Made by a program: the position numbers and the translations under genes. From positions 128,001 to 192,000 of the forward strand of contig CAVUMN010000001.1 of the NCBI GenBank assembly GCA_963742735.1: a stretch of DNA of 64,000 bases, written 5' to 3'. A model generated the notes under the pieces. That model was not told where the DNA came from and made no database searches. It saw only the letters and a program-made list of their open reading frames with translations. Source of the stretch: an uncultured Actinomycetes bacterium. Lineage in GTDB: Bacteria; Actinomycetota; UBA4738; JBBDTT01. Below, piece after piece: positions 1 through 64,000 of this stretch (positions are counted from its first letter, which is position 1; each line of letters starts with the position of its first letter).

Positions 1-827
1 TTGAACAACCGCCGCACGGCGTCGGGATCCCACTCCCCCACGACGAAGTCGTCGACGGTCACGTCGAGGTCCAGGTCCGAGACGAACCGGGCCAGGTCCT
101 TGTTCCGGACCAGGTCCTCCCCCGCGTCGCGGACCTTCTCCTGGAGCTTCGGGGGCTTGACCTCGTCGACCCGCGTCAGCAGGTCCTCGATCGAGCCGAA
201 CTCCTGCACGAGCTTCGAGGCGGTCTTCTCGCCAACGCCGGGGATGCCCGGGATGTTGTCGCTCGGGTCGCCCTTGAGGGCCACGTAGTCGAGGTACTTC
301 GCGGGGGGGAGTCCGAACCGCTCCTCGACCTTCGCCTCGTCGTAGCGGACCGTCTCCGAGATGCCCCGGAGGTTGTAGATCATGTCGAGGCCCGGGCGCA
401 TCAGCTGGAAGAAGTCTCGGTCGGCGGTGACGATCGTGACGTGCTTCCCCTCGCCGTGGGCCCGCAGGGCCAGCGTCGCGATCACGTCGTCGGCCTCGTG
501 GCCCTCGACCGTCACCACCGGAACCCGCAGGGTGTCCAGGACCTCACGGATCAGCCCGAGCTGCTGGCGGAACTCGTCGGGGGCCTCGGTGCGGCCGGCC
601 TTGTACTCCGCGTACTTCTCCAGGCGAACGGTCGGGCGGCCCACGTCGAAGGACGCCGCCAGCAGGTCCGGCTTCTCCTCCCCGAGGAGCTTGATGAGCA
701 TCGACGTGAAGCCGTACACCGCGTTCGTGACCTGTCCGGCGGTCGTCGCCAGGGAAATCGGAAGCGCGTAGAACGCCCGGAAGGCAAGGCTGTGCCCGTC
801 GAGCAGGTACAGGTGGGGGGATGGCAC
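1..827 (-). CDS. polA: DNA polymerase I, N-terminal 5'-3' exonuclease part (runs off the window start)
   Basis: Manual translation from GTG at 827: VPSPHLYLLDGHSLAFRAFYALP...TNAVYGF...YAEYKAGR...GHEADDVIATL...TADRDFFQL...LKGDPSDNIPGIPGVGEKTA. Absent from the ORF track because the stop lies outside the window. Confidence 0.95.
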   Translation of the reverse strand, partial: MPSPHLYLLDGHSLAFRAFYALPISLATTAGQVTNAVYGFTSMLIKLLGEEKPDLLAASFDVGRPTVRLEKYAEYKAGRTEAPDEFRQQLGLIREVLDTLRVPVVTVEGHEADDVIATLALRAHGEGKHVTIVTADRDFFQLMRPGLDMIYNLRGISETVRYDEAKVEERFGLPPAKYLDYVALKGDPSDNIPGIPGVGEKTASKLVQEFGSIEDLLTRVDEVKPPKLQEKVRDAGEDLVRNKDLARFVSDLDLDVTVDDFVVGEWDPDAVRRLF

Positions 828-871
828 GTGTTCGATTGTAGACTCGCTCGCTCTGGGTCCCGCCCGAGGGC

Positions 872-901
872 TTGACGACTCGAATCCGCGCGTATTAGCA
901 T
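872..901 (+). promoter_or_regulatory. sigmaA-type promoter of the FTR1 permease gene
   Basis: TTGACG (872-877), 18 nt, TAGCAT (896-901). Confidence 0.6.
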
Positions 902-903
902 CC

Positions 904-940
904 GACCTGACACGCGTGTCAGGTCCGCGGTGGACCTGAC
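904..940. promoter_or_regulatory. Palindromic operator-like or alternative-hairpin element in the FTR1 leader
   Basis: Perfect 22-bp palindrome GACCTGACACGCGTGTCAGGTC (904-925) overlapping a second inverted repeat GTCAGGTCC-N5-GGACCTGAC (918-940). Confidence 0.55.
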
Positions 941-959
941 CGAGACGGGGAGCGCGACG

Positions 960-1847
960 ATGGGAAGTGCGTTCGTCATCACCCTCCGCGAGGGTCTGGA
1001 GATCGCCCTCGTCCTCGCCATCCTCCTCGCCTACCTGAACAAGATCGACCGCCGGAGCGACCACCGCAAGGTCTGGCTCGGCGCCGGGGCCGCGATGGCC
1101 ATCAGTGTGATCGCGGGCGCCGTGATCTTCATCGTGGCCCAAGGACTCTCCCACCGCGCGGCGGAGGCCTTCGAGGGCGTCGCCTCCCTCGTGGCGGTCG
1201 GCTTCGTCACCTGGATGATCTTCTGGATGCGCCGCCATGCCCCGACGATCAAGGGCGAGCTCCAGGGCCGCGTCGACGCCGCGCTGTTCTCCGGCTCGGC
1301 CATCGCCCTGCCCCTGATCGCCTTCTTCGTCGTGGTCCGCGAGGGTCTCGAGACGGCCCTGTTCCTGTTCAGCGCGTTCCGGGCCGGCGAGGTGGATCCG
1401 ATCGTGCGCACCGCCGGTGCGGTCCTCGGGATGGTCGTCGCCGCGGTCCTCGGCTACGCGTTCTATCGCGGGGGCATCAAGCTCAACCTGCGCACGTTCT
1501 TCCGGGTCACCGGCGTGCTCCTGATCCTCATCGCCGCCAGCCTGATCAGGTACGGCTTCCACGAGCTCTACGAGGCCGGGGCCTTCGAGTTCCTGGCCGG
1601 GACGTTCCTCCTGGAGAAGGTGCCCGTGATCGGGATCATCTCGAACCTGCCCTCCAAGGTGCTCGTCGGGCTGAACGGCAACCCGAACTGGCTCGAGTTC
1701 GCCGGATGGCTCGGGTACGTCGCGGTGGTCGGGACCCTGTTCCTGCGCTCCGGCAAGGCCGCGGGACGGGCCACGGAGGCTCCGGCGGAGGCGCCTGCGG
1801 CGGCTTCCGAGGCCCAGCTGGTTGCCCAAGAGGAGACCCGCGGGTAA
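960..1847 (+). CDS. efeU: FTR1-family iron permease (EfeU-like)
   Basis: Two REGxE motifs (LREGLE, VREGLE), about 7 TM segments; ATG at 960 preceded by GGGGAG. Confidence 0.9.
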   Translation: MGSAFVITLREGLEIALVLAILLAYLNKIDRRSDHRKVWLGAGAAMAISVIAGAVIFIVAQGLSHRAAEAFEGVASLVAVGFVTWMIFWMRRHAPTIKGELQGRVDAALFSGSAIALPLIAFFVVVREGLETALFLFSAFRAGEVDPIVRTAGAVLGMVVAAVLGYAFYRGGIKLNLRTFFRVTGVLLILIAASLIRYGFHELYEAGAFEFLAGTFLLEKVPVIGIISNLPSKVLVGLNGNPNWLEFAGWLGYVAVVGTLFLRSGKAAGRATEAPAEAPAAASEAQLVAQEETRG

Positions 1848-1850
1848 CAT
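1822..1850 (+). promoter_or_regulatory. sigmaA-type promoter of gltB, overlapping the efeU 3' end
   Basis: TTGCCC (1822-1827), 17 nt, TAACAT (1845-1850). Confidence 0.55.
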
Positions 1851-1856
1851 TCCCTC

Positions 1857-1983
1857 CCACACCACATATCCGAGGAGCGACGGCGCTTCGCCCGCGGGCG
1901 GGGCGTTTTGCTATCTCGGAGCGAATATCTGATCGGCAACGAGGCCGGGCGACCGCCCGGCCTTTTCGCGTCCAGGAGGCAAC
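1857..1983 (+). promoter_or_regulatory. gltB 5' leader: putative ANTAR-responsive transcription attenuator
   Basis: GGAGC[GACGGC]GCTTC (1874-1889) and TCGGC[AACGAG]GCCGG (1933-1948), each overlapping the 5' arm of a GC-rich stem followed by TTTT (1883-1909; 1942-1966); RBS AGGAGG follows. Confidence 0.7.
1942..1966 (+). terminator. Intrinsic terminator directly upstream of the gltB RBS
   Basis: AGGCCGGGC-GACC-GCCCGGCCT followed by TTT. Confidence 0.75.
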
Positions 1984-4900
1984 GTGACGTTCGCGTACCA
2001 GCGAGACGAACGAGACGCGTGCGGCATCGGCTTCGTGGCCGACGCCGAGGGCCGGTCCTCGCGCGCGATCGTCCGGGCGGGCATCGACGCGCTGACCCGC
2101 GTGCGGCACCGCGGCGCGCTGGCCTCCGACGCGAAGACCGGGGACGGAGCCGGCCTCCTCCTCCCGCTGCCGCCGAAGCTGCTCGCGGCGTGGGTCGGCG
2201 CCGAGCGCGACGACCGGCTGGGCCTGGCCATGGCGTTCCTCGATGCGTCCGAACCGGGGCCGGGCCGGGCGGCCATCCAGGCCGCCCTGGAGGCGGAGGG
2301 AATCGAGGTCCTGGGCTGGCGCGACGTTCCGGTCGACCTGGACGCCCTCGGCGATCAGGCCCGAGGGTCCATGCCGGCCATCGTCCAGGCGGTCCTGCGG
2401 TCCCCGACCTCGGATCTCGAGGACGCCGAGCGGCGGGCGTTCCGGGCCCGCAAGCGAGCCGAGGCCGCCGCCCCCGAGGGCCGGTTCTACCTCCCCTCGC
2501 TGTCGTTCCGGAGCGTCACCTACAAGGCCCTGTGCGCGGCCGACCAGCTCGCGGCGTTCTATCTGGACCTCCAGGACGAGCGTTTCGAGGCGCCGTTCGC
2601 GATGTTCCACCAGCGGTACTCGACGAACACCACGCCCACGTGGGAGCGGGCCCAGCCGTTCCGCCTGCTCTGCCACAACGGGGAGATCAACACCATCCAG
2701 GGCAACGTGAACCTGATGGGAGCGCGCGAAGGGCGCCTGGGGGCGGGCGACCTGGCCCCCGAGGACCTCCTGCGGCCGGTCATCGACGAGGCGGGATCCG
2801 ACTCGGCGATGCTCGACAACCTGGTCGAGCTCCTGATCCGCGGAGGGCGCGACGCGCGCCACGCCCTGGCGATGGCCGTCCCCGAGGCCTGGGAGGGCAT
2901 GCCCGGCCTCACTGACGACGTCCGGGCGTTCTATCGCTATCACGCCGCGCTGATCGAGCCGTGGGACGGGCCGGCCGGCCTGGTGTTCACCGACGGGATC
3001 GGGATCGGCGCCACGCTCGACCGCAACGGCCTCCGGCCCCTTCGGTACGCGATCTGCGACGACGGCCTGGTGGCCTGCGCGTCCGAGGCCGGAGCCGTGG
3101 ACGTGTCCGGCCACGGAACCGTCCGCCGGGGCAAGCTCGGGCCCGGCCAGATGCTGTGGGTCGCCCCGGGCGAGGGCGTCTTCGAGAACCCCGAGATCAA
3201 GCGGGGCCTCGCCGCCCGGCGGCCGTACGCCGAGTGGAACGAAGCGCACCTCCGGCCGGCGTCCACCGGCGAGCCCGTGGAACGGCCCTCGGACCACCTC
3301 GTGGAGCGCCAGGTCGCCCACGGCTACACGAAGGAAGAGATCACCGTCGTCGTCCGCCCGATGGCGATCGACGGCAAGGAGACCACCTCCTCGATGGGCG
3401 ACGACACGCAGCAGGCGGTACTGGCCGAGCGAGCGCGGCCGGTCCCCCACTACCTGCGTCAGCGGTTCGCCCAAGTCACCAACCCGCCGATCGACCACCT
3501 CCGTGAGCGGCTGGTCATGTCCGTGAGCGTTCGCGTGGGCCCCCGGCACCCGCTGCTCTCCGAGGCGCCCGAGGCGGCCGGCCTGATCGAGCTCCCCTCG
3601 TTCCTCCTGACCCCGGAAGGCCTCGAGCGCCTGGCCGCAGAGGCGCCGTGGCCGGCCGTCACCCTGGACGCCACGTTCCCGGTCTCCGAGGGTCCCGCGG
3701 GCCTTCGGGCGGCGGTGGACCGGATCGGGGAGGAGGCCGAGCGCGCCGTTCGCGACGGCGCGGGGATCGTGGTGGTCTCGGACTGGGACGTGAGCCCGGA
3801 ACGCGCGCCGGTCCCCTCGGTCCTGGCCGTGGGCGCGGTCCATCACCGGCTGGTTCGCGCCGGGCTGCGGACGCTGGCCTCGATCGTCGCGGCCACCGAC
3901 GAGCCCCACGACGTCCATGCGGTCGCCTGCCTGGTGGCCTACGGCGCCGAGGTCGTCTGTCCCCGGCTCGTCCTGGAGACCATCGCGGACCTGTGCCTGG
4001 AGGGCCGCATCGGTGGCGACAACCCACCGGCCGCGGAGGCCCAGGGGCGGTTCCGGGAGGCGGTCGAGGACGGGGTGCTGAAGGTCATGTCGAAGATGGG
4101 CATCTCCACCGTCGAGTCCTACCGGAGCGCGCAGATCTTCGAGGCGGTGGGGCTGGGGCCGGAGGTCATCGACGTGTGCCTGACGGGAACCCCCTCGCCG
4201 CTGGGCGGGGTGGGGTTCCCGGAGATCGGCGCCGACGTCCTGGAGCGGCACGCGGCGGGATTCGCCGCGGCCGCCGCCCTGACCAACCCCGGGTTCATCA
4301 AGCATCGGGCGGGCGGCGAGTACCACATGAACAACCCCGACGTCGTCCAGTCCCTGCACGACACGCTGGGCGTCGACGACGTGGCCGCCGCGCGGACCGA
4401 GGAGGGCCACGAGGTCCCCGAGATCGCCCACAGCCTGCAGCGCGCGGTCCGGACCGAGGACTGGAACGCATACGAGACGTTCGCCGCGCTGGTCAACGAT
4501 CGTCCTCCGTCGGAGCCGCGCGACCTCCTCGAGCTGTCCCCCGCGTCGGGACCCGTGCCCGTGGACGAGGTCGAGCCCATCGAGGCGATCACCCGCCGGT
4601 TCTCCACCGGGGCGATGTCCCACGGCGCGCTGTCGGCCGAGGCGCACGAGACCCTGTCGATCGCCCTGAACATGATCGGCGGACGGGCGAACACCGGCGA
4701 GGGCGGCGAGGACCGCTCCCGCTACCGCGACCACCGCAACTCCGCGATCAAGCAGGTCGCCAGCGGGCGATTCGGGGTGACGCCGGAGTACCTGGCCCAC
4801 GCCGCCGAGCTCCAGATCAAGATGGCCCAGGGGTCCAAGCCCGGCGAGGGCGGCCAGCTCCCCGGGAACAAGGTCACCCACGAGATCGCCACCCTGCGGC

Positions 4901-6444
4901 ACACGACTCCCGGGGTCGCCCTGATCTCCCCGCCGCCCCATCACGACATCTACTCGATCGAGGACCTGGCTCAGCTGATCTACGACCTGAAGCAGGCCAA
5001 CCCCTCGGCGGACGTCTCCGTGAAGCTGGTGGCCACCGACGGCGTTGGAACGATCGCCGCGGGTGTGGCGAAGGGACTCGCGGAGATCGTGCACATCGCT
5101 GGAGCCGACGGCGGGACCGGCGCGAGCCCGCTGTCCTCGATCAAGCACGCCGGCCTCCCGTGGGAGGTCGGCCTGGCCGAGACGCAACAGATGCTGGTCG
5201 ACAACGGCCTGCGGGCCCGCATCCGGGTGCGCGTGGACGGCGGGTTCAAGACCGGCCGCGACGTGGTCGTGGCCGCGCTGCTCGGCGCCGACGAGTACTC
5301 GTTCGGGACCGCGGCCCTACTGGCGGAGGGCTGCATCATGGTCCGGACCTGCCACCGGGACACTTGCCCGGTGGGCATCGCCAGCCAGCGGCCCGAGCTC
5401 CGGGCCAAGTTCAACGGCACCCCCGAGATGGTCGCCAACTACCTTCGCTTCGTCGCCGAGGAGACCCGGCGCATCCTGGCCTCGCTCGGTCTTCGATCGC
5501 TGGACGAGGCCGTGGGCCGGGTCGAGCTGCTCCGGCCTCGCGTCACCGGCAACCCGCGGGCCGACGGGCTCGACCTCCGGAGGCTCCTGGCCGACCCCGG
5601 CGAGGGTCCGCGGCGATTCGAGGCGCCCGTAGCCCTCCAGAAGATCCGATCGGACCTGGGAGACCGCGTCGCGGCGGAGGCCGTCCCCGCGCTGCGCGAG
5701 GGACAGGTCCTGGGACTCTCCTACGCCATCACGAACGGCGACCGGTCGGTCGGGGCGCGGCTGGGCACCGACCTGGCCCGCGAGTTCGGCGACCGGCGGG
5801 CCCCCGGCCGGGTCCGGGTGTCGTTCGACGGGCAGGCCGGGCAGAGCTTCGGGGCGTTCCTCGCCGACGGGGTCGAGTTCCACCTGACCGGGGAAGCCAA
5901 CGACTACGTCGGCAAGGGGATGGCCGGCGGCCGCATCGTGATCGAGCCGCCCCCCGGCGACGCCGGCGATCCCCACCTGGTCGGCAACACCGTGCTCTAC
6001 GGGGCCACCGGAGGACAGCTGTTCTGCGCCGGCCGGGCCGGGGAGCGCTTCGGCGTCCGCAACTCCGGCGCGGTCGCGGTGATCGAGGGCGTGGGCGACC
6101 ACGCGTGCGAGTACATGACCGGAGGCGCCGTGGTCGTGCTCGGCCCGGTGGGTCACAACCTCGGGGCCGGGATGACGGGAGGCGAGGTCTACGTCTACGA
6201 CCCCAGCGACACCATCGTGGGTCGGCTGAACCCACAGCTCGTGGAGGCCCGCCGCCCCACCCAGGCCCAGATCCCGTCGCTGCACCGGCTGGTCGAGCGC
6301 CACGAGCACCTGACGGGATCCGCACGCGCCGGGGCTCTGCTCGCGGACTGGGAGAACGAGTCCCCCCGGTTCTGGCGCGTCGTCACCAAGTCCGAGGTGG
6401 CGATGCTCGAGGCGGCCTTCGAGGGGACCCTCGCGCGGGCCTGA
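1984..6444 (+). CDS. gltB: Glutamate synthase large subunit
   Basis: ERDA/CGIGF Ntn amidotransferase start, HQRYSTNT, HNGEINT, FAQVTNPPID, IKQVASGRFGV, KPGEGGQLPG, 3Fe-4S motif CIMVRTCHRDTC, C-terminal GXGXG beta-helix; 1486 aa. Confidence 0.98.
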   Translation: MTFAYQRDERDACGIGFVADAEGRSSRAIVRAGIDALTRVRHRGALASDAKTGDGAGLLLPLPPKLLAAWVGAERDDRLGLAMAFLDASEPGPGRAAIQAALEAEGIEVLGWRDVPVDLDALGDQARGSMPAIVQAVLRSPTSDLEDAERRAFRARKRAEAAAPEGRFYLPSLSFRSVTYKALCAADQLAAFYLDLQDERFEAPFAMFHQRYSTNTTPTWERAQPFRLLCHNGEINTIQGNVNLMGAREGRLGAGDLAPEDLLRPVIDEAGSDSAMLDNLVELLIRGGRDARHALAMAVPEAWEGMPGLTDDVRAFYRYHAALIEPWDGPAGLVFTDGIGIGATLDRNGLRPLRYAICDDGLVACASEAGAVDVSGHGTVRRGKLGPGQMLWVAPGEGVFENPEIKRGLAARRPYAEWNEAHLRPASTGEPVERPSDHLVERQVAHGYTKEEITVVVRPMAIDGKETTSSMGDDTQQAVLAERARPVPHYLRQRFAQVTNPPIDHLRERLVMSVSVRVGPRHPLLSEAPEAAGLIELPSFLLTPEGLERLAAEAPWPAVTLDATFPVSEGPAGLRAAVDRIGEEAERAVRDGAGIVVVSDWDVSPERAPVPSVLAVGAVHHRLVRAGLRTLASIVAATDEPHDVHAVACLVAYGAEVVCPRLVLETIADLCLEGRIGGDNPPAAEAQGRFREAVEDGVLKVMSKMGISTVESYRSAQIFEAVGLGPEVIDVCLTGTPSPLGGVGFPEIGADVLERHAAGFAAAAALTNPGFIKHRAGGEYHMNNPDVVQSLHDTLGVDDVAAARTEEGHEVPEIAHSLQRAVRTEDWNAYETFAALVNDRPPSEPRDLLELSPASGPVPVDEVEPIEAITRRFSTGAMSHGALSAEAHETLSIALNMIGGRANTGEGGEDRSRYRDHRNSAIKQVASGRFGVTPEYLAHAAELQIKMAQGSKPGEGGQLPGNKVTHEIATLRHTTPGVALISPPPHHDIYSIEDLAQLIYDLKQANPSADVSVKLVATDGVGTIAAGVAKGLAEIVHIAGADGGTGASPLSSIKHAGLPWEVGLAETQQMLVDNGLRARIRVRVDGGFKTGRDVVVAALLGADEYSFGTAALLAEGCIMVRTCHRDTCPVGIASQRPELRAKFNGTPEMVANYLRFVAEETRRILASLGLRSLDEAVGRVELLRPRVTGNPRADGLDLRRLLADPGEGPRRFEAPVALQKIRSDLGDRVAAEAVPALREGQVLGLSYAITNGDRSVGARLGTDLAREFGDRRAPGRVRVSFDGQAGQSFGAFLADGVEFHLTGEANDYVGKGMAGGRIVIEPPPGDAGDPHLVGNTVLYGATGGQLFCAGRAGERFGVRNSGAVAVIEGVGDHACEYMTGGAVVVLGPVGHNLGAGMTGGEVYVYDPSDTIVGRLNPQLVEARRPTQAQIPSLHRLVERHEHLTGSARAGALLADWENESPRFWRVVTKSEVAMLEAAFEGTLARA

Positions 6445-6466
6445 GACCCGCTAGGATTCGCCCCTC

Positions 6467-6919
6467 ATGGCGACGGATCCGTCCGAGAACCCCCCGCCCG
6501 AGGGCGCGACGGCCGAGCAGATGCTCGCCCTGGCCAACGGCCTCCTCCCCGGGACCCTGATGGAACGGTTGGAGCTGGAGTTCCTCGAGGTGGGGACGCG
6601 CCGGCTGCGAGCGAGGATCCCCGTGAAGGGCAACACCCAGCCGTACGGATTGCTCCACGGCGGCGCCACGGCGGCGCTGTGCGAGACGATCGCTTCGTTC
6701 GGCACGGTATACGTGGCCGGTGTCGACAAGGTGGCGACCGGGGTGGAGCTCAACGTGAACCACATCCGCGCGGTTCGCGAGGGCTTCATCACGGCGACCG
6801 CCGTGCCGCTGCACGTGGGGCGAACCACGGCGGTCTGGGACATGAAAGTTCACGACGATGACGGCCGTCTGGTGGCCGCGAGTCGCCTCACCCTCGCCAT
6901 CCGCGACTCGAAGGCGTAG
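6467..6919 (+). CDS. PaaI/hotdog-fold thioesterase (MenI/DHNA-CoA thioesterase-like)
   Basis: QPYGLLHGGATAALCET motif, GVELNVNHIR, LHVGRTTAVW. Confidence 0.88.
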   Translation: MATDPSENPPPEGATAEQMLALANGLLPGTLMERLELEFLEVGTRRLRARIPVKGNTQPYGLLHGGATAALCETIASFGTVYVAGVDKVATGVELNVNHIRAVREGFITATAVPLHVGRTTAVWDMKVHDDDGRLVAASRLTLAIRDSKA

Positions 6920-7068
6920 TCGCGCACCCGTCTGACCTGCGGCGATGCGGATCGCGATCGTCAGTCAAAAGTTCCTTGTCACTCTGACGACATTTTTCGG
7001 GCTACGCATACCGCGAACTACCTGCGCGTATGCGCGAGAACCCTTGGGGCGCAACGGTTTCCAGCCGG

Positions 7069-7098
7069 TTGACTCGGGCGCCGCGCGCTTGCTACCTT
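7069..7098 (+). promoter_or_regulatory. sigmaA-type promoter of the 6S-like RNA
   Basis: TTGACT (7069-7074), 18 nt, TACCTT (7093-7098) with extended -10 TG; predicted start about 7104-7105 matches the 5' end of the closing stem. Confidence 0.7.
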
Positions 7099-7103
7099 TC
7101 GCC

Positions 7104-7255
7104 CGGTCCCAAGCGGTCGCAGGGACGCGACGGGAGCCAGGAGGCCACGGGGGCCTGCCTCGGAGGGAACCGAAGGACCTCGGTCCGGAGGAACCCACCA
7201 GGGCGGCACTCGGAGCCACCGGGTTCCCGGAGGGCACCCGGGTCGCTTGGGACCG
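7104..7255 (+). ncRNA. ssrS: 6S RNA-like rod-shaped ncRNA
   Basis: 15-bp closing stem CGGTCCCAAGCGGTC/GGTCGCTTGGGACCG, then an 11-12 nt two-sided bubble, then CGGGAGCC/GGTTCCCG stem; contains GGGAGCC, ACCCACC, CGGGTTC and GGCAC motifs resembling Firmicute 6S RNAs; own promoter; no credible ORF. Confidence 0.7.
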
Positions 7256-7261
7256 ACCTTT

Positions 7262-7342
7262 GAACGGGTCCGAGAAGCCGAGTAGATAACGCTCGCGTAT
7301 GGGGAAGGCGTGAGCGGCTCCAAAGGCTTCTCGGGCCCGTTC
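7262..7342. repeat. Long inverted repeat/hairpin (terminator or REP-like)
   Basis: GAACGGGTCCGAGAAGCC (7262-7279) pairs with GGCTTCTCGGGCCCGTTC (7325-7342); inner CGCTCGCG/CGTGAGCG stem; followed by TTT. Confidence 0.6.
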
Positions 7343-7402
7343 TTTGGCATTCGCGGGCCCTCCGCCCGGCCTGCATCCGCACATACCCGGTAGGGTTCTC
7401 GC

Positions 7403-7885
7403 ATGGCACAGGAACCGAACCCTTCGTCCGACGCGCCGCAAGAGCCGCAGGCGATGATGCTCGACCCGCAGAAGCTGTTGCGCATCGCCGGCGTCACCCG
7501 GGAGGTGCTGGAGGAGGCCCGGCGGATCCGCCCGGAGCCCGGCGCGATCGATCACCTCCGGCGGGTCCACGCCAAGATCAGCGACGAGCTGAAGGGCGCA
7601 CTCCCCCCGGACCTGTGGAAGGAGCTCGACGAGCTGACGCCCGACATCAGGGACGGCACCCTCGAGGAGCTGGCCCTGGCGCACTCGGAGATCCTCGGCT
7701 GGCTCGAGGGACTGTTCCAGGGCACCCACCTGGCCATCCAGGCCCAGGCGGCACAGGCGGCGCAGATGCTCCGCCAGCAGATGGCCGACGCCGAGCGGGG
7801 AGAGCTCGGAGACGGGGAGCGCTCGCCCTCCGGAAGCGAGTCGGGCGGCGAGACGACCCCCGGCGGGACCAGCCAGTACCTCTAG
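7403..7885 (+). CDS. bpa: Bacterial proteasome activator Bpa/PafE (DUF2587)
   Basis: PQKLLRIA...LEEAR...LPPDLWKEL...ILGWLEGLFQG...AQ pattern; C-terminal HbYX-type tail SQYL (GQYL in mycobacteria). Confidence 0.85.
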   Translation: MAQEPNPSSDAPQEPQAMMLDPQKLLRIAGVTREVLEEARRIRPEPGAIDHLRRVHAKISDELKGALPPDLWKELDELTPDIRDGTLEELALAHSEILGWLEGLFQGTHLAIQAQAAQAAQMLRQQMADAERGELGDGERSPSGSESGGETTPGGTSQYL

Positions 7886-8234
7886 CCCTCGATCACCAGC
7901 ACGCCCTGCATCTTCCGATCCCGGTGATACGAGCAGTAGAAGTCGTACAGGCCCTCCTCGGGAAGCACCGAGGAGATCGGATCGATGACCAGCTCCTCGC
8001 CGACGGGCAGGTCCCGGCGGTACTCCGTACCGATGATCGTGACGTTGTGCCTGTTCCGCCCCACGTTCCGGAAGATCAGCGCCCGGTCCGGGTCGATCGG
8101 CAACGAGGGGTGCGCATCGTGGAAGTGGTAGTCGATGGCCGAGACGACATACGGGCCGGCGGACGACCCAGCCGGCCCCCCGTCGCCGCATGCGACGAGA
8201 CTCACCACCACCAGGCCGAGCACCAGAGCGCGTC

Positions 8235-8238
<4 letters not shown>
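7882..8238 (-). CDS. Cupredoxin-domain lipoprotein
   Basis: Lipobox LVAC; type-1 copper ligands HN...C-x2-H-x4-M (RHNV...[13 protein letters not shown]). Confidence 0.8.
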
Positions 8239-8977
<739 letters not shown>

Positions 8978-8981
<4 letters not shown>

Positions 8982-10039
8982 CCGGCCACCCCGACCAGGC
9001 CGCTCCGCAGGCGCTCCTCCACGCGGTTGACGAAATAGATCAACGGCAGCGTCACCACCAGGTAGGCCACCGCGGCGGCGGTGAAGAACGTCGCGTTGAA
9101 GGTGGACGAGTACCCCTGGCGTGCAAACGCGAAGATTTCGAATTGCGCCTGGGTGAGGCCGATGATCCCGATCAGGGACGTGTCCTTGATGAGGATCACA
9201 AACTCGTTCATGAGCGGAGGGATCACCCGGCGGAAGGCCTGCGGCACCACGGCGTAGCGCATCGACTGGATGTACGTCATCCCGAGCGATCGAGCCGCCT
9301 CGAGCTGTCCGCGCTCGACCGACTGGATGCCGGCGCGGAACACTTCCGAGGAGTACGCGCCCATGTTCAGCGCGAAGATGAGGGCGCCGGCCGCCAGAGG
9401 TGAGACCGAGATCCCGAGCCCGAAGATGAGCGCGGTGTAGCCGGCGATCAGCTGGAACAGGAGCGGCGTTCCCCTGAAGAAATTGATATACACGCGGGCG
9501 GGTGCCCGGACCGACCTCCGCTTGGAGATCACGAGCAGCGCCAGCACGAGCCCGATGGCGATCCCGCCTGCCTCCCCCAGGACCGCGAGCAGGATGGTGT
9601 TCTTCGCGCCGCGGATGAACGCTCCCCCGTACCCTTCCAGCTTCTCGAAGCTGAAGAAGTGGAACGTGAAGCGCTCAACCGTCTCCGCCCGGAACCACAA
9701 GAAGGCTGCGCCGAGCAGCACCGTCTGGATTCCCAACACGGCTCCCGCGATGGAGCGCTCACGGCTTGGCTTCGTGGGCATGCGCCGGTACAGGGCGAAC
9801 CCGCCGCCCACGGCCAGGAGGCCGGCGACCATCGAGCCGATCGCCGTGGCGGCGGCGGTGTCGGTCCGGAGCGCGGTGACGATCGACGTGAACGGCGTCC
9901 AGCCGTAGAAGGTGATGATCGCCGCGGGGCCGACCAGGATCCCGGCGATGGACGCCGCACCGACGGCAAACACCATCAGGGCGAGCGCGTAGAGCCGGCG
10001 ATCGGACTTCGCCGGCTCCACCGGTGGCGATTCGGTCAC
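8978..10039 (-). CDS. Polar amino-acid ABC transporter permease with N-terminal membrane extension
   Basis: [33 protein letters not shown]; probable GTG start at 10039. Confidence 0.92.
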
Positions 10040-10043
10040 GGTC

Positions 10044-10907
10044 TCAGGCGGAGGCCTGGAACTCCTCGGGAACCTCCTGGCCCGGGAAGTACTCCGCGAA
10101 GATCTCCTCGTAGGTCCCGTCGGCGATGATCTCGGCAAGGGCGACGTTCGCCGCCTGGATCAGCTCGGGATTCTCCGGCGAGAACGCGAACGCGTACTTC
10201 TCGTTCGTGTCGTAGGTTTCGACGATGGCCAGGCTCGGACGCTCCGCGATGATGTCCGCCGTGGACTGCTCGTCGTTCACGACCGCGGTGACCTGACCGG
10301 CTTCCAGGTCGGTGAAAGCCGCGGGCGCACCCGGGAAGGTCTTGATCTCCACGCCCGTCGGGGCGTGTTCCTTGGCATAGGTCGCGCCGGTCGTCCCGGC
10401 CTGGACGCCGATGATGTCCCCCTCGACGAGATCGTCGATCGATGCCAGGTCCGGGGTCTCCTCCGTGTTGACGGTCATCGCCGTCCGGGAGTTGAAGTAG
10501 AAGTCCGAGAAGTCCACGACCTCGTCGCGCTCCTTGCCATCCGCCCCCGTGGCGGTGACCGCCGCAGCGACCATGTCGAACTGACTTCCGCCGGCGACGG
10601 CCGTGAAGATCGTCTCGAAGTTCGCCGTCACCCACTCGACCTCGAGGTCCAGGCGGCTGGCGACCTCCTCGGTCAGATCGACGTCGAAACCGACCTCGTC
10701 TCCGTCGACGACGGATTCGAACGGTGGGTAGTCGAGGCAGGACCCGACCTTCAGCACGCCCTCCTCGATCGTCGTGAACTCGGGGATCTCCGCCCCGGGC
10801 GGACTTGTGGTGCCCCCGGTTCCGGTCGGCGTGTCTTCCCCGCACGCCGCGCCGAGCAACGCGAACACGGCCAATATCGAGACCAGCGCCAAGCGTCTAC
10901 GCCTCAT
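10044..10907 (-). CDS. Polar amino-acid ABC substrate-binding lipoprotein (SBP family 3)
   Basis: Lipobox GAAC; DYPPFE, GFDVDL, VDFSDFY, GVQAGTTG. Confidence 0.93.
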   Translation of the reverse strand: MRRRRLALVSILAVFALLGAACGEDTPTGTGGTTSPPGAEIPEFTTIEEGVLKVGSCLDYPPFESVVDGDEVGFDVDLTEEVASRLDLEVEWVTANFETIFTAVAGGSQFDMVAAAVTATGADGKERDEVVDFSDFYFNSRTAMTVNTEETPDLASIDDLVEGDIIGVQAGTTGATYAKEHAPTGVEIKTFPGAPAAFTDLEAGQVTAVVNDEQSTADIIAERPSLAIVETYDTNEKYAFAFSPENPELIQAANVALAEIIADGTYEEIFAEYFPGQEVPEEFQASA

Positions 10908-10964
10908 TGTGATCTCCCTCCGTCGGAGTTCTGACCCGAATCCTCACCCAGCAAGGCGTGCGGT

Positions 10965-11999
10965 TCAAACGGCCTCCAGGGCGAGGTCGGCCAGCCGTTC
11001 CCCGATCAGGGGCGCGAACTTGAACCCGTGGCCGCTGCAGGGTGACCCGACGACGATCCTGCCGTGGCGCTCCAGGACGAACCGGCCATCGTCGGTGTTC
11101 GTGTACAGGCACGTCTCCGCGCGGGTCGGGACCCCGTCGGCTCCGGGGAACCGCTCGCGGATCCACGCGCCGACCCGCGCCACGGACGCCGCATCCGGCT
11201 CGCCGCGGAGATCCGGATCGATCCCGGGGCCGGCCTGGTGCTGTCCGGCTTTGATCCCCTCCCCCGGACTTCGCAGCGCGTAGATCGCCGGCGCGTCCCA
11301 GTCCACGATGGCCGGCGCCCGGTCGGGCTCGGGCACCGGGAAGTAGGCCACGGTCTCCCGGGTGGGCGTGACCGGAAGGTCGATGCCGGAGCGGGACAGA
11401 AGCGGTCTCGCCCACGCCCCGGCCGTGACGACGGCGACCGCGCCGTCGATCCGGTCCTCCGTCTCGAGGGTCACCCGCACCCCGGAGTCCGCCGTCTCGA
11501 TCCGCGCCACTCCGGTGTCTTCGCGAATCTCGGCGCCCGACCTCACCGCGCCTGCGGCCAGGGCCCGCCAGGCTGCGTCGGCCGCGACCGTCGCCGCATC
11601 CGGCTGGAATAGGGCCTCACCGCGGACGGCGACGCCGAACCGCTCGATGACCTCGCCCGGCGGAAGGAGCTCGAAGGCGGCCCCGGCCTCCTCGAGCGCC
11701 GCGGCGTGTGTGGGCACCATGGTCCCCACATCGAGCCCGCCGGTGGGCGTGAGCAACGCCTCGCCCGACTCGTGCTCCAGCTCCCGCCACAGCCGGAGGG
11801 CGTCCATCGCCATCCGGACGTAGCCGGCCTCGTGATACGAGTACCGGAAGATGCGCGAGGGGCCGTGGCTCGACCCGTGGTCGTGGCCGATCGCGAATCG
11901 CTCGAGGAGCACCACCCGCCGTCCTCGGGAGGCCAGGGCCCGGGCCGTGGCGCTGCCCATCACGCCCCCGCCCACCACGACGACGTCGTAGGCGGCCGC
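10965..11999 (-). CDS. solA: FAD-dependent amine oxidase, SolA/monomeric sarcosine oxidase family
   Basis: YDVVVVGGGVMG, GSSHGPSRIFR, ETCLYTNT, CSGHGFKFAP. Expected start after GAGGAG reads GCG (11999-11997), not GTG. Confidence 0.85.
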   Translation of the reverse strand, partial: AAAYDVVVVGGGVMGSATARALASRGRRVVLLERFAIGHDHGSSHGPSRIFRYSYHEAGYVRMAMDALRLWRELEHESGEALLTPTGGLDVGTMVPTHAAALEEAGAAFELLPPGEVIERFGVAVRGEALFQPDAATVAADAAWRALAAGAVRSGAEIREDTGVARIETADSGVRVTLETEDRIDGAVAVVTAGAWARPLLSRSGIDLPVTPTRETVAYFPVPEPDRAPAIVDWDAPAIYALRSPGEGIKAGQHQAGPGIDPDLRGEPDAASVARVGAWIRERFPGADGVPTRAETCLYTNTDDGRFVLERHGRIVVGSPCSGHGFKFAPLIGERLADLALEAV

Positions 12000-12001
12000 G
12001 G

Positions 12002-12719
<718 letters not shown>

Positions 12720-12722
12720 CGA

Positions 12723-13535
12723 CTAGCCCGCCTCGTCGGCGGCCTGGCGGCCGAGGTACGCCTCGATCACGCGCGGGTCGCGCTGGATGGCTGCCGGTTC
12801 TCCCTCGGCGATCTTCTCGCCGTAGTCGAGGACCGCCACGCGGTCGGAGATCCCCATCACGACCTTCATGTCGTGCTCGATGATCAGGATCGTGATCCCC
12901 CGTTCCCGGATGCGCCCGATGAGCTGCATGAGCTTGGCCTTCTCCGTCGGGTTCATCCCGGCCGCGGGCTCGTCGAGGAGCAGCAGCTTCGGCTTGGTCG
13001 CCAGCGCCCGGGCAATCTCCACCCGGCGCTGGTCGCCGTAGGAGAGACTCGAGGAGATCTCGTTGGCGAACCGGTGGATGCCGACGAAGTTCAAGGTGTC
13101 CTCGGCGTCCTGGTGGCCTTCCCGCTCCTCGCGTCGCATCTTTGGGGTCCGGAAGATCGCCGCGAGCACGCCCTGCGTGTGGTGCGCGTCCGTCCCGACG
13201 ATCACATTCTCGAGGGATGTCATGTTCTGGAACAGCCGGATGTTCTGGAACGTGCGGCTGATCCCGAGCTTCGTGACCTGGTGCGGCTTCACGCCGCTCG
13301 GCACGAACAGGGCGGTGCGCTTCGTCGCGACGATCTCCGTCCCGTCGAACACGATGCTGCCGGAGGTCACCGGGTAGATCGCGGTGATCAGGTTGAACAG
13401 GGTGGTCTTCCCGGCCCCGTTCGGCCCGATCAGCCCGAAGATCTGCCCTTCCTCGATGGAGAAGGACACATCCGAGACCGCGGCGAGGCCGCCGAACTGC
13501 TTCGAGGCCCCCGAGATCTCCAGGATCGGGCTCAT
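12723..13535 (-). CDS. livG: Branched-chain amino-acid ABC ATPase LivG
   Basis: [55 protein letters not shown]. Confidence 0.95.
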
Positions 13536-14788
13536 CCGCCCTCCTGCGCGTCGTACACCTGCTCCTCGACGACGGCGCCCTTGAGCTCGGCCTTCCGTCG
13601 CTTCGATGGAACCAGGCCCTGCGGCCGGAAGATCATGATCACGACGAGCGCGAGGCCGAACACGAAGAACCGGTAGGACTGAAACTCCCGGAAGATCTCG
13701 GGCACGACGACGACCAGGCCGGCGCCGACGATCGCCCCCGCGATCGATCCCATCCCCCCGATGACCACCGCGGCCAGGATGAGGATCGACTGAATGATGG
13801 TGAAGAAGCCGGGAGTGATCGAGTTGATCTGCTCGGCGAACACCACGCCCCCCACGCCGGCCGTGCACGCGCCGATGACGAAGGCGGCCAGCTTCATCCG
13901 CACCACCGGCACGCCCATGGCGGCGGCGGCTACCTCGTCCTCGCGGATCGCCACCCACGCGCGTCCGACGCGGCTGCGGTCCAGGAGCGTGATCGCCACG
14001 ATCCACAGGACCACCAGGACCAGCAGCAGCCAGTAGTACTTGTTGTCCAGGAAGGTCTTCCACTGGAGCTCCAGCGGGCCGATGTCGATCGCCGGGTGTG
14101 GGATGTTCGAGATGCCCTGGGGCCCTCCGGTGACGGACCCGAGGTTGTTGGCCGTCACCCGGACGATCTCCCCGAACCCCAGCGTGACGATGGCCAGGTA
14201 GTCCCCGCGCAGCCGGAGCGTGGGCGATCCGAGGAGGATCCCGGCGAACACGGCCACGACGATCGCGGCCAGGAGGATCAGCCACATCAAGGCATGCCAC
14301 TCGGGCTCCGGGACGAACCCCTCGGTCCGCTTGACCGTCTGGGCGTAGGTCCCCGCGCCGGTCAGGAACGCCGCCGTGTAGGAGCCGATCGCCCAGAACG
14401 CGACGTACCCGAGGTCGAGGAGGCCGGCGAACCCAACGACCACGTTCAGCCCGAGGGCGAACAGGGCGAAGAGGGCGAACCTCGACAGCGTGCCGCCGCT
14501 CGTGGCCCGGAGCATCCACCCGGGGAGATCGAACCATTGCTTCAGCAGCGGCAGGATCGCCAGGACCGCGATACCCACGACCCCGATCACCGGCAGGACC
14601 CACCGCCGGCGCGGCTCGATCCACGCCTGGACGCCCCGGCGAGCGATGCCGGCGGGCGAGAGGGCCTTGCGGACCCCCGCCCCCGCCCGCTGAGAGACCG
14701 CCAGGCGAGCGTCGGCGGCCCTCCGCTGCCATCGCGTCCAGGGACGGACCCGGCGCCGGGGAGGGCGACGCGGGCCAGGGGCGCTCAT
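13532..14788 (-). CDS. livM: Branched-chain amino-acid ABC permease LivM
   Basis: [51 protein letters not shown]. Confidence 0.95.
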
Positions 14789-15774
14789 CAGGACCTCACC
14801 CGTTCACCGAGGATGCCGCTGGGCTTGAACATCAGCACGGCGACCAGGACCACGAACGAGATCGCGGTCTCCCAATGGGTGCCGAAGCAGGCCCCGCCGT
14901 ACTTCTCCCCGAGGCCGAGGAGAACGCCTCCCAGCATGGCGCCCCGGATGTTCCCGATGCCCCCCAGCACCGCCGCCGAGAACGCCTTGATCCCGAGGAT
15001 GAACCCGATCTGCCAGTGCGACGCTCCGCCCAGGAACACCAGGAACAGCAGGCCCGCGGCCCCGGCCATGATCCCGCCGATGAAGAACGTGGTCACCACG
15101 ACGCGGTCGATGTTGACCCCCATCATCGACGCGGCCTCGGGATCCTGGGCCACGGCGCGGATCCCACGCCCGATCCGGGTCCGGTTCACGAACCGATCGA
15201 GCAGGAAGAGCATCCCGAGGGCGACGCCGACGACCAGCACGTGCTTGTTGTTCACGGTCGTGCCGAAGACGGAGAACAGCCGCTCGGTCTCGACGAATCG
15301 CGGTACCTGACGGGGAGCCGGCCCCTGCAGGTTCGGGAGCGTCCAGAAAAGAAGCGCGTGCCGCCCGTCCATCAGCGCGAACAGGTACTGGATGGCCAGG
15401 GACGCCCCGATCGCGCTGATCAGGAACGACAGCCGAGGGGCGCCCCTCCGGCGCAGGGGACGGTACGCGAAGCGTTCGATCGTCAGGGCGGTGACGCCGG
15501 AGGAGAGCGACGCGGCCACCAGCACGCCGAGGAAGACCAGGATCAGCGTGGCCCCGTGGAGGGCCGTGGTCACCCCGAACCACTCCTTGAGGGCGTGGAG
15601 GCTGACCACGGTCGAAACCATGAACACCTCGGAGTGCGCGAAGTTGATGAGCTGCAGCACCCCGTACACCATCGTGTAACCGAGGGCGATCATGGCGTAG
15701 ATGGAACCGGCGGTCAGACCGTTGACCGTCTGGTCCCAAAACTGGCTCGTCAGTCCGTCGAAGCAGCCGTCCAT
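14788..15774 (-). CDS. livH: Branched-chain amino-acid ABC permease LivH
   Basis: GSIYAMIALGYTMVYG, INFAH, ERFAYRPL, KAFSAAVLGGIGN. Confidence 0.95.
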   Translation of the reverse strand: MDGCFDGLTSQFWDQTVNGLTAGSIYAMIALGYTMVYGVLQLINFAHSEVFMVSTVVSLHALKEWFGVTTALHGATLILVFLGVLVAASLSSGVTALTIERFAYRPLRRRGAPRLSFLISAIGASLAIQYLFALMDGRHALLFWTLPNLQGPAPRQVPRFVETERLFSVFGTTVNNKHVLVVGVALGMLFLLDRFVNRTRIGRGIRAVAQDPEAASMMGVNIDRVVVTTFFIGGIMAGAAGLLFLVFLGGASHWQIGFILGIKAFSAAVLGGIGNIRGAMLGGVLLGLGEKYGGACFGTHWETAISFVVLVAVLMFKPSGILGERVRS

Positions 15775-15788
15775 GGCCTCAGTTCATC

Positions 15789-15838
15789 CGGACAGGGAGG
15801 GAGGGCAGGCCCCCGAAGGCGCCTGCCCTCCCTGTCCG
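15789..15838. other. Intercistronic stem-loop after the SBP gene (mRNA stabiliser or partial terminator)
   Basis: CGGACAGGGAG(GGAG)GGCAGGC ... GCCTGCCCTCCCTGTCCG inverted repeat between livK and livH. Confidence 0.6.
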
Positions 15839-15852
15839 TCGCTCCGGTGGAT

Positions 15853-17107
15853 CTACTCTCCGAGCACCTGCACCGCGTTGCCCAGGTTGGTCAGCGACAA
15901 CTCGCCGTCGGCCGTCGACTCGACCTCGTAGAAGAAGTAGAGCTCCTCGGCCTCGAGTCCCAGCTCGTGGGTGTCGGGGTTGAAGTAGAAGTCCTTCGCC
16001 TCCCCGTCGTACTGGGCGTCCTCGCTGGTCACGCCGTCGAGGTACTCCTTGATCCCGGTGCGGATGTCCTCCGGGGTCTCGGCGCCTCCCTCGATGGCCT
16101 GCTTGATGCCCTCACCGATCAGGCCGGCAGCGTCGTAGCCCTCCGCGGCGTAGATCGCCACGCTGAATCCCTCAGAGCCGACCTCCGTCTGGTACTTCTG
16201 GGTGAAGTCCGAGCTAGATGTTGCTCGGCGCCAGGAGCAAGGCTCCCTCCGCAGCCGGCCCGGCCAGGTCGAGAAGCGACGAGGACACGGATCCGTCACC
16301 CGAGATGAGCTGGATGTCCAGCTCCGCGTCGGCTGCCTGGCTGAGGAACGGCCCGCTGTCGACGTCGTACCCGCCGAAGAACAGGGCGTCCGCCCCAGAC
16401 TCCTTCACGTCGGTGATGATCGACGAGAAGTTCACCGTGGTACCGGTGTTGATCGCGGGCTCGGGGATTCCGGTCTTGCCGGCGATCGTGATCCCGGCCT
16501 CCTTGGCGGCCGCTTCCACGGCCTCGGCGAGCGGCTGCCCGTAGTCGGTCGTGTCGTGCAGGATGTAGAGCGACTCCGGCTGGATCACCTCGGCCACCCA
16601 ACGAGCGGCCAGCGAGCTCTGGAGCCCGTCGTGCCCGATCGTCCGGTACCAGTAGTCCCAGCCGAACTCCCCCAAGTCGACCGCGGTCGCCGAGGCCGTG
16701 ACGAACGGGATCCCCGCGTCGTTGTAGGTGTCACCGCTCGCCCGCGACTCACCCGAGAACGCCGGACCCATGATGGCGACCGTGTTTGGGTCCTCGGCGG
16801 CACCCTGCGCCACCGGCGGAGCCTGGTCACCGCTGCCCTGGGTGTCGGCCTGCTCGAACGTGATCGTCGCCGGATAGCCCTCCTCGGCGTTCAGCTCGTC
16901 GAAGCGGATCTGCGCCGACTGCATCGACGGCAGGACCAGCCCGTTCGCGCCACCCGTCCAAGCACCCTGGCCGTAGACGGTGACCTCGATGCGGTCGTCT
17001 CCGCCAGGAGTGCCGCCCGTACCGGGCTCATCGTCGCCGCACGCGGCGGACACCAGCGCGAACACGGCCAGTATCGCTACGAGCGAAAGCCACTTTGGCT
17101 TCTTCAT
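15853..17107 (-). CDS. livK: Branched-chain amino-acid ABC substrate-binding lipoprotein (apparent frameshift at about 16216)
   Basis: Lipobox SAAC, GPAFSGES, ASATA, YGQPLA, FFGGY; the frame after ...APSNI shifts by one base into SSDFTQKY...YAAEGYDAA. Confidence 0.85.
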
Positions 17108-17176
17108 TCCCCCTCCTTCTCCCCTTGGTTCCCTGTCTTGCTATCACACCCGCCGCCCGGCCACCAACCCGCGGCC

Positions 17177-17773
17177 TCAGGCGTCGAGATCCCCGTCGAT
17201 GACCTTTGTGGCAACGTCCTTCATCGGCAGCCGGCGGTCCATCGCGGTCTTCTGGATGAACCGGAACGCGTCCTGTTCGCTCATCTGGTACCGGTCCATG
17301 AGCATTCCCTTCGCCCGATCCACCACCTTTCGCGTCTCCAGCCGCTCGGAGAGGTCTCCGACCTCCGCCTCGAGGGCCTGCATCTCCTGGTACCGGGCCA
17401 CCGCGATGTCGATCGCGGGCACCAGGTCGCTCTTCTGGAAGGGTTTTACGAGGTAGGCCATCGCTCCGGTTTGCGCGGCCCGCTCCACCAGGTCCTTCTG
17501 GCTGAACGCGGTCAGGATGAGCACGGGGGACAGGTGCTCCTCGGTGATGCGCTCGGCGGCGGTCAAGCCGTCCAGGCCGGGCATCTTGATGTCCATGACG
17601 GTGAGGTCGGGACGCAGGTCCCGGGCCAGGCGCAGGGCGGTCTCCCCGTCGCCGGCCTCGCCGACGACCTCGTACCCCTCCTCCTCGAGCATCTCGCGCA
17701 GGTCGAGGCGGATGAGGGCCTCGTCCTCGGCGATCAGGATGCGGGTGGGGCTGCCCTCCGTGCCCTCGCTCAC
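17177..17773 (-). CDS. pdtaR: ANTAR-domain response regulator (PdtaR/AmiR/NasT family)
   Basis: REC domain AEDEALIR...MDIKMPGLDG...LTAFSQ...YLVKPF plus ANTAR ETRKVVDRAKGMLM...AFRFIQKTAMDRR; synteny with tRNA-Leu and polA. Confidence 0.93.
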   Translation of the reverse strand: MSEGTEGSPTRILIAEDEALIRLDLREMLEEEGYEVVGEAGDGETALRLARDLRPDLTVMDIKMPGLDGLTAAERITEEHLSPVLILTAFSQKDLVERAAQTGAMAYLVKPFQKSDLVPAIDIAVARYQEMQALEAEVGDLSERLETRKVVDRAKGMLMDRYQMSEQDAFRFIQKTAMDRRLPMKDVATKVIDGDLDA

Positions 17774-18060
17774 CCGGCCTCCGCGAGGGCAAGCAGGAGC
17801 TTGTCCTGCTCCTCGACCAACGCGGCGATGAGCGTCTCCTGCTCCCCGACGAGGCGCTCGATGCGGCGGTGGTCGTCCGCGGCGACCTGGAACTCGCGGT
17901 CCGCCAGCGGGGTCTCCGCGACGAGCATGCGCACGCGGGCCTCCTCCAGGACCGAGTCCTGGAAGGCGAGCTGCTCCCGCAGGATCGACAGCTCGGTCCG
18001 GGCCCGGCCGATCTCGTCGGAGAGCGAGGTGAGACGGCGCTTGGCGGTGCTTCCCGTCAT
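17770..18060 (-). CDS. Small coiled-coil hypothetical protein translationally coupled to pdtaR
   Basis: 96 aa with heptad pattern (MTGSTAKRRLTSLSDEIGRARTEL...VAETPLADREF...); GTGA overlap with the pdtaR start; AGGGGG before ATG. Confidence 0.75.
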   Translation of the reverse strand: MTGSTAKRRLTSLSDEIGRARTELSILREQLAFQDSVLEEARVRMLVAETPLADREFQVAADDHRRIERLVGEQETLIAALVEEQDKLLLALAEAG

Positions 18061-18135
18061 GGGTACCCCCTGAAGAGGGAGCGCCAGTCTAGGGACGGGG
18101 CTACCCCGTAGCAAGCGTGCGACGATCGGCCGGTG

Positions 18136-18167
18136 AGCGTGCGGGCCACTGGGCAAGCCCGCACGCT
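18136..18167 (-). terminator. Hairpin downstream of tRNA-Leu
   Basis: AGCGTGCGGGC-N10-GCCCGCACGCT, 11-bp perfect stem without a U-tract. Confidence 0.55.
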
Positions 18168-18175
18168 GCAGGAAG

Positions 18176-18261
18176 TGCCGGGGACGGGATTCGAACCCGC
18201 ATGGGCTTTCGCCCAATCGGTTTTGAGCCGATCGCGTCAAACCAGATTGCGCCACCCCGGC
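18176..18261 (-). tRNA. tRNA-Leu(CAA)
   Basis: GCCGGGG acceptor stem, ATCGG-CTCAAAA-CCGAT anticodon arm, long variable arm TGGGCGAAAGCCCA, GGTTCGAATCC T-arm, discriminator A; CCA not encoded; -10 TAGACT at 18273-18268. Confidence 0.96.
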
Positions 18262-18279
18262 ATACGAAGTCTACGGCGA

Positions 18280-19014
18280 TCAGGTCTTTGGTCCCACGAA
18301 CGAGTCGAGAAAGGCCACATCGGGGTGACGGGACACATCGATCGTCCACTTCGTGCTTCTCCACCGAACGCCCAGGTGAGAGCAAGCGTCAGCGAACAAC
18401 ATCCTGATGTCCGATGACCTGTTCGAGAACTGGTATCGCGAGTATTCTTGCCCGGCAACGCGGTTGATCACGCGGCATCCATCCGAGTGGATCAGTCCAC
18501 GGACGAACGGCTTGAGATGCGGCCTGACGCTCTCCGTTTGCCACGCCCGCAGGACGATTGGGCGCTCATGCTTCGGACCCGGTCCGTGCTGCGGAAAGAG
18601 GCAGGGCCAGTGTTTCCAGTAGGCGTTGATCTCAACGCACCCAACCCTGGTCGCCTCCCCGATAGGTCCCCGACCTTTCACGGAGGCCATGGCACGCCCC
18701 GCTTCGGAGATGAGGTCGCGATAACGCGCGTCCTGAGAGATCCGAAGCCTGTATACGCCACGCGGATGAGTGGCGATCGAGCCGTCGCCCAGGTAGAGCC
18801 CCAGCAAGTACGCATAGTCCCTCGCTGGGAGCTCGCGTCCGTGGCATCTGGGGCAGCCGGGTCGCTCTCGCATGGACAGCCGCCCCGAACGACCTCCGAC
18901 CCGCCAGTACCTGATCGTTCCGCGGGCTACGTTCAACTGACGAGCCACCTCGCAGTCGTTCCGTCCTTCGGCGAACAACTCCAGGGCGCGGTCGTACTCG
19001 GCTTGCGGACGCAT
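18280..19014 (-). CDS. HTH + CxxC + double-motif LAGLIDADG (homing endonuclease-like) protein
   Basis: N-terminal HTH (NDCEVARQLNVARGTIRYWR), CPRC, motif 1 YAYLLGLYLGDG, motif 2 FVRGLIHSDG, WPCLFPQHGPGPKHER, YQFSNRSSDI; more A/T-ending codons than neighbours. Confidence 0.85.
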   Translation of the reverse strand: MRPQAEYDRALELFAEGRNDCEVARQLNVARGTIRYWRVGGRSGRLSMRERPGCPRCHGRELPARDYAYLLGLYLGDGSIATHPRGVYRLRISQDARYRDLISEAGRAMASVKGRGPIGEATRVGCVEINAYWKHWPCLFPQHGPGPKHERPIVLRAWQTESVRPHLKPFVRGLIHSDGCRVINRVAGQEYSRYQFSNRSSDIRMLFADACSHLGVRWRSTKWTIDVSRHPDVAFLDSFVGPKT

Positions 19015-19045
19015 AGCCTCTTCATTGTGAGGCGAGGTAGTGACA

Positions 19046-19806
19046 TCACTCGAGGGCGGTTCGGAACTCCTCAACGAGTCCGACTACGGCGCTGAGGTCC
19101 CCCTCCAGCAGCCTGGCGACGATCGCGCTGCCGACCACGACCCCGTCGGCGAACTCCCCCGCTTCCTTCGCTTGGTCGGGCGTGGTGATGCCGACCCCGA
19201 CCAGCAGCGGCTTGGTCGTGAGCGGGCGGAGGGCTTCGACGACCTCGCGGGCGGTTCCCTCGAGCTTGCCGCGAGCCCCCGTGACGCCGTAGGTCGAGAC
19301 GCAGTACACGAATCCCTCCGAGCCTTCGGCCACGAGCTTCAGGCGGTCCGCGTCGGTCCCCGGCGCCGCGAGGAACACGGGCACCACCTCGGCCGCCGCC
19401 GCGCGCCCGCGCCATCCGCCGGCCTCGTCGACCGGCAGGTCGGGGACGATCACGCCGACGACCCCGGCCTCCCGGGCGGCGGCCAGGAACCGGTCCTCGC
19501 CCATCGCCAGCACGGGGTTGTAGTAGGTCATCACCACCGGGGCCGGGATCCCCGACTCGCCGATGGTCTCGAGGATCGCCTCGGGACGCGCACCCGCCTC
19601 CAGGGCACGTGTGGATGCCTGCTGGATGACGGGTCCGTCCATCACCGGGTCCGAGAACGGAATCCCGATCTCGATCGCGTCCGCCCCCGCCGCGTCGATG
19701 CGCCGGAGGAGGTCCGCGTCGACGCCCTCCAGTCCGCCCGTCACGTAGGGCACCAGGGCCCTCGCCCCGGCGTCGAGCCGGGCTCGCAGCCGCGCCTCGA
19801 GCGCGC

Positions 19807-19810
<4 letters not shown>
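19046..19810 (-). CDS. trpA: Tryptophan synthase alpha chain
   Basis: [40 protein letters not shown]. Confidence 0.97.
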
Positions 19811-20984
<1,174 letters not shown>

Positions 20985-20988
<4 letters not shown>

Positions 20989-21761
20989 GCCGTCCCCGCC
21001 CCGGTGAGCTGGCCAAGCAGGATCGCCGGGTCATCGGCGCGCATGAGGGCCTCGCCCACCAGGATGGCGTCCGCGCCGGCCGCCTCCGCCGCCCGCGCGT
21101 GCTCGGCCGTCGAGATCCCGCTCTCGAGCACACGAAGGCGATCGGCGGGGGCCCGGGCGAGCAGCCCCAGGGCGCGCTCGAAGTTCACCTCGAGGGTCTC
21201 CAGGTCGCGGGCGTTGACCCCGATCAGCTGCGCTCCCGCCTCCACCGCGCGCTGCAGGTCCTCCTCGGTGTGCACCTCCACGAGCGCGTCGAGTCGGGCG
21301 TCCTCCGCGGTCTCGAGCAGATCACGGAGCTCCAGATCCGACACCGCCGAGGTGATGAGCAGGACGGCGTCCGCTCCCTCCACCCGCGACTCCACAACCT
21401 GAGCGGGGTGGACGACGAAGTCCTTGCGAAGCAGGGGGACGTCGGCGCTCCTGCGCGCCAGGCGGAGGTCGGCCAGAGAGCCGTTGAAGTGCCGGGGCTC
21501 GGTGAGCACCGAGATCGCGCTGGCGCCGGCCCTCGCGTAGCCGGCCGCCTGCACCCCCGCGTCGACCTCGGCGATGTGGCCGGCCGACGGCGAAGACCGC
21601 TTGACCTCCGCGATCACGGCCAGCCGGTCTCGGCGGAGCGCGGCGGCGAAGCCACGCGGCTCGGGCGCGGTGACCAGGCGAGCCCGGAGCGACCCTTCGG
21701 GAAGGGGCCGCTCCACGAGATCGCGCCGGAGATCTTCGACGAGTCGGGAGAGGAAGCCCAA
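20985..21761 (-). CDS. trpC: Indole-3-glycerol phosphate synthase
   Basis: [43 protein letters not shown]. Confidence 0.97.
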
Positions 21762-21771
21762 GGGACGCGGA

Positions 21772-22269
21772 TTATAGGTCCGGGCCCCGGTCGGATCCCC
21801 CGAAGCGTCGCGAGGCGAGCAGGACCCCGGCGACCATGGCGACCAGGGCGCCCGCCAGGACGAGGAACGGCGCCAGCGCCGGTGAGACCGACGCGTCGGC
21901 CAGCTCGGAGATCGGCCGGTCGGAGGCTCGGGCGATCGCCTCCAGGGCCAGCGTGCGGATCCGGGCCAGGTGATACAGCCCCCCCATGAACGTGACGCCT
22001 GCGGCGAGCAGGGCCACGACGCCCAGCCAGACCGCGTGACGGGGCATCACCAACATCAGGATTCCGGCGACCAGGATGACGACGCCGGGGATCAGCGTGA
22101 GGTTGGCGCCGAGCTCGAGGCCCAGGACCTGCTGGCGGAAGTCCGGCGGGAACAACGCGAAGACGCGGGTGAGGTCCAGACGGACGGTCGCCCAAGGCAC
22201 CAGCGAACCCGCGATGGTGAGGAGTCCGCCGACGAGGACGCCGAGGGTGGCGCCTCCCGGACGGCGCAT
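21772..22269 (-). CDS. Membrane protein, Trp-biosynthesis-associated membrane protein-like (paralogue 3)
   Basis: 4 hydrophobic helices with GSLVPW motif after TM1; located between trpE and trpC. Confidence 0.65.
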   Translation of the reverse strand: MRRPGGATLGVLVGGLLTIAGSLVPWATVRLDLTRVFALFPPDFRQQVLGLELGANLTLIPGVVILVAGILMLVMPRHAVWLGVVALLAAGVTFMGGLYHLARIRTLALEAIARASDRPISELADASVSPALAPFLVLAGALVAMVAGVLLASRRFGGSDRGPDL

Positions 22270-22296
22270 GGCTGCGTGGCCCCGAGGACGCCCGGC

Positions 22297-22971
22297 CTAC
22301 GGGCCGGTCGGCGGTGGCGCCTCGCCCGGTCCCCCGGAGGACTCGGACGAAGGGGGGGCCGCAGGCGGAAAGCCCGTCGCGGTGGTGGGCGGCGGGGCAG
22401 GCGGCGCCATCCCGGGGGGCGAGGCCATGCCCGCCGGCGCTGCCGTCAGGGCCTCCGGGCGGCTTCCACGCGTCCCGAGCACGCCTCCGATGAAGACGAG
22501 CAGGCCGCCGGCGAGGATCGCGTACACGCCGAAGGCGGCCTTCACGTCGAAGACCTCCTTCAGCTGCGGCTCGATCGTCGATGCGGACTGGCCGCTGACC
22601 TTCGCGATCTCGTCGGCGAGCTGGCTGATCGTCGCGTCGGCGATGGCGAGCGTCTCCAGGATGCCGATCGCCAGCGCGGCCGCGCCGAGGACGATGGTGA
22701 GCACGGCCGCGGCCCGCCGGCCCTTCGACGACGCGCGCGAGAGGAGGATGCCACCGGCCCCCGCGGCCAGGATCCCGAAGGCCAGCACCACGTAGCCGAA
22801 CACGTAGTCGGTGCCCTTGAAGGTCTGGCTGGAGGCCGCCCCCAGCTCCGCGGGGAGGTCCGACGTGATCTTGCTCCACGGAAGCAGCGAGGACGCCACG
22901 AGCACCAGTCCGCCGACGATCGCCAGAATGGCCCCCACCGGGGATCGCCGTTCGATTGCCTCCACGCCCAT
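22297..22971 (-). CDS. Membrane protein, Trp-biosynthesis-associated membrane protein-like (paralogue 2)
   Basis: 4 TM, SSLLPW...G.D motif, Pro-rich tail. Confidence 0.7.
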   Translation of the reverse strand: MGVEAIERRSPVGAILAIVGGLVLVASSLLPWSKITSDLPAELGAASSQTFKGTDYVFGYVVLAFGILAAGAGGILLSRASSKGRRAAAVLTIVLGAAALAIGILETLAIADATISQLADEIAKVSGQSASTIEPQLKEVFDVKAAFGVYAILAGGLLVFIGGVLGTRGSRPEALTAAPAGMASPPGMAPPAPPPTTATGFPPAAPPSSESSGGPGEAPPPTGP

Positions 22972-22972
22972 G

Positions 22973-23551
22973 TCAGTCCTCCTCGGAGTCGTCGGCTGGT
23001 GGGGTCGGCGTATTCTGCGCGCCGTCCGGTGCCGCGTCCAGAACGCGAGCCGCCGCCGCGGCCGTGGAGGCGCGATCCCGGGCGCCGATCAGGCCGGCCA
23101 TGCCCCCGGCGGCGGCGAGCACCCCGCCGGCAGCCACGAGGATCACCCCGAACCGGGGTGACACGTCCGGGGCTCGCCGGCCGCTGAAGCCGAAGTTGAC
23201 ACCCGGACGGCGCGTGGCGTCCGCGGCCAGGCGCGAGCGAACCCCCTCGTCGCTCGCCGCGACGTAGATCGAGATCCCGGCCGCGGTGAGTCCACCCACG
23301 ATCGTCAGCACCGCGAGGAGCGCCCGCGCTCGGGGGCTCGACGCGGCCAGCATCAGCAGCCCGGCCGCGAGGGCGACCAGCCCGCCCGAGACCGTGAGGT
23401 TCGCGAACAGCTCCGTGCCGTTCACGTCCACCACCGCGCGTCTCGTGGTCACGCGAACCCACGTGAGGACCGAGCCGTACGCGGCGGCGCTGCCGCCGAC
23501 CGCGGCGAGGGCCACTCCCCATCGGACGAGGCGCGGCGACCCGGAGGTCAC
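22973..23551 (-). CDS. Membrane protein, Trp-biosynthesis-associated membrane protein-like (paralogue 1)
   Basis: 4 TM, GSVLTWVRV...V.G.E motif; overlaps the trpE stop, the position this family occupies in actinomycete trp operons. Confidence 0.75.
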   Translation of the reverse strand: MTSGSPRLVRWGVALAAVGGSAAAYGSVLTWVRVTTRRAVVDVNGTELFANLTVSGGLVALAAGLLMLAASSPRARALLAVLTIVGGLTAAGISIYVAASDEGVRSRLAADATRRPGVNFGFSGRRAPDVSPRFGVILVAAGGVLAAAGGMAGLIGARDRASTAAAAARVLDAAPDGAQNTPTPPADDSEED

Positions 23552-24996
23552 GCGCGCCCCCCCGAGCCCAGCTGGGCCGCGGCGCCCACCGCCGCCAGAA
23601 GGGCCTCCGCCTTGTCGCGGGTTTCCTTCGCCTCCGCGACCGGGTCGGAGTCGGCCACGATGCCCGCTCCGGCCTGCACGTGCGCTCGCCCCTCGTGGAA
23701 GAGCACCGTCCGCAGCGTGATGCAGGTGTCCAGGTTCCCGGCGAGGTCGAAGTACCCCACCGCGCCGGCGTACGGGCCGCGCGACACGGGCTCGACCTCG
23801 TCGATGATCTGCATGGCCCGCACCTTTGGTGCCCCGGACACGGTCCCCGCGGGAAACGCGGCCGCGAAGGCGTCCAGGGCGGTACGCCCCGCCGCCAGGC
23901 GCCCGGACACTCTCGACGCGATGTGCATGACGTGCGAGTAGCGCTCGATCACCATGAGGTCGTCGACGCTGACGGTCCCGGGCGCGCTCACCCGGCCGAG
24001 GTCGTTGCGAGCCAGATCGACGAGCATCACGTGCTCGGCCCGTTCCTTGGGGTCGGCCATGAGCTCGGCCTCGAGCGCGCGATCCTCCGCCTCGTCCCTC
24101 CCGCGTCGGCGGGTCCCCGCGATCGGGTGGGTGACCGCGACGTCGCCCTGGACCTTCACCAGGACCTCCGGCGAGGATCCGGCGACCTGCACGCCCTCCA
24201 GGTCGAGGAAGTACATGTACGGCGACGGATTGATCGTCCGGAGCGCACGGTAGACGTCGAAGGGATCACCCGGCGCCTCGGCGGTGAACCGTCTGGACAG
24301 CACGACCTGAAAGATGTCGCCGGCGAACACGTGCTCCTTCGCGTCCTCCACCCACCCCGCGTAGGTCTCGTCGTCGACGTTCGGCGTCGAAGGGATCGGC
24401 GCGGGGCGCAGCAGCTCGCGCGGCTCGTCGGCCCGCGCGCTGAACAACCGCGCCGCCAGATCGTCGATGGCCGCGACCGCGGCGTCGTGGTCGGCGCCCG
24501 GGTCCGCCGGACGGACGACGTTCGCCACGATCGTGACGGTCTGCTTGAGGTGGTCGAAGGCGACCACGAGGCGGGGGAACATCAACGCGGTGTCGGGGAT
24601 GCCGAGGTCGTCGGGGGGCGGCGGGCCGAGCCGTTCGAGCTCTCGGATCGTGTTGTAGCCGATCCACCCGACCAACCCGGAGTGCAGGGGTGGCAGGCCG
24701 GGGAGATCGGGCGCGCTGAGGCCCTCCAGCCGCTCGCGGATCCCGTCCAGCACTCCCCCCGCCTCGGCGCCCGGATCGACGCGCATGGTCATCGCGGGCG
24801 AGATCCCGATGAACGAGAACCGGCCCCAACGCTCGCCATGCTCGACGCTCTCCAGCAGGAAGGAGGAGGGCTCGCGGATCGCGCGGTAGGCGCCCACCGG
24901 GGTGAGGGTGTCGGCGAAGAACGACCGCGCTACCGGGATCACGGTGTGCTCGGCGGCGAGGGCCTGGAAGGTCTCACGATCGGGGAACGCGCTCAC
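23548..24996 (-). CDS. trpE: Anthranilate synthase component I
   Basis: FLLESVE, GDIFQVVLS, NPSPYMY, PIAGTRRRG, AEHVMLVDLARNDL, FPAGTVSGAPK, QAGAGIV. Confidence 0.96.
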   Translation of the reverse strand: MSAFPDRETFQALAAEHTVIPVARSFFADTLTPVGAYRAIREPSSFLLESVEHGERWGRFSFIGISPAMTMRVDPGAEAGGVLDGIRERLEGLSAPDLPGLPPLHSGLVGWIGYNTIRELERLGPPPPDDLGIPDTALMFPRLVVAFDHLKQTVTIVANVVRPADPGADHDAAVAAIDDLAARLFSARADEPRELLRPAPIPSTPNVDDETYAGWVEDAKEHVFAGDIFQVVLSRRFTAEAPGDPFDVYRALRTINPSPYMYFLDLEGVQVAGSSPEVLVKVQGDVAVTHPIAGTRRRGRDEAEDRALEAELMADPKERAEHVMLVDLARNDLGRVSAPGTVSVDDLMVIERYSHVMHIASRVSGRLAAGRTALDAFAAAFPAGTVSGAPKVRAMQIIDEVEPVSRGPYAGAVGYFDLAGNLDTCITLRTVLFHEGRAHVQAGAGIVADSDPVAEAKETRDKAEALLAAVGAAAQLGSGGRA

Positions 24997-25694
24997 GACC
25001 GCAGTGCCTCCCCCAGGTCGAGGCCTGCCTCGTACAGGGCGGTGCCGACGATGGCCCCCTCGATCTCGAGCGCCGCCAGCGAGTCCAGGTCGTCCCGCGA
25101 ACGGACGCCGCCGGAGGCGATGATCGCGCCGGGGAAGGCCGCGGCCAGGGCCCGGAGGCCGTCGAGGTCGGGGCCGCGCATCGCCCCGTCGCGAGAGACG
25201 TCGGTGTAGACGACGCGGGGACATCCCGCGTCGCCCAGCCAGCCCACGGCCTCGTCCAGCTCGGGACCGGGCACCCCCGAGCCCCTGGGCACGATCCGGC
25301 TGCCGCGCACGTCGAGGCCCACCGCGACGGTCTCGCCCAGCGCGCTTAGGCAGGCTTCGACCGAGGCGCGATCGGTGAGCGAGGAGGCACCGATCACCGC
25401 GCGGCTCGCGCCCGCGTCGAGCGCCGCCTCGACCTCGCGGGGCGACAGGCCTCCCCCGGCCTGGACCTGCACCGGCAGCGCCGCGACCTGGCGCAGCAGG
25501 TCGACGTTCGAGGCGCCGGAGCCGAACGCCGCGTCCAGATCCACGAAGTGGATCCACCGCGCCCCCTGCGCCACGAACGCCTCCGCCACGCTCATCGGGT
25601 CCCCCGAATACACGTGCAGCGTGCCCGGATCGCCCGTCCGCAGCCGCGCGATCCGGCCCCCCATCACGTCGATCGCCGGAATGACCTCAAACAC
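24993..25694 (-). CDS. priA: HisA/PriA-family phosphoribosyl isomerase in the trp operon (probable TrpF function)
   Basis: IPAIDV, HFVDLD, TDVSRDG...GP, ASGGV, IVGTALY; coupled to trpE through GTGA; -10 TAGGCT 7 nt before the GTG. Confidence 0.9.
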   Translation of the reverse strand: MFEVIPAIDVMGGRIARLRTGDPGTLHVYSGDPMSVAEAFVAQGARWIHFVDLDAAFGSGASNVDLLRQVAALPVQVQAGGGLSPREVEAALDAGASRAVIGASSLTDRASVEACLSALGETVAVGLDVRGSRIVPRGSGVPGPELDEAVGWLGDAGCPRVVYTDVSRDGAMRGPDLDGLRALAAAFPGAIIASGGVRSRDDLDSLAALEIEGAIVGTALYEAGLDLGEALRS

Positions 25695-25742
25695 GCCCGC
25701 CAGCCTACCGGGCCTCCTCCCGACGGGGCCGGAACAGCCGTT

Positions 25743-25857
25743 TCTCGTTGGGGTGGTCCAGGGCGTCTGATGCACGTGGCGGTCCGTGACTTTCGCCGGC
25801 CGGGTGTGCTGCCGCGCGAGCCATCGGGTTGCGTCGTTCGTTGACCACCCAACCAGA
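25743..25857. repeat. Imperfect inverted-repeat element of about 115 bp (MITE/REP-like)
   Basis: TCTCGTTGGGGTGGTC (25743-25758) versus GACCACCCAACCAGA (25843-25857), with inner GATGCA/TGCGTC pairing. Confidence 0.45.
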
Positions 25858-25870
25858 CAGAGGCGACCGG

Positions 25871-28800
25871 TTAGCCGACGGGGGCGAGTTCCCGGCGGGC
25901 GGCCTGGGGGCCGAGGAGGGTGCGGAGCTCGCTGAGGAGGCCTTCGGAGCCGTCGACGCGGTAGCCGTCGCCGAGGCGGAGGCGCTTGGTGACCTCGCCG
26001 TGGGAGGTGAGGTGGAGGCGGACGTCGCCCGTGCCGGGGTGCGCGGAGAGGACCTCCTTCAGCTTGTCGATGAGGGCGGGGGTGCAGACGTCCACGGGAA
26101 GGGTCACGACGATCGGGTCGAGGAAGGTGGGAGCCGGGGGTTCGGCGCCGTCCGGGCCCGAGAGGTCCGGGGCGCTGACCTCGAGCGCCACCAGCTGCAT
26201 CTCGCGCATCCGGAGGTCCACCCGGCCCTTGACCAGCACGATCTGGTCCTGCTGGCACAGCTCCATCGCCTTCTCGTAGGTGGAGGGAAACGCGACGACC
26301 TGGACGCCGCCCTCCAGGTCCTCCAGCCGGAACACCACGTACGGCTCGGTGTTGCGGGTGAACTTGCGCTGGACGTTACCGATGATCCCGCCGACGGTGA
26401 CGACGTCGCCGTCGAGCGCCTCCTCGAGGCCCGGGATGTCCTTGGTGGCCTGGGCGGCCAGCCGCTCCCTGATCGCCAGCAGCGGGTGGTCGGTCACGAA
26501 CTGGCCGAGGATCTCCTTCTCGCGGCGCAGCAGCTCGTCCTTCGAGAACTCCACCCGGTCGATCACCGACTCGTCGATCGCCCGCGATTCGTCGTCCGCG
26601 CCGCCGAACAGCGAGAACTGTCCTGCCGCCTCGGCCCGGCGTTCGGCCAGGATCGGACCGGAAACCTTGTCGTAGGTCTCCAGCAAGCCGCGGCGCGCGT
26701 AGCCGAGGCTTTCGAAGGCGCCGGCGAGGATCAGCGACTCCAGGACCTTCTTGTGCAGCAGGGACGGGTCGACCTTGCGGCAGAAGTCGGTGAAGGTGGT
26801 GAACGCGCCCTTCGCGTTGCGCGCGTCGATGATCTGCTGGACCGCGCCGCCTCCCACGTTGCGCACGGCCGACAGGCCGTAGCGGATCTCCTCTGGGGGG
26901 GCGTCGTCGGGCATCAGCACCGGCGTGAAGTCCTGCTCGGAGCCGTTCACGTCCGGCGGCAGCACCTGGATGCCCATCAGCCGCGCGGTGTTCAGGTAGT
27001 AGGGCTTGCGGTCCTTGTCGTCCTTGACGCTCGTCAGCAGCGCCGACACGTACTCGACCGGATGATGGGCCTTGAGGTAGGCGGTCTGGTAGGCGACGAG
27101 CGCGTACCCGCAGGCGTGCGACGCGTTGAAGCCGTAGTCGGCGAACGGGGCGATGAGCTCGAACACCTTGGTGGCGAGCTTCTCCTCGTAGCCGTTGGCG
27201 ACGGCGCCCTCGACGAACTTCGCGCGATGCGGGATCAGCACCTCTCGGATCTTCTTGCCCATGGCCTTGCGGAGCGTGTCGGCCTCGCCGAGCGTGTAAC
27301 CGGCCAGCCGGACCGCGACCTGCATGACCTGCTCCTGATAGACGATCACCCCGTAGGTCTTGCCGAGGATCTCCTCGAGGTCGGGATGGGGGTACTCCAC
27401 CTCGTTGCGGCCGTGCTTTCGCTCGGCGTACTCGGTGTGCATGTTCTGGCTGAGCGGCCCCGGGCGGTACAGCGCGACCAGGGCCATGAGGTCCTCGAAC
27501 CGGTTGGGCAGCAGCTGGCGGATCAGGGAACGCATTCCGCCGCCCTCCAGCTGGAACACGCCGGTCGTGTCGCCGGCCTGGAGCATGGCGTAGGTGCGCT
27601 CGTCCTCGAGCGGCAGGTGATCGACGTCGAGCTCGACCCCACGGCGGCGGAGCAGCGCGATCGTGTCCTCGATCACGGAGAGCGTCCGCAGGCCCAGGAA
27701 GTCCATCTTCAGCAGGCCCAGCTTCTCGACGCCGTGCATGTCGAACTGGGTGACCACGCGGCGGGAGTCGTCGCGGGAGTCCTTCGAGAGCTTGAGCGGC
27801 AGGTAGTTCACGAGCGGGGCGTCGCCGATCACCACACCGGCGGCATGGATCGAGTCCTCGCGGTGCAGGCCCTCGAGCGCGCGGGCCGTGTCGATGATCT
27901 CGCGAGCCTCGGACTCGTTCTCGTAGGCGTTGTAGAGGTCCGCCGCCTTCTCCATGGCGTCCTGGATCGAGTACTCGCGACCGAGGACCGCCGCCGGATA
28001 CAGCTTGGCGAGCCGGTCTCCGACGCTCGCCGGGTAGCCCAGCACCCGCGCGGCGTCGCGGATCCCCTGCTTCCCCTTGATCGTCTGGAACGTGATGATC
28101 TGGGCGACGTGGTCGCTGCCGTACTTGTCGGCCACGTAGCGGATGACCTCGTCACGCCGGCGCTCGTCGAAGTCCATGTCGATGTCCGGCATCTGCTTCC
28201 GGTCGGGGTTCAGGAACCGCTCGAAGATCAGCCCGTAGCGCAGCGGGTCGATGTCGGTGATCTCCAGCGAGTACGACACGACCGAGCCCGCGGCCGAGCC
28301 TCGACCGGGCCCGACCCGGATGCCGCGCGACCTCGCGAAACGGATGAGGTCCCACACCACCAGGAAGTACCCGGCGAACCCCATCGAGCAGATGATCGAG
28401 AGCTCGTGGTCGATCCGCTCCCGGATGTCTCGGCTCAGGGGGTCGCCGTACCGGCGGGCGGCGCCCTCGGCCACCAGCCGGCTGAGGTGCGACTCCAGCG
28501 ACTCCCCGGCCGGCGGCTCGAACTGCGGCAGGTGGTAGGCGCCGAACTTGAGCTTCAGGTCGCACATCTCGGCGATCGCCAACGTGGCGTCGCACGCCTC
28601 GGGGAGCTCCGCGAACAGCGTCCGCATCTCCCCCGAGGACTTCATGAAGAACTCCTGCGTGTCGAACTTCAGCCGCCGTGTGTCGGTCTGGACCTTCTGC
28701 TGCTGGATGCACAGCAGGACGTCGTGCGCGGTCGAGTGCGACTGGTCGGTGTAGTGGGTGTCGTTGGTGGCCACCAGGGGCATCCCGAGCTTCCTGGAGA

Positions 28801-29404
28801 TCTCGACCAGCCCGCGGTTCGCCGTGCGCTGCTCCTCGATGCCGTGCTCCATGACCTCCAGGAAGAAGTTCTCGGGCCCGACGATGTCGCGGTACTCGGC
28901 GGCGGCGCGCTCGGCGGCGTCCATCCGGCCGGAGACGATCATCTTCGCCGTCTCGCCGGCCAGGCAGCCGGAGAGCACGATCAGGCCCTCGGCGTGCTCG
29001 GCGAGGATCTCCTTGTCGATGCGGGGACGGGCGAACACGCCGGCGCCGAAGAACCCCTCCAGCCATCCCGCGGACACGAGCCGCAGCAGGTTCCGGTAGC
29101 CGGTCTCGTTCTTCGCCAGGATCGTGAGGTGGCGGTAGGCCTCCTCACCCTCCTGGCGGTTGCGGTCGAACCGCGAGCGGGGGGCCACGTAGGCCTCGAC
29201 GCCGATGATCGGCTTGACCCCGGCCTCGACCCCCGCGTTGTAGAAGTCGAGCGCGCCGTACATGGCGCCGTGGTCGGTGACGGCCAGCGCGGGCATGCCG
29301 TGCTCGGCGGCCCGCGCGAACATCTCCGGGATCCGGCTGGCCCCGTCCAGCAGCGAGAACTCGCTGTGCACGTGCAGGTGGACGAAGCCGGACTCGGAAC
29401 TCAT
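25871..29404 (-). CDS. dnaE: DNA polymerase III alpha subunit (replicative)
   Basis: PHP domain FVHLHVHSEFSLLDG...TDHG...ATNDTHY, GRGSAAGS, MPDIDMDF, LKMDFLGL, YGFNASH, C-terminal OB fold; no intein. Confidence 0.98.
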   Translation of the reverse strand: MSSESGFVHLHVHSEFSLLDGASRIPEMFARAAEHGMPALAVTDHGAMYGALDFYNAGVEAGVKPIIGVEAYVAPRSRFDRNRQEGEEAYRHLTILAKNETGYRNLLRLVSAGWLEGFFGAGVFARPRIDKEILAEHAEGLIVLSGCLAGETAKMIVSGRMDAAERAAAEYRDIVGPENFFLEVMEHGIEEQRTANRGLVEISRKLGMPLVATNDTHYTDQSHSTAHDVLLCIQQQKVQTDTRRLKFDTQEFFMKSSGEMRTLFAELPEACDATLAIAEMCDLKLKFGAYHLPQFEPPAGESLESHLSRLVAEGAARRYGDPLSRDIRERIDHELSIICSMGFAGYFLVVWDLIRFARSRGIRVGPGRGSAAGSVVSYSLEITDIDPLRYGLIFERFLNPDRKQMPDIDMDFDERRRDEVIRYVADKYGSDHVAQIITFQTIKGKQGIRDAARVLGYPASVGDRLAKLYPAAVLGREYSIQDAMEKAADLYNAYENESEAREIIDTARALEGLHREDSIHAAGVVIGDAPLVNYLPLKLSKDSRDDSRRVVTQFDMHGVEKLGLLKMDFLGLRTLSVIEDTIALLRRRGVELDVDHLPLEDERTYAMLQAGDTTGVFQLEGGGMRSLIRQLLPNRFEDLMALVALYRPGPLSQNMHTEYAERKHGRNEVEYPHPDLEEILGKTYGVIVYQEQVMQVAVRLAGYTLGEADTLRKAMGKKIREVLIPHRAKFVEGAVANGYEEKLATKVFELIAPFADYGFNASHACGYALVAYQTAYLKAHHPVEYVSALLTSVKDDKDRKPYYLNTARLMGIQVLPPDVNGSEQDFTPVLMPDDAPPEEIRYGLSAVRNVGGGAVQQIIDARNAKGAFTTFTDFCRKVDPSLLHKKVLESLILAGAFESLGYARRGLLETYDKVSGPILAERRAEAAGQFSLFGGADDESRAIDESVIDRVEFSKDELLRREKEILGQFVTDHPLLAIRERLAAQATKDIPGLEEALDGDVVTVGGIIGNVQRKFTRNTEPYVVFRLEDLEGGVQVVAFPSTYEKAMELCQQDQIVLVKGRVDLRMREMQLVALEVSAPDLSGPDGAEPPAPTFLDPIVVTLPVDVCTPALIDKLKEVLSAHPGTGDVRLHLTSHGEVTKRLRLGDGYRVDGSEGLLSELRTLLGPQAARRELAPVG

Positions 29405-29456
29405 CCCTCTCCGCGGAGTCTCCCTCTGGGCACTGACACGGCTGCCGGCGGTCGCA

Positions 29457-29488
29457 TGTGGAAACCCTTGGGGAACCCCTGGGGATAA
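29457..29488. promoter_or_regulatory. Three DnaA-box-like repeats in the dnaE/nuclease divergent promoter
   Basis: TGTGGAAAC (29457), TGGGGAACC (29469), TGGGGATAA (29480; reverse complement TTATCCCCA, one mismatch to TTATCCACA). Confidence 0.5.
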
Positions 29489-29505
29489 CTCACACGCTTG
29501 TAATT
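29488..29505. promoter_or_regulatory. McdR-type operator (AATnACA-N4-TGTnATT)
   Basis: ACTCACA-CGCT-TGTAATT, one mismatch to the consensus. Confidence 0.55.
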
Positions 29506-29549
29506 CCGGGGCCTGCAGCATACCCTCCCGGCTCAGATCGGAGGGCAAG

Positions 29550-30677
29550 ATGCGGCTGTCGTATTCCTCGATCAATACCTACGAGACGTGCCCGGCGAAG
29601 TACCGCTTCGAGTACGAGGACCGCCTCCCTCGGTCCCCGGCCCCGGCTCTGTCGTTCGGGGACAGCCTCCACCGCGCGCTGTTCCGGTTCCACGACCGGC
29701 CGGTGCCGGTGGCGCCCTCCCTCCCCGAGCTGCACGAGTTCCTGGAGGACGAATGGGTCTCCGAGGGCTACCGGGACCCCGCGGAGGAGCGCCTGTACCG
29801 GGACCACGGCAAGCAGGTCCTGGAGATGTACCACCGCGAGAACGCCGGCGAGTACCGCATCCCCGCGGCGCTCGAATACAAGTTCTCGGTGGAGGTGGAG
29901 GGCGTCCAGCTGGTCGGCCAGATCGACCGCCTGGACCGCATCCCCGGCGGCGGCTACGAGATCATCGACTACAAGACCAACCGGCGGCTCCCGCCCCGTT
30001 CGCGCATCGACAAGGACCTGCAGCTGTCGCTCTACTGGCTGGCGGCCCAGCAGATCTGGGGCATCGAGGCGGAGCGACTCACCCTCTACTACCTGCTGCC
30101 AGGGCAGCGGATGACCACGACCCGCACCGAGGCGGACGCCGAGCGGCTTCGTTCGCGGATCGCGATCACCGCCGAGCGCATCGACGCCGGCAAGTTCGAG
30201 GCCCGCGAGAACCCCCTGTGCAACTGGTGCGACTACCAGGCCCGCTGTCCGGTGTTCCGCCACCTGCACGAGAAGGAAGAGGGCGATCCCGCCCCGCGGA
30301 TCACCGACCTGGTCGACGAGTGGATCACCCTCAAGCGCGAGGACCGGGCCCGGTGGAAGCGCATGGAGGAGCTGGCGGCGACCATCCACGCCTACTGCGA
30401 CGAGCACGAGTACCAGCGCCTGTACGGCTCCGAGGGCGCCGGGGTGGCCCGGGTGGCCCGCCACGACGCCGACTACGACCTGGAGCAGGTCAAGGACGCC
30501 CTGGAGCCGCTGGGGCTGTTCGAGGAGATCCTCACCGTGGACCGGGGCCGGTTGGCGCAGCTGATCGAGGGGCGCACGCTCCCGCCGGACGTGGAGGACG
30601 CCCTGCTCGCGGCCAAGGACGAGGTCCGCACCTCCTACGCCCTGTACCTGCGCGAGAAGTCCCGCTCCCGGCGCTAG
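29550..30677 (+). CDS. Stand-alone PD-(D/E)XK RecB/Cas4-like Fe-S nuclease with C-terminal helical extension
   Basis: LSYS...CP, G.SLH, E, GQIDRLD, IIDYKT, QLSLY, CNWCDYQARC (1+3 Cys iron-staple pattern). Confidence 0.88.
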   Translation: MRLSYSSINTYETCPAKYRFEYEDRLPRSPAPALSFGDSLHRALFRFHDRPVPVAPSLPELHEFLEDEWVSEGYRDPAEERLYRDHGKQVLEMYHRENAGEYRIPAALEYKFSVEVEGVQLVGQIDRLDRIPGGGYEIIDYKTNRRLPPRSRIDKDLQLSLYWLAAQQIWGIEAERLTLYYLLPGQRMTTTRTEADAERLRSRIAITAERIDAGKFEARENPLCNWCDYQARCPVFRHLHEKEEGDPAPRITDLVDEWITLKREDRARWKRMEELAATIHAYCDEHEYQRLYGSEGAGVARVARHDADYDLEQVKDALEPLGLFEEILTVDRGRLAQLIEGRTLPPDVEDALLAAKDEVRTSYALYLREKSRSRR

Positions 30678-31566
30678 CCGCTTCGGGCGCGCTTCAGGGC
30701 CGACGAGAGGTCGGACGGCAGCGGATCGGCCACCTCGAGCCGCTCCCCCGTGGCGGGGTGCGTGAAGGCGATCAGCAGCGCGTGGAGGAACGGCCGCTCG
30801 AGGCCCAGGCGCGCCGCGTCGTCTCCCCCGCCCCCGTACTGACGGTCGCCGAGCACGGGGTGACCGACCGAGACTGAGGTGCACCCGGATCTGGTGGGTG
30901 CGCCCGGTGCGGGGGCGGGCCTCGAGCAGGGTCGAGCGCGGGAGCCGCTCGCGGACGGTGAGCTCGGTCCGGGCCTCGACCCCCGCGCCCGCGTCGATCA
31001 CGGTGCGGCCACCCTGCCGGTTGAGCCGCGCGTCGATCGCGAAGGTCTCCTCCTCGACCCGGCCCCGGACCAGGGTCAGGTACCGCCGGTCCACGTCGTG
31101 GCGCGTGAACAGGTCTCGAAGCGCGGCATGCGACGCGTCGTCTTTCGCCACGACCATCGCCCCGGAGGTCCCGGCGTCGAGGCGATGGACGATCCCGGGC
31201 CGGTCGGGGTCCGTCCCCGCGGACAGGGCGACGCCCATGCCGAGCAGCCGGTTGACGAGGGTGCCCGTGCGCCGGCCCGGGGCCGGATGGACGACCAGCC
31301 CCGCGGGCTTCGAGATCACCAGCAAGTGGTCGTCCTCGTGGAGGATCTCCACCCCGCCGGGCTCGGGCCCGAGCGGACCCGGACCGGACAGGTCCGCCTC
31401 GATCCGCTCTCCCCCGCTCAGGCGGTGCGACTTCGGCCGGGCCTCGCCGTCCACCCGTCACCCGGCCGTCCGCGATCGCCCGCTGCACGTCGGCGCGGGG
31501 GATTCCCGTCAGGCGGGCCAGCACCGCGTCCAGGCGACCGGGCTCGCCGGTGACGTCAGTCCCCAT
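30674..31566 (-). CDS. rluD: RluA-family pseudouridine synthase (two apparent frameshifts, near 31455 and 30870)
   Basis: S4-like RLDAVLA start, KPAGLVVHP, IVHRLDAGTSG, TGRTHQIRVH, then GHPVLGD...FLHA in a third segment; synteny lspA-rluD-dnaE. Confidence 0.88.
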
Positions 31567-32071
31567 TCGCGGACTCCCTCGCGGAGCGAGCCTCCGCCCG
31601 CTCGCGTCGCGCCGACGCGAACAGGACCAGCCCCGCGCCGGTCACGATGGCTATATCCGCCACGTTGAACACCGGCCACACCTGCAGGTCGACGAAGTCG
31701 ACCACCGACCCGGACAGCCCGGGCCCTCGCACCACGCGGTCGGTCAGGTTCCCGATGGCCCCTCCCAGGATCAGCCCGAGCCCGACGGCGACCGAACGCA
31801 TCGACACATTCCTCGACGCGACCACGATGGCCACGGCCGCCACCGCCGTCGCCAGCAGGAACAGCAGGGGCAGGCTCCCGAACAGCCCGAACGCCCCGGC
31901 GGGGTTCTGCGTGTAGCGGATCTGGAGAACGCCGGGGATGACGTCGACCGGCGGCCGCCCCGCCAGGGTCTGCTCCACCCACAGCTTGGTCACCCGGTCC
32001 AGCACGTAGACCGCGACCGCCGTGGCGTACAGCAGTCCGGCCAGGCGCCGGCGAGGGGTCGAGGCTTCCAC
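31556..32071 (-). CDS. lspA: Lipoprotein signal peptidase II
   Basis: DRVTK, NPAGAFG, GGAIGNLTDR, VVDF, FNVAD. Confidence 0.96.
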   Translation of the reverse strand: MEASTPRRRLAGLLYATAVAVYVLDRVTKLWVEQTLAGRPPVDVIPGVLQIRYTQNPAGAFGLFGSLPLLFLLATAVAAVAIVVASRNVSMRSVAVGLGLILGGAIGNLTDRVVRGPGLSGSVVDFVDLQVWPVFNVADIAIVTGAGLVLFASARRERAEARSARESANGD

Positions 32072-32100
32072 GGGGAACTACGGTACCGGTCCGAGGTGGA

Positions 32101-32496
32101 TCAGCGGCCGCGAGCGCGTTCCTCGGCGGTCTGGTCCTTGATGCACAGGCTCGCGTACGGGAGCGCCTTCATGCGGGCCTTCTCGATGGGCTTGCCGCAG
32201 CGCTCACAGATGCCGAACGTCCCCTCGTCGATCCGGGCCAGGGCCTTCTCGATCTTCTCGAGCAGGTCTCGGATGTTGTTGGCCAGGGAGAGGTCCCGCT
32301 CACGCTCGAAGGTCGCCGAGCCCGCGTCCGCGTACTCCTCGTCGAAGGCCACCTCGCCCGAGAGCTCGGACTGGTTCGTGCCGAAGGTGCCCTCCTCGAT
32401 GTCCGTGAACTGTCCGCGGAGCTCGTCGCGCTCCGTCTCGAGGCGCTTGCGGAAATCGGCCAGCTCGGCCTTCTTGTAGGGAGTCTTCGCGGCCAT
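32101..32496 (-). CDS. dksA: DksA/TraR-family zinc-finger protein
   Basis: Coiled coil EEYADAGSATFERE, ALARIDEGTFGICERCGKPI..AR..ALPYASLCIKD. Confidence 0.9.
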   Translation of the reverse strand: MAAKTPYKKAELADFRKRLETERDELRGQFTDIEEGTFGTNQSELSGEVAFDEEYADAGSATFERERDLSLANNIRDLLEKIEKALARIDEGTFGICERCGKPIEKARMKALPYASLCIKDQTAEERARGR

Positions 32497-32541
32497 GGTG
32501 CGCGGGACGGTAGCACTTCCGAACGCTACGATCCCCGCCCG

Positions 32542-35500
32542 ATGACCTACCGGACGATCGACGCGCGAGAGCCCATGCCCGAGGTCGACGCGCGCGTGCT
32601 CGCGTTCTGGCGAGAGGCGGACGTGTTCCGCCAGACGCTCGAGCTGAGGGAGGGTTCGCCCGAGTGGGTCTTCTACGACGGCCCGCCCACCGCGAACAAC
32701 CGGCCGCACCTGGGACACGTGTTGGCCCGGACCTTCAAGGACCTCTATCCGCGCTACAAGACGATGACGGGGCACTACGTGCACCGCAAGGCCGGCTGGG
32801 ACTGCCACGGCCTGCCGGTGGAACTGGAGATCGAGCGCGAGATCGGTGTCGCCACCAAACACGAGATCGAGGCGTTCGGGATCGGCGAGTTCAACCGCCG
32901 CTGCCGCGAGTCCGTGACCCGCTACGTCGAGGACTGGGAGCGGATGACCGAGCGGCTGGGGTACTGGATCGACCTCTCGGACGCGTACTTCACGATGTCG
33001 CCGGAGTACATCCAGTCCGTGTGGTGGGCCGTGAAGCGCCTGCACGAGCAGGGCCTGCTCTTCGAGGGCCTCAGGTCGATCGCGTACTGCCCCCGATGCG
33101 GCACGGGGCTGTCCGACCACGAAGTCGCGCAGGGCTACACCACCGTGACCGACCCCAGCGTGTACGTCCGGTTCCCCGCGACGTCGGGACCCCTCGCCGA
33201 GCGGGGAGCGGCGTTCCTGGCCTGGACGACCACCCCATGGACGCTGATCTCGAACGTGGCCCTCGCGGTCAATCCCGAGATCGCCTACGCCCTGGTAGAG
33301 ACGGGCGCCGAGCGCCTGGTCGTGGCCGAGGCCCTGGTCCCGAAGCTGTTCGGCGAGGACGCGGAGATCGTTGAGCGGCTGACGGCGGCCGATCTGGAGG
33401 GTCAGACGTACGAGCCCCCGTTCGGCTACGCCCCCCTGGACGGGAAGGGCCACCTGGTGGTCACCGGGGACTTCGTGACCACCCAGGACGGCACCGGGAT
33501 CGTCCACATCGCCCCGGCGTTCGGCCAGGAGGACCTGGACACCGGCAAACGCTTCGGCCTGGGCGTGATCAACCCCATGGACGAGGAGGGCCGGTTCACC
33601 TCCCTCGCCGGGCCGTACGCCGGCCGGCACGTGAAGGAGGCCGATCAGGACCTGATCCGCGAGCTCGAGGCCACCGGCAGGTTGTGGCGGGCGGAGGAGT
33701 ACGAGCACACCTACCCGCTGTGCTGGCGGTGCGGGACCCCGCTGCTCTACTGGGCGCGGACGTCCTGGTACGTCCGCACCACCGACCGTAAGCGGGAGCT
33801 CCTGGAGGCCAACGAGGGGGTCCACTGGTACCCCGAGCACACCCGGCACGGGCGGTACGGGGACTGGCTCTCGAACAACGTCGACTGGGCGCTTTCGCGA
33901 GAGCGCTACTGGGGGACGCCGCTGCCGGTGTGGCGGTGCGAAACCGGGCACGTGACCGTGGTCGGCTCGCTCCGGGAGCTCTCCGAGCACGCCGGCCGCG
34001 ATGTCTCCGACGTCGACCCCCATCGCCCCGAGATCGACGACGTGACGATCACGTGCCCGCAGTGCTCCGTCGAGGCCAGGCGCGTGCCCGAGGTGCTGGA
34101 CGCCTGGTTCGACTCGGGGGCCATGCCGTTCGCCCAGTGGGGCTATCCGGTGGAGGGCCACGACGAGTTCGCCAAGCGGTTCCCGGCCGACTTCATCGCG
34201 GAGGGCATCGACCAGACCCGCGGGTGGTTCTACTCGCTCATGGCCGAGAGCGTGCTCCTGTTCGGCGAGAACGCGTATCGCAACGTGATCTGCCACGACC
34301 TGGTGCTCGACGCCGAGGGCCGAAAGATGTCCAAGCGGTTGGGCAACGTGATCGAGCCCGCGGAGGCCTTCGACGCGTTCGGGGCCGACGCCGTCCGCTG
34401 GGTGATGCTCGTGTCGGGGTCGCCGTGGGCGGCCCGGCGGGTGTCGTTCGACACGATGGGCGAGGTGGTCAGGCAGTTCCTTCTCACGCTGCGCAACACC
34501 CACGCCTTCTTCGCGACCTACGCGAACGTGGACGGGGTCGACGCGGCCTCGCTCGACGTGGCGCTCGAGGACCGCCCTCCCCTCGACCGCTGGGCGCTCT
34601 CCCAGCTGCACGACACGGTCGCCCGCGCGCGGGAGGCGCTCGACGACTACGACGCCACCGGCGCGGGACGGCGCGTAGAGCAGCTCGTGGACGACCTGTC
34701 GAACTGGTGGGTGCGGCGCTCGCGCCGCCGCTTCTGGGACCCGGCCGGCACGCGAACCGACGACGTCGCGAAGCGCTCCGCGTACGCCACGCTGTACGAG
34801 GCCCTGACCACGGTGGCCCGGCTCCTGGCCCCGTTCACGCCGTTCATCGCCGAGGACATCTGGCGGGGGCTGGTCGCCGAGACGGATCCCTCGGCCCCCC
34901 AGTCGGTGCACCTGGCCGACTACCCGCGCCCGGATCCCTCCCGGCTCGACCCGGGCCTGGACGAGGCCATGGCCGCGATCCGCCAGGTCGTCGCCCTCGG
35001 ACGGGCCGCGCGGACCGAGGCGAAGGTCCGGACCCGGCAGCCGCTGTCCCGGGCGGTGGTGCACGTTCCGGGCGACCCGGCCCGACTGAGTCCGCTCCTG
35101 CCGCTGGCGGCCGAGGAGCTCAACGTGAAGGAGGTCGTCTTCGCGGCGTCGGAGGGCGAACTCGCGGGGTGGCGGGCCAAGCCGAACTTCCGGGCCCTCG
35201 GGCCGCGTCTGGGACCTCGGGTCAAGGCGCTCGCCGAGGCCCTCTCGAGGGACGACGGAACCTTGGCCGGCGAGCTGGCCGCCGGACGGTCCGTGACCGT
35301 CGACCTCCCGGACGGCGAGGTCGTCCTCGGTCCCGAGGAGGTCGACCTGGTCCGCGAGACCCGGGAGGGATGGCGGCTGGCGTCGGACGGGACGACCGCC
35401 GTGGCCCTGGACCTCACGGTGGACGACGAGCTGCGCGGCGAGGGACTCGCCCGCGAGGTCATCAGAGCGATCCAGGACGCCCGCCGCGACGCGGGGCTGG

Positions 35501-35712
35501 CGATCACCGACCGGATCCGGGTGACCCTCGCCGTCGAGGGGGACGGCGCGGGGGACGCGATCCGGACGCACGCCGTGCTGATCTCCGGAGAGACGCTCTC
35601 GAGCGCGCTCGACGTCGTGGACACCGCGGGCTCGGGAACGCCCGCCGTCGAGCAGGACGGCGGGCGCGTCTGGCTCGACGCTCGGGCTGGCCTAGGCGCG
35701 GTTCGCGGCTAG
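32542..35712 (+). CDS. ileS: Isoleucyl-tRNA synthetase, type 2 (eukaryote-like)
   Basis: DGPPTAN..PHLGH, GWDCHGLP, WTTTPWTL, DWALSRERYWG, KMSKRLGN, LSNWWVRRSRRRFW, EGLAREV. Confidence 0.97.
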   Translation: MTYRTIDAREPMPEVDARVLAFWREADVFRQTLELREGSPEWVFYDGPPTANNRPHLGHVLARTFKDLYPRYKTMTGHYVHRKAGWDCHGLPVELEIEREIGVATKHEIEAFGIGEFNRRCRESVTRYVEDWERMTERLGYWIDLSDAYFTMSPEYIQSVWWAVKRLHEQGLLFEGLRSIAYCPRCGTGLSDHEVAQGYTTVTDPSVYVRFPATSGPLAERGAAFLAWTTTPWTLISNVALAVNPEIAYALVETGAERLVVAEALVPKLFGEDAEIVERLTAADLEGQTYEPPFGYAPLDGKGHLVVTGDFVTTQDGTGIVHIAPAFGQEDLDTGKRFGLGVINPMDEEGRFTSLAGPYAGRHVKEADQDLIRELEATGRLWRAEEYEHTYPLCWRCGTPLLYWARTSWYVRTTDRKRELLEANEGVHWYPEHTRHGRYGDWLSNNVDWALSRERYWGTPLPVWRCETGHVTVVGSLRELSEHAGRDVSDVDPHRPEIDDVTITCPQCSVEARRVPEVLDAWFDSGAMPFAQWGYPVEGHDEFAKRFPADFIAEGIDQTRGWFYSLMAESVLLFGENAYRNVICHDLVLDAEGRKMSKRLGNVIEPAEAFDAFGADAVRWVMLVSGSPWAARRVSFDTMGEVVRQFLLTLRNTHAFFATYANVDGVDAASLDVALEDRPPLDRWALSQLHDTVARAREALDDYDATGAGRRVEQLVDDLSNWWVRRSRRRFWDPAGTRTDDVAKRSAYATLYEALTTVARLLAPFTPFIAEDIWRGLVAETDPSAPQSVHLADYPRPDPSRLDPGLDEAMAAIRQVVALGRAARTEAKVRTRQPLSRAVVHVPGDPARLSPLLPLAAEELNVKEVVFAASEGELAGWRAKPNFRALGPRLGPRVKALAEALSRDDGTLAGELAAGRSVTVDLPDGEVVLGPEEVDLVRETREGWRLASDGTTAVALDLTVDDELRGEGLAREVIRAIQDARRDAGLAITDRIRVTLAVEGDGAGDAIRTHAVLISGETLSSALDVVDTAGSGTPAVEQDGGRVWLDARAGLGAVRG

Positions 35713-36308
35713 GGGCGGCAGACGCCGCAGGGGGTGAAGCCCTTGCGGCCCGCGCTCGCCTTCGACATCTTCTCGGTGTCCCGGCGGCCCTTCACGAAGC
35801 GACACGAGGCCTGGTGGTAGGTCCCGCGCTCGGGGATCGCCACGACGCTTCCGCCGGTGGCCGCGGCCTTGGCGGTCGACTTCTTCGCGGCGCCCTTCGA
35901 CGCGGTGGCCTTGGGCGCGGCCTTGGCGGCGGCCTTCTTGGCCGGAGCCTTCTTCGCTGGAGCCTTCTTCCGCGGCGCAGCCTTCGCGCGAGACGGAGCC
36001 GGCGGAGCCGTCTCCTCCTCCTCGTCGCGGGACGGCGGCGCGGTCACCCGGCGCCGAGCGGCGGGGGCCTCGATCACGGCCGTCTCGCGTTCCTCCACGG
36101 CCTCGGACGAGCCCGCGGGAGGTCCGTATGGAGCTCCGGCGGTGGCGGGCTGGACCGGCTTCTTCTGGAGCACGCCCACGGCAAGGAATAGGGCGGCCGC
36201 CACGCTGGATCCGATCGAGATCCAGATGAACGTCAGCCCGCTCTGGAAAACCCCGATGATCAACGTGATGAGCGCGACGATCACGAGTCCGAACGACGCT
36301 GCGTACAC
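35709..36308 (-). CDS. Membrane-anchored protein with histone-H1-like K/A/P tract and C-terminal H/C3 metal-binding module
   Basis: Two N-terminal TM helices; KAAPRKKAPAKKAPAKKAAAK; C-terminal YHQASC...GFTPCGVCRP. Confidence 0.75.
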   Translation of the reverse strand: MYAASFGLVIVALITLIIGVFQSGLTFIWISIGSSVAAALFLAVGVLQKKPVQPATAGAPYGPPAGSSEAVEERETAVIEAPAARRRVTAPPSRDEEEETAPPAPSRAKAAPRKKAPAKKAPAKKAAAKAAPKATASKGAAKKSTAKAAATGGSVVAIPERGTYHQASCRFVKGRRDTEKMSKASAGRKGFTPCGVCRP

Positions 36309-36373
36309 GGTTGGTTAGCCTCCCCTGGTCTACGGACGGCCCAGAGTATAGATGAGCACCCCGGGCCTCAAGC

Positions 36374-37627
36374 TCATTCTTCACCCCAGAACAATTCCCT
36401 GAGGCTTCGATCGTCCTCGTCGGGCTCCCCAGGCGGGCCCTCGGAGGGCTCCTCTGGGGTCCCATCGAGCCCGGTGTGCCCGGCCGCGTCGGCATCGGAG
36501 CCTTCGCCGGGACGCCCGGAGCGGTCCGTCCGTTCGTCGTACGACTCGGGCTCCGCGGCCGGCTCCTTCGCGGACTCGGGGTCGGGCGACGTGAACAGCG
36601 CGGGCGTCTCTGGGCGCTCGTCCCGCGGCGGCGACGGGGGGCGGCTCAGGAACGCCCCGGGCTCGATGGGCTCCGGGACGATCGGCTCGGGCAGCGAGGG
36701 GATCGGCCGGGGTGTCGCCGGCCGCGCGGTCCCCCCGGCGAACGGGTTCGACCAGGCGGCTCGATCCTCACCGGCGGGCTCCGGCGACTCCTCGGGCGCC
36801 GGCGCCGGCTCGGGCTCGGGTGACGGCGGCGTCCACGCCTGGGTGTCCTCCTGCCGAGGCGCCGGTTCGGGACGCGCGATGGGAACCGGGTTCGGCCAGC
36901 TCGTCGCCGACGCGGCCTGATCGGCGGCCGGCCCGGGCTCGGCCCACGGGTCCTTCTTGGGCTCGGGGGTCCATGCGTCCTCACGGGCAGCGGCGGCGGG
37001 CTCGGGCGTGGCCGGCGGAGCCCACGGGGTCTGCGGGCCGGGACCGACTCCGCTCTCCGAGGCGGGCCCCTCGGGCTCGGCGGAGGCAGGCTCGGGCTCG
37101 GGGGGCGCGATGGCCTCGGTGCGAACGGCCGTCTCCTGGGTCGAACGGGCCTTCTGCGCCTCGTTCTTCACGACCTCGGCGTGCCGCTGGATGAGGGAGG
37201 CGAGCGCCTGCAGGAACTCGCGTTCGCGTCCGAGGAAGGTCTTGATCTCCTCCGGCGCGGAGGAGACGCGGGCCCCCGCGGGGAGGGCGTCGTCGAGGAT
37301 CTGGTTGGCGGCCTCCCGCGCCTCGCGGACGATCTCCTCGGCGCGGCGCTGGGCCTCCTCGATGAGGGAGCCCGGATGCGCGGCGCCCGCACCGCCGCCC
37401 TCATCGGCGCGTTCACCCAGCCGCTTGTTCTCCTCGTGGAGCCGGGCCAGCTCCTCGGTCATCAGGTCCAGGAACTCGTCCACGTCCTGCTCGTTGTAGC
37501 CGCGGAACGCCAGACGGAATTCCTTCTGCTGGACGTCGACGGGCAGGAGCCGGCGGGGAGCGCTCCCCTCCTCCGGCGTGGCGGCGGCCTCGTCGTGCGA
37601 GCCCCGCCGCCGTTTGCGCTTACTCAT
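36374..37627 (-). CDS. divIVA: DivIVA/Wag31-domain protein with long Pro/Glu-rich tail
   Basis: PVDVQQKEFRLAFRGYNEQDVDEFLD, coiled coil, position after yggT. Confidence 0.88.
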   Translation of the reverse strand: MSKRKRRRGSHDEAAATPEEGSAPRRLLPVDVQQKEFRLAFRGYNEQDVDEFLDLMTEELARLHEENKRLGERADEGGGAGAAHPGSLIEEAQRRAEEIVREAREAANQILDDALPAGARVSSAPEEIKTFLGREREFLQALASLIQRHAEVVKNEAQKARSTQETAVRTEAIAPPEPEPASAEPEGPASESGVGPGPQTPWAPPATPEPAAAAREDAWTPEPKKDPWAEPGPAADQAASATSWPNPVPIARPEPAPRQEDTQAWTPPSPEPEPAPAPEESPEPAGEDRAAWSNPFAGGTARPATPRPIPSLPEPIVPEPIEPGAFLSRPPSPPRDERPETPALFTSPDPESAKEPAAEPESYDERTDRSGRPGEGSDADAAGHTGLDGTPEEPSEGPPGEPDEDDRSLRELFWGEE

Positions 37628-37657
37628 GACGATCGTCCTCCCTGGCCATCCCGGCTC

Positions 37658-37921
37658 CTACAGCCCGAAGCCACATCCGAGCGCCGCCTGGAGCACCCCG
37701 ATCACCACGAAGATCAGGATCGGCGACAGGTCCAGCATGCCGACGCGCAGCCCCGGGATGCGCTCGCGCACCAGCCGGAGCACCGGCTCGGTCAGATCGT
37801 AGACGACCTCGAACACCGCGCGTCCGATCCCCCGCTGGGGCGTGGGGAACCACGACCAGATGATTCGGATGAACAGCACCGCCCAGTACGCGGTGAGCAG
37901 GGCGCAGACGACGGTTCTCAC
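37658..37921 (-). CDS. yggT: YggT/YlmG membrane protein
   Basis: RIIWSWF...LTEPVL...DLSPI. Confidence 0.92.
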   Translation of the reverse strand: MRTVVCALLTAYWAVLFIRIIWSWFPTPQRGIGRAVFEVVYDLTEPVLRLVRERIPGLRVGMLDLSPILIFVVIGVLQAALGCGFGL

Positions 37922-37954
37922 GTGGCTCCCTCCGGGACGGACGGCGGAGTGAGA

Positions 37955-38449
37955 TCAGAACTGGTTGTAGAAGCCGCCTTCCTCACGCAGCCGCTCACGC
38001 TCCTCCGCGGACACCTCCATGTCCTCGGGCGTGAGCAGGTAGACGCGGTTGGCCACGGGCTCGATCTTGCCGTCGAGGCCGAACACCAGGCCCGACGCGA
38101 AGTCCACGAGCCGCCGCGCCGTGGCGTCCTCGGTCCCCTGCAGGTTCATGATCACGGGGATCCCCTGCTTGAACCGCTCGCCGATCTCCCGCGCCTCGTT
38201 GAAGCGCTTCGGGGCCGCGCTGTGGATCGACCCGGCCGAGGCCGGGCGGGTCTGCGGGATCGTGCGCACGATCGCGTCGTGTCCGGTGTCGGTGGACACC
38301 GCGCCGGCATCGGGCGTCCGCTGCAGGCGGCGCACGGGCGCCGGCTCGCGATTGGCCATCGGGGCCTCGATCACCTCGCCCAGGTCCTCGTAGTCCTCGT
38401 CCTCGACGAGGCCGAGGTACTGGAGGGTTTTCTTCCACACGCCAGCCAT
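37955..38449 (-). CDS. sepF: Cell division protein SepF
   Basis: YLGL N-terminus, PKRFNEAREIG, PVIMNL, RLVDFASGL, YLLTP. Confidence 0.95.
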   Translation of the reverse strand: MAGVWKKTLQYLGLVEDEDYEDLGEVIEAPMANREPAPVRRLQRTPDAGAVSTDTGHDAIVRTIPQTRPASAGSIHSAAPKRFNEAREIGERFKQGIPVIMNLQGTEDATARRLVDFASGLVFGLDGKIEPVANRVYLLTPEDMEVSAEERERLREEGGFYNQF

Positions 38450-39120
38450 CAGGTCTCCTTGAAGGGTCTCGCACCGAACAGGGCGGTGCCGATCCGCACC
38501 ATGGTAGCGCCTTCTTCCACGGCGCCAGGGAAATCATCGGACATTCCCATGGACAGTTCCCGCAGGTCGGGAGCGTGAGTGTCGCGGAGCTCGCGGAGCC
38601 CGGCGAACCATCGACGGGGGTCGCCCGAGTCCACCGGCGCGACCGTCATCAGCCCCTCCAGAAGCAGACCGGGCACCGACCGGATCCCGTCCAGGGCCGC
38701 CCGAAGCTCGTCGGGATGCACGCCCTGTCGCCGGCCGGTGAAATCAACCTCCAGGAGAGCCCGGACCGGCTCGCCCCTGGCCGCGCCGGCCGCGCCCAGG
38801 CGCCTCGGGCCCTCTCCCGGCTCGAGGCCGTGGACGAGGTCGGCGGTCGCGATCCGCCGGGCCTTGTTCGACTGGACCCTGCCCAGGTAGTGCCAGGTGG
38901 CGTCCGCCGCGGCCGCCCGCTTCGCCTCGAGGTCCTGGATGTAGTTCTCGCCGAAGTCGTCGAGCACGGCGGCGGCCGCGCGCACGACCGCCGCCGGGTG
39001 GCCCTTGGTCACGGCGATCAGGGTGACCTCGCCGGGGCGGCGGCCGGCGACCCGGCAGGCCTCGGCGATGCGCCCCCGGACGTCCTCGATCCGGGCCGCG
39101 AGATCGCCGGGGGCGCTCAT
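38449..39120 (-). CDS. yggS: YggS PLP-homeostasis protein
   Basis: LIAVTK, FGENY, WHYLG..QSNK, GLMT, LSMGMSDDF..A..EGAT.VRIGTALFG. Confidence 0.95.
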   Translation of the reverse strand: MSAPGDLAARIEDVRGRIAEACRVAGRRPGEVTLIAVTKGHPAAVVRAAAAVLDDFGENYIQDLEAKRAAAADATWHYLGRVQSNKARRIATADLVHGLEPGEGPRRLGAAGAARGEPVRALLEVDFTGRRQGVHPDELRAALDGIRSVPGLLLEGLMTVAPVDSGDPRRWFAGLRELRDTHAPDLRELSMGMSDDFPGAVEEGATMVRIGTALFGARPFKET

Positions 39121-39887
39121 CGGCGGACCACGACCATCGCCTGTCGTCCCGTGCGGCCGTCGCGCCGGAAGGAGAAGAACCGGTCCGTCTCGCACGCGGT
39201 GCACAGCGCCGACCGCTCGATGTCTCGAACCCCCCCGCCTCGGAGCGAGGCCTCCACCGTGGCGGGCAGATCCAGGTACCAGGCGCCGTCGCGCCGCTCG
39301 GCCGGGGCGGACGGCTCGGTGTCGCGCACGGCGCGGACCACCTCCTCCCCCACCTCGTAGTGGCACGGACCGATCGCGGGGCCGATCGCGGCGGCGACCC
39401 GGCGGGGCTCCGGGAACCACCCGAGGGCCGAGGCCACCATCCCCCCGGCGATCCCCTTCCAGCCGGCGTGGACCGCAGCCACGCGTTCGTCGTCGGCGAG
39501 CGCTAGGGGAACGCAGTCCGCGGTCAGGATCGCCAGGGGTACGTCCGGGGCGGTCGTGACCAGTGCGTCACACCCGGGGAGGCCGGGGCGTTTGCCGAAG
39601 CCGAGGCCGGCGCGGGTCGCGTCCACTCCCTCCACGACCGAGCCGTGAACCTGCTCGGCGGTGGCGAAGGGCGGGATACCGAGTGCCTCGACGACGAGCT
39701 CGCGGTTGCGCCGCACCGCGACGGGCAGGTCGCCCTCCTTGAAGCCCAGGTTCAACGAGCCGAACGGATCGCCGCTGACGCCACCGGTCCGCTCGGTGAA
39801 CGCGACGAGGACGTCCCGATGGTTGAGGGCCGAGGAGATGAGCCACGCGATCCCGTCGGGGGTGGTGCGTCGCTCGAGGTGATCCAT
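39117..39887 (-). CDS. pgeF: PgeF/YfiH purine nucleoside phosphorylase-like protein
   Basis: R.GGVS, SLNLG, QVHG, TADCVP, HAGWKG, GPAIGPCHYEVG, CT.C...FFS.RR. Confidence 0.93.
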   Translation of the reverse strand: MDHLERRTTPDGIAWLISSALNHRDVLVAFTERTGGVSGDPFGSLNLGFKEGDLPVAVRRNRELVVEALGIPPFATAEQVHGSVVEGVDATRAGLGFGKRPGLPGCDALVTTAPDVPLAILTADCVPLALADDERVAAVHAGWKGIAGGMVASALGWFPEPRRVAAAIGPAIGPCHYEVGEEVVRAVRDTEPSAPAERRDGAWYLDLPATVEASLRGGGVRDIERSALCTACETDRFFSFRRDGRTGRQAMVVVRR

Positions 39888-40005
39888 GGGGGGAGAGTAA
39901 GTGGGGACGGGGAGGACCCTGTCGCAAGGCGGGGGAAGGGCGCCTCGACGACCCTCCCCGCCCCCACGTCCTACGTCCCGGGTCGGGGGCCGGGACCGGC
40001 TTTCT

Positions 40006-41148
40006 TCAGCTCTTGAGGAAGTCGGGGATGTCCAGGTCCGACTCCGCGTCGAACGTGACGGTGGCCGGGGACCGGAACAGGTCCTCGTCCTCCTCATCGT
40101 CCGACAGGATCGACGGACCGAGGTCGTCCTCGTCCTCCTCCGGCTCACGACGAGAGACCGGCGACTCCAGGAGCCGGCCGATCCGAGAGTCGGCGACGCC
40201 GCCGAGCTTGTCGAAGCCCGCGGCGATCACCGTCACCCGGACGTCTTCGCTCATCGTGTCGTCGATCACCGCGCCGAAGATGATGTTCGCGTCGGGGTGC
40301 GCCACCCGGGTGATCGCTTCGGCCGCGCGGTTGACCTCGTGCAGGGCGAGGTCCGAGGGGCCGGAGATCGACAGCAGGACGCCCTTGGCACCCTCGATCG
40401 ACGCCTCGAGCAGCGGCGAGGAGATCGCCGCGCGCGCGGCGTCCTCCGCCCGGTTCTCGCCGGAGCCGTGTCCGATGCCCATCAGGGCCGAGCCGGCCCC
40501 CGTCATCACGGCCTTCACGTCGGCGAAGTCCAGATTGATGAGTCCGGGCGTCATGATCAGTCCCGTGATCCCGTCCACGCCCTGGTAGAGGACCTGGTCG
40601 GCCATACGGAACGCATCGATCATCGGCGTCTCGGGATCCGAGACCTGCAGCAGGCGATCGTTCGGCACGATGATGAGGGTGTCGACGGCCTTCTTCAGCT
40701 CGGCGATCCCCATGTCGGCCTGCGTCGCCCGCTTGCGTCCCTCGAAGGCGAACGGCCGCGTGACGACGCCGATGGTCAGGGCACCGATCTCCTTGGAGAT
40801 CTCCGCGACCACCGGCGCGCCGCCGGTTCCCGTCCCACCGCCGGCACCGGCGGTGATGAACACCATGTCCGCACCCTTGAGGATCTCCTCGATCTCGGTG
40901 CGGTGTTCCTCCGCCGCGCGGCGTCCGATCTCGGGGTCCGAACCCGAGCCGAGACCGCGGGTCGTCTCACGGCCGATGTCCAGCTTCACGTCGGCCTCGG
41001 ACATCAGCAGCGCCTGGGCGTCGGTGTTGATCGCGATGAACTCCACGCCCTTGAGCCCGGCCTCGATCATCCGGTTCACGGCGTTGACTCCGCCACCACC
41101 GATGCCGACGACCTTGATGACCGCCAGGTAGTTCTGAGGTCCCTGCAT
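40006..41148 (-). CDS. ftsZ: Cell division protein FtsZ
   Basis: [29 protein letters not shown]-terminal LDIPDFLK. Confidence 0.99.
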
Positions 41149-41218
41149 GGCTCGCCTCCACGTCCTTCGGGGGGACCGATTTCGGCCTCTGACCTGCGGC
41201 GATGCTGCTGCCGTGGTC

Positions 41219-41304
41219 AACTGTCAAGGTCTAGTTTACCTTGACTGTTATGTAAACCTATACTGCAAGGCGAGGACCATACACGATGGAACCGAGGGGG
41301 TCAA
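41219..41304 (-). promoter_or_regulatory. ftsZ promoter with downstream palindromic operator
   Basis: TTGACC (41304-41299), 17 nt, TATGGT (41281-41276); palindrome AACTGTCAAGGT-N7-ACCTTGACTGTT (41219-41249). Confidence 0.6.
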
Positions 41305-41337
41305 CCCCTTTTGGCGAGCTTTGCGGACCCGGGCCGC

Positions 41338-42063
41338 TTACGCCGGTGATACCTGCGGGCCGAGTCGAAGCGCGGGGGCCTGCGGCACGCGAACATCGAT
41401 CAGCCGCACCGCCCTCCCCTCCCCCCGGGCCCACGAAAGCAGGGCCAGGATCGACGCGTTCTTCTGCGAACGCTCCCGCCCGGAGCCGTAGAGGATCCGA
41501 GTCCCGGAGGCCAGGCCGAGCTCGACCGCCTGCGCGTCCTCCCGGGCGTCCACGATCGTCAGGCGGCGGGGCAACGACGCGATCACCGAGACGACCGCGG
41601 CGGCCCGCTCGACACGTACCCCCGGCGCGGGGAGTGACCCGCCGATCCGCATGTCGAGGACCGGCAACGAGGGCCGATCCCGGCCCGTGGCCAGTACGAC
41701 CGCGTCGCCCGCGAGGGTCACCCACCGTCCGGCCACCCGAACCGTCGCCACCGCCGAACGCTCCTCGATCGTGATCGACACCGAGTCGGGAAGGTCTCGG
41801 CCGACGCGGGCGTCGGCGACCCACGGGCTCGCTTCGAGCCGTCGCGCGATCTCGTCCGGCGACATGCGGACGACGTTCGTCGTCGCGGCGATCCCGGCCA
41901 TCGAGAGGACCGCGTCCCGGGACAGGCGGTGGTTCCCCTGCACCCGGACGTCGTGCGCGTGAAAGACCGGGGTGTTCACCGCGCCCCAGGCCGCGGACGC
42001 GATACCCACGAGTGCCGCCGCTGTGACGGCCGCGACGCGGGCGCCCTCAGCCGGTCGTCGCAT
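41338..42063 (-). CDS. ftsQ: Cell division protein FtsQ/DivIB
   Basis: One TM, POTRA domain (VQGN..LS...PWVADARV.R.LPD.V.I.I.ER), IDVRVP; position before ftsZ. Confidence 0.88.
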   Translation of the reverse strand: MRRPAEGARVAAVTAAALVGIASAAWGAVNTPVFHAHDVRVQGNHRLSRDAVLSMAGIAATTNVVRMSPDEIARRLEASPWVADARVGRDLPDSVSITIEERSAVATVRVAGRWVTLAGDAVVLATGRDRPSLPVLDMRIGGSLPAPGVRVERAAAVVSVIASLPRRLTIVDAREDAQAVELGLASGTRILYGSGRERSQKNASILALLSWARGEGRAVRLIDVRVPQAPALRLGPQVSPA

Positions 42064-42982
42064 CCTGGAACTCCCCAACGAAGCGCACCTCCGTCTCGAG
42101 CGCGACGCCGAACGAATCGGCAACGCGCGCCTGTATCTGTTGGATCAGCTCCGCGACGTCCCCGGCGCGCGCGCCGCGATCCGCCACGATGAAGTTCGCG
42201 TGTTTCGTCGACACCTCGACACCACCGACCCGCAGGCCCTTGGCGCCGATGGCCTCGACGAGGCGCGCGGCGTGGTCGCCCGGAGGATTCTTGAAGACGC
42301 TCCCGCAGTTGGGCTGGGCGAGCGGTTGCGTCCGCCGGCGCCATTCGCGAGCCTCGTCCATCAGCTCCCGGATCCGCTCGGGCTCGCCGGGCGCCAGCCG
42401 AACGCGCGCCCCGACCACCACGCTCTCATCCCCCAGCGCCGAGGTCCGGTACTCGAAGCGGGCCTCCTCGGCCGGGATCCACCGGCGCGCGCCCTCCGGC
42501 AGCGAGAACACCTCCATCGCCGCCAGCACGTCGGAGATCGAGCGATCGTGGGCGCCGGCGTTCATGCGAACCGCCCCACCCAGCGTGGCCGGGATGGCCA
42601 CCCCGAACTCGAGCCCGGCGAGGTGATGGAGCAGGGCGACGCCGGAGAGCGCGGGAAGGGGCATCGCCCCGCCCGCGGTCAGCTCGCTCCCCTGCCGGGC
42701 CGCCCAGCGGAACGGCTTGCCGAGCCTGAGCACGATCCCGGAGAAGCCGGTGTCCGAGACGAGGACGTTGGAGCCCTTGCCCAGGACGAGCACCGGCAGC
42801 TCGGCCGTGGCCGAGGCCTGGCCCGCGGCGACGAGGTCGTCGTCCGACTCCACCTCGAGATACAGGGCGGCCGGTCCGCCGATGCGGAAGGTGGTCAGCG
42901 GCGCCAGGGGGAACCGGCTCCGGACTCGCTCTCCAGACGCGGCACGCAGGATCTCCTCCGCCTTCCGAACGTCCCCGGTCAT
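42047..42982 (-). CDS. murB: UDP-N-acetylenolpyruvoylglucosamine reductase
   Basis: TTFRIGGPA, GKGSNVL, MNAGA, GSVFKNP, KHANFI. Confidence 0.96.
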   Translation of the reverse strand: MTGDVRKAEEILRAASGERVRSRFPLAPLTTFRIGGPAALYLEVESDDDLVAAGQASATAELPVLVLGKGSNVLVSDTGFSGIVLRLGKPFRWAARQGSELTAGGAMPLPALSGVALLHHLAGLEFGVAIPATLGGAVRMNAGAHDRSISDVLAAMEVFSLPEGARRWIPAEEARFEYRTSALGDESVVVGARVRLAPGEPERIRELMDEAREWRRRTQPLAQPNCGSVFKNPPGDHAARLVEAIGAKGLRVGGVEVSTKHANFIVADRGARAGDVAELIQQIQARVADSFGVALETEVRFVGEFQDATTG

Positions 42983-44400
42983 GCCGCCTCCTCGGTCAGA
43001 CGCTGGATCTCGTCGGCGAGCATGGTGATGTCCCCGGCCCCAAGCGTGAGGACCAGGTCGCCGGGGCGGACGATCCGGGCCACGTATCGGGCGATCTCCG
43101 AGCGCCGCGGAAGGTAGGCCGCACGGGCCTCCGGCCGGCGCTCGAGCAGCGCGTCCACCAGGAGCTTGCCGGTGACTCCCGGGATCGGAGGCTCCCCGGC
43201 GCCGTACACGTCGGTGACGACCACCACGTCGGCGGCCTCCAGGCTCTCGCCGAGCGCGCGCCACATGGCGGCCGTCCGGGTGTACCGGTGCGGCTGGAAC
43301 ACGGCGATGACCCGGCCCGGCTCCAGGCTCCGCGCGGCCGCGAGGGTGGCGGCGATCTCCGACGGGTGGTGCGCGTAGTCGTCGACGAAGGCGGCGCCGC
43401 CCGCGATCCCCCGTTGCTCGAACCTCCGCCGGACGCCGGTGAAACCCTCCAACGCCGCGGCGGCGACGGCCGGGTCGAGACCCACCTCGCGCGCGGCGAG
43501 GACGACCGCGGCGGCGTTCAACAGGTTGTGCCGCCCCGGAACCGAGAGGCGCAGCGGAACCGTCAGTCCGTCGACCGTCAGGGACCCCGCGGCGCCTCCG
43601 TCCTGCGCCTCCCCTCCCGTGATCACGGCGTCGTTGTTCGCCTCGAACCCGTAGGTCACCAGGCGCGCGGCACGGCCGGAGCTCACGCGCCTCGCTCCGG
43701 GGTCGTCCCCGCAGGCCACCACGGCGTCACACCGCTCGCAGAACGCCCGGAACGCCGCCTCGATCTCCTCGGCTCCCGAGTAGAAGTCCAGGTGGTCCTC
43801 CTCGACGTTGGTCACGATGCCGACCGCCGGGGACAGCAGCAGGAAGGAGCCGTCGCTCTCGTCGGCCTCCGCGATCGCGACGTCGCCACGGCCCGCGCGC
43901 GCGTTCGAGCCGCTCTCGTTCAGCTCTCCGCCGATGACGTAGGTCGGATCCAGGCCGGCGGCCTCCAGGACCACGGCCCCGATCGAGGTGGTCGTCGTCT
44001 TGCCGTGGGTTCCCGCGACCGCGATGGTTCGGAACCCTCCCAGGAGGGCCGCCAGCGCCTGCGCCCGCATGTACACGGGAAGTCGCCGATCCTGGGCCGC
44101 CCGCAGCTCGAGGTTGGTCGGGGGGATCGCCGAGGAGATCACGACGACGTCGGGCTCCCCCACGTTCGCGGCGTCGTGCCCGACGGCGATCGTGGCGCCG
44201 AGCGCTCGCAGCGCCTCGAGCCCGTGCGAGTCCTTCAGGTCGGACCCGCTCACCTCGACATCGCGGGCCAGGAACAGCCGGGCGATCCCGCTCATGCCCG
44301 CGCCGCCGACGCCCACCAGGTGGGCACGACGCACGCCTGCCAGGTCCGGCACCGAGAGGGTGGGGATGGTGCCCGGCCGCGGCTCGTACCGGGCGGTCAT
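42979..44400 (-). CDS. murC: UDP-N-acetylmuramate-L-alanine ligase
   Basis: GVGGAGMSG, GTHGKTTTT, EADESDGS, DDYAHHP, FQPHRYTRT. Confidence 0.97.
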   Translation of the reverse strand: MTARYEPRPGTIPTLSVPDLAGVRRAHLVGVGGAGMSGIARLFLARDVEVSGSDLKDSHGLEALRALGATIAVGHDAANVGEPDVVVISSAIPPTNLELRAAQDRRLPVYMRAQALAALLGGFRTIAVAGTHGKTTTTSIGAVVLEAAGLDPTYVIGGELNESGSNARAGRGDVAIAEADESDGSFLLLSPAVGIVTNVEEDHLDFYSGAEEIEAAFRAFCERCDAVVACGDDPGARRVSSGRAARLVTYGFEANNDAVITGGEAQDGGAAGSLTVDGLTVPLRLSVPGRHNLLNAAAVVLAAREVGLDPAVAAAALEGFTGVRRRFEQRGIAGGAAFVDDYAHHPSEIAATLAAARSLEPGRVIAVFQPHRYTRTAAMWRALGESLEAADVVVVTDVYGAGEPPIPGVTGKLLVDALLERRPEARAAYLPRRSEIARYVARIVRPGDLVLTLGAGDITMLADEIQRLTEEAA

Positions 44401-45506
44401 CCGGCCACCTCCAGCACGAGGTCGGCGAGCCGCTCGGCGGCGTCTGGGCGGCCGAACCTCTGTGACGCGTCGGCCATGGCGTGCAGCCGCTCGTCGAACC
44501 CGATGAGGTCCTCGATGCGCGCGGCCAGCGTGTCCGCGGTGACCTGGTCGTCGAGCAGCACGCTCGCGCCGCCGGCGCGCTGAAGCGCCCGCGCGTTCGC
44601 CTCCTGATGACGGCCGGTCGCGTACGGATACGGCACCAGCACCGCCGGAAGGCCGCACACCGTGAGCTCCGCGATGGTCGTCGCGCCCGCGCGGCTGACC
44701 ACCAGGTCCGCGGCGGCGTACGCCAGCTCCATCCGCTCCAGGAAGGGCACGGTCCGTACGATGAGCTTGCCGTCCTGGGGCACGGCCTGAGAGATCGCCT
44801 CGTGGTGCGCGGGGCCCGTGAGGATCACGAGCTGCAGGTCGTCGCGGTTGCCGAGGAGCCTGGCGGCGCCGGCCGCCGCCTGGTTCAGGTGCAGCGCTCC
44901 CTGGCTGCCCCCGAACAGGACCACGGTTCGGCGCTCGTCCGCGAGGCCGAGCTCGACCCGGGCCTCGGCGAGCAGGGCGTCGCGGTTCGGGACCACGGTG
45001 CGGATCACCTCGCGGACCGGGTTGCCCGTCACCACCATGCGGCGCCGGCGAGGGAACCACCGCCTGGACTCCGCGAACGACACCGCGATCGCCGCGGCCA
45101 CGCGACCTCCCACCCGGTTGGCCAACCCCGTCACGGCGTTCTGCTCGTGGACGACCACCGGCCGGTGCTCTCGGCGCGCCGCCAGGACGGCGGGGACGCT
45201 GGCGTAGCCGCCCATCCCGAGGACCACGTCGGACTCGCGGACCAGCTCTCGGCACGTTCCGAAGGCACGGGCCACCGCGATCGGCGCCTCCAGCGCGCGG
45301 AGGGAGAGCGCCCGCACGAAGGGTCGCGAGGCCACGGTGACGAGTGGGTAGCCGGCGGCCGGCACGAGCCGCACCTCCTGGCCGCGGTCGGTTCCGAGGA
45401 ACCGCACCTCGTGACCGCGTTCGCGAAGCACGTTCGCCGCGGCAAGCCCGGGAAACACGTGACCGGCCGTTCCTCCGCCCGCCACGAGGATCCGGCGGCC
45501 GCTCAT
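44397..45506 (-). CDS. murG: Undecaprenyl-PP-MurNAc-pentapeptide GlcNAc transferase
   Basis: GGGTAGH, GGYAS, HEQN, GGSQGA, SRAGATT, HQEANA. Confidence 0.97.
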   Translation of the reverse strand: MSGRRILVAGGGTAGHVFPGLAAANVLRERGHEVRFLGTDRGQEVRLVPAAGYPLVTVASRPFVRALSLRALEAPIAVARAFGTCRELVRESDVVLGMGGYASVPAVLAARREHRPVVVHEQNAVTGLANRVGGRVAAAIAVSFAESRRWFPRRRRMVVTGNPVREVIRTVVPNRDALLAEARVELGLADERRTVVLFGGSQGALHLNQAAAGAARLLGNRDDLQLVILTGPAHHEAISQAVPQDGKLIVRTVPFLERMELAYAAADLVVSRAGATTIAELTVCGLPAVLVPYPYATGRHQEANARALQRAGGASVLLDDQVTADTLAARIEDLIGFDERLHAMADASQRFGRPDAAERLADLVLEVAG

Positions 45507-46735
45507 CGCCGGGCCCGTTCCGCGCGCGCACCCTCCCGGCCGATGTGCACCAGGACGCCGACCGCGGCGAGGCAGATCACGAGCGAGGACCCTCCGAACG
45601 AGACGAAGGGGAGCGGCACGCCGGTGATCGGCAACACCCCGGTCACGGCGCCGAGATTCAGCAGTGTCTGGAATCCCAGCCAGGCGACGATGCCCGCGGC
45701 GAACAGACGCGCGAACCGATCCCTGGCGCGAATGGCGATCCGCACGCCCGCGAACAGGAACGCCCCGAACGCGAGGAGCAACAGCAGGTTGCCCACGAAG
45801 CCGAGCTCCTCCCCGATGATCGAGAAGATGAAGTCGGTGTGCGCGTTGGGAACGTAGGACCACTTCTGGCGGCTGGCGCCGAGGCCAACCCCCAGCCAGG
45901 ACCCGGAGGCGAGCCCGATCAGCGACTGGACGATCTGGAACCCCTTGTTCAGCGAGTCCTCGAACGGATGCAGGAACGCGAAGAACCGCACCTTGCGGTA
46001 CTCCGAGGACATGATCAGCACGGAGCCGAGGAGCAGGCTCATCCCGCCGGCCATCGCCAGGTGCCGGAGACGGACGCCGGCCGCGAACAGCATCAGGAAC
46101 ACCGTGGCCGCCAGGACGATGGTCGTTCCCAGGTCGGGCTGGAGCAGGACCAACCCGCAGACCACCGCCACGATCGGCAGGAGCGGGAGCGCGACCTGAA
46201 CGGGATCGTTCAGCAGCTTCCACTTGCGAGCCAGCACCGTCGCGGTGAGCGCCACCACCGCGAGCTTCGCCATCTCTGAGGGCTGGACCGTGAACCCGCC
46301 GATCGCGATCCATCGGGCGGAGCCGCCGGCGATGGTCCCGACGCCCGGCAGAAGCACCAGGACCAGGAACACCGCGGAGACCGCCGTGAACGGCAGCGCC
46401 AGGCGCTGCCATGCCTGGAGCCGCATGCGCGACGTGACCAGCATCGCCAGCGAACCGAGCACCGCGTAGATCAGCTGGCGCTTGAAGAAGGTGAAGCTCG
46501 AGCCCGTCTCCTCGAACGCCGAGACCGAGCTCGCGGAGAGCACCATGATCAGGCCCGCGGCGACCAGGAAGAACGTCGCGATCAGCAGGACGCCCACGGA
46601 ACGGTCCCGCCGGACGTCGGCGGCGCGCCGCTGCCGGCGCAGCTCGCGGCGGGACGGGCGATCCTGCGGGCCGAGCACGCGCAGGGCCGGACGCCTCGAC
46701 TGGGGTCGCGTCCTTGGCCGGGGCTCAGCTTGCAT
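45503..46735 (-). CDS. ftsW: SEDS peptidoglycan polymerase FtsW
   Basis: MVLSAS, QPSEMAK, QPDLGT, HTDFIFSIIGEELG, GVPLPFVSFGGSS. Confidence 0.96.
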   Translation of the reverse strand: MQAEPRPRTRPQSRRPALRVLGPQDRPSRRELRRQRRAADVRRDRSVGVLLIATFFLVAAGLIMVLSASSVSAFEETGSSFTFFKRQLIYAVLGSLAMLVTSRMRLQAWQRLALPFTAVSAVFLVLVLLPGVGTIAGGSARWIAIGGFTVQPSEMAKLAVVALTATVLARKWKLLNDPVQVALPLLPIVAVVCGLVLLQPDLGTTIVLAATVFLMLFAAGVRLRHLAMAGGMSLLLGSVLIMSSEYRKVRFFAFLHPFEDSLNKGFQIVQSLIGLASGSWLGVGLGASRQKWSYVPNAHTDFIFSIIGEELGFVGNLLLLLAFGAFLFAGVRIAIRARDRFARLFAAGIVAWLGFQTLLNLGAVTGVLPITGVPLPFVSFGGSSLVICLAAVGVLVHIGREGARAERARR

Positions 46736-48071
46736 GGGTGGGGCTCCCCTCGATATGGCGCATCACGGCGTTCGTGAAGCGCTCGCCGCGTTCGGCGTAG
46801 TCGCGGAACATGTCCTGGCTCGCGCACGCCGGCGCGAGCACCACCCAGCCACCCTCGGACGCCAGACGGGCGGCGCGCTCCACGGCGTCCTCCATCGAGC
46901 TCGAACGCTCGGTGGGTACCAGTCCGTCGAACAGGGACTCGAGCTCCCCCGCGGCCTCGCCGATGGTTACGACCGCGGTCAGGGACGGGGCCAGGCGCGC
47001 GAGCGGCGAGAGATCCACGCCCTTGCTGCGGCCTCCCGCGATGAGCACGACGTCTCGCAGCCCCTCGACCGCCGCCAGCGTGGCGTGCGGGTTGGTGGCC
47101 TTCGAGTCGTCCACGTAGCGAACGCCGCTCGACTCGGCAACGACGCCCCCCCGGTGGGCGAGCGGGGCGAAGGCGCACACGGCCTCGCCCGCAGCCTGCG
47201 GATCGATCCCGAAGCCGATGGCCGTCGCGGTCGCCGCGGCGGCGTCCGCCCGATGCGACGCGCTGTCGTGGACGGGGACGCCGAGCCGGATCTCTCCATC
47301 GAGACGCGACACGAGGGTCTCCCCCACGTAGCCCACCTGACCCTCGCCGGGCTCGGCCAGGGTGAACCACACCACCCGGCACGAGGCCCCACGGGAGAGC
47401 TCCGCGGCTCGGGCATCGTCGCGATTCCCCACGTGCACGTCGTCGCCCGACTGGTTCTCGAAGAGCCGTCCCTTCGCCTCGACGTAGGCGCCGACGCTGC
47501 CGTGCCAGTCCAGGTGATCGGGGGCGAGGTTCAGGAGCACCGAGGCGCGCGGGTGGAAGGTCTCGTGAAATCGAAGCTGGAACGAGGACACCTCGACGGC
47601 CAGCGCGTGATGCGACTCCCGCGCGGCAAGCGAGAACGGATACCCCACGTTCCCGCAGGCGAGCGCGTCGAGCCCGGCCTCGCGCATGGCCGCCGCGAGC
47701 ATCTCGGTCGTCGTCGTCTTGCCGTTGGTGCCGGTGACGGCGGCATAGGGGGCGATCGCCAGGCGCGCCCCGAGCTCCAGCTCGCTCCAGATCGGCACGT
47801 TGGCCTTTCGCGCCCACCCCAGGACCTCGGCGCCCTCCGGCACTCCCGGACTGGTCACCACGAGTGTCGCACCGTCGAGCTGCGCGGGCGTGTGGCCGCC
47901 GGTCGTCACCACGACGCCGAGGCGGGCGAGGTCCGGCGGTGCCACGACGTCCGCCCGGGCCTCGGTCACCAGGACGCGGGCCCCCTCCTCGGCCAGGACC
48001 CGGGCCGCCGCGGCGCCGGCCACGCCGAGACCGATCACCACGGCGCGCTCGCCCGCGAAGCGTCCGCTCAT
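46725..48071 (-). CDS. murD: UDP-MurNAc-L-Ala-D-Glu ligase
   Basis: SPGVP, TGTNGKTTT, GNVG, EVSSFQL, DHLDWH, DDSKATN, PACASQDMF. Confidence 0.97.
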   Translation of the reverse strand: MSGRFAGERAVVIGLGVAGAAAARVLAEEGARVLVTEARADVVAPPDLARLGVVVTTGGHTPAQLDGATLVVTSPGVPEGAEVLGWARKANVPIWSELELGARLAIAPYAAVTGTNGKTTTTEMLAAAMREAGLDALACGNVGYPFSLAARESHHALAVEVSSFQLRFHETFHPRASVLLNLAPDHLDWHGSVGAYVEAKGRLFENQSGDDVHVGNRDDARAAELSRGASCRVVWFTLAEPGEGQVGYVGETLVSRLDGEIRLGVPVHDSASHRADAAAATATAIGFGIDPQAAGEAVCAFAPLAHRGGVVAESSGVRYVDDSKATNPHATLAAVEGLRDVVLIAGGRSKGVDLSPLARLAPSLTAVVTIGEAAGELESLFDGLVPTERSSSMEDAVERAARLASEGGWVVLAPACASQDMFRDYAERGERFTNAVMRHIEGSPTHAS

Positions 48072-49108
48072 CTCGTCCCCGCCAGGAACTCCGCGTAGAA
48101 CAGCCCCAGCCCCAGCGCGACGGACAGCCCGCACACGATCCAGAACCGCACGATCACCGTGAACTCCGGCCATCCCGACAGCTCGAAGTGGTGATGGATC
48201 GGGGCCATCTTGAACACGCGCCGGTGAAACACCCGGAACGAGACCACCTGGAGCACGACCGAGGTGGTCTCCAGGACGAACAGGCCGCCGATGATGATCA
48301 GCAGGAGGTGCGTGTTGGTGAGGATGGCCATGGCGGCGAGCAGGCCGCCCAGCGCCAGCGACCCGGTGTCGCCCATGAAGATCTTCGCGGGGGCCGCGTT
48401 CCACCACAGGAAGCCCGCGATCCCGCCGAGCGCGCAGGCCGCGACCACGGCGAGCTCCAGCCCCTCCTGCACGTCGTAGAAGCTCGAGTTGCGCGCCTGC
48501 CAGAAGGCGATCACCACGTAGGCCGCCATCACGAGGGCCATCGAGCCCGAGGCGAGCCCGTCCAGGCCGTCGGTGAGGTTCACCCCGTTCGCCGAGGCGG
48601 ACATGATGATCAGGACCCACACGTAGAAGAAGACGCCGAGGTCGAGCCCGGACTCGCGGATGAACGAGAGGAACGTGGAGGCGCCGGCGAAGTGCACCGC
48701 GGCGAATCCGAACCCCACCGCGACGGTGGCCTGTCCGAGGATCTTCGCGGTCTTGTTCAGCCCCAGGGAACGCCGCCGCCGGATCTTGATCTGATCGTCG
48801 ATGAAGCCGACGAGTCCCATCCCCACGGTGGCCCCGAGGACCGAGAGGGCCGTCGGAGAGACACGGCTCGTCGTCGCCAGCCGGGACACGAAGTAGGCGA
48901 TGACCATCGCCCCGATGAACACGACGCCGCCGCACGTGGGCGTGCCCATCTTCTCCAGGTGCGCGTGATGCGCCTGCGGGTGGTCGCCGGCCCAGTCCTC
49001 GCGGATGTGCTGTCCCCACTCCCACGTTCGGAACAACCGGATCGCCAGCGGCGTGCCGAGGATCGAAAGGAGGAACGCCACCCCCGCGGCGACGAGGATG
49101 GCCCTCAC
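48068..49108 (-). CDS. mraY: Phospho-N-acetylmuramoyl-pentapeptide transferase
   Basis: K.GTPT.GG, GFIDD, NLTDGLDGL, FMGDTGS, MAPIHHHFE. Confidence 0.97.
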   Translation of the reverse strand: MRAILVAAGVAFLLSILGTPLAIRLFRTWEWGQHIREDWAGDHPQAHHAHLEKMGTPTCGGVVFIGAMVIAYFVSRLATTSRVSPTALSVLGATVGMGLVGFIDDQIKIRRRRSLGLNKTAKILGQATVAVGFGFAAVHFAGASTFLSFIRESGLDLGVFFYVWVLIIMSASANGVNLTDGLDGLASGSMALVMAAYVVIAFWQARNSSFYDVQEGLELAVVAACALGGIAGFLWWNAAPAKIFMGDTGSLALGGLLAAMAILTNTHLLLIIIGGLFVLETTSVVLQVVSFRVFHRRVFKMAPIHHHFELSGWPEFTVIVRFWIVCGLSVALGLGLFYAEFLAGTR

Positions 49109-50484
49109 GCGGCGTCCTCCTCGAGCAGCGCGGCGACCAGGCGCTCGAGGCCCATGACGCGCGACGCCTTCACCAACACGACGTCGCCCGGGCGGACCAG
49201 CTCGCGAAGGGCCGCCAGCGCCTCGTCCACGGTGTCGCACTCGCGAACGTGCCCGGGCTCGACGCCCTCGCGGGTAGCCCCGCGGGCGATCGTCCGGCCG
49301 AGCTCGCCGATCGTGACGAGCTCCTCGATCCCCAGCCGCGCGACCTGCTCTCCGATCCGGTCGTGCTCCTCGATCGCGGCCTCGCCGAGCTCGGCCATCT
49401 CCCCGAGCACCGCGACGCAGCGCCGGTCCCGAGCCATCCACCGCGCCGCCTTCAACGCGGCCGCCATCGAGGTCGGATTCGCGTTGTAGGCGTCGTTCAC
49501 GACCCGGACCCCGTCCGCGCGGTCGCGCACGTCCATGCGCCATCCCGAGACCGTCGCCCCCTTCAGGGCGGACGCGCACTCGGCCACCGTGACCCCCAGC
49601 GCGATCCCCGCGCCGGCCGCGGCGAGGGCGTTCGGGACCATGTGCTCCCCCGGGACCGCGAGCTCGACGCGCCCCTCCTCGTCCCGCCAGGCCAGGGTGA
49701 AGGCGGCGCGGGCGTCGGCGTCCAGCGCCACGTCGCGCGCGACCACGTCCGCCTCGTCCGAGGTCCCGTACAGCATCACGCGCGCCGAGGTGTGCTCCCC
49801 GAACCGCGACACGACCGGGTCGTCGGCGTTCAGGACCGCGAACCCGTTCTCGGGGAGGGACTGGACCAGCTCGGCCTTGGCGCGGGCCACCGTCTCGAGC
49901 GACCGGAACATCTCCAGGTGCGCCGGACCGACGTTCGTGACGACCCCCACCGTGGGACGCGCGGCACGGCACAGCATGGCGACGTGGCCGATCCCACGGC
50001 TGCCCATCTCCAGGACGAGGGTCTCCGTCCCATCGGGCGCGTTGAGGATCGTCAGCGGCACGCCGACCTCGGTGTTGAAGGAGCGCGGACTCGAGTGGAC
50101 CCGGAAACGCGATGCCACGACGGCCGCGGTGAGGTCCTTCGTCGTCGTCTTCCCGGTCGAGCCGGTGATGCCCACCACCGGGCCCGGGAACGCGGCCCGT
50201 TCCGCGGCGGCCAGCGCCAGCAGGGCCTCGCCCACGTCGGCCACGCGGACGACGGGCCCGGCCCACCCCTCGCCCCGCGAGATCATCGCGGCCGCGGCGC
50301 CCGCCTCGAACGAGGCCTCGACGAAGCCGTGTCCGTCGTGGTGCTCACCGGGCAGGGCCACGAACAACGCCCCGGCGAGATCCGCCCGACTGTCCGTGAC
50401 CACGCGCGTCATGGACTCGACGTTCGCGCCGTCCACCCGGCCGCCGACGGCCCGGGCGATCTCCTCGAGCGAACGAGGCCTCAC
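49105..50484 (-). CDS. murF: UDP-MurNAc-tripeptide-D-Ala-D-Ala ligase
   Basis: DSR, DGH, ITGSTGKTTTK, NTEVGVP, NDAYNANP, LGEMAELG, VKASR. Confidence 0.97.
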   Translation of the reverse strand: MRPRSLEEIARAVGGRVDGANVESMTRVVTDSRADLAGALFVALPGEHHDGHGFVEASFEAGAAAAMISRGEGWAGPVVRVADVGEALLALAAAERAAFPGPVVGITGSTGKTTTKDLTAAVVASRFRVHSSPRSFNTEVGVPLTILNAPDGTETLVLEMGSRGIGHVAMLCRAARPTVGVVTNVGPAHLEMFRSLETVARAKAELVQSLPENGFAVLNADDPVVSRFGEHTSARVMLYGTSDEADVVARDVALDADARAAFTLAWRDEEGRVELAVPGEHMVPNALAAAGAGIALGVTVAECASALKGATVSGWRMDVRDRADGVRVVNDAYNANPTSMAAALKAARWMARDRRCVAVLGEMAELGEAAIEEHDRIGEQVARLGIEELVTIGELGRTIARGATREGVEPGHVRECDTVDEALAALRELVRPGDVVLVKASRVMGLERLVAALLEEDAA

Positions 50485-51947
50485 CGCGATCCCTCCAGCG
50501 CCTCGAGCTCCTCGCGCGCGACGACGCGGTCGTCGAACGGGAGCGTGCGGTCCGCGAACTCCTGGCCGGACTCGTGGCCCTTGCCGGCGATGACGACCAC
50601 GTCGCCGGCCGCGGCCCGCGAGAACGCCAGCCGGATCGCCTCCCGACGGTCGGGCTCGACGACGTACTCCCCACCGCCCCGCGCCGCCCCCGGCTCGATC
50701 TCGGCGATGATCGCCAGCGGATCCTCCGAACGCGGGTTGTCGCTGGTGATGACCGCGAGGTCCGCCCCGCGCGTGGCGGCCTCCCCCATCAGGGGCCGCT
50801 TGCCGCGGTCCCGGTCCCCGCCGCAGCCCAGCACGACGATGAGCCGCCCGGCGGCGAGCGGGCGCGCCGCGGCCAGCACGTTCTCCACGGAGTCCGGCGT
50901 GTGCGCGTAGTCCACGAGCACCAGGAAATCCTGCCCGGCCTCGACCGGCTCGATGCGTCCCGGCACCCCGGAGAGCTCCGCGATGCCACGGACGATCGCG
51001 TCGTCCGGGAGGCCCACCTGGCGGGCGGTCGCCATCGCGGCGAGCGCGTTGTAGACGCTGAAGCGGCCTCGGAGGCTCGAGACGACGTCCAGGCCGTCGG
51101 CGCGGAACGCCACGCCCTCGGCGCTCACCCGCACCCGCTCGGCCCGGAGGTCCGCGTCCTCGGCGTCGATCCCGAAGGTGAGGGTGTCGAGCTCCGGCCG
51201 TACCAGCGTGCGTCCCGCGGGGTCGTCGACGTTCACGGCCGCCCGGTCGGCGAGCCCGGAGGTGAAGAGCCGGGCCTTGGCCGCCAGGTAGGCCTCGAGC
51301 GAGCCGTGGTAGTCCAGGTGATCCTGGGAGAGGTTGGTGAAGGCCGCGCACGCGAACCGGGCGCCGCCCACACGGTGCTGCTCGAGCCCGTGGGAGGAGA
51401 CCTCCATGGCCACGGCCCGGACCCCTGCGTCGGCCATCCGCCGCAGCAGCCGGTGCAGGTCCGGCGCCTCCGGGGTGGTGCGATCCTGCGGGATCGGGGT
51501 CCCGTCGAGCCGGACGCCCGTCGTCCCGATGACGCCGGGGGCGAGCCCCGCCTCCCTGAAGATCGACTCGAGCAGGTACGTCGTCGTCGTCTTCCCGTTC
51601 GTCCCGGTCACCCCCACCAGCGTGAGCTCGCGGTCGGGGTGGGCGAACAGCTCCGCGGCGATGGGGCCCATCGCGGCCCGCACCGACTCCACGACCACGC
51701 GCGCGAGCGGAGCGTCCACCTCGCGTTCGACCAGACACGCCGCCGCGCCGTTGGCGGCCGCCTCCCCGACGTAGTCGTGGCCGTCGGCCCGCGTTCCGGG
51801 TACCGCACAGAACAGCGCGCCGGGCGAGACGTCCGAGGTGCGGTACGCGACGTCGGTGATCTCCGGGTCGGCATCGTCCGTCCGCGCGACGCCGGCGAGC
51901 GGCGCCACGAGTTCGGAGAGCCGGCGAGGGTGGGGGGAGCCGAGCAT
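50481..51947 (-). CDS. murE: UDP-MurNAc-dipeptide-diaminopimelate ligase (alternative start at 52007)
   Basis: TGTNGKTT, TTPEA, MEVSSH, DHLDYH, DYAHTP, DNPR (DAP-type), AGKGHE. Confidence 0.96.
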   Translation of the reverse strand: MLGSPHPRRLSELVAPLAGVARTDDADPEITDVAYRTSDVSPGALFCAVPGTRADGHDYVGEAAANGAAACLVEREVDAPLARVVVESVRAAMGPIAAELFAHPDRELTLVGVTGTNGKTTTTYLLESIFREAGLAPGVIGTTGVRLDGTPIPQDRTTPEAPDLHRLLRRMADAGVRAVAMEVSSHGLEQHRVGGARFACAAFTNLSQDHLDYHGSLEAYLAAKARLFTSGLADRAAVNVDDPAGRTLVRPELDTLTFGIDAEDADLRAERVRVSAEGVAFRADGLDVVSSLRGRFSVYNALAAMATARQVGLPDDAIVRGIAELSGVPGRIEPVEAGQDFLVLVDYAHTPDSVENVLAAARPLAAGRLIVVLGCGGDRDRGKRPLMGEAATRGADLAVITSDNPRSEDPLAIIAEIEPGAARGGGEYVVEPDRREAIRLAFSRAAAGDVVVIAGKGHESGQEFADRTLPFDDRVVAREELEALEGSR

Positions 51948-52017
51948 CGGTGTGGTGGAGGCGGGCGCGCGCCCGGGGACTTCACCGGAAGCGCGTGAGT
52001 CTAGCATCGGGGCCGCC

Positions 52018-53733
52018 TCAATCCGCCGGCTTCACGTGGGGTGGGGTGGCGGGCGCCTCGGCCGCCGGAACGCGAAGACGGGCCAGCGCGAAGTGGGCCA
52101 CCTCGCGGAACAGCGGCGCGGATGCGACGCCGCCGTACACGGTGGTCGGCTCGTCGATGATCGCCGCGATGACCAGGCTCGGCCGCGAGGCCGGCAGGAA
52201 CCCGATGAACGACGCCACGTACTTGTCGCTGTAGCCGCGGGCGTCCGCGAGGGGCTTGCGGGCGGTCCCGGTCTTGCCGGCCACCCAGTATCCGTCGATG
52301 TTGGCCTCGGTCCCGGTCCCGACCTGGACGGCGTACGCCAGCATCTCGGTGACCCGGGCGGCCGTCTCGACGCTGACCACCCGGTGCCGCTGCGGCGGGT
52401 CGGCCGCGTGGAACGTTCCGGCCTGATCGATCCGTCCGCGCACCAGGCGCGGCTGGACCCATTCGCCGCCGTTGGCAATCGTGGCGTAGACGCAGGCCAT
52501 CTGCAGGGGCGTGACCGCGACCCCCTGGCCGATCGGGATGCTTCCCATGCCGGTCGACCACCACTCGTCCTGGTCGGGGACGATGCCGGGGGCCTCGCCG
52601 GGAAACTCGATGCCGGTCTTGCGTCCGTAGCCGAATCGCGCCAGGTACGAAGCCAAACGGGGCTGCCCGAGCTTGGCCGCCGTCTGGATGGTTCCCACGT
52701 TGCTCGAGAACGCGATGATGTCGGCGAGGGTCATCTGCTCAACCGGGTGCGGGTGGGAGTCGTGGAACGCGTGCCCGCCGAGGATGTGCGTATCCGGGAT
52801 CGGCCACGACTCGGTGAGCGGGAAGAGCCGCTCCTCCACCGCGGCGGAGGCGGTGATGACCTTGTTCACCGACCCGGGCTCGAACACGTCGGTGATCGCC
52901 TTCGCCCGCGTGGTCTCGGGACGGGTGCCGTCGTAGGTGTTCGGGTCGAACCACGGGTAGTCGGCCAGGGCGAGGATCTCCCCGGTGGAGGGCTCCATCA
53001 CCAGCACGGCCCCGCCCTTGGCTCCGTTGCGCTTCACGGCCTCGGCGAGCGCGCGCTGGGCGACGAACTGCAGCTCCTTGTCGATGGTGAGGACGAGGTC
53101 CTCGCCCGGGACCGGCGGCGTCGACGCCCGTCCGGCCTGCGGGATCCACCGGCCGTCGGGGTCCTGCTCGCGGATGACCTCGCCGGGCCGCCCGGCCAGG
53201 GCCGCCTGGTGCTGGAGCTCGACGCCGGCCAGGCCCTGCCCGTCGACCCCCACGAACCCCACGACCTGCGGGGCCATGATGCCGGCCGGGTAGTAACGGC
53301 GGCTCTCGTCCAGGAACCCGATCCCGCGCAGCTTCAGGGCTCGGATCCGCCCGGCCACGTCGTCGTCCAGCCCGCGGGCCAGGTACACGAACCGGCTGTC
53401 CTCGCGCAACCGGGCCTCGATGACCCCGGCCTTCAGCTTCAGCGGGCCGGCGAGGGCGCGGGCGGTGTGCGCGGGCTCCTGGATGAACGACGGGTCCGCG
53501 AACACGGCCGTGGCCGGCAGCGACATGGCGAGCTCCTCGCCGCCGCGGTCGAAGATGGCGCCCCGCGGAGCGGGAAGCTCGATCGAGCGAACGCGCTGGT
53601 CCCGCGCCAGTGCCTGGTACGCGCTCGCGTCCTTGACCTGGAGCACGACGAGCCGAACCGCGATCCCGGTGAGGCCCAGGCAGAGCACCGCGAGCAGCGC
53701 GACGAGCCGTCGCGCCGTACCCCGCGAGCTCAC
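52018..53733 (-). CDS. ftsI: Class B penicillin-binding protein FtsI/PBP3
   Basis: RGAIFDRGG, EPGSVNK (SxxK), SSN, KTGT. Confidence 0.96.
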   Translation of the reverse strand: MSSRGTARRLVALLAVLCLGLTGIAVRLVVLQVKDASAYQALARDQRVRSIELPAPRGAIFDRGGEELAMSLPATAVFADPSFIQEPAHTARALAGPLKLKAGVIEARLREDSRFVYLARGLDDDVAGRIRALKLRGIGFLDESRRYYPAGIMAPQVVGFVGVDGQGLAGVELQHQAALAGRPGEVIREQDPDGRWIPQAGRASTPPVPGEDLVLTIDKELQFVAQRALAEAVKRNGAKGGAVLVMEPSTGEILALADYPWFDPNTYDGTRPETTRAKAITDVFEPGSVNKVITASAAVEERLFPLTESWPIPDTHILGGHAFHDSHPHPVEQMTLADIIAFSSNVGTIQTAAKLGQPRLASYLARFGYGRKTGIEFPGEAPGIVPDQDEWWSTGMGSIPIGQGVAVTPLQMACVYATIANGGEWVQPRLVRGRIDQAGTFHAADPPQRHRVVSVETAARVTEMLAYAVQVGTGTEANIDGYWVAGKTGTARKPLADARGYSDKYVASFIGFLPASRPSLVIAAIIDEPTTVYGGVASAPLFREVAHFALARLRVPAAEAPATPPHVKPAD

Positions 53734-54224
53734 GGCCCGTCCCCGAGCGCGCCCTGCTCGTCCGGCGCGCTCGGCGCCGGCGCCTTCCCCGCGCCGCTCC
53801 CCGGACCACTCACCCCCTCGACGAGGGAGACCTTGACCAGGTGGATCTCATCCGGAAGCACGAGGCCCTGTTCGCGCGCCGCGTCGTGCAGACGCTTCGG
53901 CGAGCGAAGCTCCGCCACGGTGAGCTTCAGCTGCCCCCGCGCTCGCTCGAGTGCGTCGATCCGCGCGTTCAGCTCCTCGGTGCGAAACGAGCTCTCGGCT
54001 ACCAGGGCCTGCGCGCTGACCAGGGCGACGACCAACGCGCCGACGATGAGCCCGGAGAACAACAGGAACGGTGTCCGTCGACGGGCTCGGGCGTTCGCGC
54101 GGCGCGCCCCGGTCCGGGGGGAGGGGGCCGGGACGGCGCGCGGACGTGGTCTGGGCCGGTCGAGGGGCTCGCGCAGCGGCGCCGGCCCCATCGGAACGTG
54201 CAGCATCTTCGGGGCGGTGCTCAC
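53730..54224 (-). CDS. ftsL: Cell division protein FtsL-like
   Basis: Basic N-terminus, one TM, leucine zipper ending SPKRL..AA...GL; located between rsmH and ftsI. Confidence 0.8.
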   Translation of the reverse strand: MSTAPKMLHVPMGPAPLREPLDRPRPRPRAVPAPSPRTGARRANARARRRTPFLLFSGLIVGALVVALVSAQALVAESSFRTEELNARIDALERARGQLKLTVAELRSPKRLHDAAREQGLVLPDEIHLVKVSLVEGVSGPGSGAGKAPAPSAPDEQGALGDGP

Positions 54225-55120
54225 GCGGCGTTCCCTCCCCCGCCGGGCGGGTACAGGCCCTCGTCGAGCAGCTTCTCGGCGGCGCGCAGCCGCGCGCTGC
54301 GGGCCCGGGGGTTCACCGCCACCTCCTCCTCGGAGGGACGCAGGGGCTTGCGGGTGAGCACCTTCAGGTCCGGCCGCTCGGCCACGAACCGCTTCACGAT
54401 CCGGTCCTCCAGCGAGTGGTAGGAGATCGCCACCACGCGGCCGTGCGGAGCGAGGAGGCTCGCCACCTGGGGAAGGGAGGTGGCGAGCTCCTCGAGCTCC
54501 GCGTTCACGGCGATCCGCAGCGCCTGGAAGGTGCGCCTGGCGGGGTGCGCCCCCTTGCGCTGCTTCGGGACCGCCGCAGCCACGATCGCGGCGAGCTCGC
54601 TGGTCGTCGCGATCGGGCGCCTGCGGACGATGGCCCGGGCGATGCGCCCGGAGAACCGCTCCTCCCCGTACTCGCGGAGGATGCGGACCAGATCCTGCTC
54701 GGAGGCGGTGTTCACGAGCTCGGCGGCGGACGGCCCGTCCTCGTCCATCCGCATGTCGAGCGGCCCCTCCGTCCGGTAGGCGAAGCCGCGGGCGGGGTCG
54801 TCGAGGTGCCGAGAGGACACCCCGAGGTCGTAGAGGGCTCCGTCGACCTGGTCCACGCCGGCCTCGGCCGCCGCCTCCAGGACCTGGGAGAAGCGGGCCT
54901 GCTGCGCGCGGAACCGCTCGCCGAAGGGAGCCAGGCGGACCGTGGCCTCCCCGACGGCCTCCGGGTCGCGGTCGATCCCGATCACCAGACCGGCCCCCGC
55001 CCGGAGGAGCGCCTCCGCGTGGCCTCCGGCGCCGAGCGTGCAGTCGACGATGGTCTCGCGGCCGTGCAGAAGCTCCACGACCGCATCCAGGAGGACCGGA
55101 CGGTGACTCGGCGCACCCAC
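54221..55120 (-). CDS. rsmH: 16S rRNA m4C1402 methyltransferase
   Basis: HRPVL, DCTLGAGGH, DLGVSS, LDMRMD, FQALRIAVN, SYHSLEDR, NPRARSARLR. Confidence 0.97.
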   Translation of the reverse strand: MGAPSHRPVLLDAVVELLHGRETIVDCTLGAGGHAEALLRAGAGLVIGIDRDPEAVGEATVRLAPFGERFRAQQARFSQVLEAAAEAGVDQVDGALYDLGVSSRHLDDPARGFAYRTEGPLDMRMDEDGPSAAELVNTASEQDLVRILREYGEERFSGRIARAIVRRRPIATTSELAAIVAAAVPKQRKGAHPARRTFQALRIAVNAELEELATSLPQVASLLAPHGRVVAISYHSLEDRIVKRFVAERPDLKVLTRKPLRPSEEEVAVNPRARSARLRAAEKLLDEGLYPPGGGGNAA

Positions 55121-55139
55121 GGCCTCGGGACGCTCCGCC

Positions 55140-55256
55140 TCACGCCAGCGCCCACGCGACGAACAGGCCCAGGCCGAGATAGGCGCCGATCATGCCGCCG
55201 AGCAGGAACATCAGGTAGAAGGACTGTCCAACCTCACGCACGAGTGGTCCTTTCAT
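55140..55256 (-). CDS. 38-aa single-TM small protein between mraZ and rsmH
   Basis: MKGPLVREVGQSFYLMFLLGGMIGAYLGLGLFVAWALA; SD GAGGAG 8 nt upstream; fills the mraZ-rsmH gap without overlap. Confidence 0.65.
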   Translation of the reverse strand: MKGPLVREVGQSFYLMFLLGGMIGAYLGLGLFVAWALA

Positions 55257-55270
55257 CGGGGCGTCTCCTC

Positions 55271-55702
55271 TCAGGCAGGCGGCGGGGCGAGCGTGCCGCT
55301 GATGTACTGGGCTTCGTAGGCGGCCAGGTAGCGTTCCCAGGCGTCCGGGGACCAGATGTCCAGGCGGGCGCCGGCGCCGGTCACCACGACCTCGCGCGCC
55401 AGACCCGCCTTCTGGCGAAGCTTCTGGGGGATGACGAGCCGGCCCTGACCGTCCAACTCGATCCGGTCCGCGTAGGCCATGAACACCCGCGCGTAGGCGC
55501 GAGCCTGCGGATCGGTCAGACCTCGGAGCTCGACCTCCTCGCGGCGGCGGTCCCACTCCTCCTTGGGGAACCCGAACAGGCACCCCTCCTGGCCCAGGGT
55601 GAGGTAGAGGCCCTCATCGAACGCGTCCCGGAACTTCGCGGGCAGCGAGATGCGCCCCTTGGGGTCCAGCTGATACCGGTGCTCGCCCAGAAGCTCGGGC
55701 AC
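55271..55702 (-). CDS. mraZ: Division/cell wall cluster transcriptional repressor MraZ
   Basis: Two DxxGR motifs (LDPKGRISLP, LDGQGRLVIP), IW...W. Confidence 0.96.
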   Translation of the reverse strand: MPELLGEHRYQLDPKGRISLPAKFRDAFDEGLYLTLGQEGCLFGFPKEEWDRRREEVELRGLTDPQARAYARVFMAYADRIELDGQGRLVIPQKLRQKAGLAREVVVTGAGARLDIWSPDAWERYLAAYEAQYISGTLAPPPA

Positions 55703-55710
55703 CCGGACTC

Positions 55711-55756
55711 CCCCTCTCCTCCACTTAGGGCCACCTTTATGCCACCCACACTCCAC
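55711..55756 (-). promoter_or_regulatory. MraZ-binding direct repeats (GTGG-N6/7)
   Basis: CCAC on the + strand at 55721, 55731, 55742 and 55753 (10-11 bp period) plus CCCC at 55711, directly upstream of mraZ. Confidence 0.75.
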
Positions 55757-55831
55757 CCCGTCAACGACTTGAGACAAATTCCGTGCATGTAAGTTAACTG
55801 GTGTGACTGCTGTGACGGAGCCCGGGAGGGA

Positions 55832-56323
55832 CTAGGCCGAGGTGCGGAGGTAGGCCTCCCACTCGGGCTCGAGGCGCCCGAGAGACAGGATCAGGCCGTC
55901 GCGGGGCGCCCGGGGCTGGGTGCGCAGGCGCAGCCCCACCTCGTGGGCCATGCGGTTCTCCTTGCGCTGGTTGCACCGCCGGCAGGACGCGACGACGTTC
56001 TCCCACGCGTGCTCTCCGCCCTTGGACTTGGGGACCACGTGGTCGACGTTCTCCGCCGCCTTTCCGCAGTACTGGCACGCCCAGTCGTCGCGGGCGAACA
56101 CGGCCCGGCGGGTGAGCGCGGTCCGCGCGCGCGGCGGGACGCGGACGAAGGAGCGGAGCTTGAGCACCGAGGGAGCCGGGATCTCGATGCGCTCGGAGTG
56201 GAAGACGATCCCGTTCGACTCGAGGACGACCGCCTTCTCCTTGAGGATGAGGACGACGGCGCGCCGCGCGGGCACGACCCCGAGGGGCTCGTACGTCGCG
56301 TTCAACACCAGCGATCTACCCAT
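55832..56323 (-). CDS. HNH endonuclease (McrA-like, LVLNA.YEP family)
   Basis: SLVLNATYEPL, PSVLKL, RDDWACQYCG, DHVVPKSKGG, WENVVASCRRCNQRK; -10 TACAAT upstream. Confidence 0.92.
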   Translation of the reverse strand: MGRSLVLNATYEPLGVVPARRAVVLILKEKAVVLESNGIVFHSERIEIPAPSVLKLRSFVRVPPRARTALTRRAVFARDDWACQYCGKAAENVDHVVPKSKGGEHAWENVVASCRRCNQRKENRMAHEVGLRLRTQPRAPRDGLILSLGRLEPEWEAYLRTSA

Positions 56324-56514
56324 CTGCCTGAGCGGATTGTAACGGAGGACTCCCAGAGAACCGCGCGAACGGCACGACATCAGGGAAGCTGTGGGGAGAA
56401 CGGCGCAGTCGCCTCACCCTTCATACCTCGAGACGCCCCGCGCGGCCCCTGGTCCTAACGGGCGTCCTTCATTCTTCAGGTGACGACACTTTGATGGCGC
56501 CGTCCCCCCCACCG

Positions 56515-56532
56515 AATTACAGACGTGTTACT
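56515..56532. promoter_or_regulatory. McdR-type operator (AATnACA-N4-TGTnATT)
   Basis: AATTACA-GACG-TGTTACT, one mismatch, in the HNH/moxR divergent region. Confidence 0.55.
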
Positions 56533-56666
56533 CCTCCGGTTCAAGCACATCCGTGGAACCCTTGAGCGGAACAATCCGTCCAATCCGCGACCCGATAATC
56601 CGCGTACTCCGGCAGTAGACTCGGTTCGTTCGAGGAACCGGTCCCGGTGCGTCCGCAGGAGGCAGA

Positions 56667-57641
56667 GTGGCCACGCGCAAGAAGGCGATGGACTGGTCGG
56701 AGCTGGCCAGCCGGTTCCGCGGGATCCACACCAACGTCGAGCACGTCGTCCAGGGCAAGTCCCGGGAGGTGTGGCTGGCGCTGGTGGCCCTCCTGGCCGA
56801 AGGACACCTGCTCATCGAGGACGTCCCCGGCGTGGGCAAGACCATGCTGGCCAAGGCCATGGCCCGCTCGATCGACTGCTCGTTCCGGCGTATCCAGTTC
56901 ACGCCTGACCTCCTGCCGACCGACGTGACCGGCGTGAACGTCTTCAACCAGGAGCGCGGGGACTTCGAGTTCAAGCCCGGCGCCGTGTTCGCGAACATCG
57001 TCCTCGGCGACGAGATCAACCGCGCCAGCCCAAAGACGCAGTCGGCGCTGCTCGAGTCCATGGAGGAGCGGCAGGTCACGGTGGACGCGGTCACCTACCA
57101 GCTGGGGGCGCCGTTCATGGTCATCGCCACCCAGAACCCCATCGAGCACGAGGGCACCTATCCCCTGCCCGAGGCCCAGCTGGATCGGTTCCTGATGCGG
57201 CTGTCCATCGGCTACCCCGGCCCCGAGGCCGAGGCCGGCATCCTGGCCACGCACGGCATCTCCTCGAGCCTGGAGGACATCGGGCCCGTCACCGACGCGC
57301 TGGGGATCGCGGAGATGGTCGAGGCCACCCGTCAGGTCCACGTGGCCGACGCCCTCCAGCGCTATATCGTGGAGATCGCGTCGGCCACCCGGACCCACCC
57401 GGACATCTACCTCGGCGCGAGCCCGCGAGCCTCGATCATGATGCTTCGGGCGGCTCGCGCCATGGCGGCGAGCAACGGCCGCGACTACGTCATCCCCGAC
57501 GACGTGAAGACGCTGGCCGTGCCCGTGCTGGCCCACCGCGTGATCGCCGCGGCCGACGCGGCGATGGCCGGACGCAGCACCGAGGCCATCCTCACCGAGC
57601 TCCTCCAGGAAGTCCGCGTTCCGGTCAAAGACGAGGCCTGA
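56667..57641 (+). CDS. moxR: MoxR-family AAA+ ATPase
   Basis: EDVPGVGKT, RIQFTPDLLP, DEINRASPKTQSALLE, ATQNPIE, LPEAQLDRF. Confidence 0.95.
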   Translation: MATRKKAMDWSELASRFRGIHTNVEHVVQGKSREVWLALVALLAEGHLLIEDVPGVGKTMLAKAMARSIDCSFRRIQFTPDLLPTDVTGVNVFNQERGDFEFKPGAVFANIVLGDEINRASPKTQSALLESMEERQVTVDAVTYQLGAPFMVIATQNPIEHEGTYPLPEAQLDRFLMRLSIGYPGPEAEAGILATHGISSSLEDIGPVTDALGIAEMVEATRQVHVADALQRYIVEIASATRTHPDIYLGASPRASIMMLRAARAMAASNGRDYVIPDDVKTLAVPVLAHRVIAAADAAMAGRSTEAILTELLQEVRVPVKDEA

Positions 57642-57643
57642 GG

Positions 57644-58882
57644 TTGCTCACCCCCCGGGGCTGGGCGGTCCTCGCGGGCGGGGTCGTCCTCTACGTGGCC
57701 AGCCGGATCATCGGCTCGCCGAACCTGCACATCGCCGCGGTCGGCATCGCCGCGCTTCCCCTGTTCGCGGGGCTGGTCCTGCGGTTCACGCGGGCTCCCC
57801 TGGCCATCCGCCGCACCCCGGCCGCCGATCACGCCTACCCTGGCAGCCGGATCCGGGTTGACGTCCGGGTCCTGAACCTGGCGCGGCGGACCTCGCCGCT
57901 GATCCTGCTCGAGGACCAGGTCCCGTCCACCTTCGGCCGCTCGGCCCGCGCGGTCCTGCCGGGGATCCCCGGCGAGCAGGAGCAGACCGTGGCCTACCTC
58001 ATCACCTGCCGGCGGCGGGGCCGCTACCAGCTCGGGCCGGCCCGGCTGCAGTTCACCGACCCGTTCGGCCTGACGAAGATCCTCACCACCATCCCCGACA
58101 CCGACGAGCTCATCGTCTACCCCGAGGTCGAGGACCTCTCCGCCCAGCCGGTGGCGGCGTTCGGGGCCGGGAGCGGTGAGTCCCCGTACAACCGCATCTT
58201 CCGGGGCGGTCAGGAGTTCTACGGGATGCGCGAGTACATGACCGGCGACGACCTTCGCCGGATCCACTGGCCCTCGACCGCGCGGACCGGCCATCTCATG
58301 ATCCGCCAGGAGGAGGTCGCCCGCCGCTCCGTCGTGACGATCCTGCTCGACTCCCGGCTCGCCGCCCTCGGGAAGGAGGGCTCCCCCGCGTTCGAGCGCG
58401 CCGTTTCCGCCGCGGCCTCGGTCGGTTCGCTCCTGGCCGGCCGCGGGTTCACCGTCCGTCTGGCCACCTCCGAGGCGCCGCCGACGACCTTCACCGAGGA
58501 GGGCTTCATGGAGCAGCTCGCCTCGATCAAGGCCGGGCGAAGCCAGTCCCTGGGCCCCGCGCTCCTGCAGCTCAAGGGGAAGGCGGTGGCCGACTCGACC
58601 CTGGTGGTCGTCACGGCGCCGCCCAACGGGGCCGAGGCCACCGCCCTGATCCGAGCGGCGGCGGGCTACGGCCCGAAGATGGCGGTGCTGGTGTACCCGA
58701 CGGATCCCCGGTCCCTCCCCGCCCGCGAGGCGGGCGAGCTCGAGGGCCGGGCGTCCGCGGCGCATTCGTCCCTGGCCCGGGTGGGCTGGGACGTCTTCCT
58801 GATCGCTCCCGAACAGAAACTAGCGGAGGTATGGCGCAGCCGGACGATGCCACTCAGACGCGCGGCCGGGTCCCGCTCCTAG
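57644..58882 (+). CDS. DUF58 (VWA-like) protein
   Basis: LTPRG, RRGRY.LGP...DPFGL, REY..GDDLRRIHW.STAR, FERAVSAAAS. Confidence 0.9.
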   Translation: MLTPRGWAVLAGGVVLYVASRIIGSPNLHIAAVGIAALPLFAGLVLRFTRAPLAIRRTPAADHAYPGSRIRVDVRVLNLARRTSPLILLEDQVPSTFGRSARAVLPGIPGEQEQTVAYLITCRRRGRYQLGPARLQFTDPFGLTKILTTIPDTDELIVYPEVEDLSAQPVAAFGAGSGESPYNRIFRGGQEFYGMREYMTGDDLRRIHWPSTARTGHLMIRQEEVARRSVVTILLDSRLAALGKEGSPAFERAVSAAASVGSLLAGRGFTVRLATSEAPPTTFTEEGFMEQLASIKAGRSQSLGPALLQLKGKAVADSTLVVVTAPPNGAEATALIRAAAGYGPKMAVLVYPTDPRSLPAREAGELEGRASAAHSSLARVGWDVFLIAPEQKLAEVWRSRTMPLRRAAGSRS

Positions 58883-61128
58883 TCGGGCTCCTCGCGTTCG
58901 CGGCGGCCACCGCGATCGCGTTCGGGCGCGTCTACCGGGGGCCCGGCTCGACGCTGCGCCTCGTCCTCGCCGCGGTCGCGGCGGTCCTGCTGGCCGTCCT
59001 CCTCGAGCGCTGGCACGTCCTGCTGGCGACGCTGGCCTCGGCGGCCGGGCTCGTCCTGGCCCTGGCGTGGCTGGTGTTCCCGCACACCCTCGCGTTCGGC
59101 CTCCCCACCGGGGCGACCCTGGAGGGGATCGGCCGGGCGTTCGCCGAGGTCGGCACCGCCGCCGCACAGCACGTCGCCCCCGTCGATGCTCTTCCCTCGC
59201 TGCTGCTCGCGGGAGTGGTCGCGGTCTGGACCGCCGCCTTCGCCGCTCACGCCCTGGTGGCGCGGGCCGGCAGTGGCGTCCTCGCCCTCCTGCCCGCCGG
59301 GGCGCTCGTCGGATTCGCGGACGTGGTGCTGGAGGACGGCGTCCGGCCCGCGTACATGGTCCTGTTCCTGCTCGCCGCGTTCGCGATGCTCTCGACGCTG
59401 GGCCTGCGCGCGGCCGTGCGCTGGGGCCGCCTGGTCCCCTGGAGCGGCGCCCGTCGTTGGTCGCTGTTCAGCGTGAACGCGCTGCGCGCGGCGCGCCGGG
59501 CGGCGATCCCGGCCGCGCTCTCGGCCGTCCTGCTCCCGTGGCTCATCCCCGGGCTGCACGCGCCCGGGTGGTACGACATCGGCGGGTCCGGCTCGCAGAT
59601 CACGATCGATCCGATCGTCGACCTGCGCCCGTCGCTTCGACTGGATCCGCCGCGCGAGCTGTTCACGGTGAGCAGCCCGAAGCCCACGTACTGGAGGATG
59701 CTCGCGCTGGACGAGTTCGACGGGCGCCGCTGGTCCACGCCGGACCTCCGGGTGGTGAACGGGGCGGCCGTGGACGGCGGGACCACGCTCCCCACCAACG
59801 CCGATCAGGGCGTGCCGTATCGCACCCTGGAGGTGACCGTGAACATCGACCGGCTCGCCTCTCCCTGGCTCCCGCTGCCGTTCGAGCCGGTGTACGTGGA
59901 CGTCCCCGTCGACGGGGTTCGGTGGGACGCGGACCTGTCCACCCTCGCCGTCCCCGAGTTCACCGAGCGAGACCTCGAGTATCGGGCCACCGGCTTCATC
60001 GCGAACCCGCAGCCCTCCCAGCTCGACGTCGAGTTCGCCGGCGACGACCCGCTGTACCTGGAAGGCAGCCGGTTCACGCGACTCCCCGCCGACACGCCCC
60101 CGCAGCTCCTGGAGATCGCCCAGCAGATCACCGAGGATGCCCCCACCCCGTATCGCAAGACCCTCGCGATCCAGGACCACCTGTACTCCTTCAAGTACGA
60201 CGAGCGGGCCCGTCCGGGGCACGAGAGCGACTACCTGATCCAGTTCCTCACGGAGACCAAGGCCGGCTACTGCGAGCAGTTCGCCGGCGCCATGGCGGTC
60301 CTGCTGCGGGCCCTGAACATCCCCGCGCGCGTGGTGGTGGGGTTCAACGAGGGCACCTTCCGGCCCCAGGACAAGCGCTGGCACGTCACCACCCGCAACG
60401 CCCACTCCTGGGTGGAGGTCCACTTCGGCGAGTTCGGGTGGCTGCCCTTCGAGCCGACGCCCGGCGAATCGAACCCGACCGCCACGGGGTTCACCTTCCC
60501 CATCCTGCCGTCGGACGGCAGCGGGAACCCGACCGACCCGCGCGTGGACAACACCACGCCCCAGCCCCGAGGAAACCAGGCCGACCAGGGCGGTATCGGA
60601 CCGGGTGAGACGCCCGAGCCGATCGTCGCGCCGTCGTTGATCGCGCTCGTGGCCGGCCTGGTCGCCGGGGGGGTCGTCCTGCTCGTGGCCGCCGTGCCGG
60701 CCGCGAAGGCGATATCCCGGCGGCGCGTCCTGGGCCGCGCCCGGGAGCCGCGGGCGCGCGTCCTGGCCATCCACGAGGTCCTGTCGCGGCGGCTGGCGGA
60801 CCTCGGCCTCGCCCGGGGACCCTCGGAGACGCTCTGGGAGTTCCGGGACCGGCTCCGTGACCGGGTGGAGCTGCCCGAGGGCTCCCTCGAACGGCTCACC
60901 CGGCTGGTGGGCCGGGCCGCCTACGCGGGCGCACCGGTGCCTCCGGAACAGGTCGAGGAGGTCAGCGGACTGGCGGAGGCCCTGGCACGGGGCGCCCGCC
61001 GGGGGGCGGAGCGACGCCAGCGGCTCCTGGCACCGTGGCGGATGCGGGGGCTGGGACGAGTCCCGGCTTCGGCCGTCCGGAGGCGCTTCTCCACTCCCGC
61101 GGGGGCCTGGTCCGCCGCCCGCCTGTAG
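58831..61128 (+). CDS. Membrane transglutaminase-like protein (DUF3488 + TGase + DUF4129, TgpA-like)
   Basis: N-terminal TM bundle, YWR...D.FDG..W, catalytic triad GYCEQFA...HSWVEV...FEPTP. Confidence 0.92.
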   Translation: MAQPDDATQTRGRVPLLVGLLAFAAATAIAFGRVYRGPGSTLRLVLAAVAAVLLAVLLERWHVLLATLASAAGLVLALAWLVFPHTLAFGLPTGATLEGIGRAFAEVGTAAAQHVAPVDALPSLLLAGVVAVWTAAFAAHALVARAGSGVLALLPAGALVGFADVVLEDGVRPAYMVLFLLAAFAMLSTLGLRAAVRWGRLVPWSGARRWSLFSVNALRAARRAAIPAALSAVLLPWLIPGLHAPGWYDIGGSGSQITIDPIVDLRPSLRLDPPRELFTVSSPKPTYWRMLALDEFDGRRWSTPDLRVVNGAAVDGGTTLPTNADQGVPYRTLEVTVNIDRLASPWLPLPFEPVYVDVPVDGVRWDADLSTLAVPEFTERDLEYRATGFIANPQPSQLDVEFAGDDPLYLEGSRFTRLPADTPPQLLEIAQQITEDAPTPYRKTLAIQDHLYSFKYDERARPGHESDYLIQFLTETKAGYCEQFAGAMAVLLRALNIPARVVVGFNEGTFRPQDKRWHVTTRNAHSWVEVHFGEFGWLPFEPTPGESNPTATGFTFPILPSDGSGNPTDPRVDNTTPQPRGNQADQGGIGPGETPEPIVAPSLIALVAGLVAGGVVLLVAAVPAAKAISRRRVLGRAREPRARVLAIHEVLSRRLADLGLARGPSETLWEFRDRLRDRVELPEGSLERLTRLVGRAAYAGAPVPPEQVEEVSGLAEALARGARRGAERRQRLLAPWRMRGLGRVPASAVRRRFSTPAGAWSAARL

Positions 61129-61141
61129 CCGGACTCGCCCC

Positions 61142-61633
61142 TTAGGCCAGCTCCGCCTGCGCGTGGCGCGCGGCGTCGCGGAGTGCGCGAACGAACTGCT
61201 CACGATCGCGGCGGAACTCGGCCACGCCGGCGTCGACCGAGCGGGCGATCTCGTCGATCGCCACGAAGAAGGCCATCTGCCCGTTGCGCAGGGCGTCCAG
61301 GACCTCTCCCTCCTTGCGGCAAATCTTGAAGATGCTCACGCCGTCCGTGACGAGCTTCACCTCGGAGAGGTGCTCCTCGAGAGCGGCCCTGCGCTTCAGG
61401 AACTCGTACGCGCGGCGGACGCGCTGCAGCGACATGCCGCCGTCGAGGAGCGACTTCACCACCTTCAGGGAGATGAGGTCGCGGAAGTCGTACAGCCGCC
61501 GGACGCCGGGCCGTCCGCCGGTCTGCTGAACCCCGGGGCGGACCAGCCCGACCTCGTCCCAGTACCGCAGTTGGCGCGGCGTCGCACCGGTAAAACGGGA
61601 AGCCTGATGCGCCGTGAACCCTTCGTTGGACAA
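61142..61633 (-). CDS. MerR-family regulator, McdR (Rv1830)-like
   Basis: GFT...G.T.RQL.YWD..GLV.P...RLY.FRD...LK.VK.LLD.G.SLQ..R.A...L.TDG...D.L..GQ..F; TTG start after AGGAG. Confidence 0.85.
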   Translation of the reverse strand: MSNEGFTAHQASRFTGATPRQLRYWDEVGLVRPGVQQTGGRPGVRRLYDFRDLISLKVVKSLLDGGMSLQRVRRAYEFLKRRAALEEHLSEVKLVTDGVSIFKICRKEGEVLDALRNGQMAFFVAIDEIARSVDAGVAEFRRDREQFVRALRDAARHAQAELA

Positions 61634-61806
61634 CCGCTCGCTCCTGATCCCCAGCTCACGCGGACACGTACACGACACGCGGGAGGCCGGGGGGAAAGCG
61701 GTCCATTTCCCGGTCACCCGAAAGAGGAAGAGTGCTTGTTGTAGACGAACCTGCGCGCGGGCGCAAGGTCGCAGGTCAAGCGGTGTGGCTGCGAGGGGCT
61801 TCGGGA

Positions 61807-62223
61807 CTAGCGGTCCGGGGCGGGGCCTTCGCCCGGCTCACCACCGCGGTTGCCGGGGTTGCCGCGGTTGCCGCGGATCCGTTCGGCGAGCCGGGCCACG
61901 GCGGCCGTGAGCGAATGCCGGCCGCCGGCCAGCGAGCTGAGCTGCTCGCGTCCCAGCTGCTTCAGGTAGTGGTAGACGATCAGGGCCGAGGCGAGCATCA
62001 CCCCGAACCCCGCGATGGCCGCCCACTGTCCCCACGCCCCGACCGGGAACAGCAGGAGCATGACGAACCCGATGATGAACAGCAGCACGCCGAGGCGCGT
62101 GCGCCGCGCGGCGTGCTCGTGGCTCGAGGCGTTCCCGACCGACCGAACGAACCGCGGGTCGTCCTCGGACAGCTTCTTCTCGATCTCCTCGAGGATGCGC
62201 TGTTCGTGCTCGGAAAGCGGCAT
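61807..62223 (-). CDS. DUF3040 membrane protein
   Basis: MPLSEHEQRILEEIE..L..DDP.F followed by two TM helices; typical dinB-DUF3040 neighbourhood. Confidence 0.88.
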   Translation of the reverse strand: MPLSEHEQRILEEIEKKLSEDDPRFVRSVGNASSHEHAARRTRLGVLLFIIGFVMLLLFPVGAWGQWAAIAGFGVMLASALIVYHYLKQLGREQLSSLAGGRHSLTAAVARLAERIRGNRGNPGNRGGEPGEGPAPDR

Positions 62224-62270
62224 GGCTCCTCCCGGCGGGGGTCCCATTATAGGAGCGAGGGCCGATTGAA

Positions 62271-63491
62271 CTAGGGGCCGCTCGCCGTCGCGGGCCCGTC
62301 TCCCGGTTCGGGTCCCTTGCCACGGCGATCTCTACCCAGCAACGCGGCCGGAAACGCCGTCCCCCGGCCGAATCGGCGGTCGATCCGGTCCAGGGCGCCC
62401 TCCGCGTCCCGCCACCGCCCGGCCCGGTACAGGGCGAGCTGCTCCGCCCCCGACTCGACGAGACCCGAGGCGGCGACCCCCAGCAGCCGGATCCGACGGC
62501 GGGCGAACGGCAGAGCCTCGTAGAGCTCGGAACCCACCCGGTGCAGGTCCGCGGCCGAGTCGGTAGCGTCGGGAAGCGTCCGCGACCGGGTGAGCGTCGT
62601 GAAGTTGGACAGGCGGATCTTCAGGGTCACGGTCCGGGCCCGGTAGCCGTCGTCGCGCAGCCGGGCCGCGACGCGGTGCGACAGGCGGAGCACCTCCCGC
62701 AGGACCTCGCGGTCGTCGTCGACGTCGCGCTCGAAGGTCTCCTCGTGCGAGACCGACTTCGGCGCCTCGTAGGGGACCACGGAGCGGTCGTCCCGCCCGC
62801 GAGCGAGCGAGACGAGGTGGCGCGAGGCCTGGTCGCCGAGCACCCGCTCGAGCACGGCCGCGGAGGTCTCGGCGAGCTCGGCCACCGTCCGGATCCCCAG
62901 CCGGAGCAGGACCTCGTGGGTCTTCTCCCCCACACCCCACAGGGCGTCCACCGGCAGGGGATCCAGGAAGGCCCGCACCCCGTCCCGGGGGACCACCAGC
63001 ACGCCGTCCGGCTTCGCGCGCGCGGAGGCCAGCTTCGCCAGGAACTTGTTGGGGGCCACGCCCACCGAGGCCGTCAGGCCGGTCTCGGCGCGGATGCGCT
63101 CACGGACCTGCTCCGCGATGCGGACGGGAGGTCCGAACAGGCGGACCGCGCCGCCGACGTCCAGGAACGCCTCGTCGAGCGAGATCGGCTCCACGATCGG
63201 GGTGAACGAACGCATGATCTCCCGGATCGCCGACGACGCGGCCACGTAGGCTTCGAAGTCGGGCTGGACGAACACCAGGTCGGGGCACAGTCGCCGCGCG
63301 CGGGCCGACGGCATCGCCGAGCGAACCCCGTGGCGTCGGGCCTCGTAGGACGCCGACATCACCACCCCCCGCGCGCCCGAGCCGCCCACCGCCACCGGCT
63401 TTCCCGCCAGGGACGGGTCCTTCAGGGCCTCGACGGACGCGTAGAAGGCGTCCATGTCGACGTGCAGGATCGGTTCGGGGGGACGTCGCAC
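62271..63491 (-). CDS. dinB: DNA polymerase IV
   Basis: ILHVDMDAFYASVE, SYEAR..GV.SAMP, SLDEAFLD, NKFLAKLAS...KPDG, RLLGV. Confidence 0.96.
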   Translation of the reverse strand: MRRPPEPILHVDMDAFYASVEALKDPSLAGKPVAVGGSGARGVVMSASYEARRHGVRSAMPSARARRLCPDLVFVQPDFEAYVAASSAIREIMRSFTPIVEPISLDEAFLDVGGAVRLFGPPVRIAEQVRERIRAETGLTASVGVAPNKFLAKLASARAKPDGVLVVPRDGVRAFLDPLPVDALWGVGEKTHEVLLRLGIRTVAELAETSAAVLERVLGDQASRHLVSLARGRDDRSVVPYEAPKSVSHEETFERDVDDDREVLREVLRLSHRVAARLRDDGYRARTVTLKIRLSNFTTLTRSRTLPDATDSAADLHRVGSELYEALPFARRRIRLLGVAASGLVESGAEQLALYRAGRWRDAEGALDRIDRRFGRGTAFPAALLGRDRRGKGPEPGDGPATASGP

Positions 63492-63498
63492 GGGGTCA

Positions 63499-64000
63499 TC
63501 ATCCCCCCGCCGAGCCCCCACTTGAGTGGTAGAGCTTCGTCGTGCCGTCCGGGAGCGCGTCGGTGCCGCTGCCCTCGGCCAGCGCCTCCGCCAGGCGGCC
63601 CTCGTTCCGGGCTCGCTGGAGGGCCGGGAGGTCCCACACCTGTTCGGCGACGACGCTGGCCCCGCCGACCCCGGTCCGGCGCAGCCGGCCCCACACCGCC
63701 AGGACGAACCCATGGAAGACCGTCCGCGCGCACCACGGCTGGACCCGCTCGAAGACCGTGACGTCCACGGGTCCGGTGGCGTCGTCGAGGGTCAGGAAGA
63801 TGATCCGCTGCCCGCTGCGGACCGCCGGCGTCTGGGAGGCGACCTTCACCCCGGCGACCATGACCCACTCGTCTCCCCGTCTGGTCCGCAGGTCCGCCGA
63901 GCGAACCACGCCGAGGTCCTTCAGCAGCGGCGCGTAGAACGACACCAGGTGGCGGGAGGCGTCCACCCGCAGCACCTCGAGCTCGGCGCGGACCCGCTCC
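63499..64000 (-). CDS. dnaE2: Accessory (error-prone) DNA polymerase III alpha subunit, C-terminal part
   Basis: ERVRAELEVL..DASRH..., OB fold VAGVKVASQTP..RSG.RIIFLTLDD.TG, WDL, tail KLYHSSGGSAG; directly upstream of dinB; runs off the window end. Confidence 0.8.
   Translation of the reverse strand, partial: ERVRAELEVLRVDASRHLVSFYAPLLKDLGVVRSADLRTRRGDEWVMVAGVKVASQTPAVRSGQRIIFLTLDDATGPVDVTVFERVQPWCARTVFHGFVLAVWGRLRRTGVGGASVVAEQVWDLPALQRARNEGRLAEALAEGSGTDALPDGTTKLYHSSGGSAGG

Follow-up and report, generated by a model that had tools for sequence, protein, structure and literature searches.

A putative regulated double attenuator in the gltB leader of an uncultured soil bacterium and its possible control by a PdtaS/PdtaR-type ANTAR system

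The glutamate synthase gene gltB of an uncultured soil bacterium was found to carry its own promoter and two terminators in its leader region (positions 1822 to 1983 of the window, i.e., the whole analyzed stretch of 64,000 nucleotides). This leader probably acts as a regulated double attenuator. The response regulator PdtaR is a serious candidate for the factor that drives the switch, with chances slightly short of even, and the more specific proposal that PdtaS/PdtaR, a two-component system of actinobacteria, switches on glutamate synthase by antitermination at two successive terminators, with one hexaloop hairpin each, is put forward tentatively. The main route of nitrogen assimilation leads out through glutamate synthase, whose control in actinobacteria is usually placed at the level of transcription initiation (GlnR, AmtR).

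The gltB gene (1984–6444, plus strand) starts with a GTG codon at position 1984 and encodes the large subunit of glutamate synthase (1,486 aa). All four Pfam domains (GATase_2, Glu_syn_central, Glu_synthase and GXGXG) were identified in its product, which scored 1617.7 bits against NF008730 (cut-off 1047). The gene is followed by an ORF for a 4HBT thioesterase (6467–6919), and gltD is not adjacent; the window's own genome, which comprises 3.08 Mb and is 88.9% complete, gave no match to Fer4_20 (GltD).

The same layout, here termed type A, was identified upstream of gltB in seven genomes (G000, the window's own genome, as well as G008, G014, G023, G027, G056 and G059). These represent seven genera of two families, the own genome and six members of the sister family, and their GltB proteins are 63–68% identical over 400 aa. 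The second of the two hairpin-terminator units was found in six of the seven leaders, G008 having only the first (H1/T1). All seven have a ribosome binding site of the GGAGG type 4–8 nt upstream of the start codon (AGGAGG at 1974–1979 in the window).

The promoter consists of the −35 hexamer TTGCCC (1822–1827) and the −10 hexamer TAACAT (1845–1850) on the plus strand, and transcription would start near position 1857. The −10 hexamer overlaps the end of an FTR1/EfeU-like ORF (930–1847), whose stop codon TAA sits inside it. A −35 sequence of the form TTGNNN is present in the type-A leaders, and a TANNNT −10 hexamer is common to all seven: TAACAT in the own genome, TAGACT in three others, and TACACT, TAAGGT and TAGAAT. 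The spacing is 17 nt in six leaders and 16 nt in G014. In a soil contig from a close relative, the end of which is loose before 1858, the −10 site reads TACCAT. Since only 8 of 12 consensus positions match, the promoter is absent from the list of a simple scan for such signals. The conserved spacing and hexamers agree with the initial annotation, in which the leader had been assigned a promoter of its own. Because this promoter is conserved upstream of the first terminator in 7/7 leaders, gltB transcripts must cross both terminators. A promoter between the terminators or after the second one was considered and rejected, as the linker is short and, in family f8, unconserved, and no space is left after the second terminator.

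Two small hairpins, each overlapping a terminator of its own, were identified downstream of the promoter, all on the plus strand. The first hairpin, H1 (GGAGC[GACGGC]GCTTC, 1874–1889, −6.4 kcal/mol), is the candidate antiterminator of T1 (1882–1909, −20.0 kcal/mol), an intrinsic terminator with an 11-bp stem (1882–1907), the loop CGCG and a U-tract at 1906–1909. The second, H2 (TCGGC[AACGAG]GCCGG, 1933–1948, −6.6 kcal/mol), is the candidate antiterminator of the terminator hairpin T2 (1941–1966, −24.6 kcal/mol), which has the core GGCCGGGC/GCCCGGCC (1943–1962) followed by TTTT (1963–1966) and ends 7 nt before the ribosome binding site. The 3′ arms of H1 and H2 form part of the 5′ arms of T1 and T2, and hairpins and terminators are therefore mutually exclusive. 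When re-read from the sequence, the positions given in the initial annotation all proved correct.

The RNA from 1850 to 1990 was calculated to fold with −67.4 kcal/mol (z = −3.34), and none of 200 shuffled sequences was as stable. In the own genome, the structure of minimum free energy lengthens the T1 hairpin to 1869–1921. The simple scan that had passed over the promoter listed T1 and did not list T2. The 3′ arm of T2 could also pair with the Shine-Dalgarno region (CCUCCG with CGGAGG in G059), which is inconsistent across genomes.

The H1 stem has a length of 3–5 bp and the core GC[RAMGGC]GC in all seven leaders; in the own genome, matched insertions in both arms add a G.U pair. H2 has a stem of 3–5 bp in five of seven leaders and takes the form GGC[RMCGNN]GCC in five of the six leaders with a second unit, while the corresponding hairpin of G023 differs in form and has a loop of 3–5 nt. 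T1 is a stem of 10–13 bp with a U-rich tail in 7/7. The T2 stem was found in 6/6, with a U-tract in three of these (G000, G014 and G023); T2 may not terminate in G027, G056 and G059, because the U-tract is missing there. The conservation in relatives for which the initial annotation had asked could be confirmed for H1/T1 in 7/7 and for the second unit in 6/7 leaders, and the arrangement in which each small hairpin overlaps its own terminator is kept across the seven genomes and both families (as a single unit in G008).

Based on this arrangement, a leader RNA of about 127 nt would start from the promoter, which lies within the last part of the upstream gene, and would fold into T1 and T2 by default, so that most transcripts would end before gltB. 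Alternatively, the 5′ arms of the terminators could pair with sequences upstream of them, giving the weak 3–5 bp hairpins with 6-nt loops. Across the leaders, the predicted stability of the small hairpins is −2 to −8 kcal/mol compared to −20 to −28 kcal/mol for the terminators. On their own, H1 and H2 are far too weak to prevail, so that read-through would need a factor that keeps them in place until RNA polymerase has gone past the U-tract. The most likely factor would be a phosphorylated PdtaR-type dimer driven by the PdtaS kinase, binding each hexaloop hairpin via the G4 of the loop, which would be flipped out. The analysis shows the sequence elements, their conservation and restriction to gltB, the orthology of the two proteins and their co-occurrence with the leader, whereas the transcription start, the termination at both terminators, the formation of H1 and H2 and the identity of the factor are inferred from these. 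A ribosome-mediated attenuator with a leader peptide was rejected, because no ATG, GTG or TTG start was found between the promoter and T1 (G000, G008 and G056).

The leader could also consist of ordinary unregulated structures, namely leaky terminators or insulators that damp gltB or hairpins that stabilize the 5′ end, with H1 and H2 as chance complementarity. This is improbable. Tandem terminators are common after genes, the leader directly follows an FTR1 gene of the same orientation in three of the seven genomes, and the promoter, with its 8/12 consensus positions, was not listed by the scan. On the other hand, the upstream gene varies while the leader stays: a same-strand FTR1-like gene was found in three genomes, a divergent PolA-like gene in two (G014 and G023) and another gene in two, among them G027. 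The terminators are therefore not simply the end of the efeU mRNA, which the initial annotation had named as the case that would speak against it. The promoter hexamers and their spacing are furthermore kept upstream of T1 in 7/7 leaders, and there is no space for a promoter after T2.

Covariation, for which the initial annotation had proposed an alignment of related leaders, is almost nil for H1 and H2 and fits the unregulated case. Over the seven leaders, 95.2% of the T1 cells pair; for H2 80% pair, compared to 17–50% with the partner slid. The RNAalifold consensus of T2 comprises 10 pairs. One compensatory pair each was found in H1 (A-U to C-G in G014), T1 and T2 (G-C to C-G in G014) and none in H2, and no measure rose above its shuffles. 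Free drift would be expected of unregulated structures, but sequence is conserved in the lower parts of the terminator stems and in the 5′ segments of both small hairpins, whereas apical stems, loops and linkers vary. This contrast is the one expected from two mutually exclusive structures and a sequence-reading factor. The soil contig of the close relative has seven listed differences in the leader, none of them within 1874–1909 or 1933–1966.

The arrangement is also specific to gltB. A strict scan of the 3.08-Mb genome for a terminator with an overlapping mini-hairpin (stem of at least 4 bp, hexaloop with R1/G4) identified 131 terminator-like sites, six of which have such a mini-hairpin. T1 and T2 are two of these six, and the remaining four (of 129 other terminators) are unrelated G-rich loops; the small share of mini-hairpins among the other terminators speaks against unregulated structures, and besides these loops the strict scan of the own genome revealed no regulon beyond the gltB leader. 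Outside the order, only 1 of 80 gltB loci has a terminator-like hairpin within 260 nt upstream, again contrary to what insulators would suggest; these 80 loci are mostly distant (42–58% identity), and none has a type-A leader. Within the order, 8 of 18 gltB leaders have a terminator-like hairpin by the same rule.

In 151 genomes of the order, the covariance model R1 (H1/T1) scored the seven leaders with 44–64 bits and the next match with at most 33.3 bits, and the model R2 (H2/T2) scored five leaders with 44–53 bits and the next match with 37.7 bits; the next-best matches of both are ordinary terminators. No further credible copy was found with R1 in a second draw of 151 genomes, made at class level and all of the same order. 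The Rfam scan of the whole window at gathering thresholds identified tRNA only. A permissive scan of 1780–2020 gave nine chance-level matches (best E 0.11), with no ANTAR-target family among them. Canonical dual A1/G4 hexaloops are not enriched in the own genome (183 compared to 232–253 in shuffled sequences), and a rule-based search for dual hexaloops is uninformative because the count does not exceed that of the shuffles.

At the DNA level, all of the hairpins are inverted repeats as well, and in the f8 leaders H1 starts 6–7 nt after the −10 hexamer, which is a typical operator position. The palindromes GAGCGAAGGCGCTC (approximately +1 to +14) and CCGGC-N6-GCCGG could accordingly bind a repressor or act as a roadblock, the terminators being incidental. 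We regard such DNA-level operators as very improbable. The half-sites comprise only 3–5 bp around a non-palindromic centre, the second site lies 45–70 nt downstream of the transcription start, and H1 of the own genome is 23 nt away from the −10 hexamer. An operator would also leave unexplained why, in each genome, the two sites overlap a terminator arm and do so with an unchanged register.

The initial annotation had interpreted the leader as a double ANTAR antiterminator. In the accessible text of Ramesh et al. (2012) and Mehta and Ramesh (2021), ANTAR targets are described as dual hexaloop hairpins with A at position 1 and G at position 4 of the loop, which in the antitermination class overlap a terminator. 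The accessible part of the EutV structure paper (PMC8934654) gives G4 as the sole base-specific contact and A1 as contacting none, describes a single hexaloop as the minimal ANTAR site and suggests that the ANTAR domain excludes tetraloops.

G4 is present in all seven H1 loops and all five H2 hexaloops, and the closing pair is always C-G. The H1 loop is GAAGGC in five genomes, whereas the own genome has GACGGC and G014 has AACGGC; the H2 loops are AACGAG, AACGTC, ACCGAG and, twice, GACGAG. A1 is found in only 1/7 H1 loops and 3/5 H2 hexaloops, the rest having a G. Of the A1/G4 pattern whose conservation the initial annotation had proposed to check, the G4 half is retained and the A1 half is mostly missing. 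The conserved G4 is not independent evidence, because loop bases also pair in the terminator stems: bases 2–6 of the H1 loop and bases 4–6 of the H2 loop double as stem bottoms (AAGG..CCUU and GAG..CUC, respectively). In six of seven H1 loops a G1-C6 pair is possible, which would leave a tetraloop, and none of the five H2 loops can close further (A or G at position 1 against G or C at position 6).

The spacing differs from that of known twin-hairpin targets, to which the leader had been likened. The linkers between H1 and H2 have lengths of 43, 36, 33, 30 and 51 nt and hold the remainder of T1. In contrast, a linker of 2–25 nt was required in the actinobacterial ANTAR screen, where one point variation was allowed (Mehta and Ramesh, 2021). 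According to the portion of Ramesh et al. (2012) at hand, the eut linkers of Enterococcus faecalis comprise 5–12 nt and induction was lost when the eutP linker was set to 3 or 14 nt; the EutV paper likewise states, in its accessible part, that 20 additional nucleotides in the linker abolish antitermination in vitro (PMC8934654). Taken together, G4, the stems of at least 3 bp, the overlap with terminators and the presence of PdtaR and PdtaS fit the interpretation as a double ANTAR antiterminator, while A1, the linker and the possible H1 tetraloop speak against it, as do the single unit of G008, the scant covariation and the lack of a further credible site in the own genome; the ANTAR reading of the leader is judged no more than plausible.

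The candidate trans-acting antiterminator is encoded at 17177–17773 on the minus strand of the window. This protein of 198 aa has a Response_reg (PF00072) and an ANTAR (PF03861) domain and matches PDB entry 1s8n, a putative antiterminator, over residues 7–193 (E 5.9e-71). We take 1s8n to be Rv1626. The match identifies the protein as a clear PdtaR orthologue, as had been suggested. Its match to EutV (6wsh) has an E-value of 3.2e-42, and R142, E160, Y164 and M172 of EutV align to R, E, F and M, by which alignment the residues contacting G4 are kept. A PdtaS-like HisKA_2 kinase is encoded elsewhere in the genome (G000:C3, L169:649-2088); its GAF-PAS part matches PdtaS (2ykf) with an E-value of 1.3e-58.

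The PdtaS sensor domain was identified in 7/7 genomes with a type-A leader compared to 0/14 genomes with other gltB leaders. Since the type-A genes form one lineage in the gltB tree, no more than one or two events may underlie this co-occurrence; the gltB genes of the two f8 genomes that lack PdtaS belong to a different lineage, and G042 has PdtaS and PdtaR without gltB. A PdtaR orthologue was found in five of the seven leader-bearing genomes; the two in which it was not found are G023, which is 89% complete, and G059, which is 93% complete. Besides this orthologue, no ANTAR protein was found in G008, G014 and G027. The own genome encodes another ANTAR protein as well, whose receiver is degenerate; this type was not found in the three f8 genomes just named, all of which carry the leader. 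Next to pdtaR itself, no conserved hexaloop hairpin was found before the downstream binding-protein gene in 10 genomes.

The same architecture and conservation would be expected if the double attenuator were operated by a factor other than an ANTAR protein, for instance an RNA-binding protein of a different kind, an sRNA or the 30S subunit on an SD-like loop, with PdtaS and PdtaR merely sharing the lineage. GAAGG and GAGG are indeed present in the loops, the ANTAR rules are met only in part, G008 works with one unit, and the co-occurrence with PdtaS tracks a single gltB lineage. We nevertheless consider this rather unlikely. G4, the C-G closing pair, the hexaloop and the overlap with a terminator are exactly the features that ANTAR domains read, and PdtaS is present in all seven leader-bearing genomes. 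No other candidate factor was identified, the leader has no Rfam match, and the hairpins, with 12–16 nt, do not offer enough sequence for a fold that binds a metabolite.

If PdtaR acts on this leader, the PdtaR family would gain its first target at the level of termination, and PdtaS/PdtaR would be linked directly to nitrogen assimilation. According to the accessible part of a 2025 review, the operon target of PdtaR, for which structures have been solved, is unknown, and its known mode of action is the inhibition of translation. The leader would offer a compact, conserved and gene-specific target, on which PdtaR function could be tested with a single protein and an RNA of approximately 130 nt. 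The model of the single hexaloop as minimal ANTAR site would find a natural example in it, and the pattern used to search for ANTAR regulons would become wider, as ANTAR proteins could then work with a single hairpin for each terminator. Without PdtaR as the factor, the leader would still represent a clean protein-dependent double attenuator under another regulator.

Among known systems, the EutV/eut system of E. faecalis is alike in that a G4 hexaloop hairpin extends into the 5′ arm of an intrinsic terminator, the REC-ANTAR regulator is activated by a histidine kinase and several serial terminators are each overridden. As far as the accessible descriptions go, eut differs in having two hairpins 5–12 nt apart per terminator, of which the second alone overlaps it. 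The gltB leader has one hairpin per terminator, hairpins 30–51 nt apart and mostly a G in place of A1, and its target is anabolic whereas that of eut is catabolic. NasR/nasF, NasT and AmiR/amiE likewise represent, in the parts of the literature at hand, ANTAR control of a nitrogen operon via a leader terminator and A1/G4 hexaloops. There, sensing is carried out by NIT domains or by the partners NasS and AmiC, whereas a phosphorylated PdtaR-type receiver with PdtaS is the candidate here. Tandem attenuators and riboswitches likewise place one conditional terminator behind another, an arrangement that should make the response sharper; unlike tandem riboswitches, the gltB leader has neither a ligand-binding fold nor an Rfam match, and its sensor is presumably a protein.

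The mycobacterial PdtaS/PdtaR system (Rv3220c/Rv1626) has the orthologous regulator and kinase, and its targets are small GC-rich hexaloop hairpins. Mycobacterial and other actinobacterial ANTAR targets are described, in the accessible text, as dual hairpins 2–25 nt apart that lie mostly over the ribosome binding site or over the initiation codon, where translation is repressed; they belong to lipid and redox genes, and few precede terminators. In the gltB leader, by comparison, the hairpins overlap terminators upstream of the ribosome binding site of a nitrogen-assimilation gene. The closest precedent is found in the accessible part of Ramesh et al. (2012), where predicted ANTAR substrates are linked to glutamate synthase genes of Desulfotomaculum reducens (Fig. 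9A). This was the only report found in the accessible literature on ANTAR and glutamate synthase or on gltB and antitermination, and the leader described here does not appear in it. The same class of target enzyme is linked to ANTAR elements there, in a Firmicute and, by that account, within the canonical dual-hairpin model. Because this prediction precedes our analysis, glutamate synthase is not new as an ANTAR target class; the layout with one hairpin per terminator and the link to PdtaR are new.

The gltB leader was found to be built exactly as the initial annotation had described it, with a promoter, two small candidate antiterminator hairpins (H1, H2), two terminator hairpins (T1, T2) and a ribosome binding site (RBS), all on the forward strand. 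The −35 hexamer TTGCCC (1822–1827) is located 17 nt 5′ of the −10 hexamer TAACAT (1845–1850), the TAA of which also serves as the stop codon for an FTR1/EfeU-type permease ORF (930–1847, +). This promoter matches 8 of 12 consensus positions and is absent from the consensus-scan list. It is followed by H1, GGAGC[GACGGC]GCTTC (1874–1889), T1 (11-bp stem 1882–1907, TTTT 1906–1909), H2, TCGGC[AACGAG]GCCGG (1933–1948), T2 (core stem 1943–1962, TTTT 1963–1966) and the RBS AGGAGG (1974–1979), with the gltB start codon GTG at 1984. T1 was listed by the consensus scan and T2 was not. The RNA from 1850 to 1990 has a folding energy of −67.4 kcal/mol (z = −3.34), equalled by none of 200 shuffles, and its structure is dominated by T1 and T2.

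The gltB ORF is complete and encodes the 1486-aa large subunit of glutamate synthase, with four Pfam domains (1617.7 bits against NF008730, cut-off 1047). It is followed by a 4HBT thioesterase ORF and not by gltD (1984–6919). The 88.9%-complete metagenome-assembled genome of the window (G000, 5 contigs) yielded no GltD-type Fer4_20 domain, and its GltB may be a stand-alone, ferredoxin-type glutamate synthase.

The gltB upstream regions of 41 related genomes and of 27 genomes of family f8 of the same order were compared. The leader, here called type A, was identified in seven genomes, namely G000 (family f1) and six f8 genera (G008, G014, G023, G027, G056, G059); leaving out the unpublished G014, G027 and G059, the set consists of four leaders (G000, G008, G023, G056). 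The promoter (TTGNNN, 17-nt spacer, 16 nt in G014, TANNNT), the H1 core GC[RAMGGC]GC and a T1 matching GGCGCUYC...GGGGCGYY, followed by a U-rich tail, are present in all seven. The second unit could be found in six, since G008 has H1/T1 only. H2 takes the form GGC[RMCGNN]GCC leading into T2 (GGCCGGGC...GCCCGGCC) in five leaders, and in G023 a hairpin with a loop of 3–5 nt is retained at its site. The U-tract after T2 is present in G000, G014 and G023 and absent in G027, G056 and G059. As GltB of the type-A genomes is just 63–68% identical to that of the window over 400 residues, silent sites must be saturated; sequence is nevertheless kept in the H segments and lower terminator stems, whereas apical stems, loops and linkers vary. 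For a close relative's low-depth soil contig, none of the seven listed differences over 1858–1983 falls within 1874–1909 or 1933–1966, with one more difference not itemised and possible errors in contigs of depth below 5. The expected conservation of small hairpins and terminators in relatives was thus borne out.

The possibility that the hairpins simply end the efeU mRNA does not agree with the gene content 5′ of the leader. A same-strand FTR1-type gene is found there in G000, G008 and G059, a different same-strand gene in G027, and in G014 and G023 a divergent gene that is PolA-like at its N-terminus; the identity of the G056 upstream gene is unclear. Because a promoter lies 5′ of T1 in all seven leaders and T2 ends 7–20 nt before the RBS, transcription of gltB from this promoter has to pass through both hairpins.

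The element was found to be rare. A strict scan of the whole 3.08-Mb genome (71% G+C) detected 131 terminator-like sites, six of them with an overlapping mini-hairpin of at least 4 bp, an R1/G4 hexaloop (purine at loop position 1, G at position 4) and a 3′ arm inside the terminator's 5′ arm. Two of these six are T1 and T2, and the other four have unrelated G-rich loops. Under one rule, a terminator-like hairpin lies within 260 nt upstream of gltB in 1 of 80 loci of other bacteria and in 8 of 18 leaders within the order. R1, the covariance model of H1/T1, gave the seven type-A leaders 44–64 bits and everything else in 151 genomes of the order 33.3 bits or less, the runners-up being plain terminators; a second draw of 151 genomes, intended for the class, left the result unchanged, and all turned out to belong to the same order. 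With the H2/T2 model (R2), five leaders reached 44–53 bits and the next match 37.7 bits, the lower matches being terminators 3′ of stop codons. Rfam gave no match to the leader element. Judged by these sequence searches, the element is confined to gltB within the lineage.

In the type-A leaders, H1 (−1.9 to −6.4 kcal/mol) and H2 (−2.8 to −8.4 kcal/mol) are far weaker than T1 (−20 to −28 kcal/mol) and T2 (−19.5 to −28 kcal/mol). Termination is therefore the predicted default, and a trans-acting factor would be needed to hold H1 and H2. In their own register 91.7% of H1 cells and 80% of H2 cells pair, compared to 12–67% and 17–50% with the partner slid. The leader alignment upheld the expected conservation of sequence and of G4, but not that of A1, nor the expected covariation: one compensatory pair was seen in H1 (A-U to C-G, G014), one apiece in T1 and T2 and none in H2, and no covariation measure exceeded the shuffle control. 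H1 of G000 has matched insertions in both arms, adding a G·U pair. We regard unregulated structures as improbable and palindromes acting as DNA operators as most improbable. The gltB leader is probably a regulated attenuator, a case that rests on conservation and geometry, not covariation.

Where T2 lacks a U-tract (G059 L034, G027 L004, G056 L033), its 3′ arm continues into CCUC(C), pairable with the GGAGG of the RBS (in G059, CCUCCG with CGGAGG), and T2 may act there on translation instead of termination. A gltB leader of another, second type is found in families f6 and f7 (L005, L007, L010, L012–L015 and L017, from G012, G033, G006, G017, G029, G021, G037 and G026). A TATACT-type −10 is followed 11 nt on by the ATG of a near-leaderless short ORF of 16–19 codons, whose stop codon adjoins a conserved hairpin (GGCGCGGGCGG...CCGCGCC). 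Behind this lies another hairpin, which in G012, G033 and G006 carries a U-tract. The arrangement resembles a leader-peptide attenuator, and the peptides have no obvious regulatory codon run in common.

The proposed regulator gene is located at 17177–17773, as annotated initially, with its strand corrected here to minus. It encodes 198 aa with receiver and ANTAR domains, and the PdtaR-like assignment was confirmed by a match to PDB 1s8n ('putative antiterminator'; E 5.9e-71), which we take to be Rv1626/PdtaR. Against EutV (6wsh) the E value was 3.2e-42, with R, E, F and M aligned to R142, E160, Y164 and M172. One HisKA_2 kinase of G000 matches the partner kinase PdtaS in its sensor part (2ykf, E 1.3e-58). 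A second ANTAR protein of G000 (contig C4, L038:6000–6596, +; 198 aa, 31% identical to the first) has no receiver domain detected by Pfam and is therefore AmiR-like; its gene neighbours give no hint of a partner sensor. Among the fetched loci classified, which leave out the G026 and G029 matches, the PdtaR type is limited to f1 and f8 (G000, G001, G008, G014, G027, G042, G045, G046, G056, G057), and the other type occurs in f5–f7 and some f8 genomes. Orthologues of the second G000 protein are found in f5–f7.

The pdtaR-like gene begins with a GTG that overlaps the stop codon of a 96-aa ORF without Pfam family (17770–18060, −). In 9 of 10 loci, G042 being the exception, a comparable ORF sharing a conserved ...AETPLADR... 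stretch is located 5′ of the PdtaR orthologue. Directly 3′ of the pdtaR-like gene lies a Liv-type ABC transporter (10965–17107, −) with a secreted Peripla_BP_6 binding protein (16214–17107, −), a permease (14788–15774, −) and an ATPase (12723–14732, −). In f8, a purine-rich segment, GGTGGAGA(G)AAAGGAGGG, is conserved in the spacer that separates pdtaR from the binding-protein gene. A 584-aa ORF (10965–12719, −) combines a partial ABC-transporter ATPase (residues 22–108) with a full DAO FAD-dependent oxidoreductase (245–579), and could reflect a gene fusion, a frameshift or a start codon called wrongly. A tRNA gene (18176–18261, −) lies just 5′ of the pdtaR operon promoter, and beyond it a trp cluster (19046–25557, −; trpA, trpB, trpC, Trp_oprn_chp membrane protein, anthranilate synthase). 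A neighbourhood similar to this gltB-pdtaR-liv-trp arrangement is presumably present in other actinobacteria.

Within the order, not every genome has an ANTAR gene (16 of 41 sampled genomes do). The PdtaS sensor domain was found in five of the 41, which are exactly the type-A genomes of the sample (G000, G008, G014, G023, G027), and in 9 of 27 f8 genomes, including all six with the type-A leader. Two further f8 carriers, G045 and G046, have lost the gltB 5′ end at contig ends and have type-A congeners; the third, G042, also has PdtaR, and its gltB is not detectable. Where the gltB 5′ region is assembled, PdtaS occurs in 7 of 7 type-A and 0 of 14 other-leader genomes. In the gltB tree the f8 type-A genes form a single clade (support 83/92), next to which G000 is placed, so that the pattern comes down to joint inheritance and joint loss of PdtaS/PdtaR and type-A gltB, perhaps in only one or two events. 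The gltB of the f8 genome G039 clusters with f6 sequences (100/99), and G053 gltB belongs to a different clade; upstream of G039 gltB (L009) just the tail of an f6-type leader is left, which suggests gene replacement or transfer. The co-occurrence supports a role of PdtaR and is suggestive, not proof, the observations not being independent.

The proposal that PdtaR regulates the leader was strengthened in part: PdtaS is present in all seven type-A genomes, but PdtaR was found in just five and not in G023 (89% complete) or G059 (93% complete), both with full-length PdtaS. PdtaR as the factor is possible, at slightly less than an even chance, and another RNA-binding factor in its place is rather unlikely. 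In the mechanism we favour, transcription would start at about 1857 and H1 would form first; without the factor, the 3′ arm of T1 would displace H1, with a stop near 1909. Activated PdtaR would bind the H1 loop and closing pairs and carry the polymerase past T1. Repetition at H2/T2 would restrict gltB expression to times when the regulator is active, and the serial arrangement of two gates would sharpen the response.

An ANTAR target is described as a pair of stem-loops, each of at least 3 bp and with A1 and G4 in its hexaloop. The linker between them was set to 2–25 nt in an actinobacterial screen (PMC8164766) and is 5–12 nt in eut leaders, where altering it abolished induction (PMC3369931). 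According to the available text on the EutV-RNA structure (PMC8934654), an ANTAR dimer engages just one hexaloop, with G4 as the sole base-specific contact and A1 uncontacted, isolated hexaloops bind with similar affinity each, a linker 20 nt longer abolishes antitermination, and a methionine plug may exclude tetraloops. The initially noted likeness holds for stem length, G4 (H1 7/7, H2 hexaloops 5/5), the C-G closing pair and the terminator overlap, but mostly not for A1 (H1 1/7, H2 3/5), and H1 could close to a tetraloop in 6 of 7 leaders. The H1-H2 linker of 30–51 nt also lies outside both the 2–25 nt of the screen and the 5–12 nt of eut leaders. Since the loop bases are also the bottom of the terminator stems, G4 and loop conservation is not independent evidence. 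For these reasons we do not count the leader among the canonical ANTAR-target RNAs. Its function may still be similar, a single hexaloop serving each terminator.

Glutamate synthase-linked ANTAR elements were already predicted in a Firmicute in 2012, and the actinobacterial survey, as far as its available text goes, describes few ANTAR RNAs before terminators (PMC8164766). A 2025 review, in its available part, gives the Rv1626 operon target as unknown and the mode as translation inhibition. Searches of the published literature on ANTAR with glutamate synthase and on gltB with antitermination found no description of the type-A leader. If the PdtaR link is true, the novelty compared to these systems would lie in the single hexaloop for each terminator, the tandem arrangement of two units and the control of termination at a nitrogen-assimilation gene by a protein of the PdtaR family.
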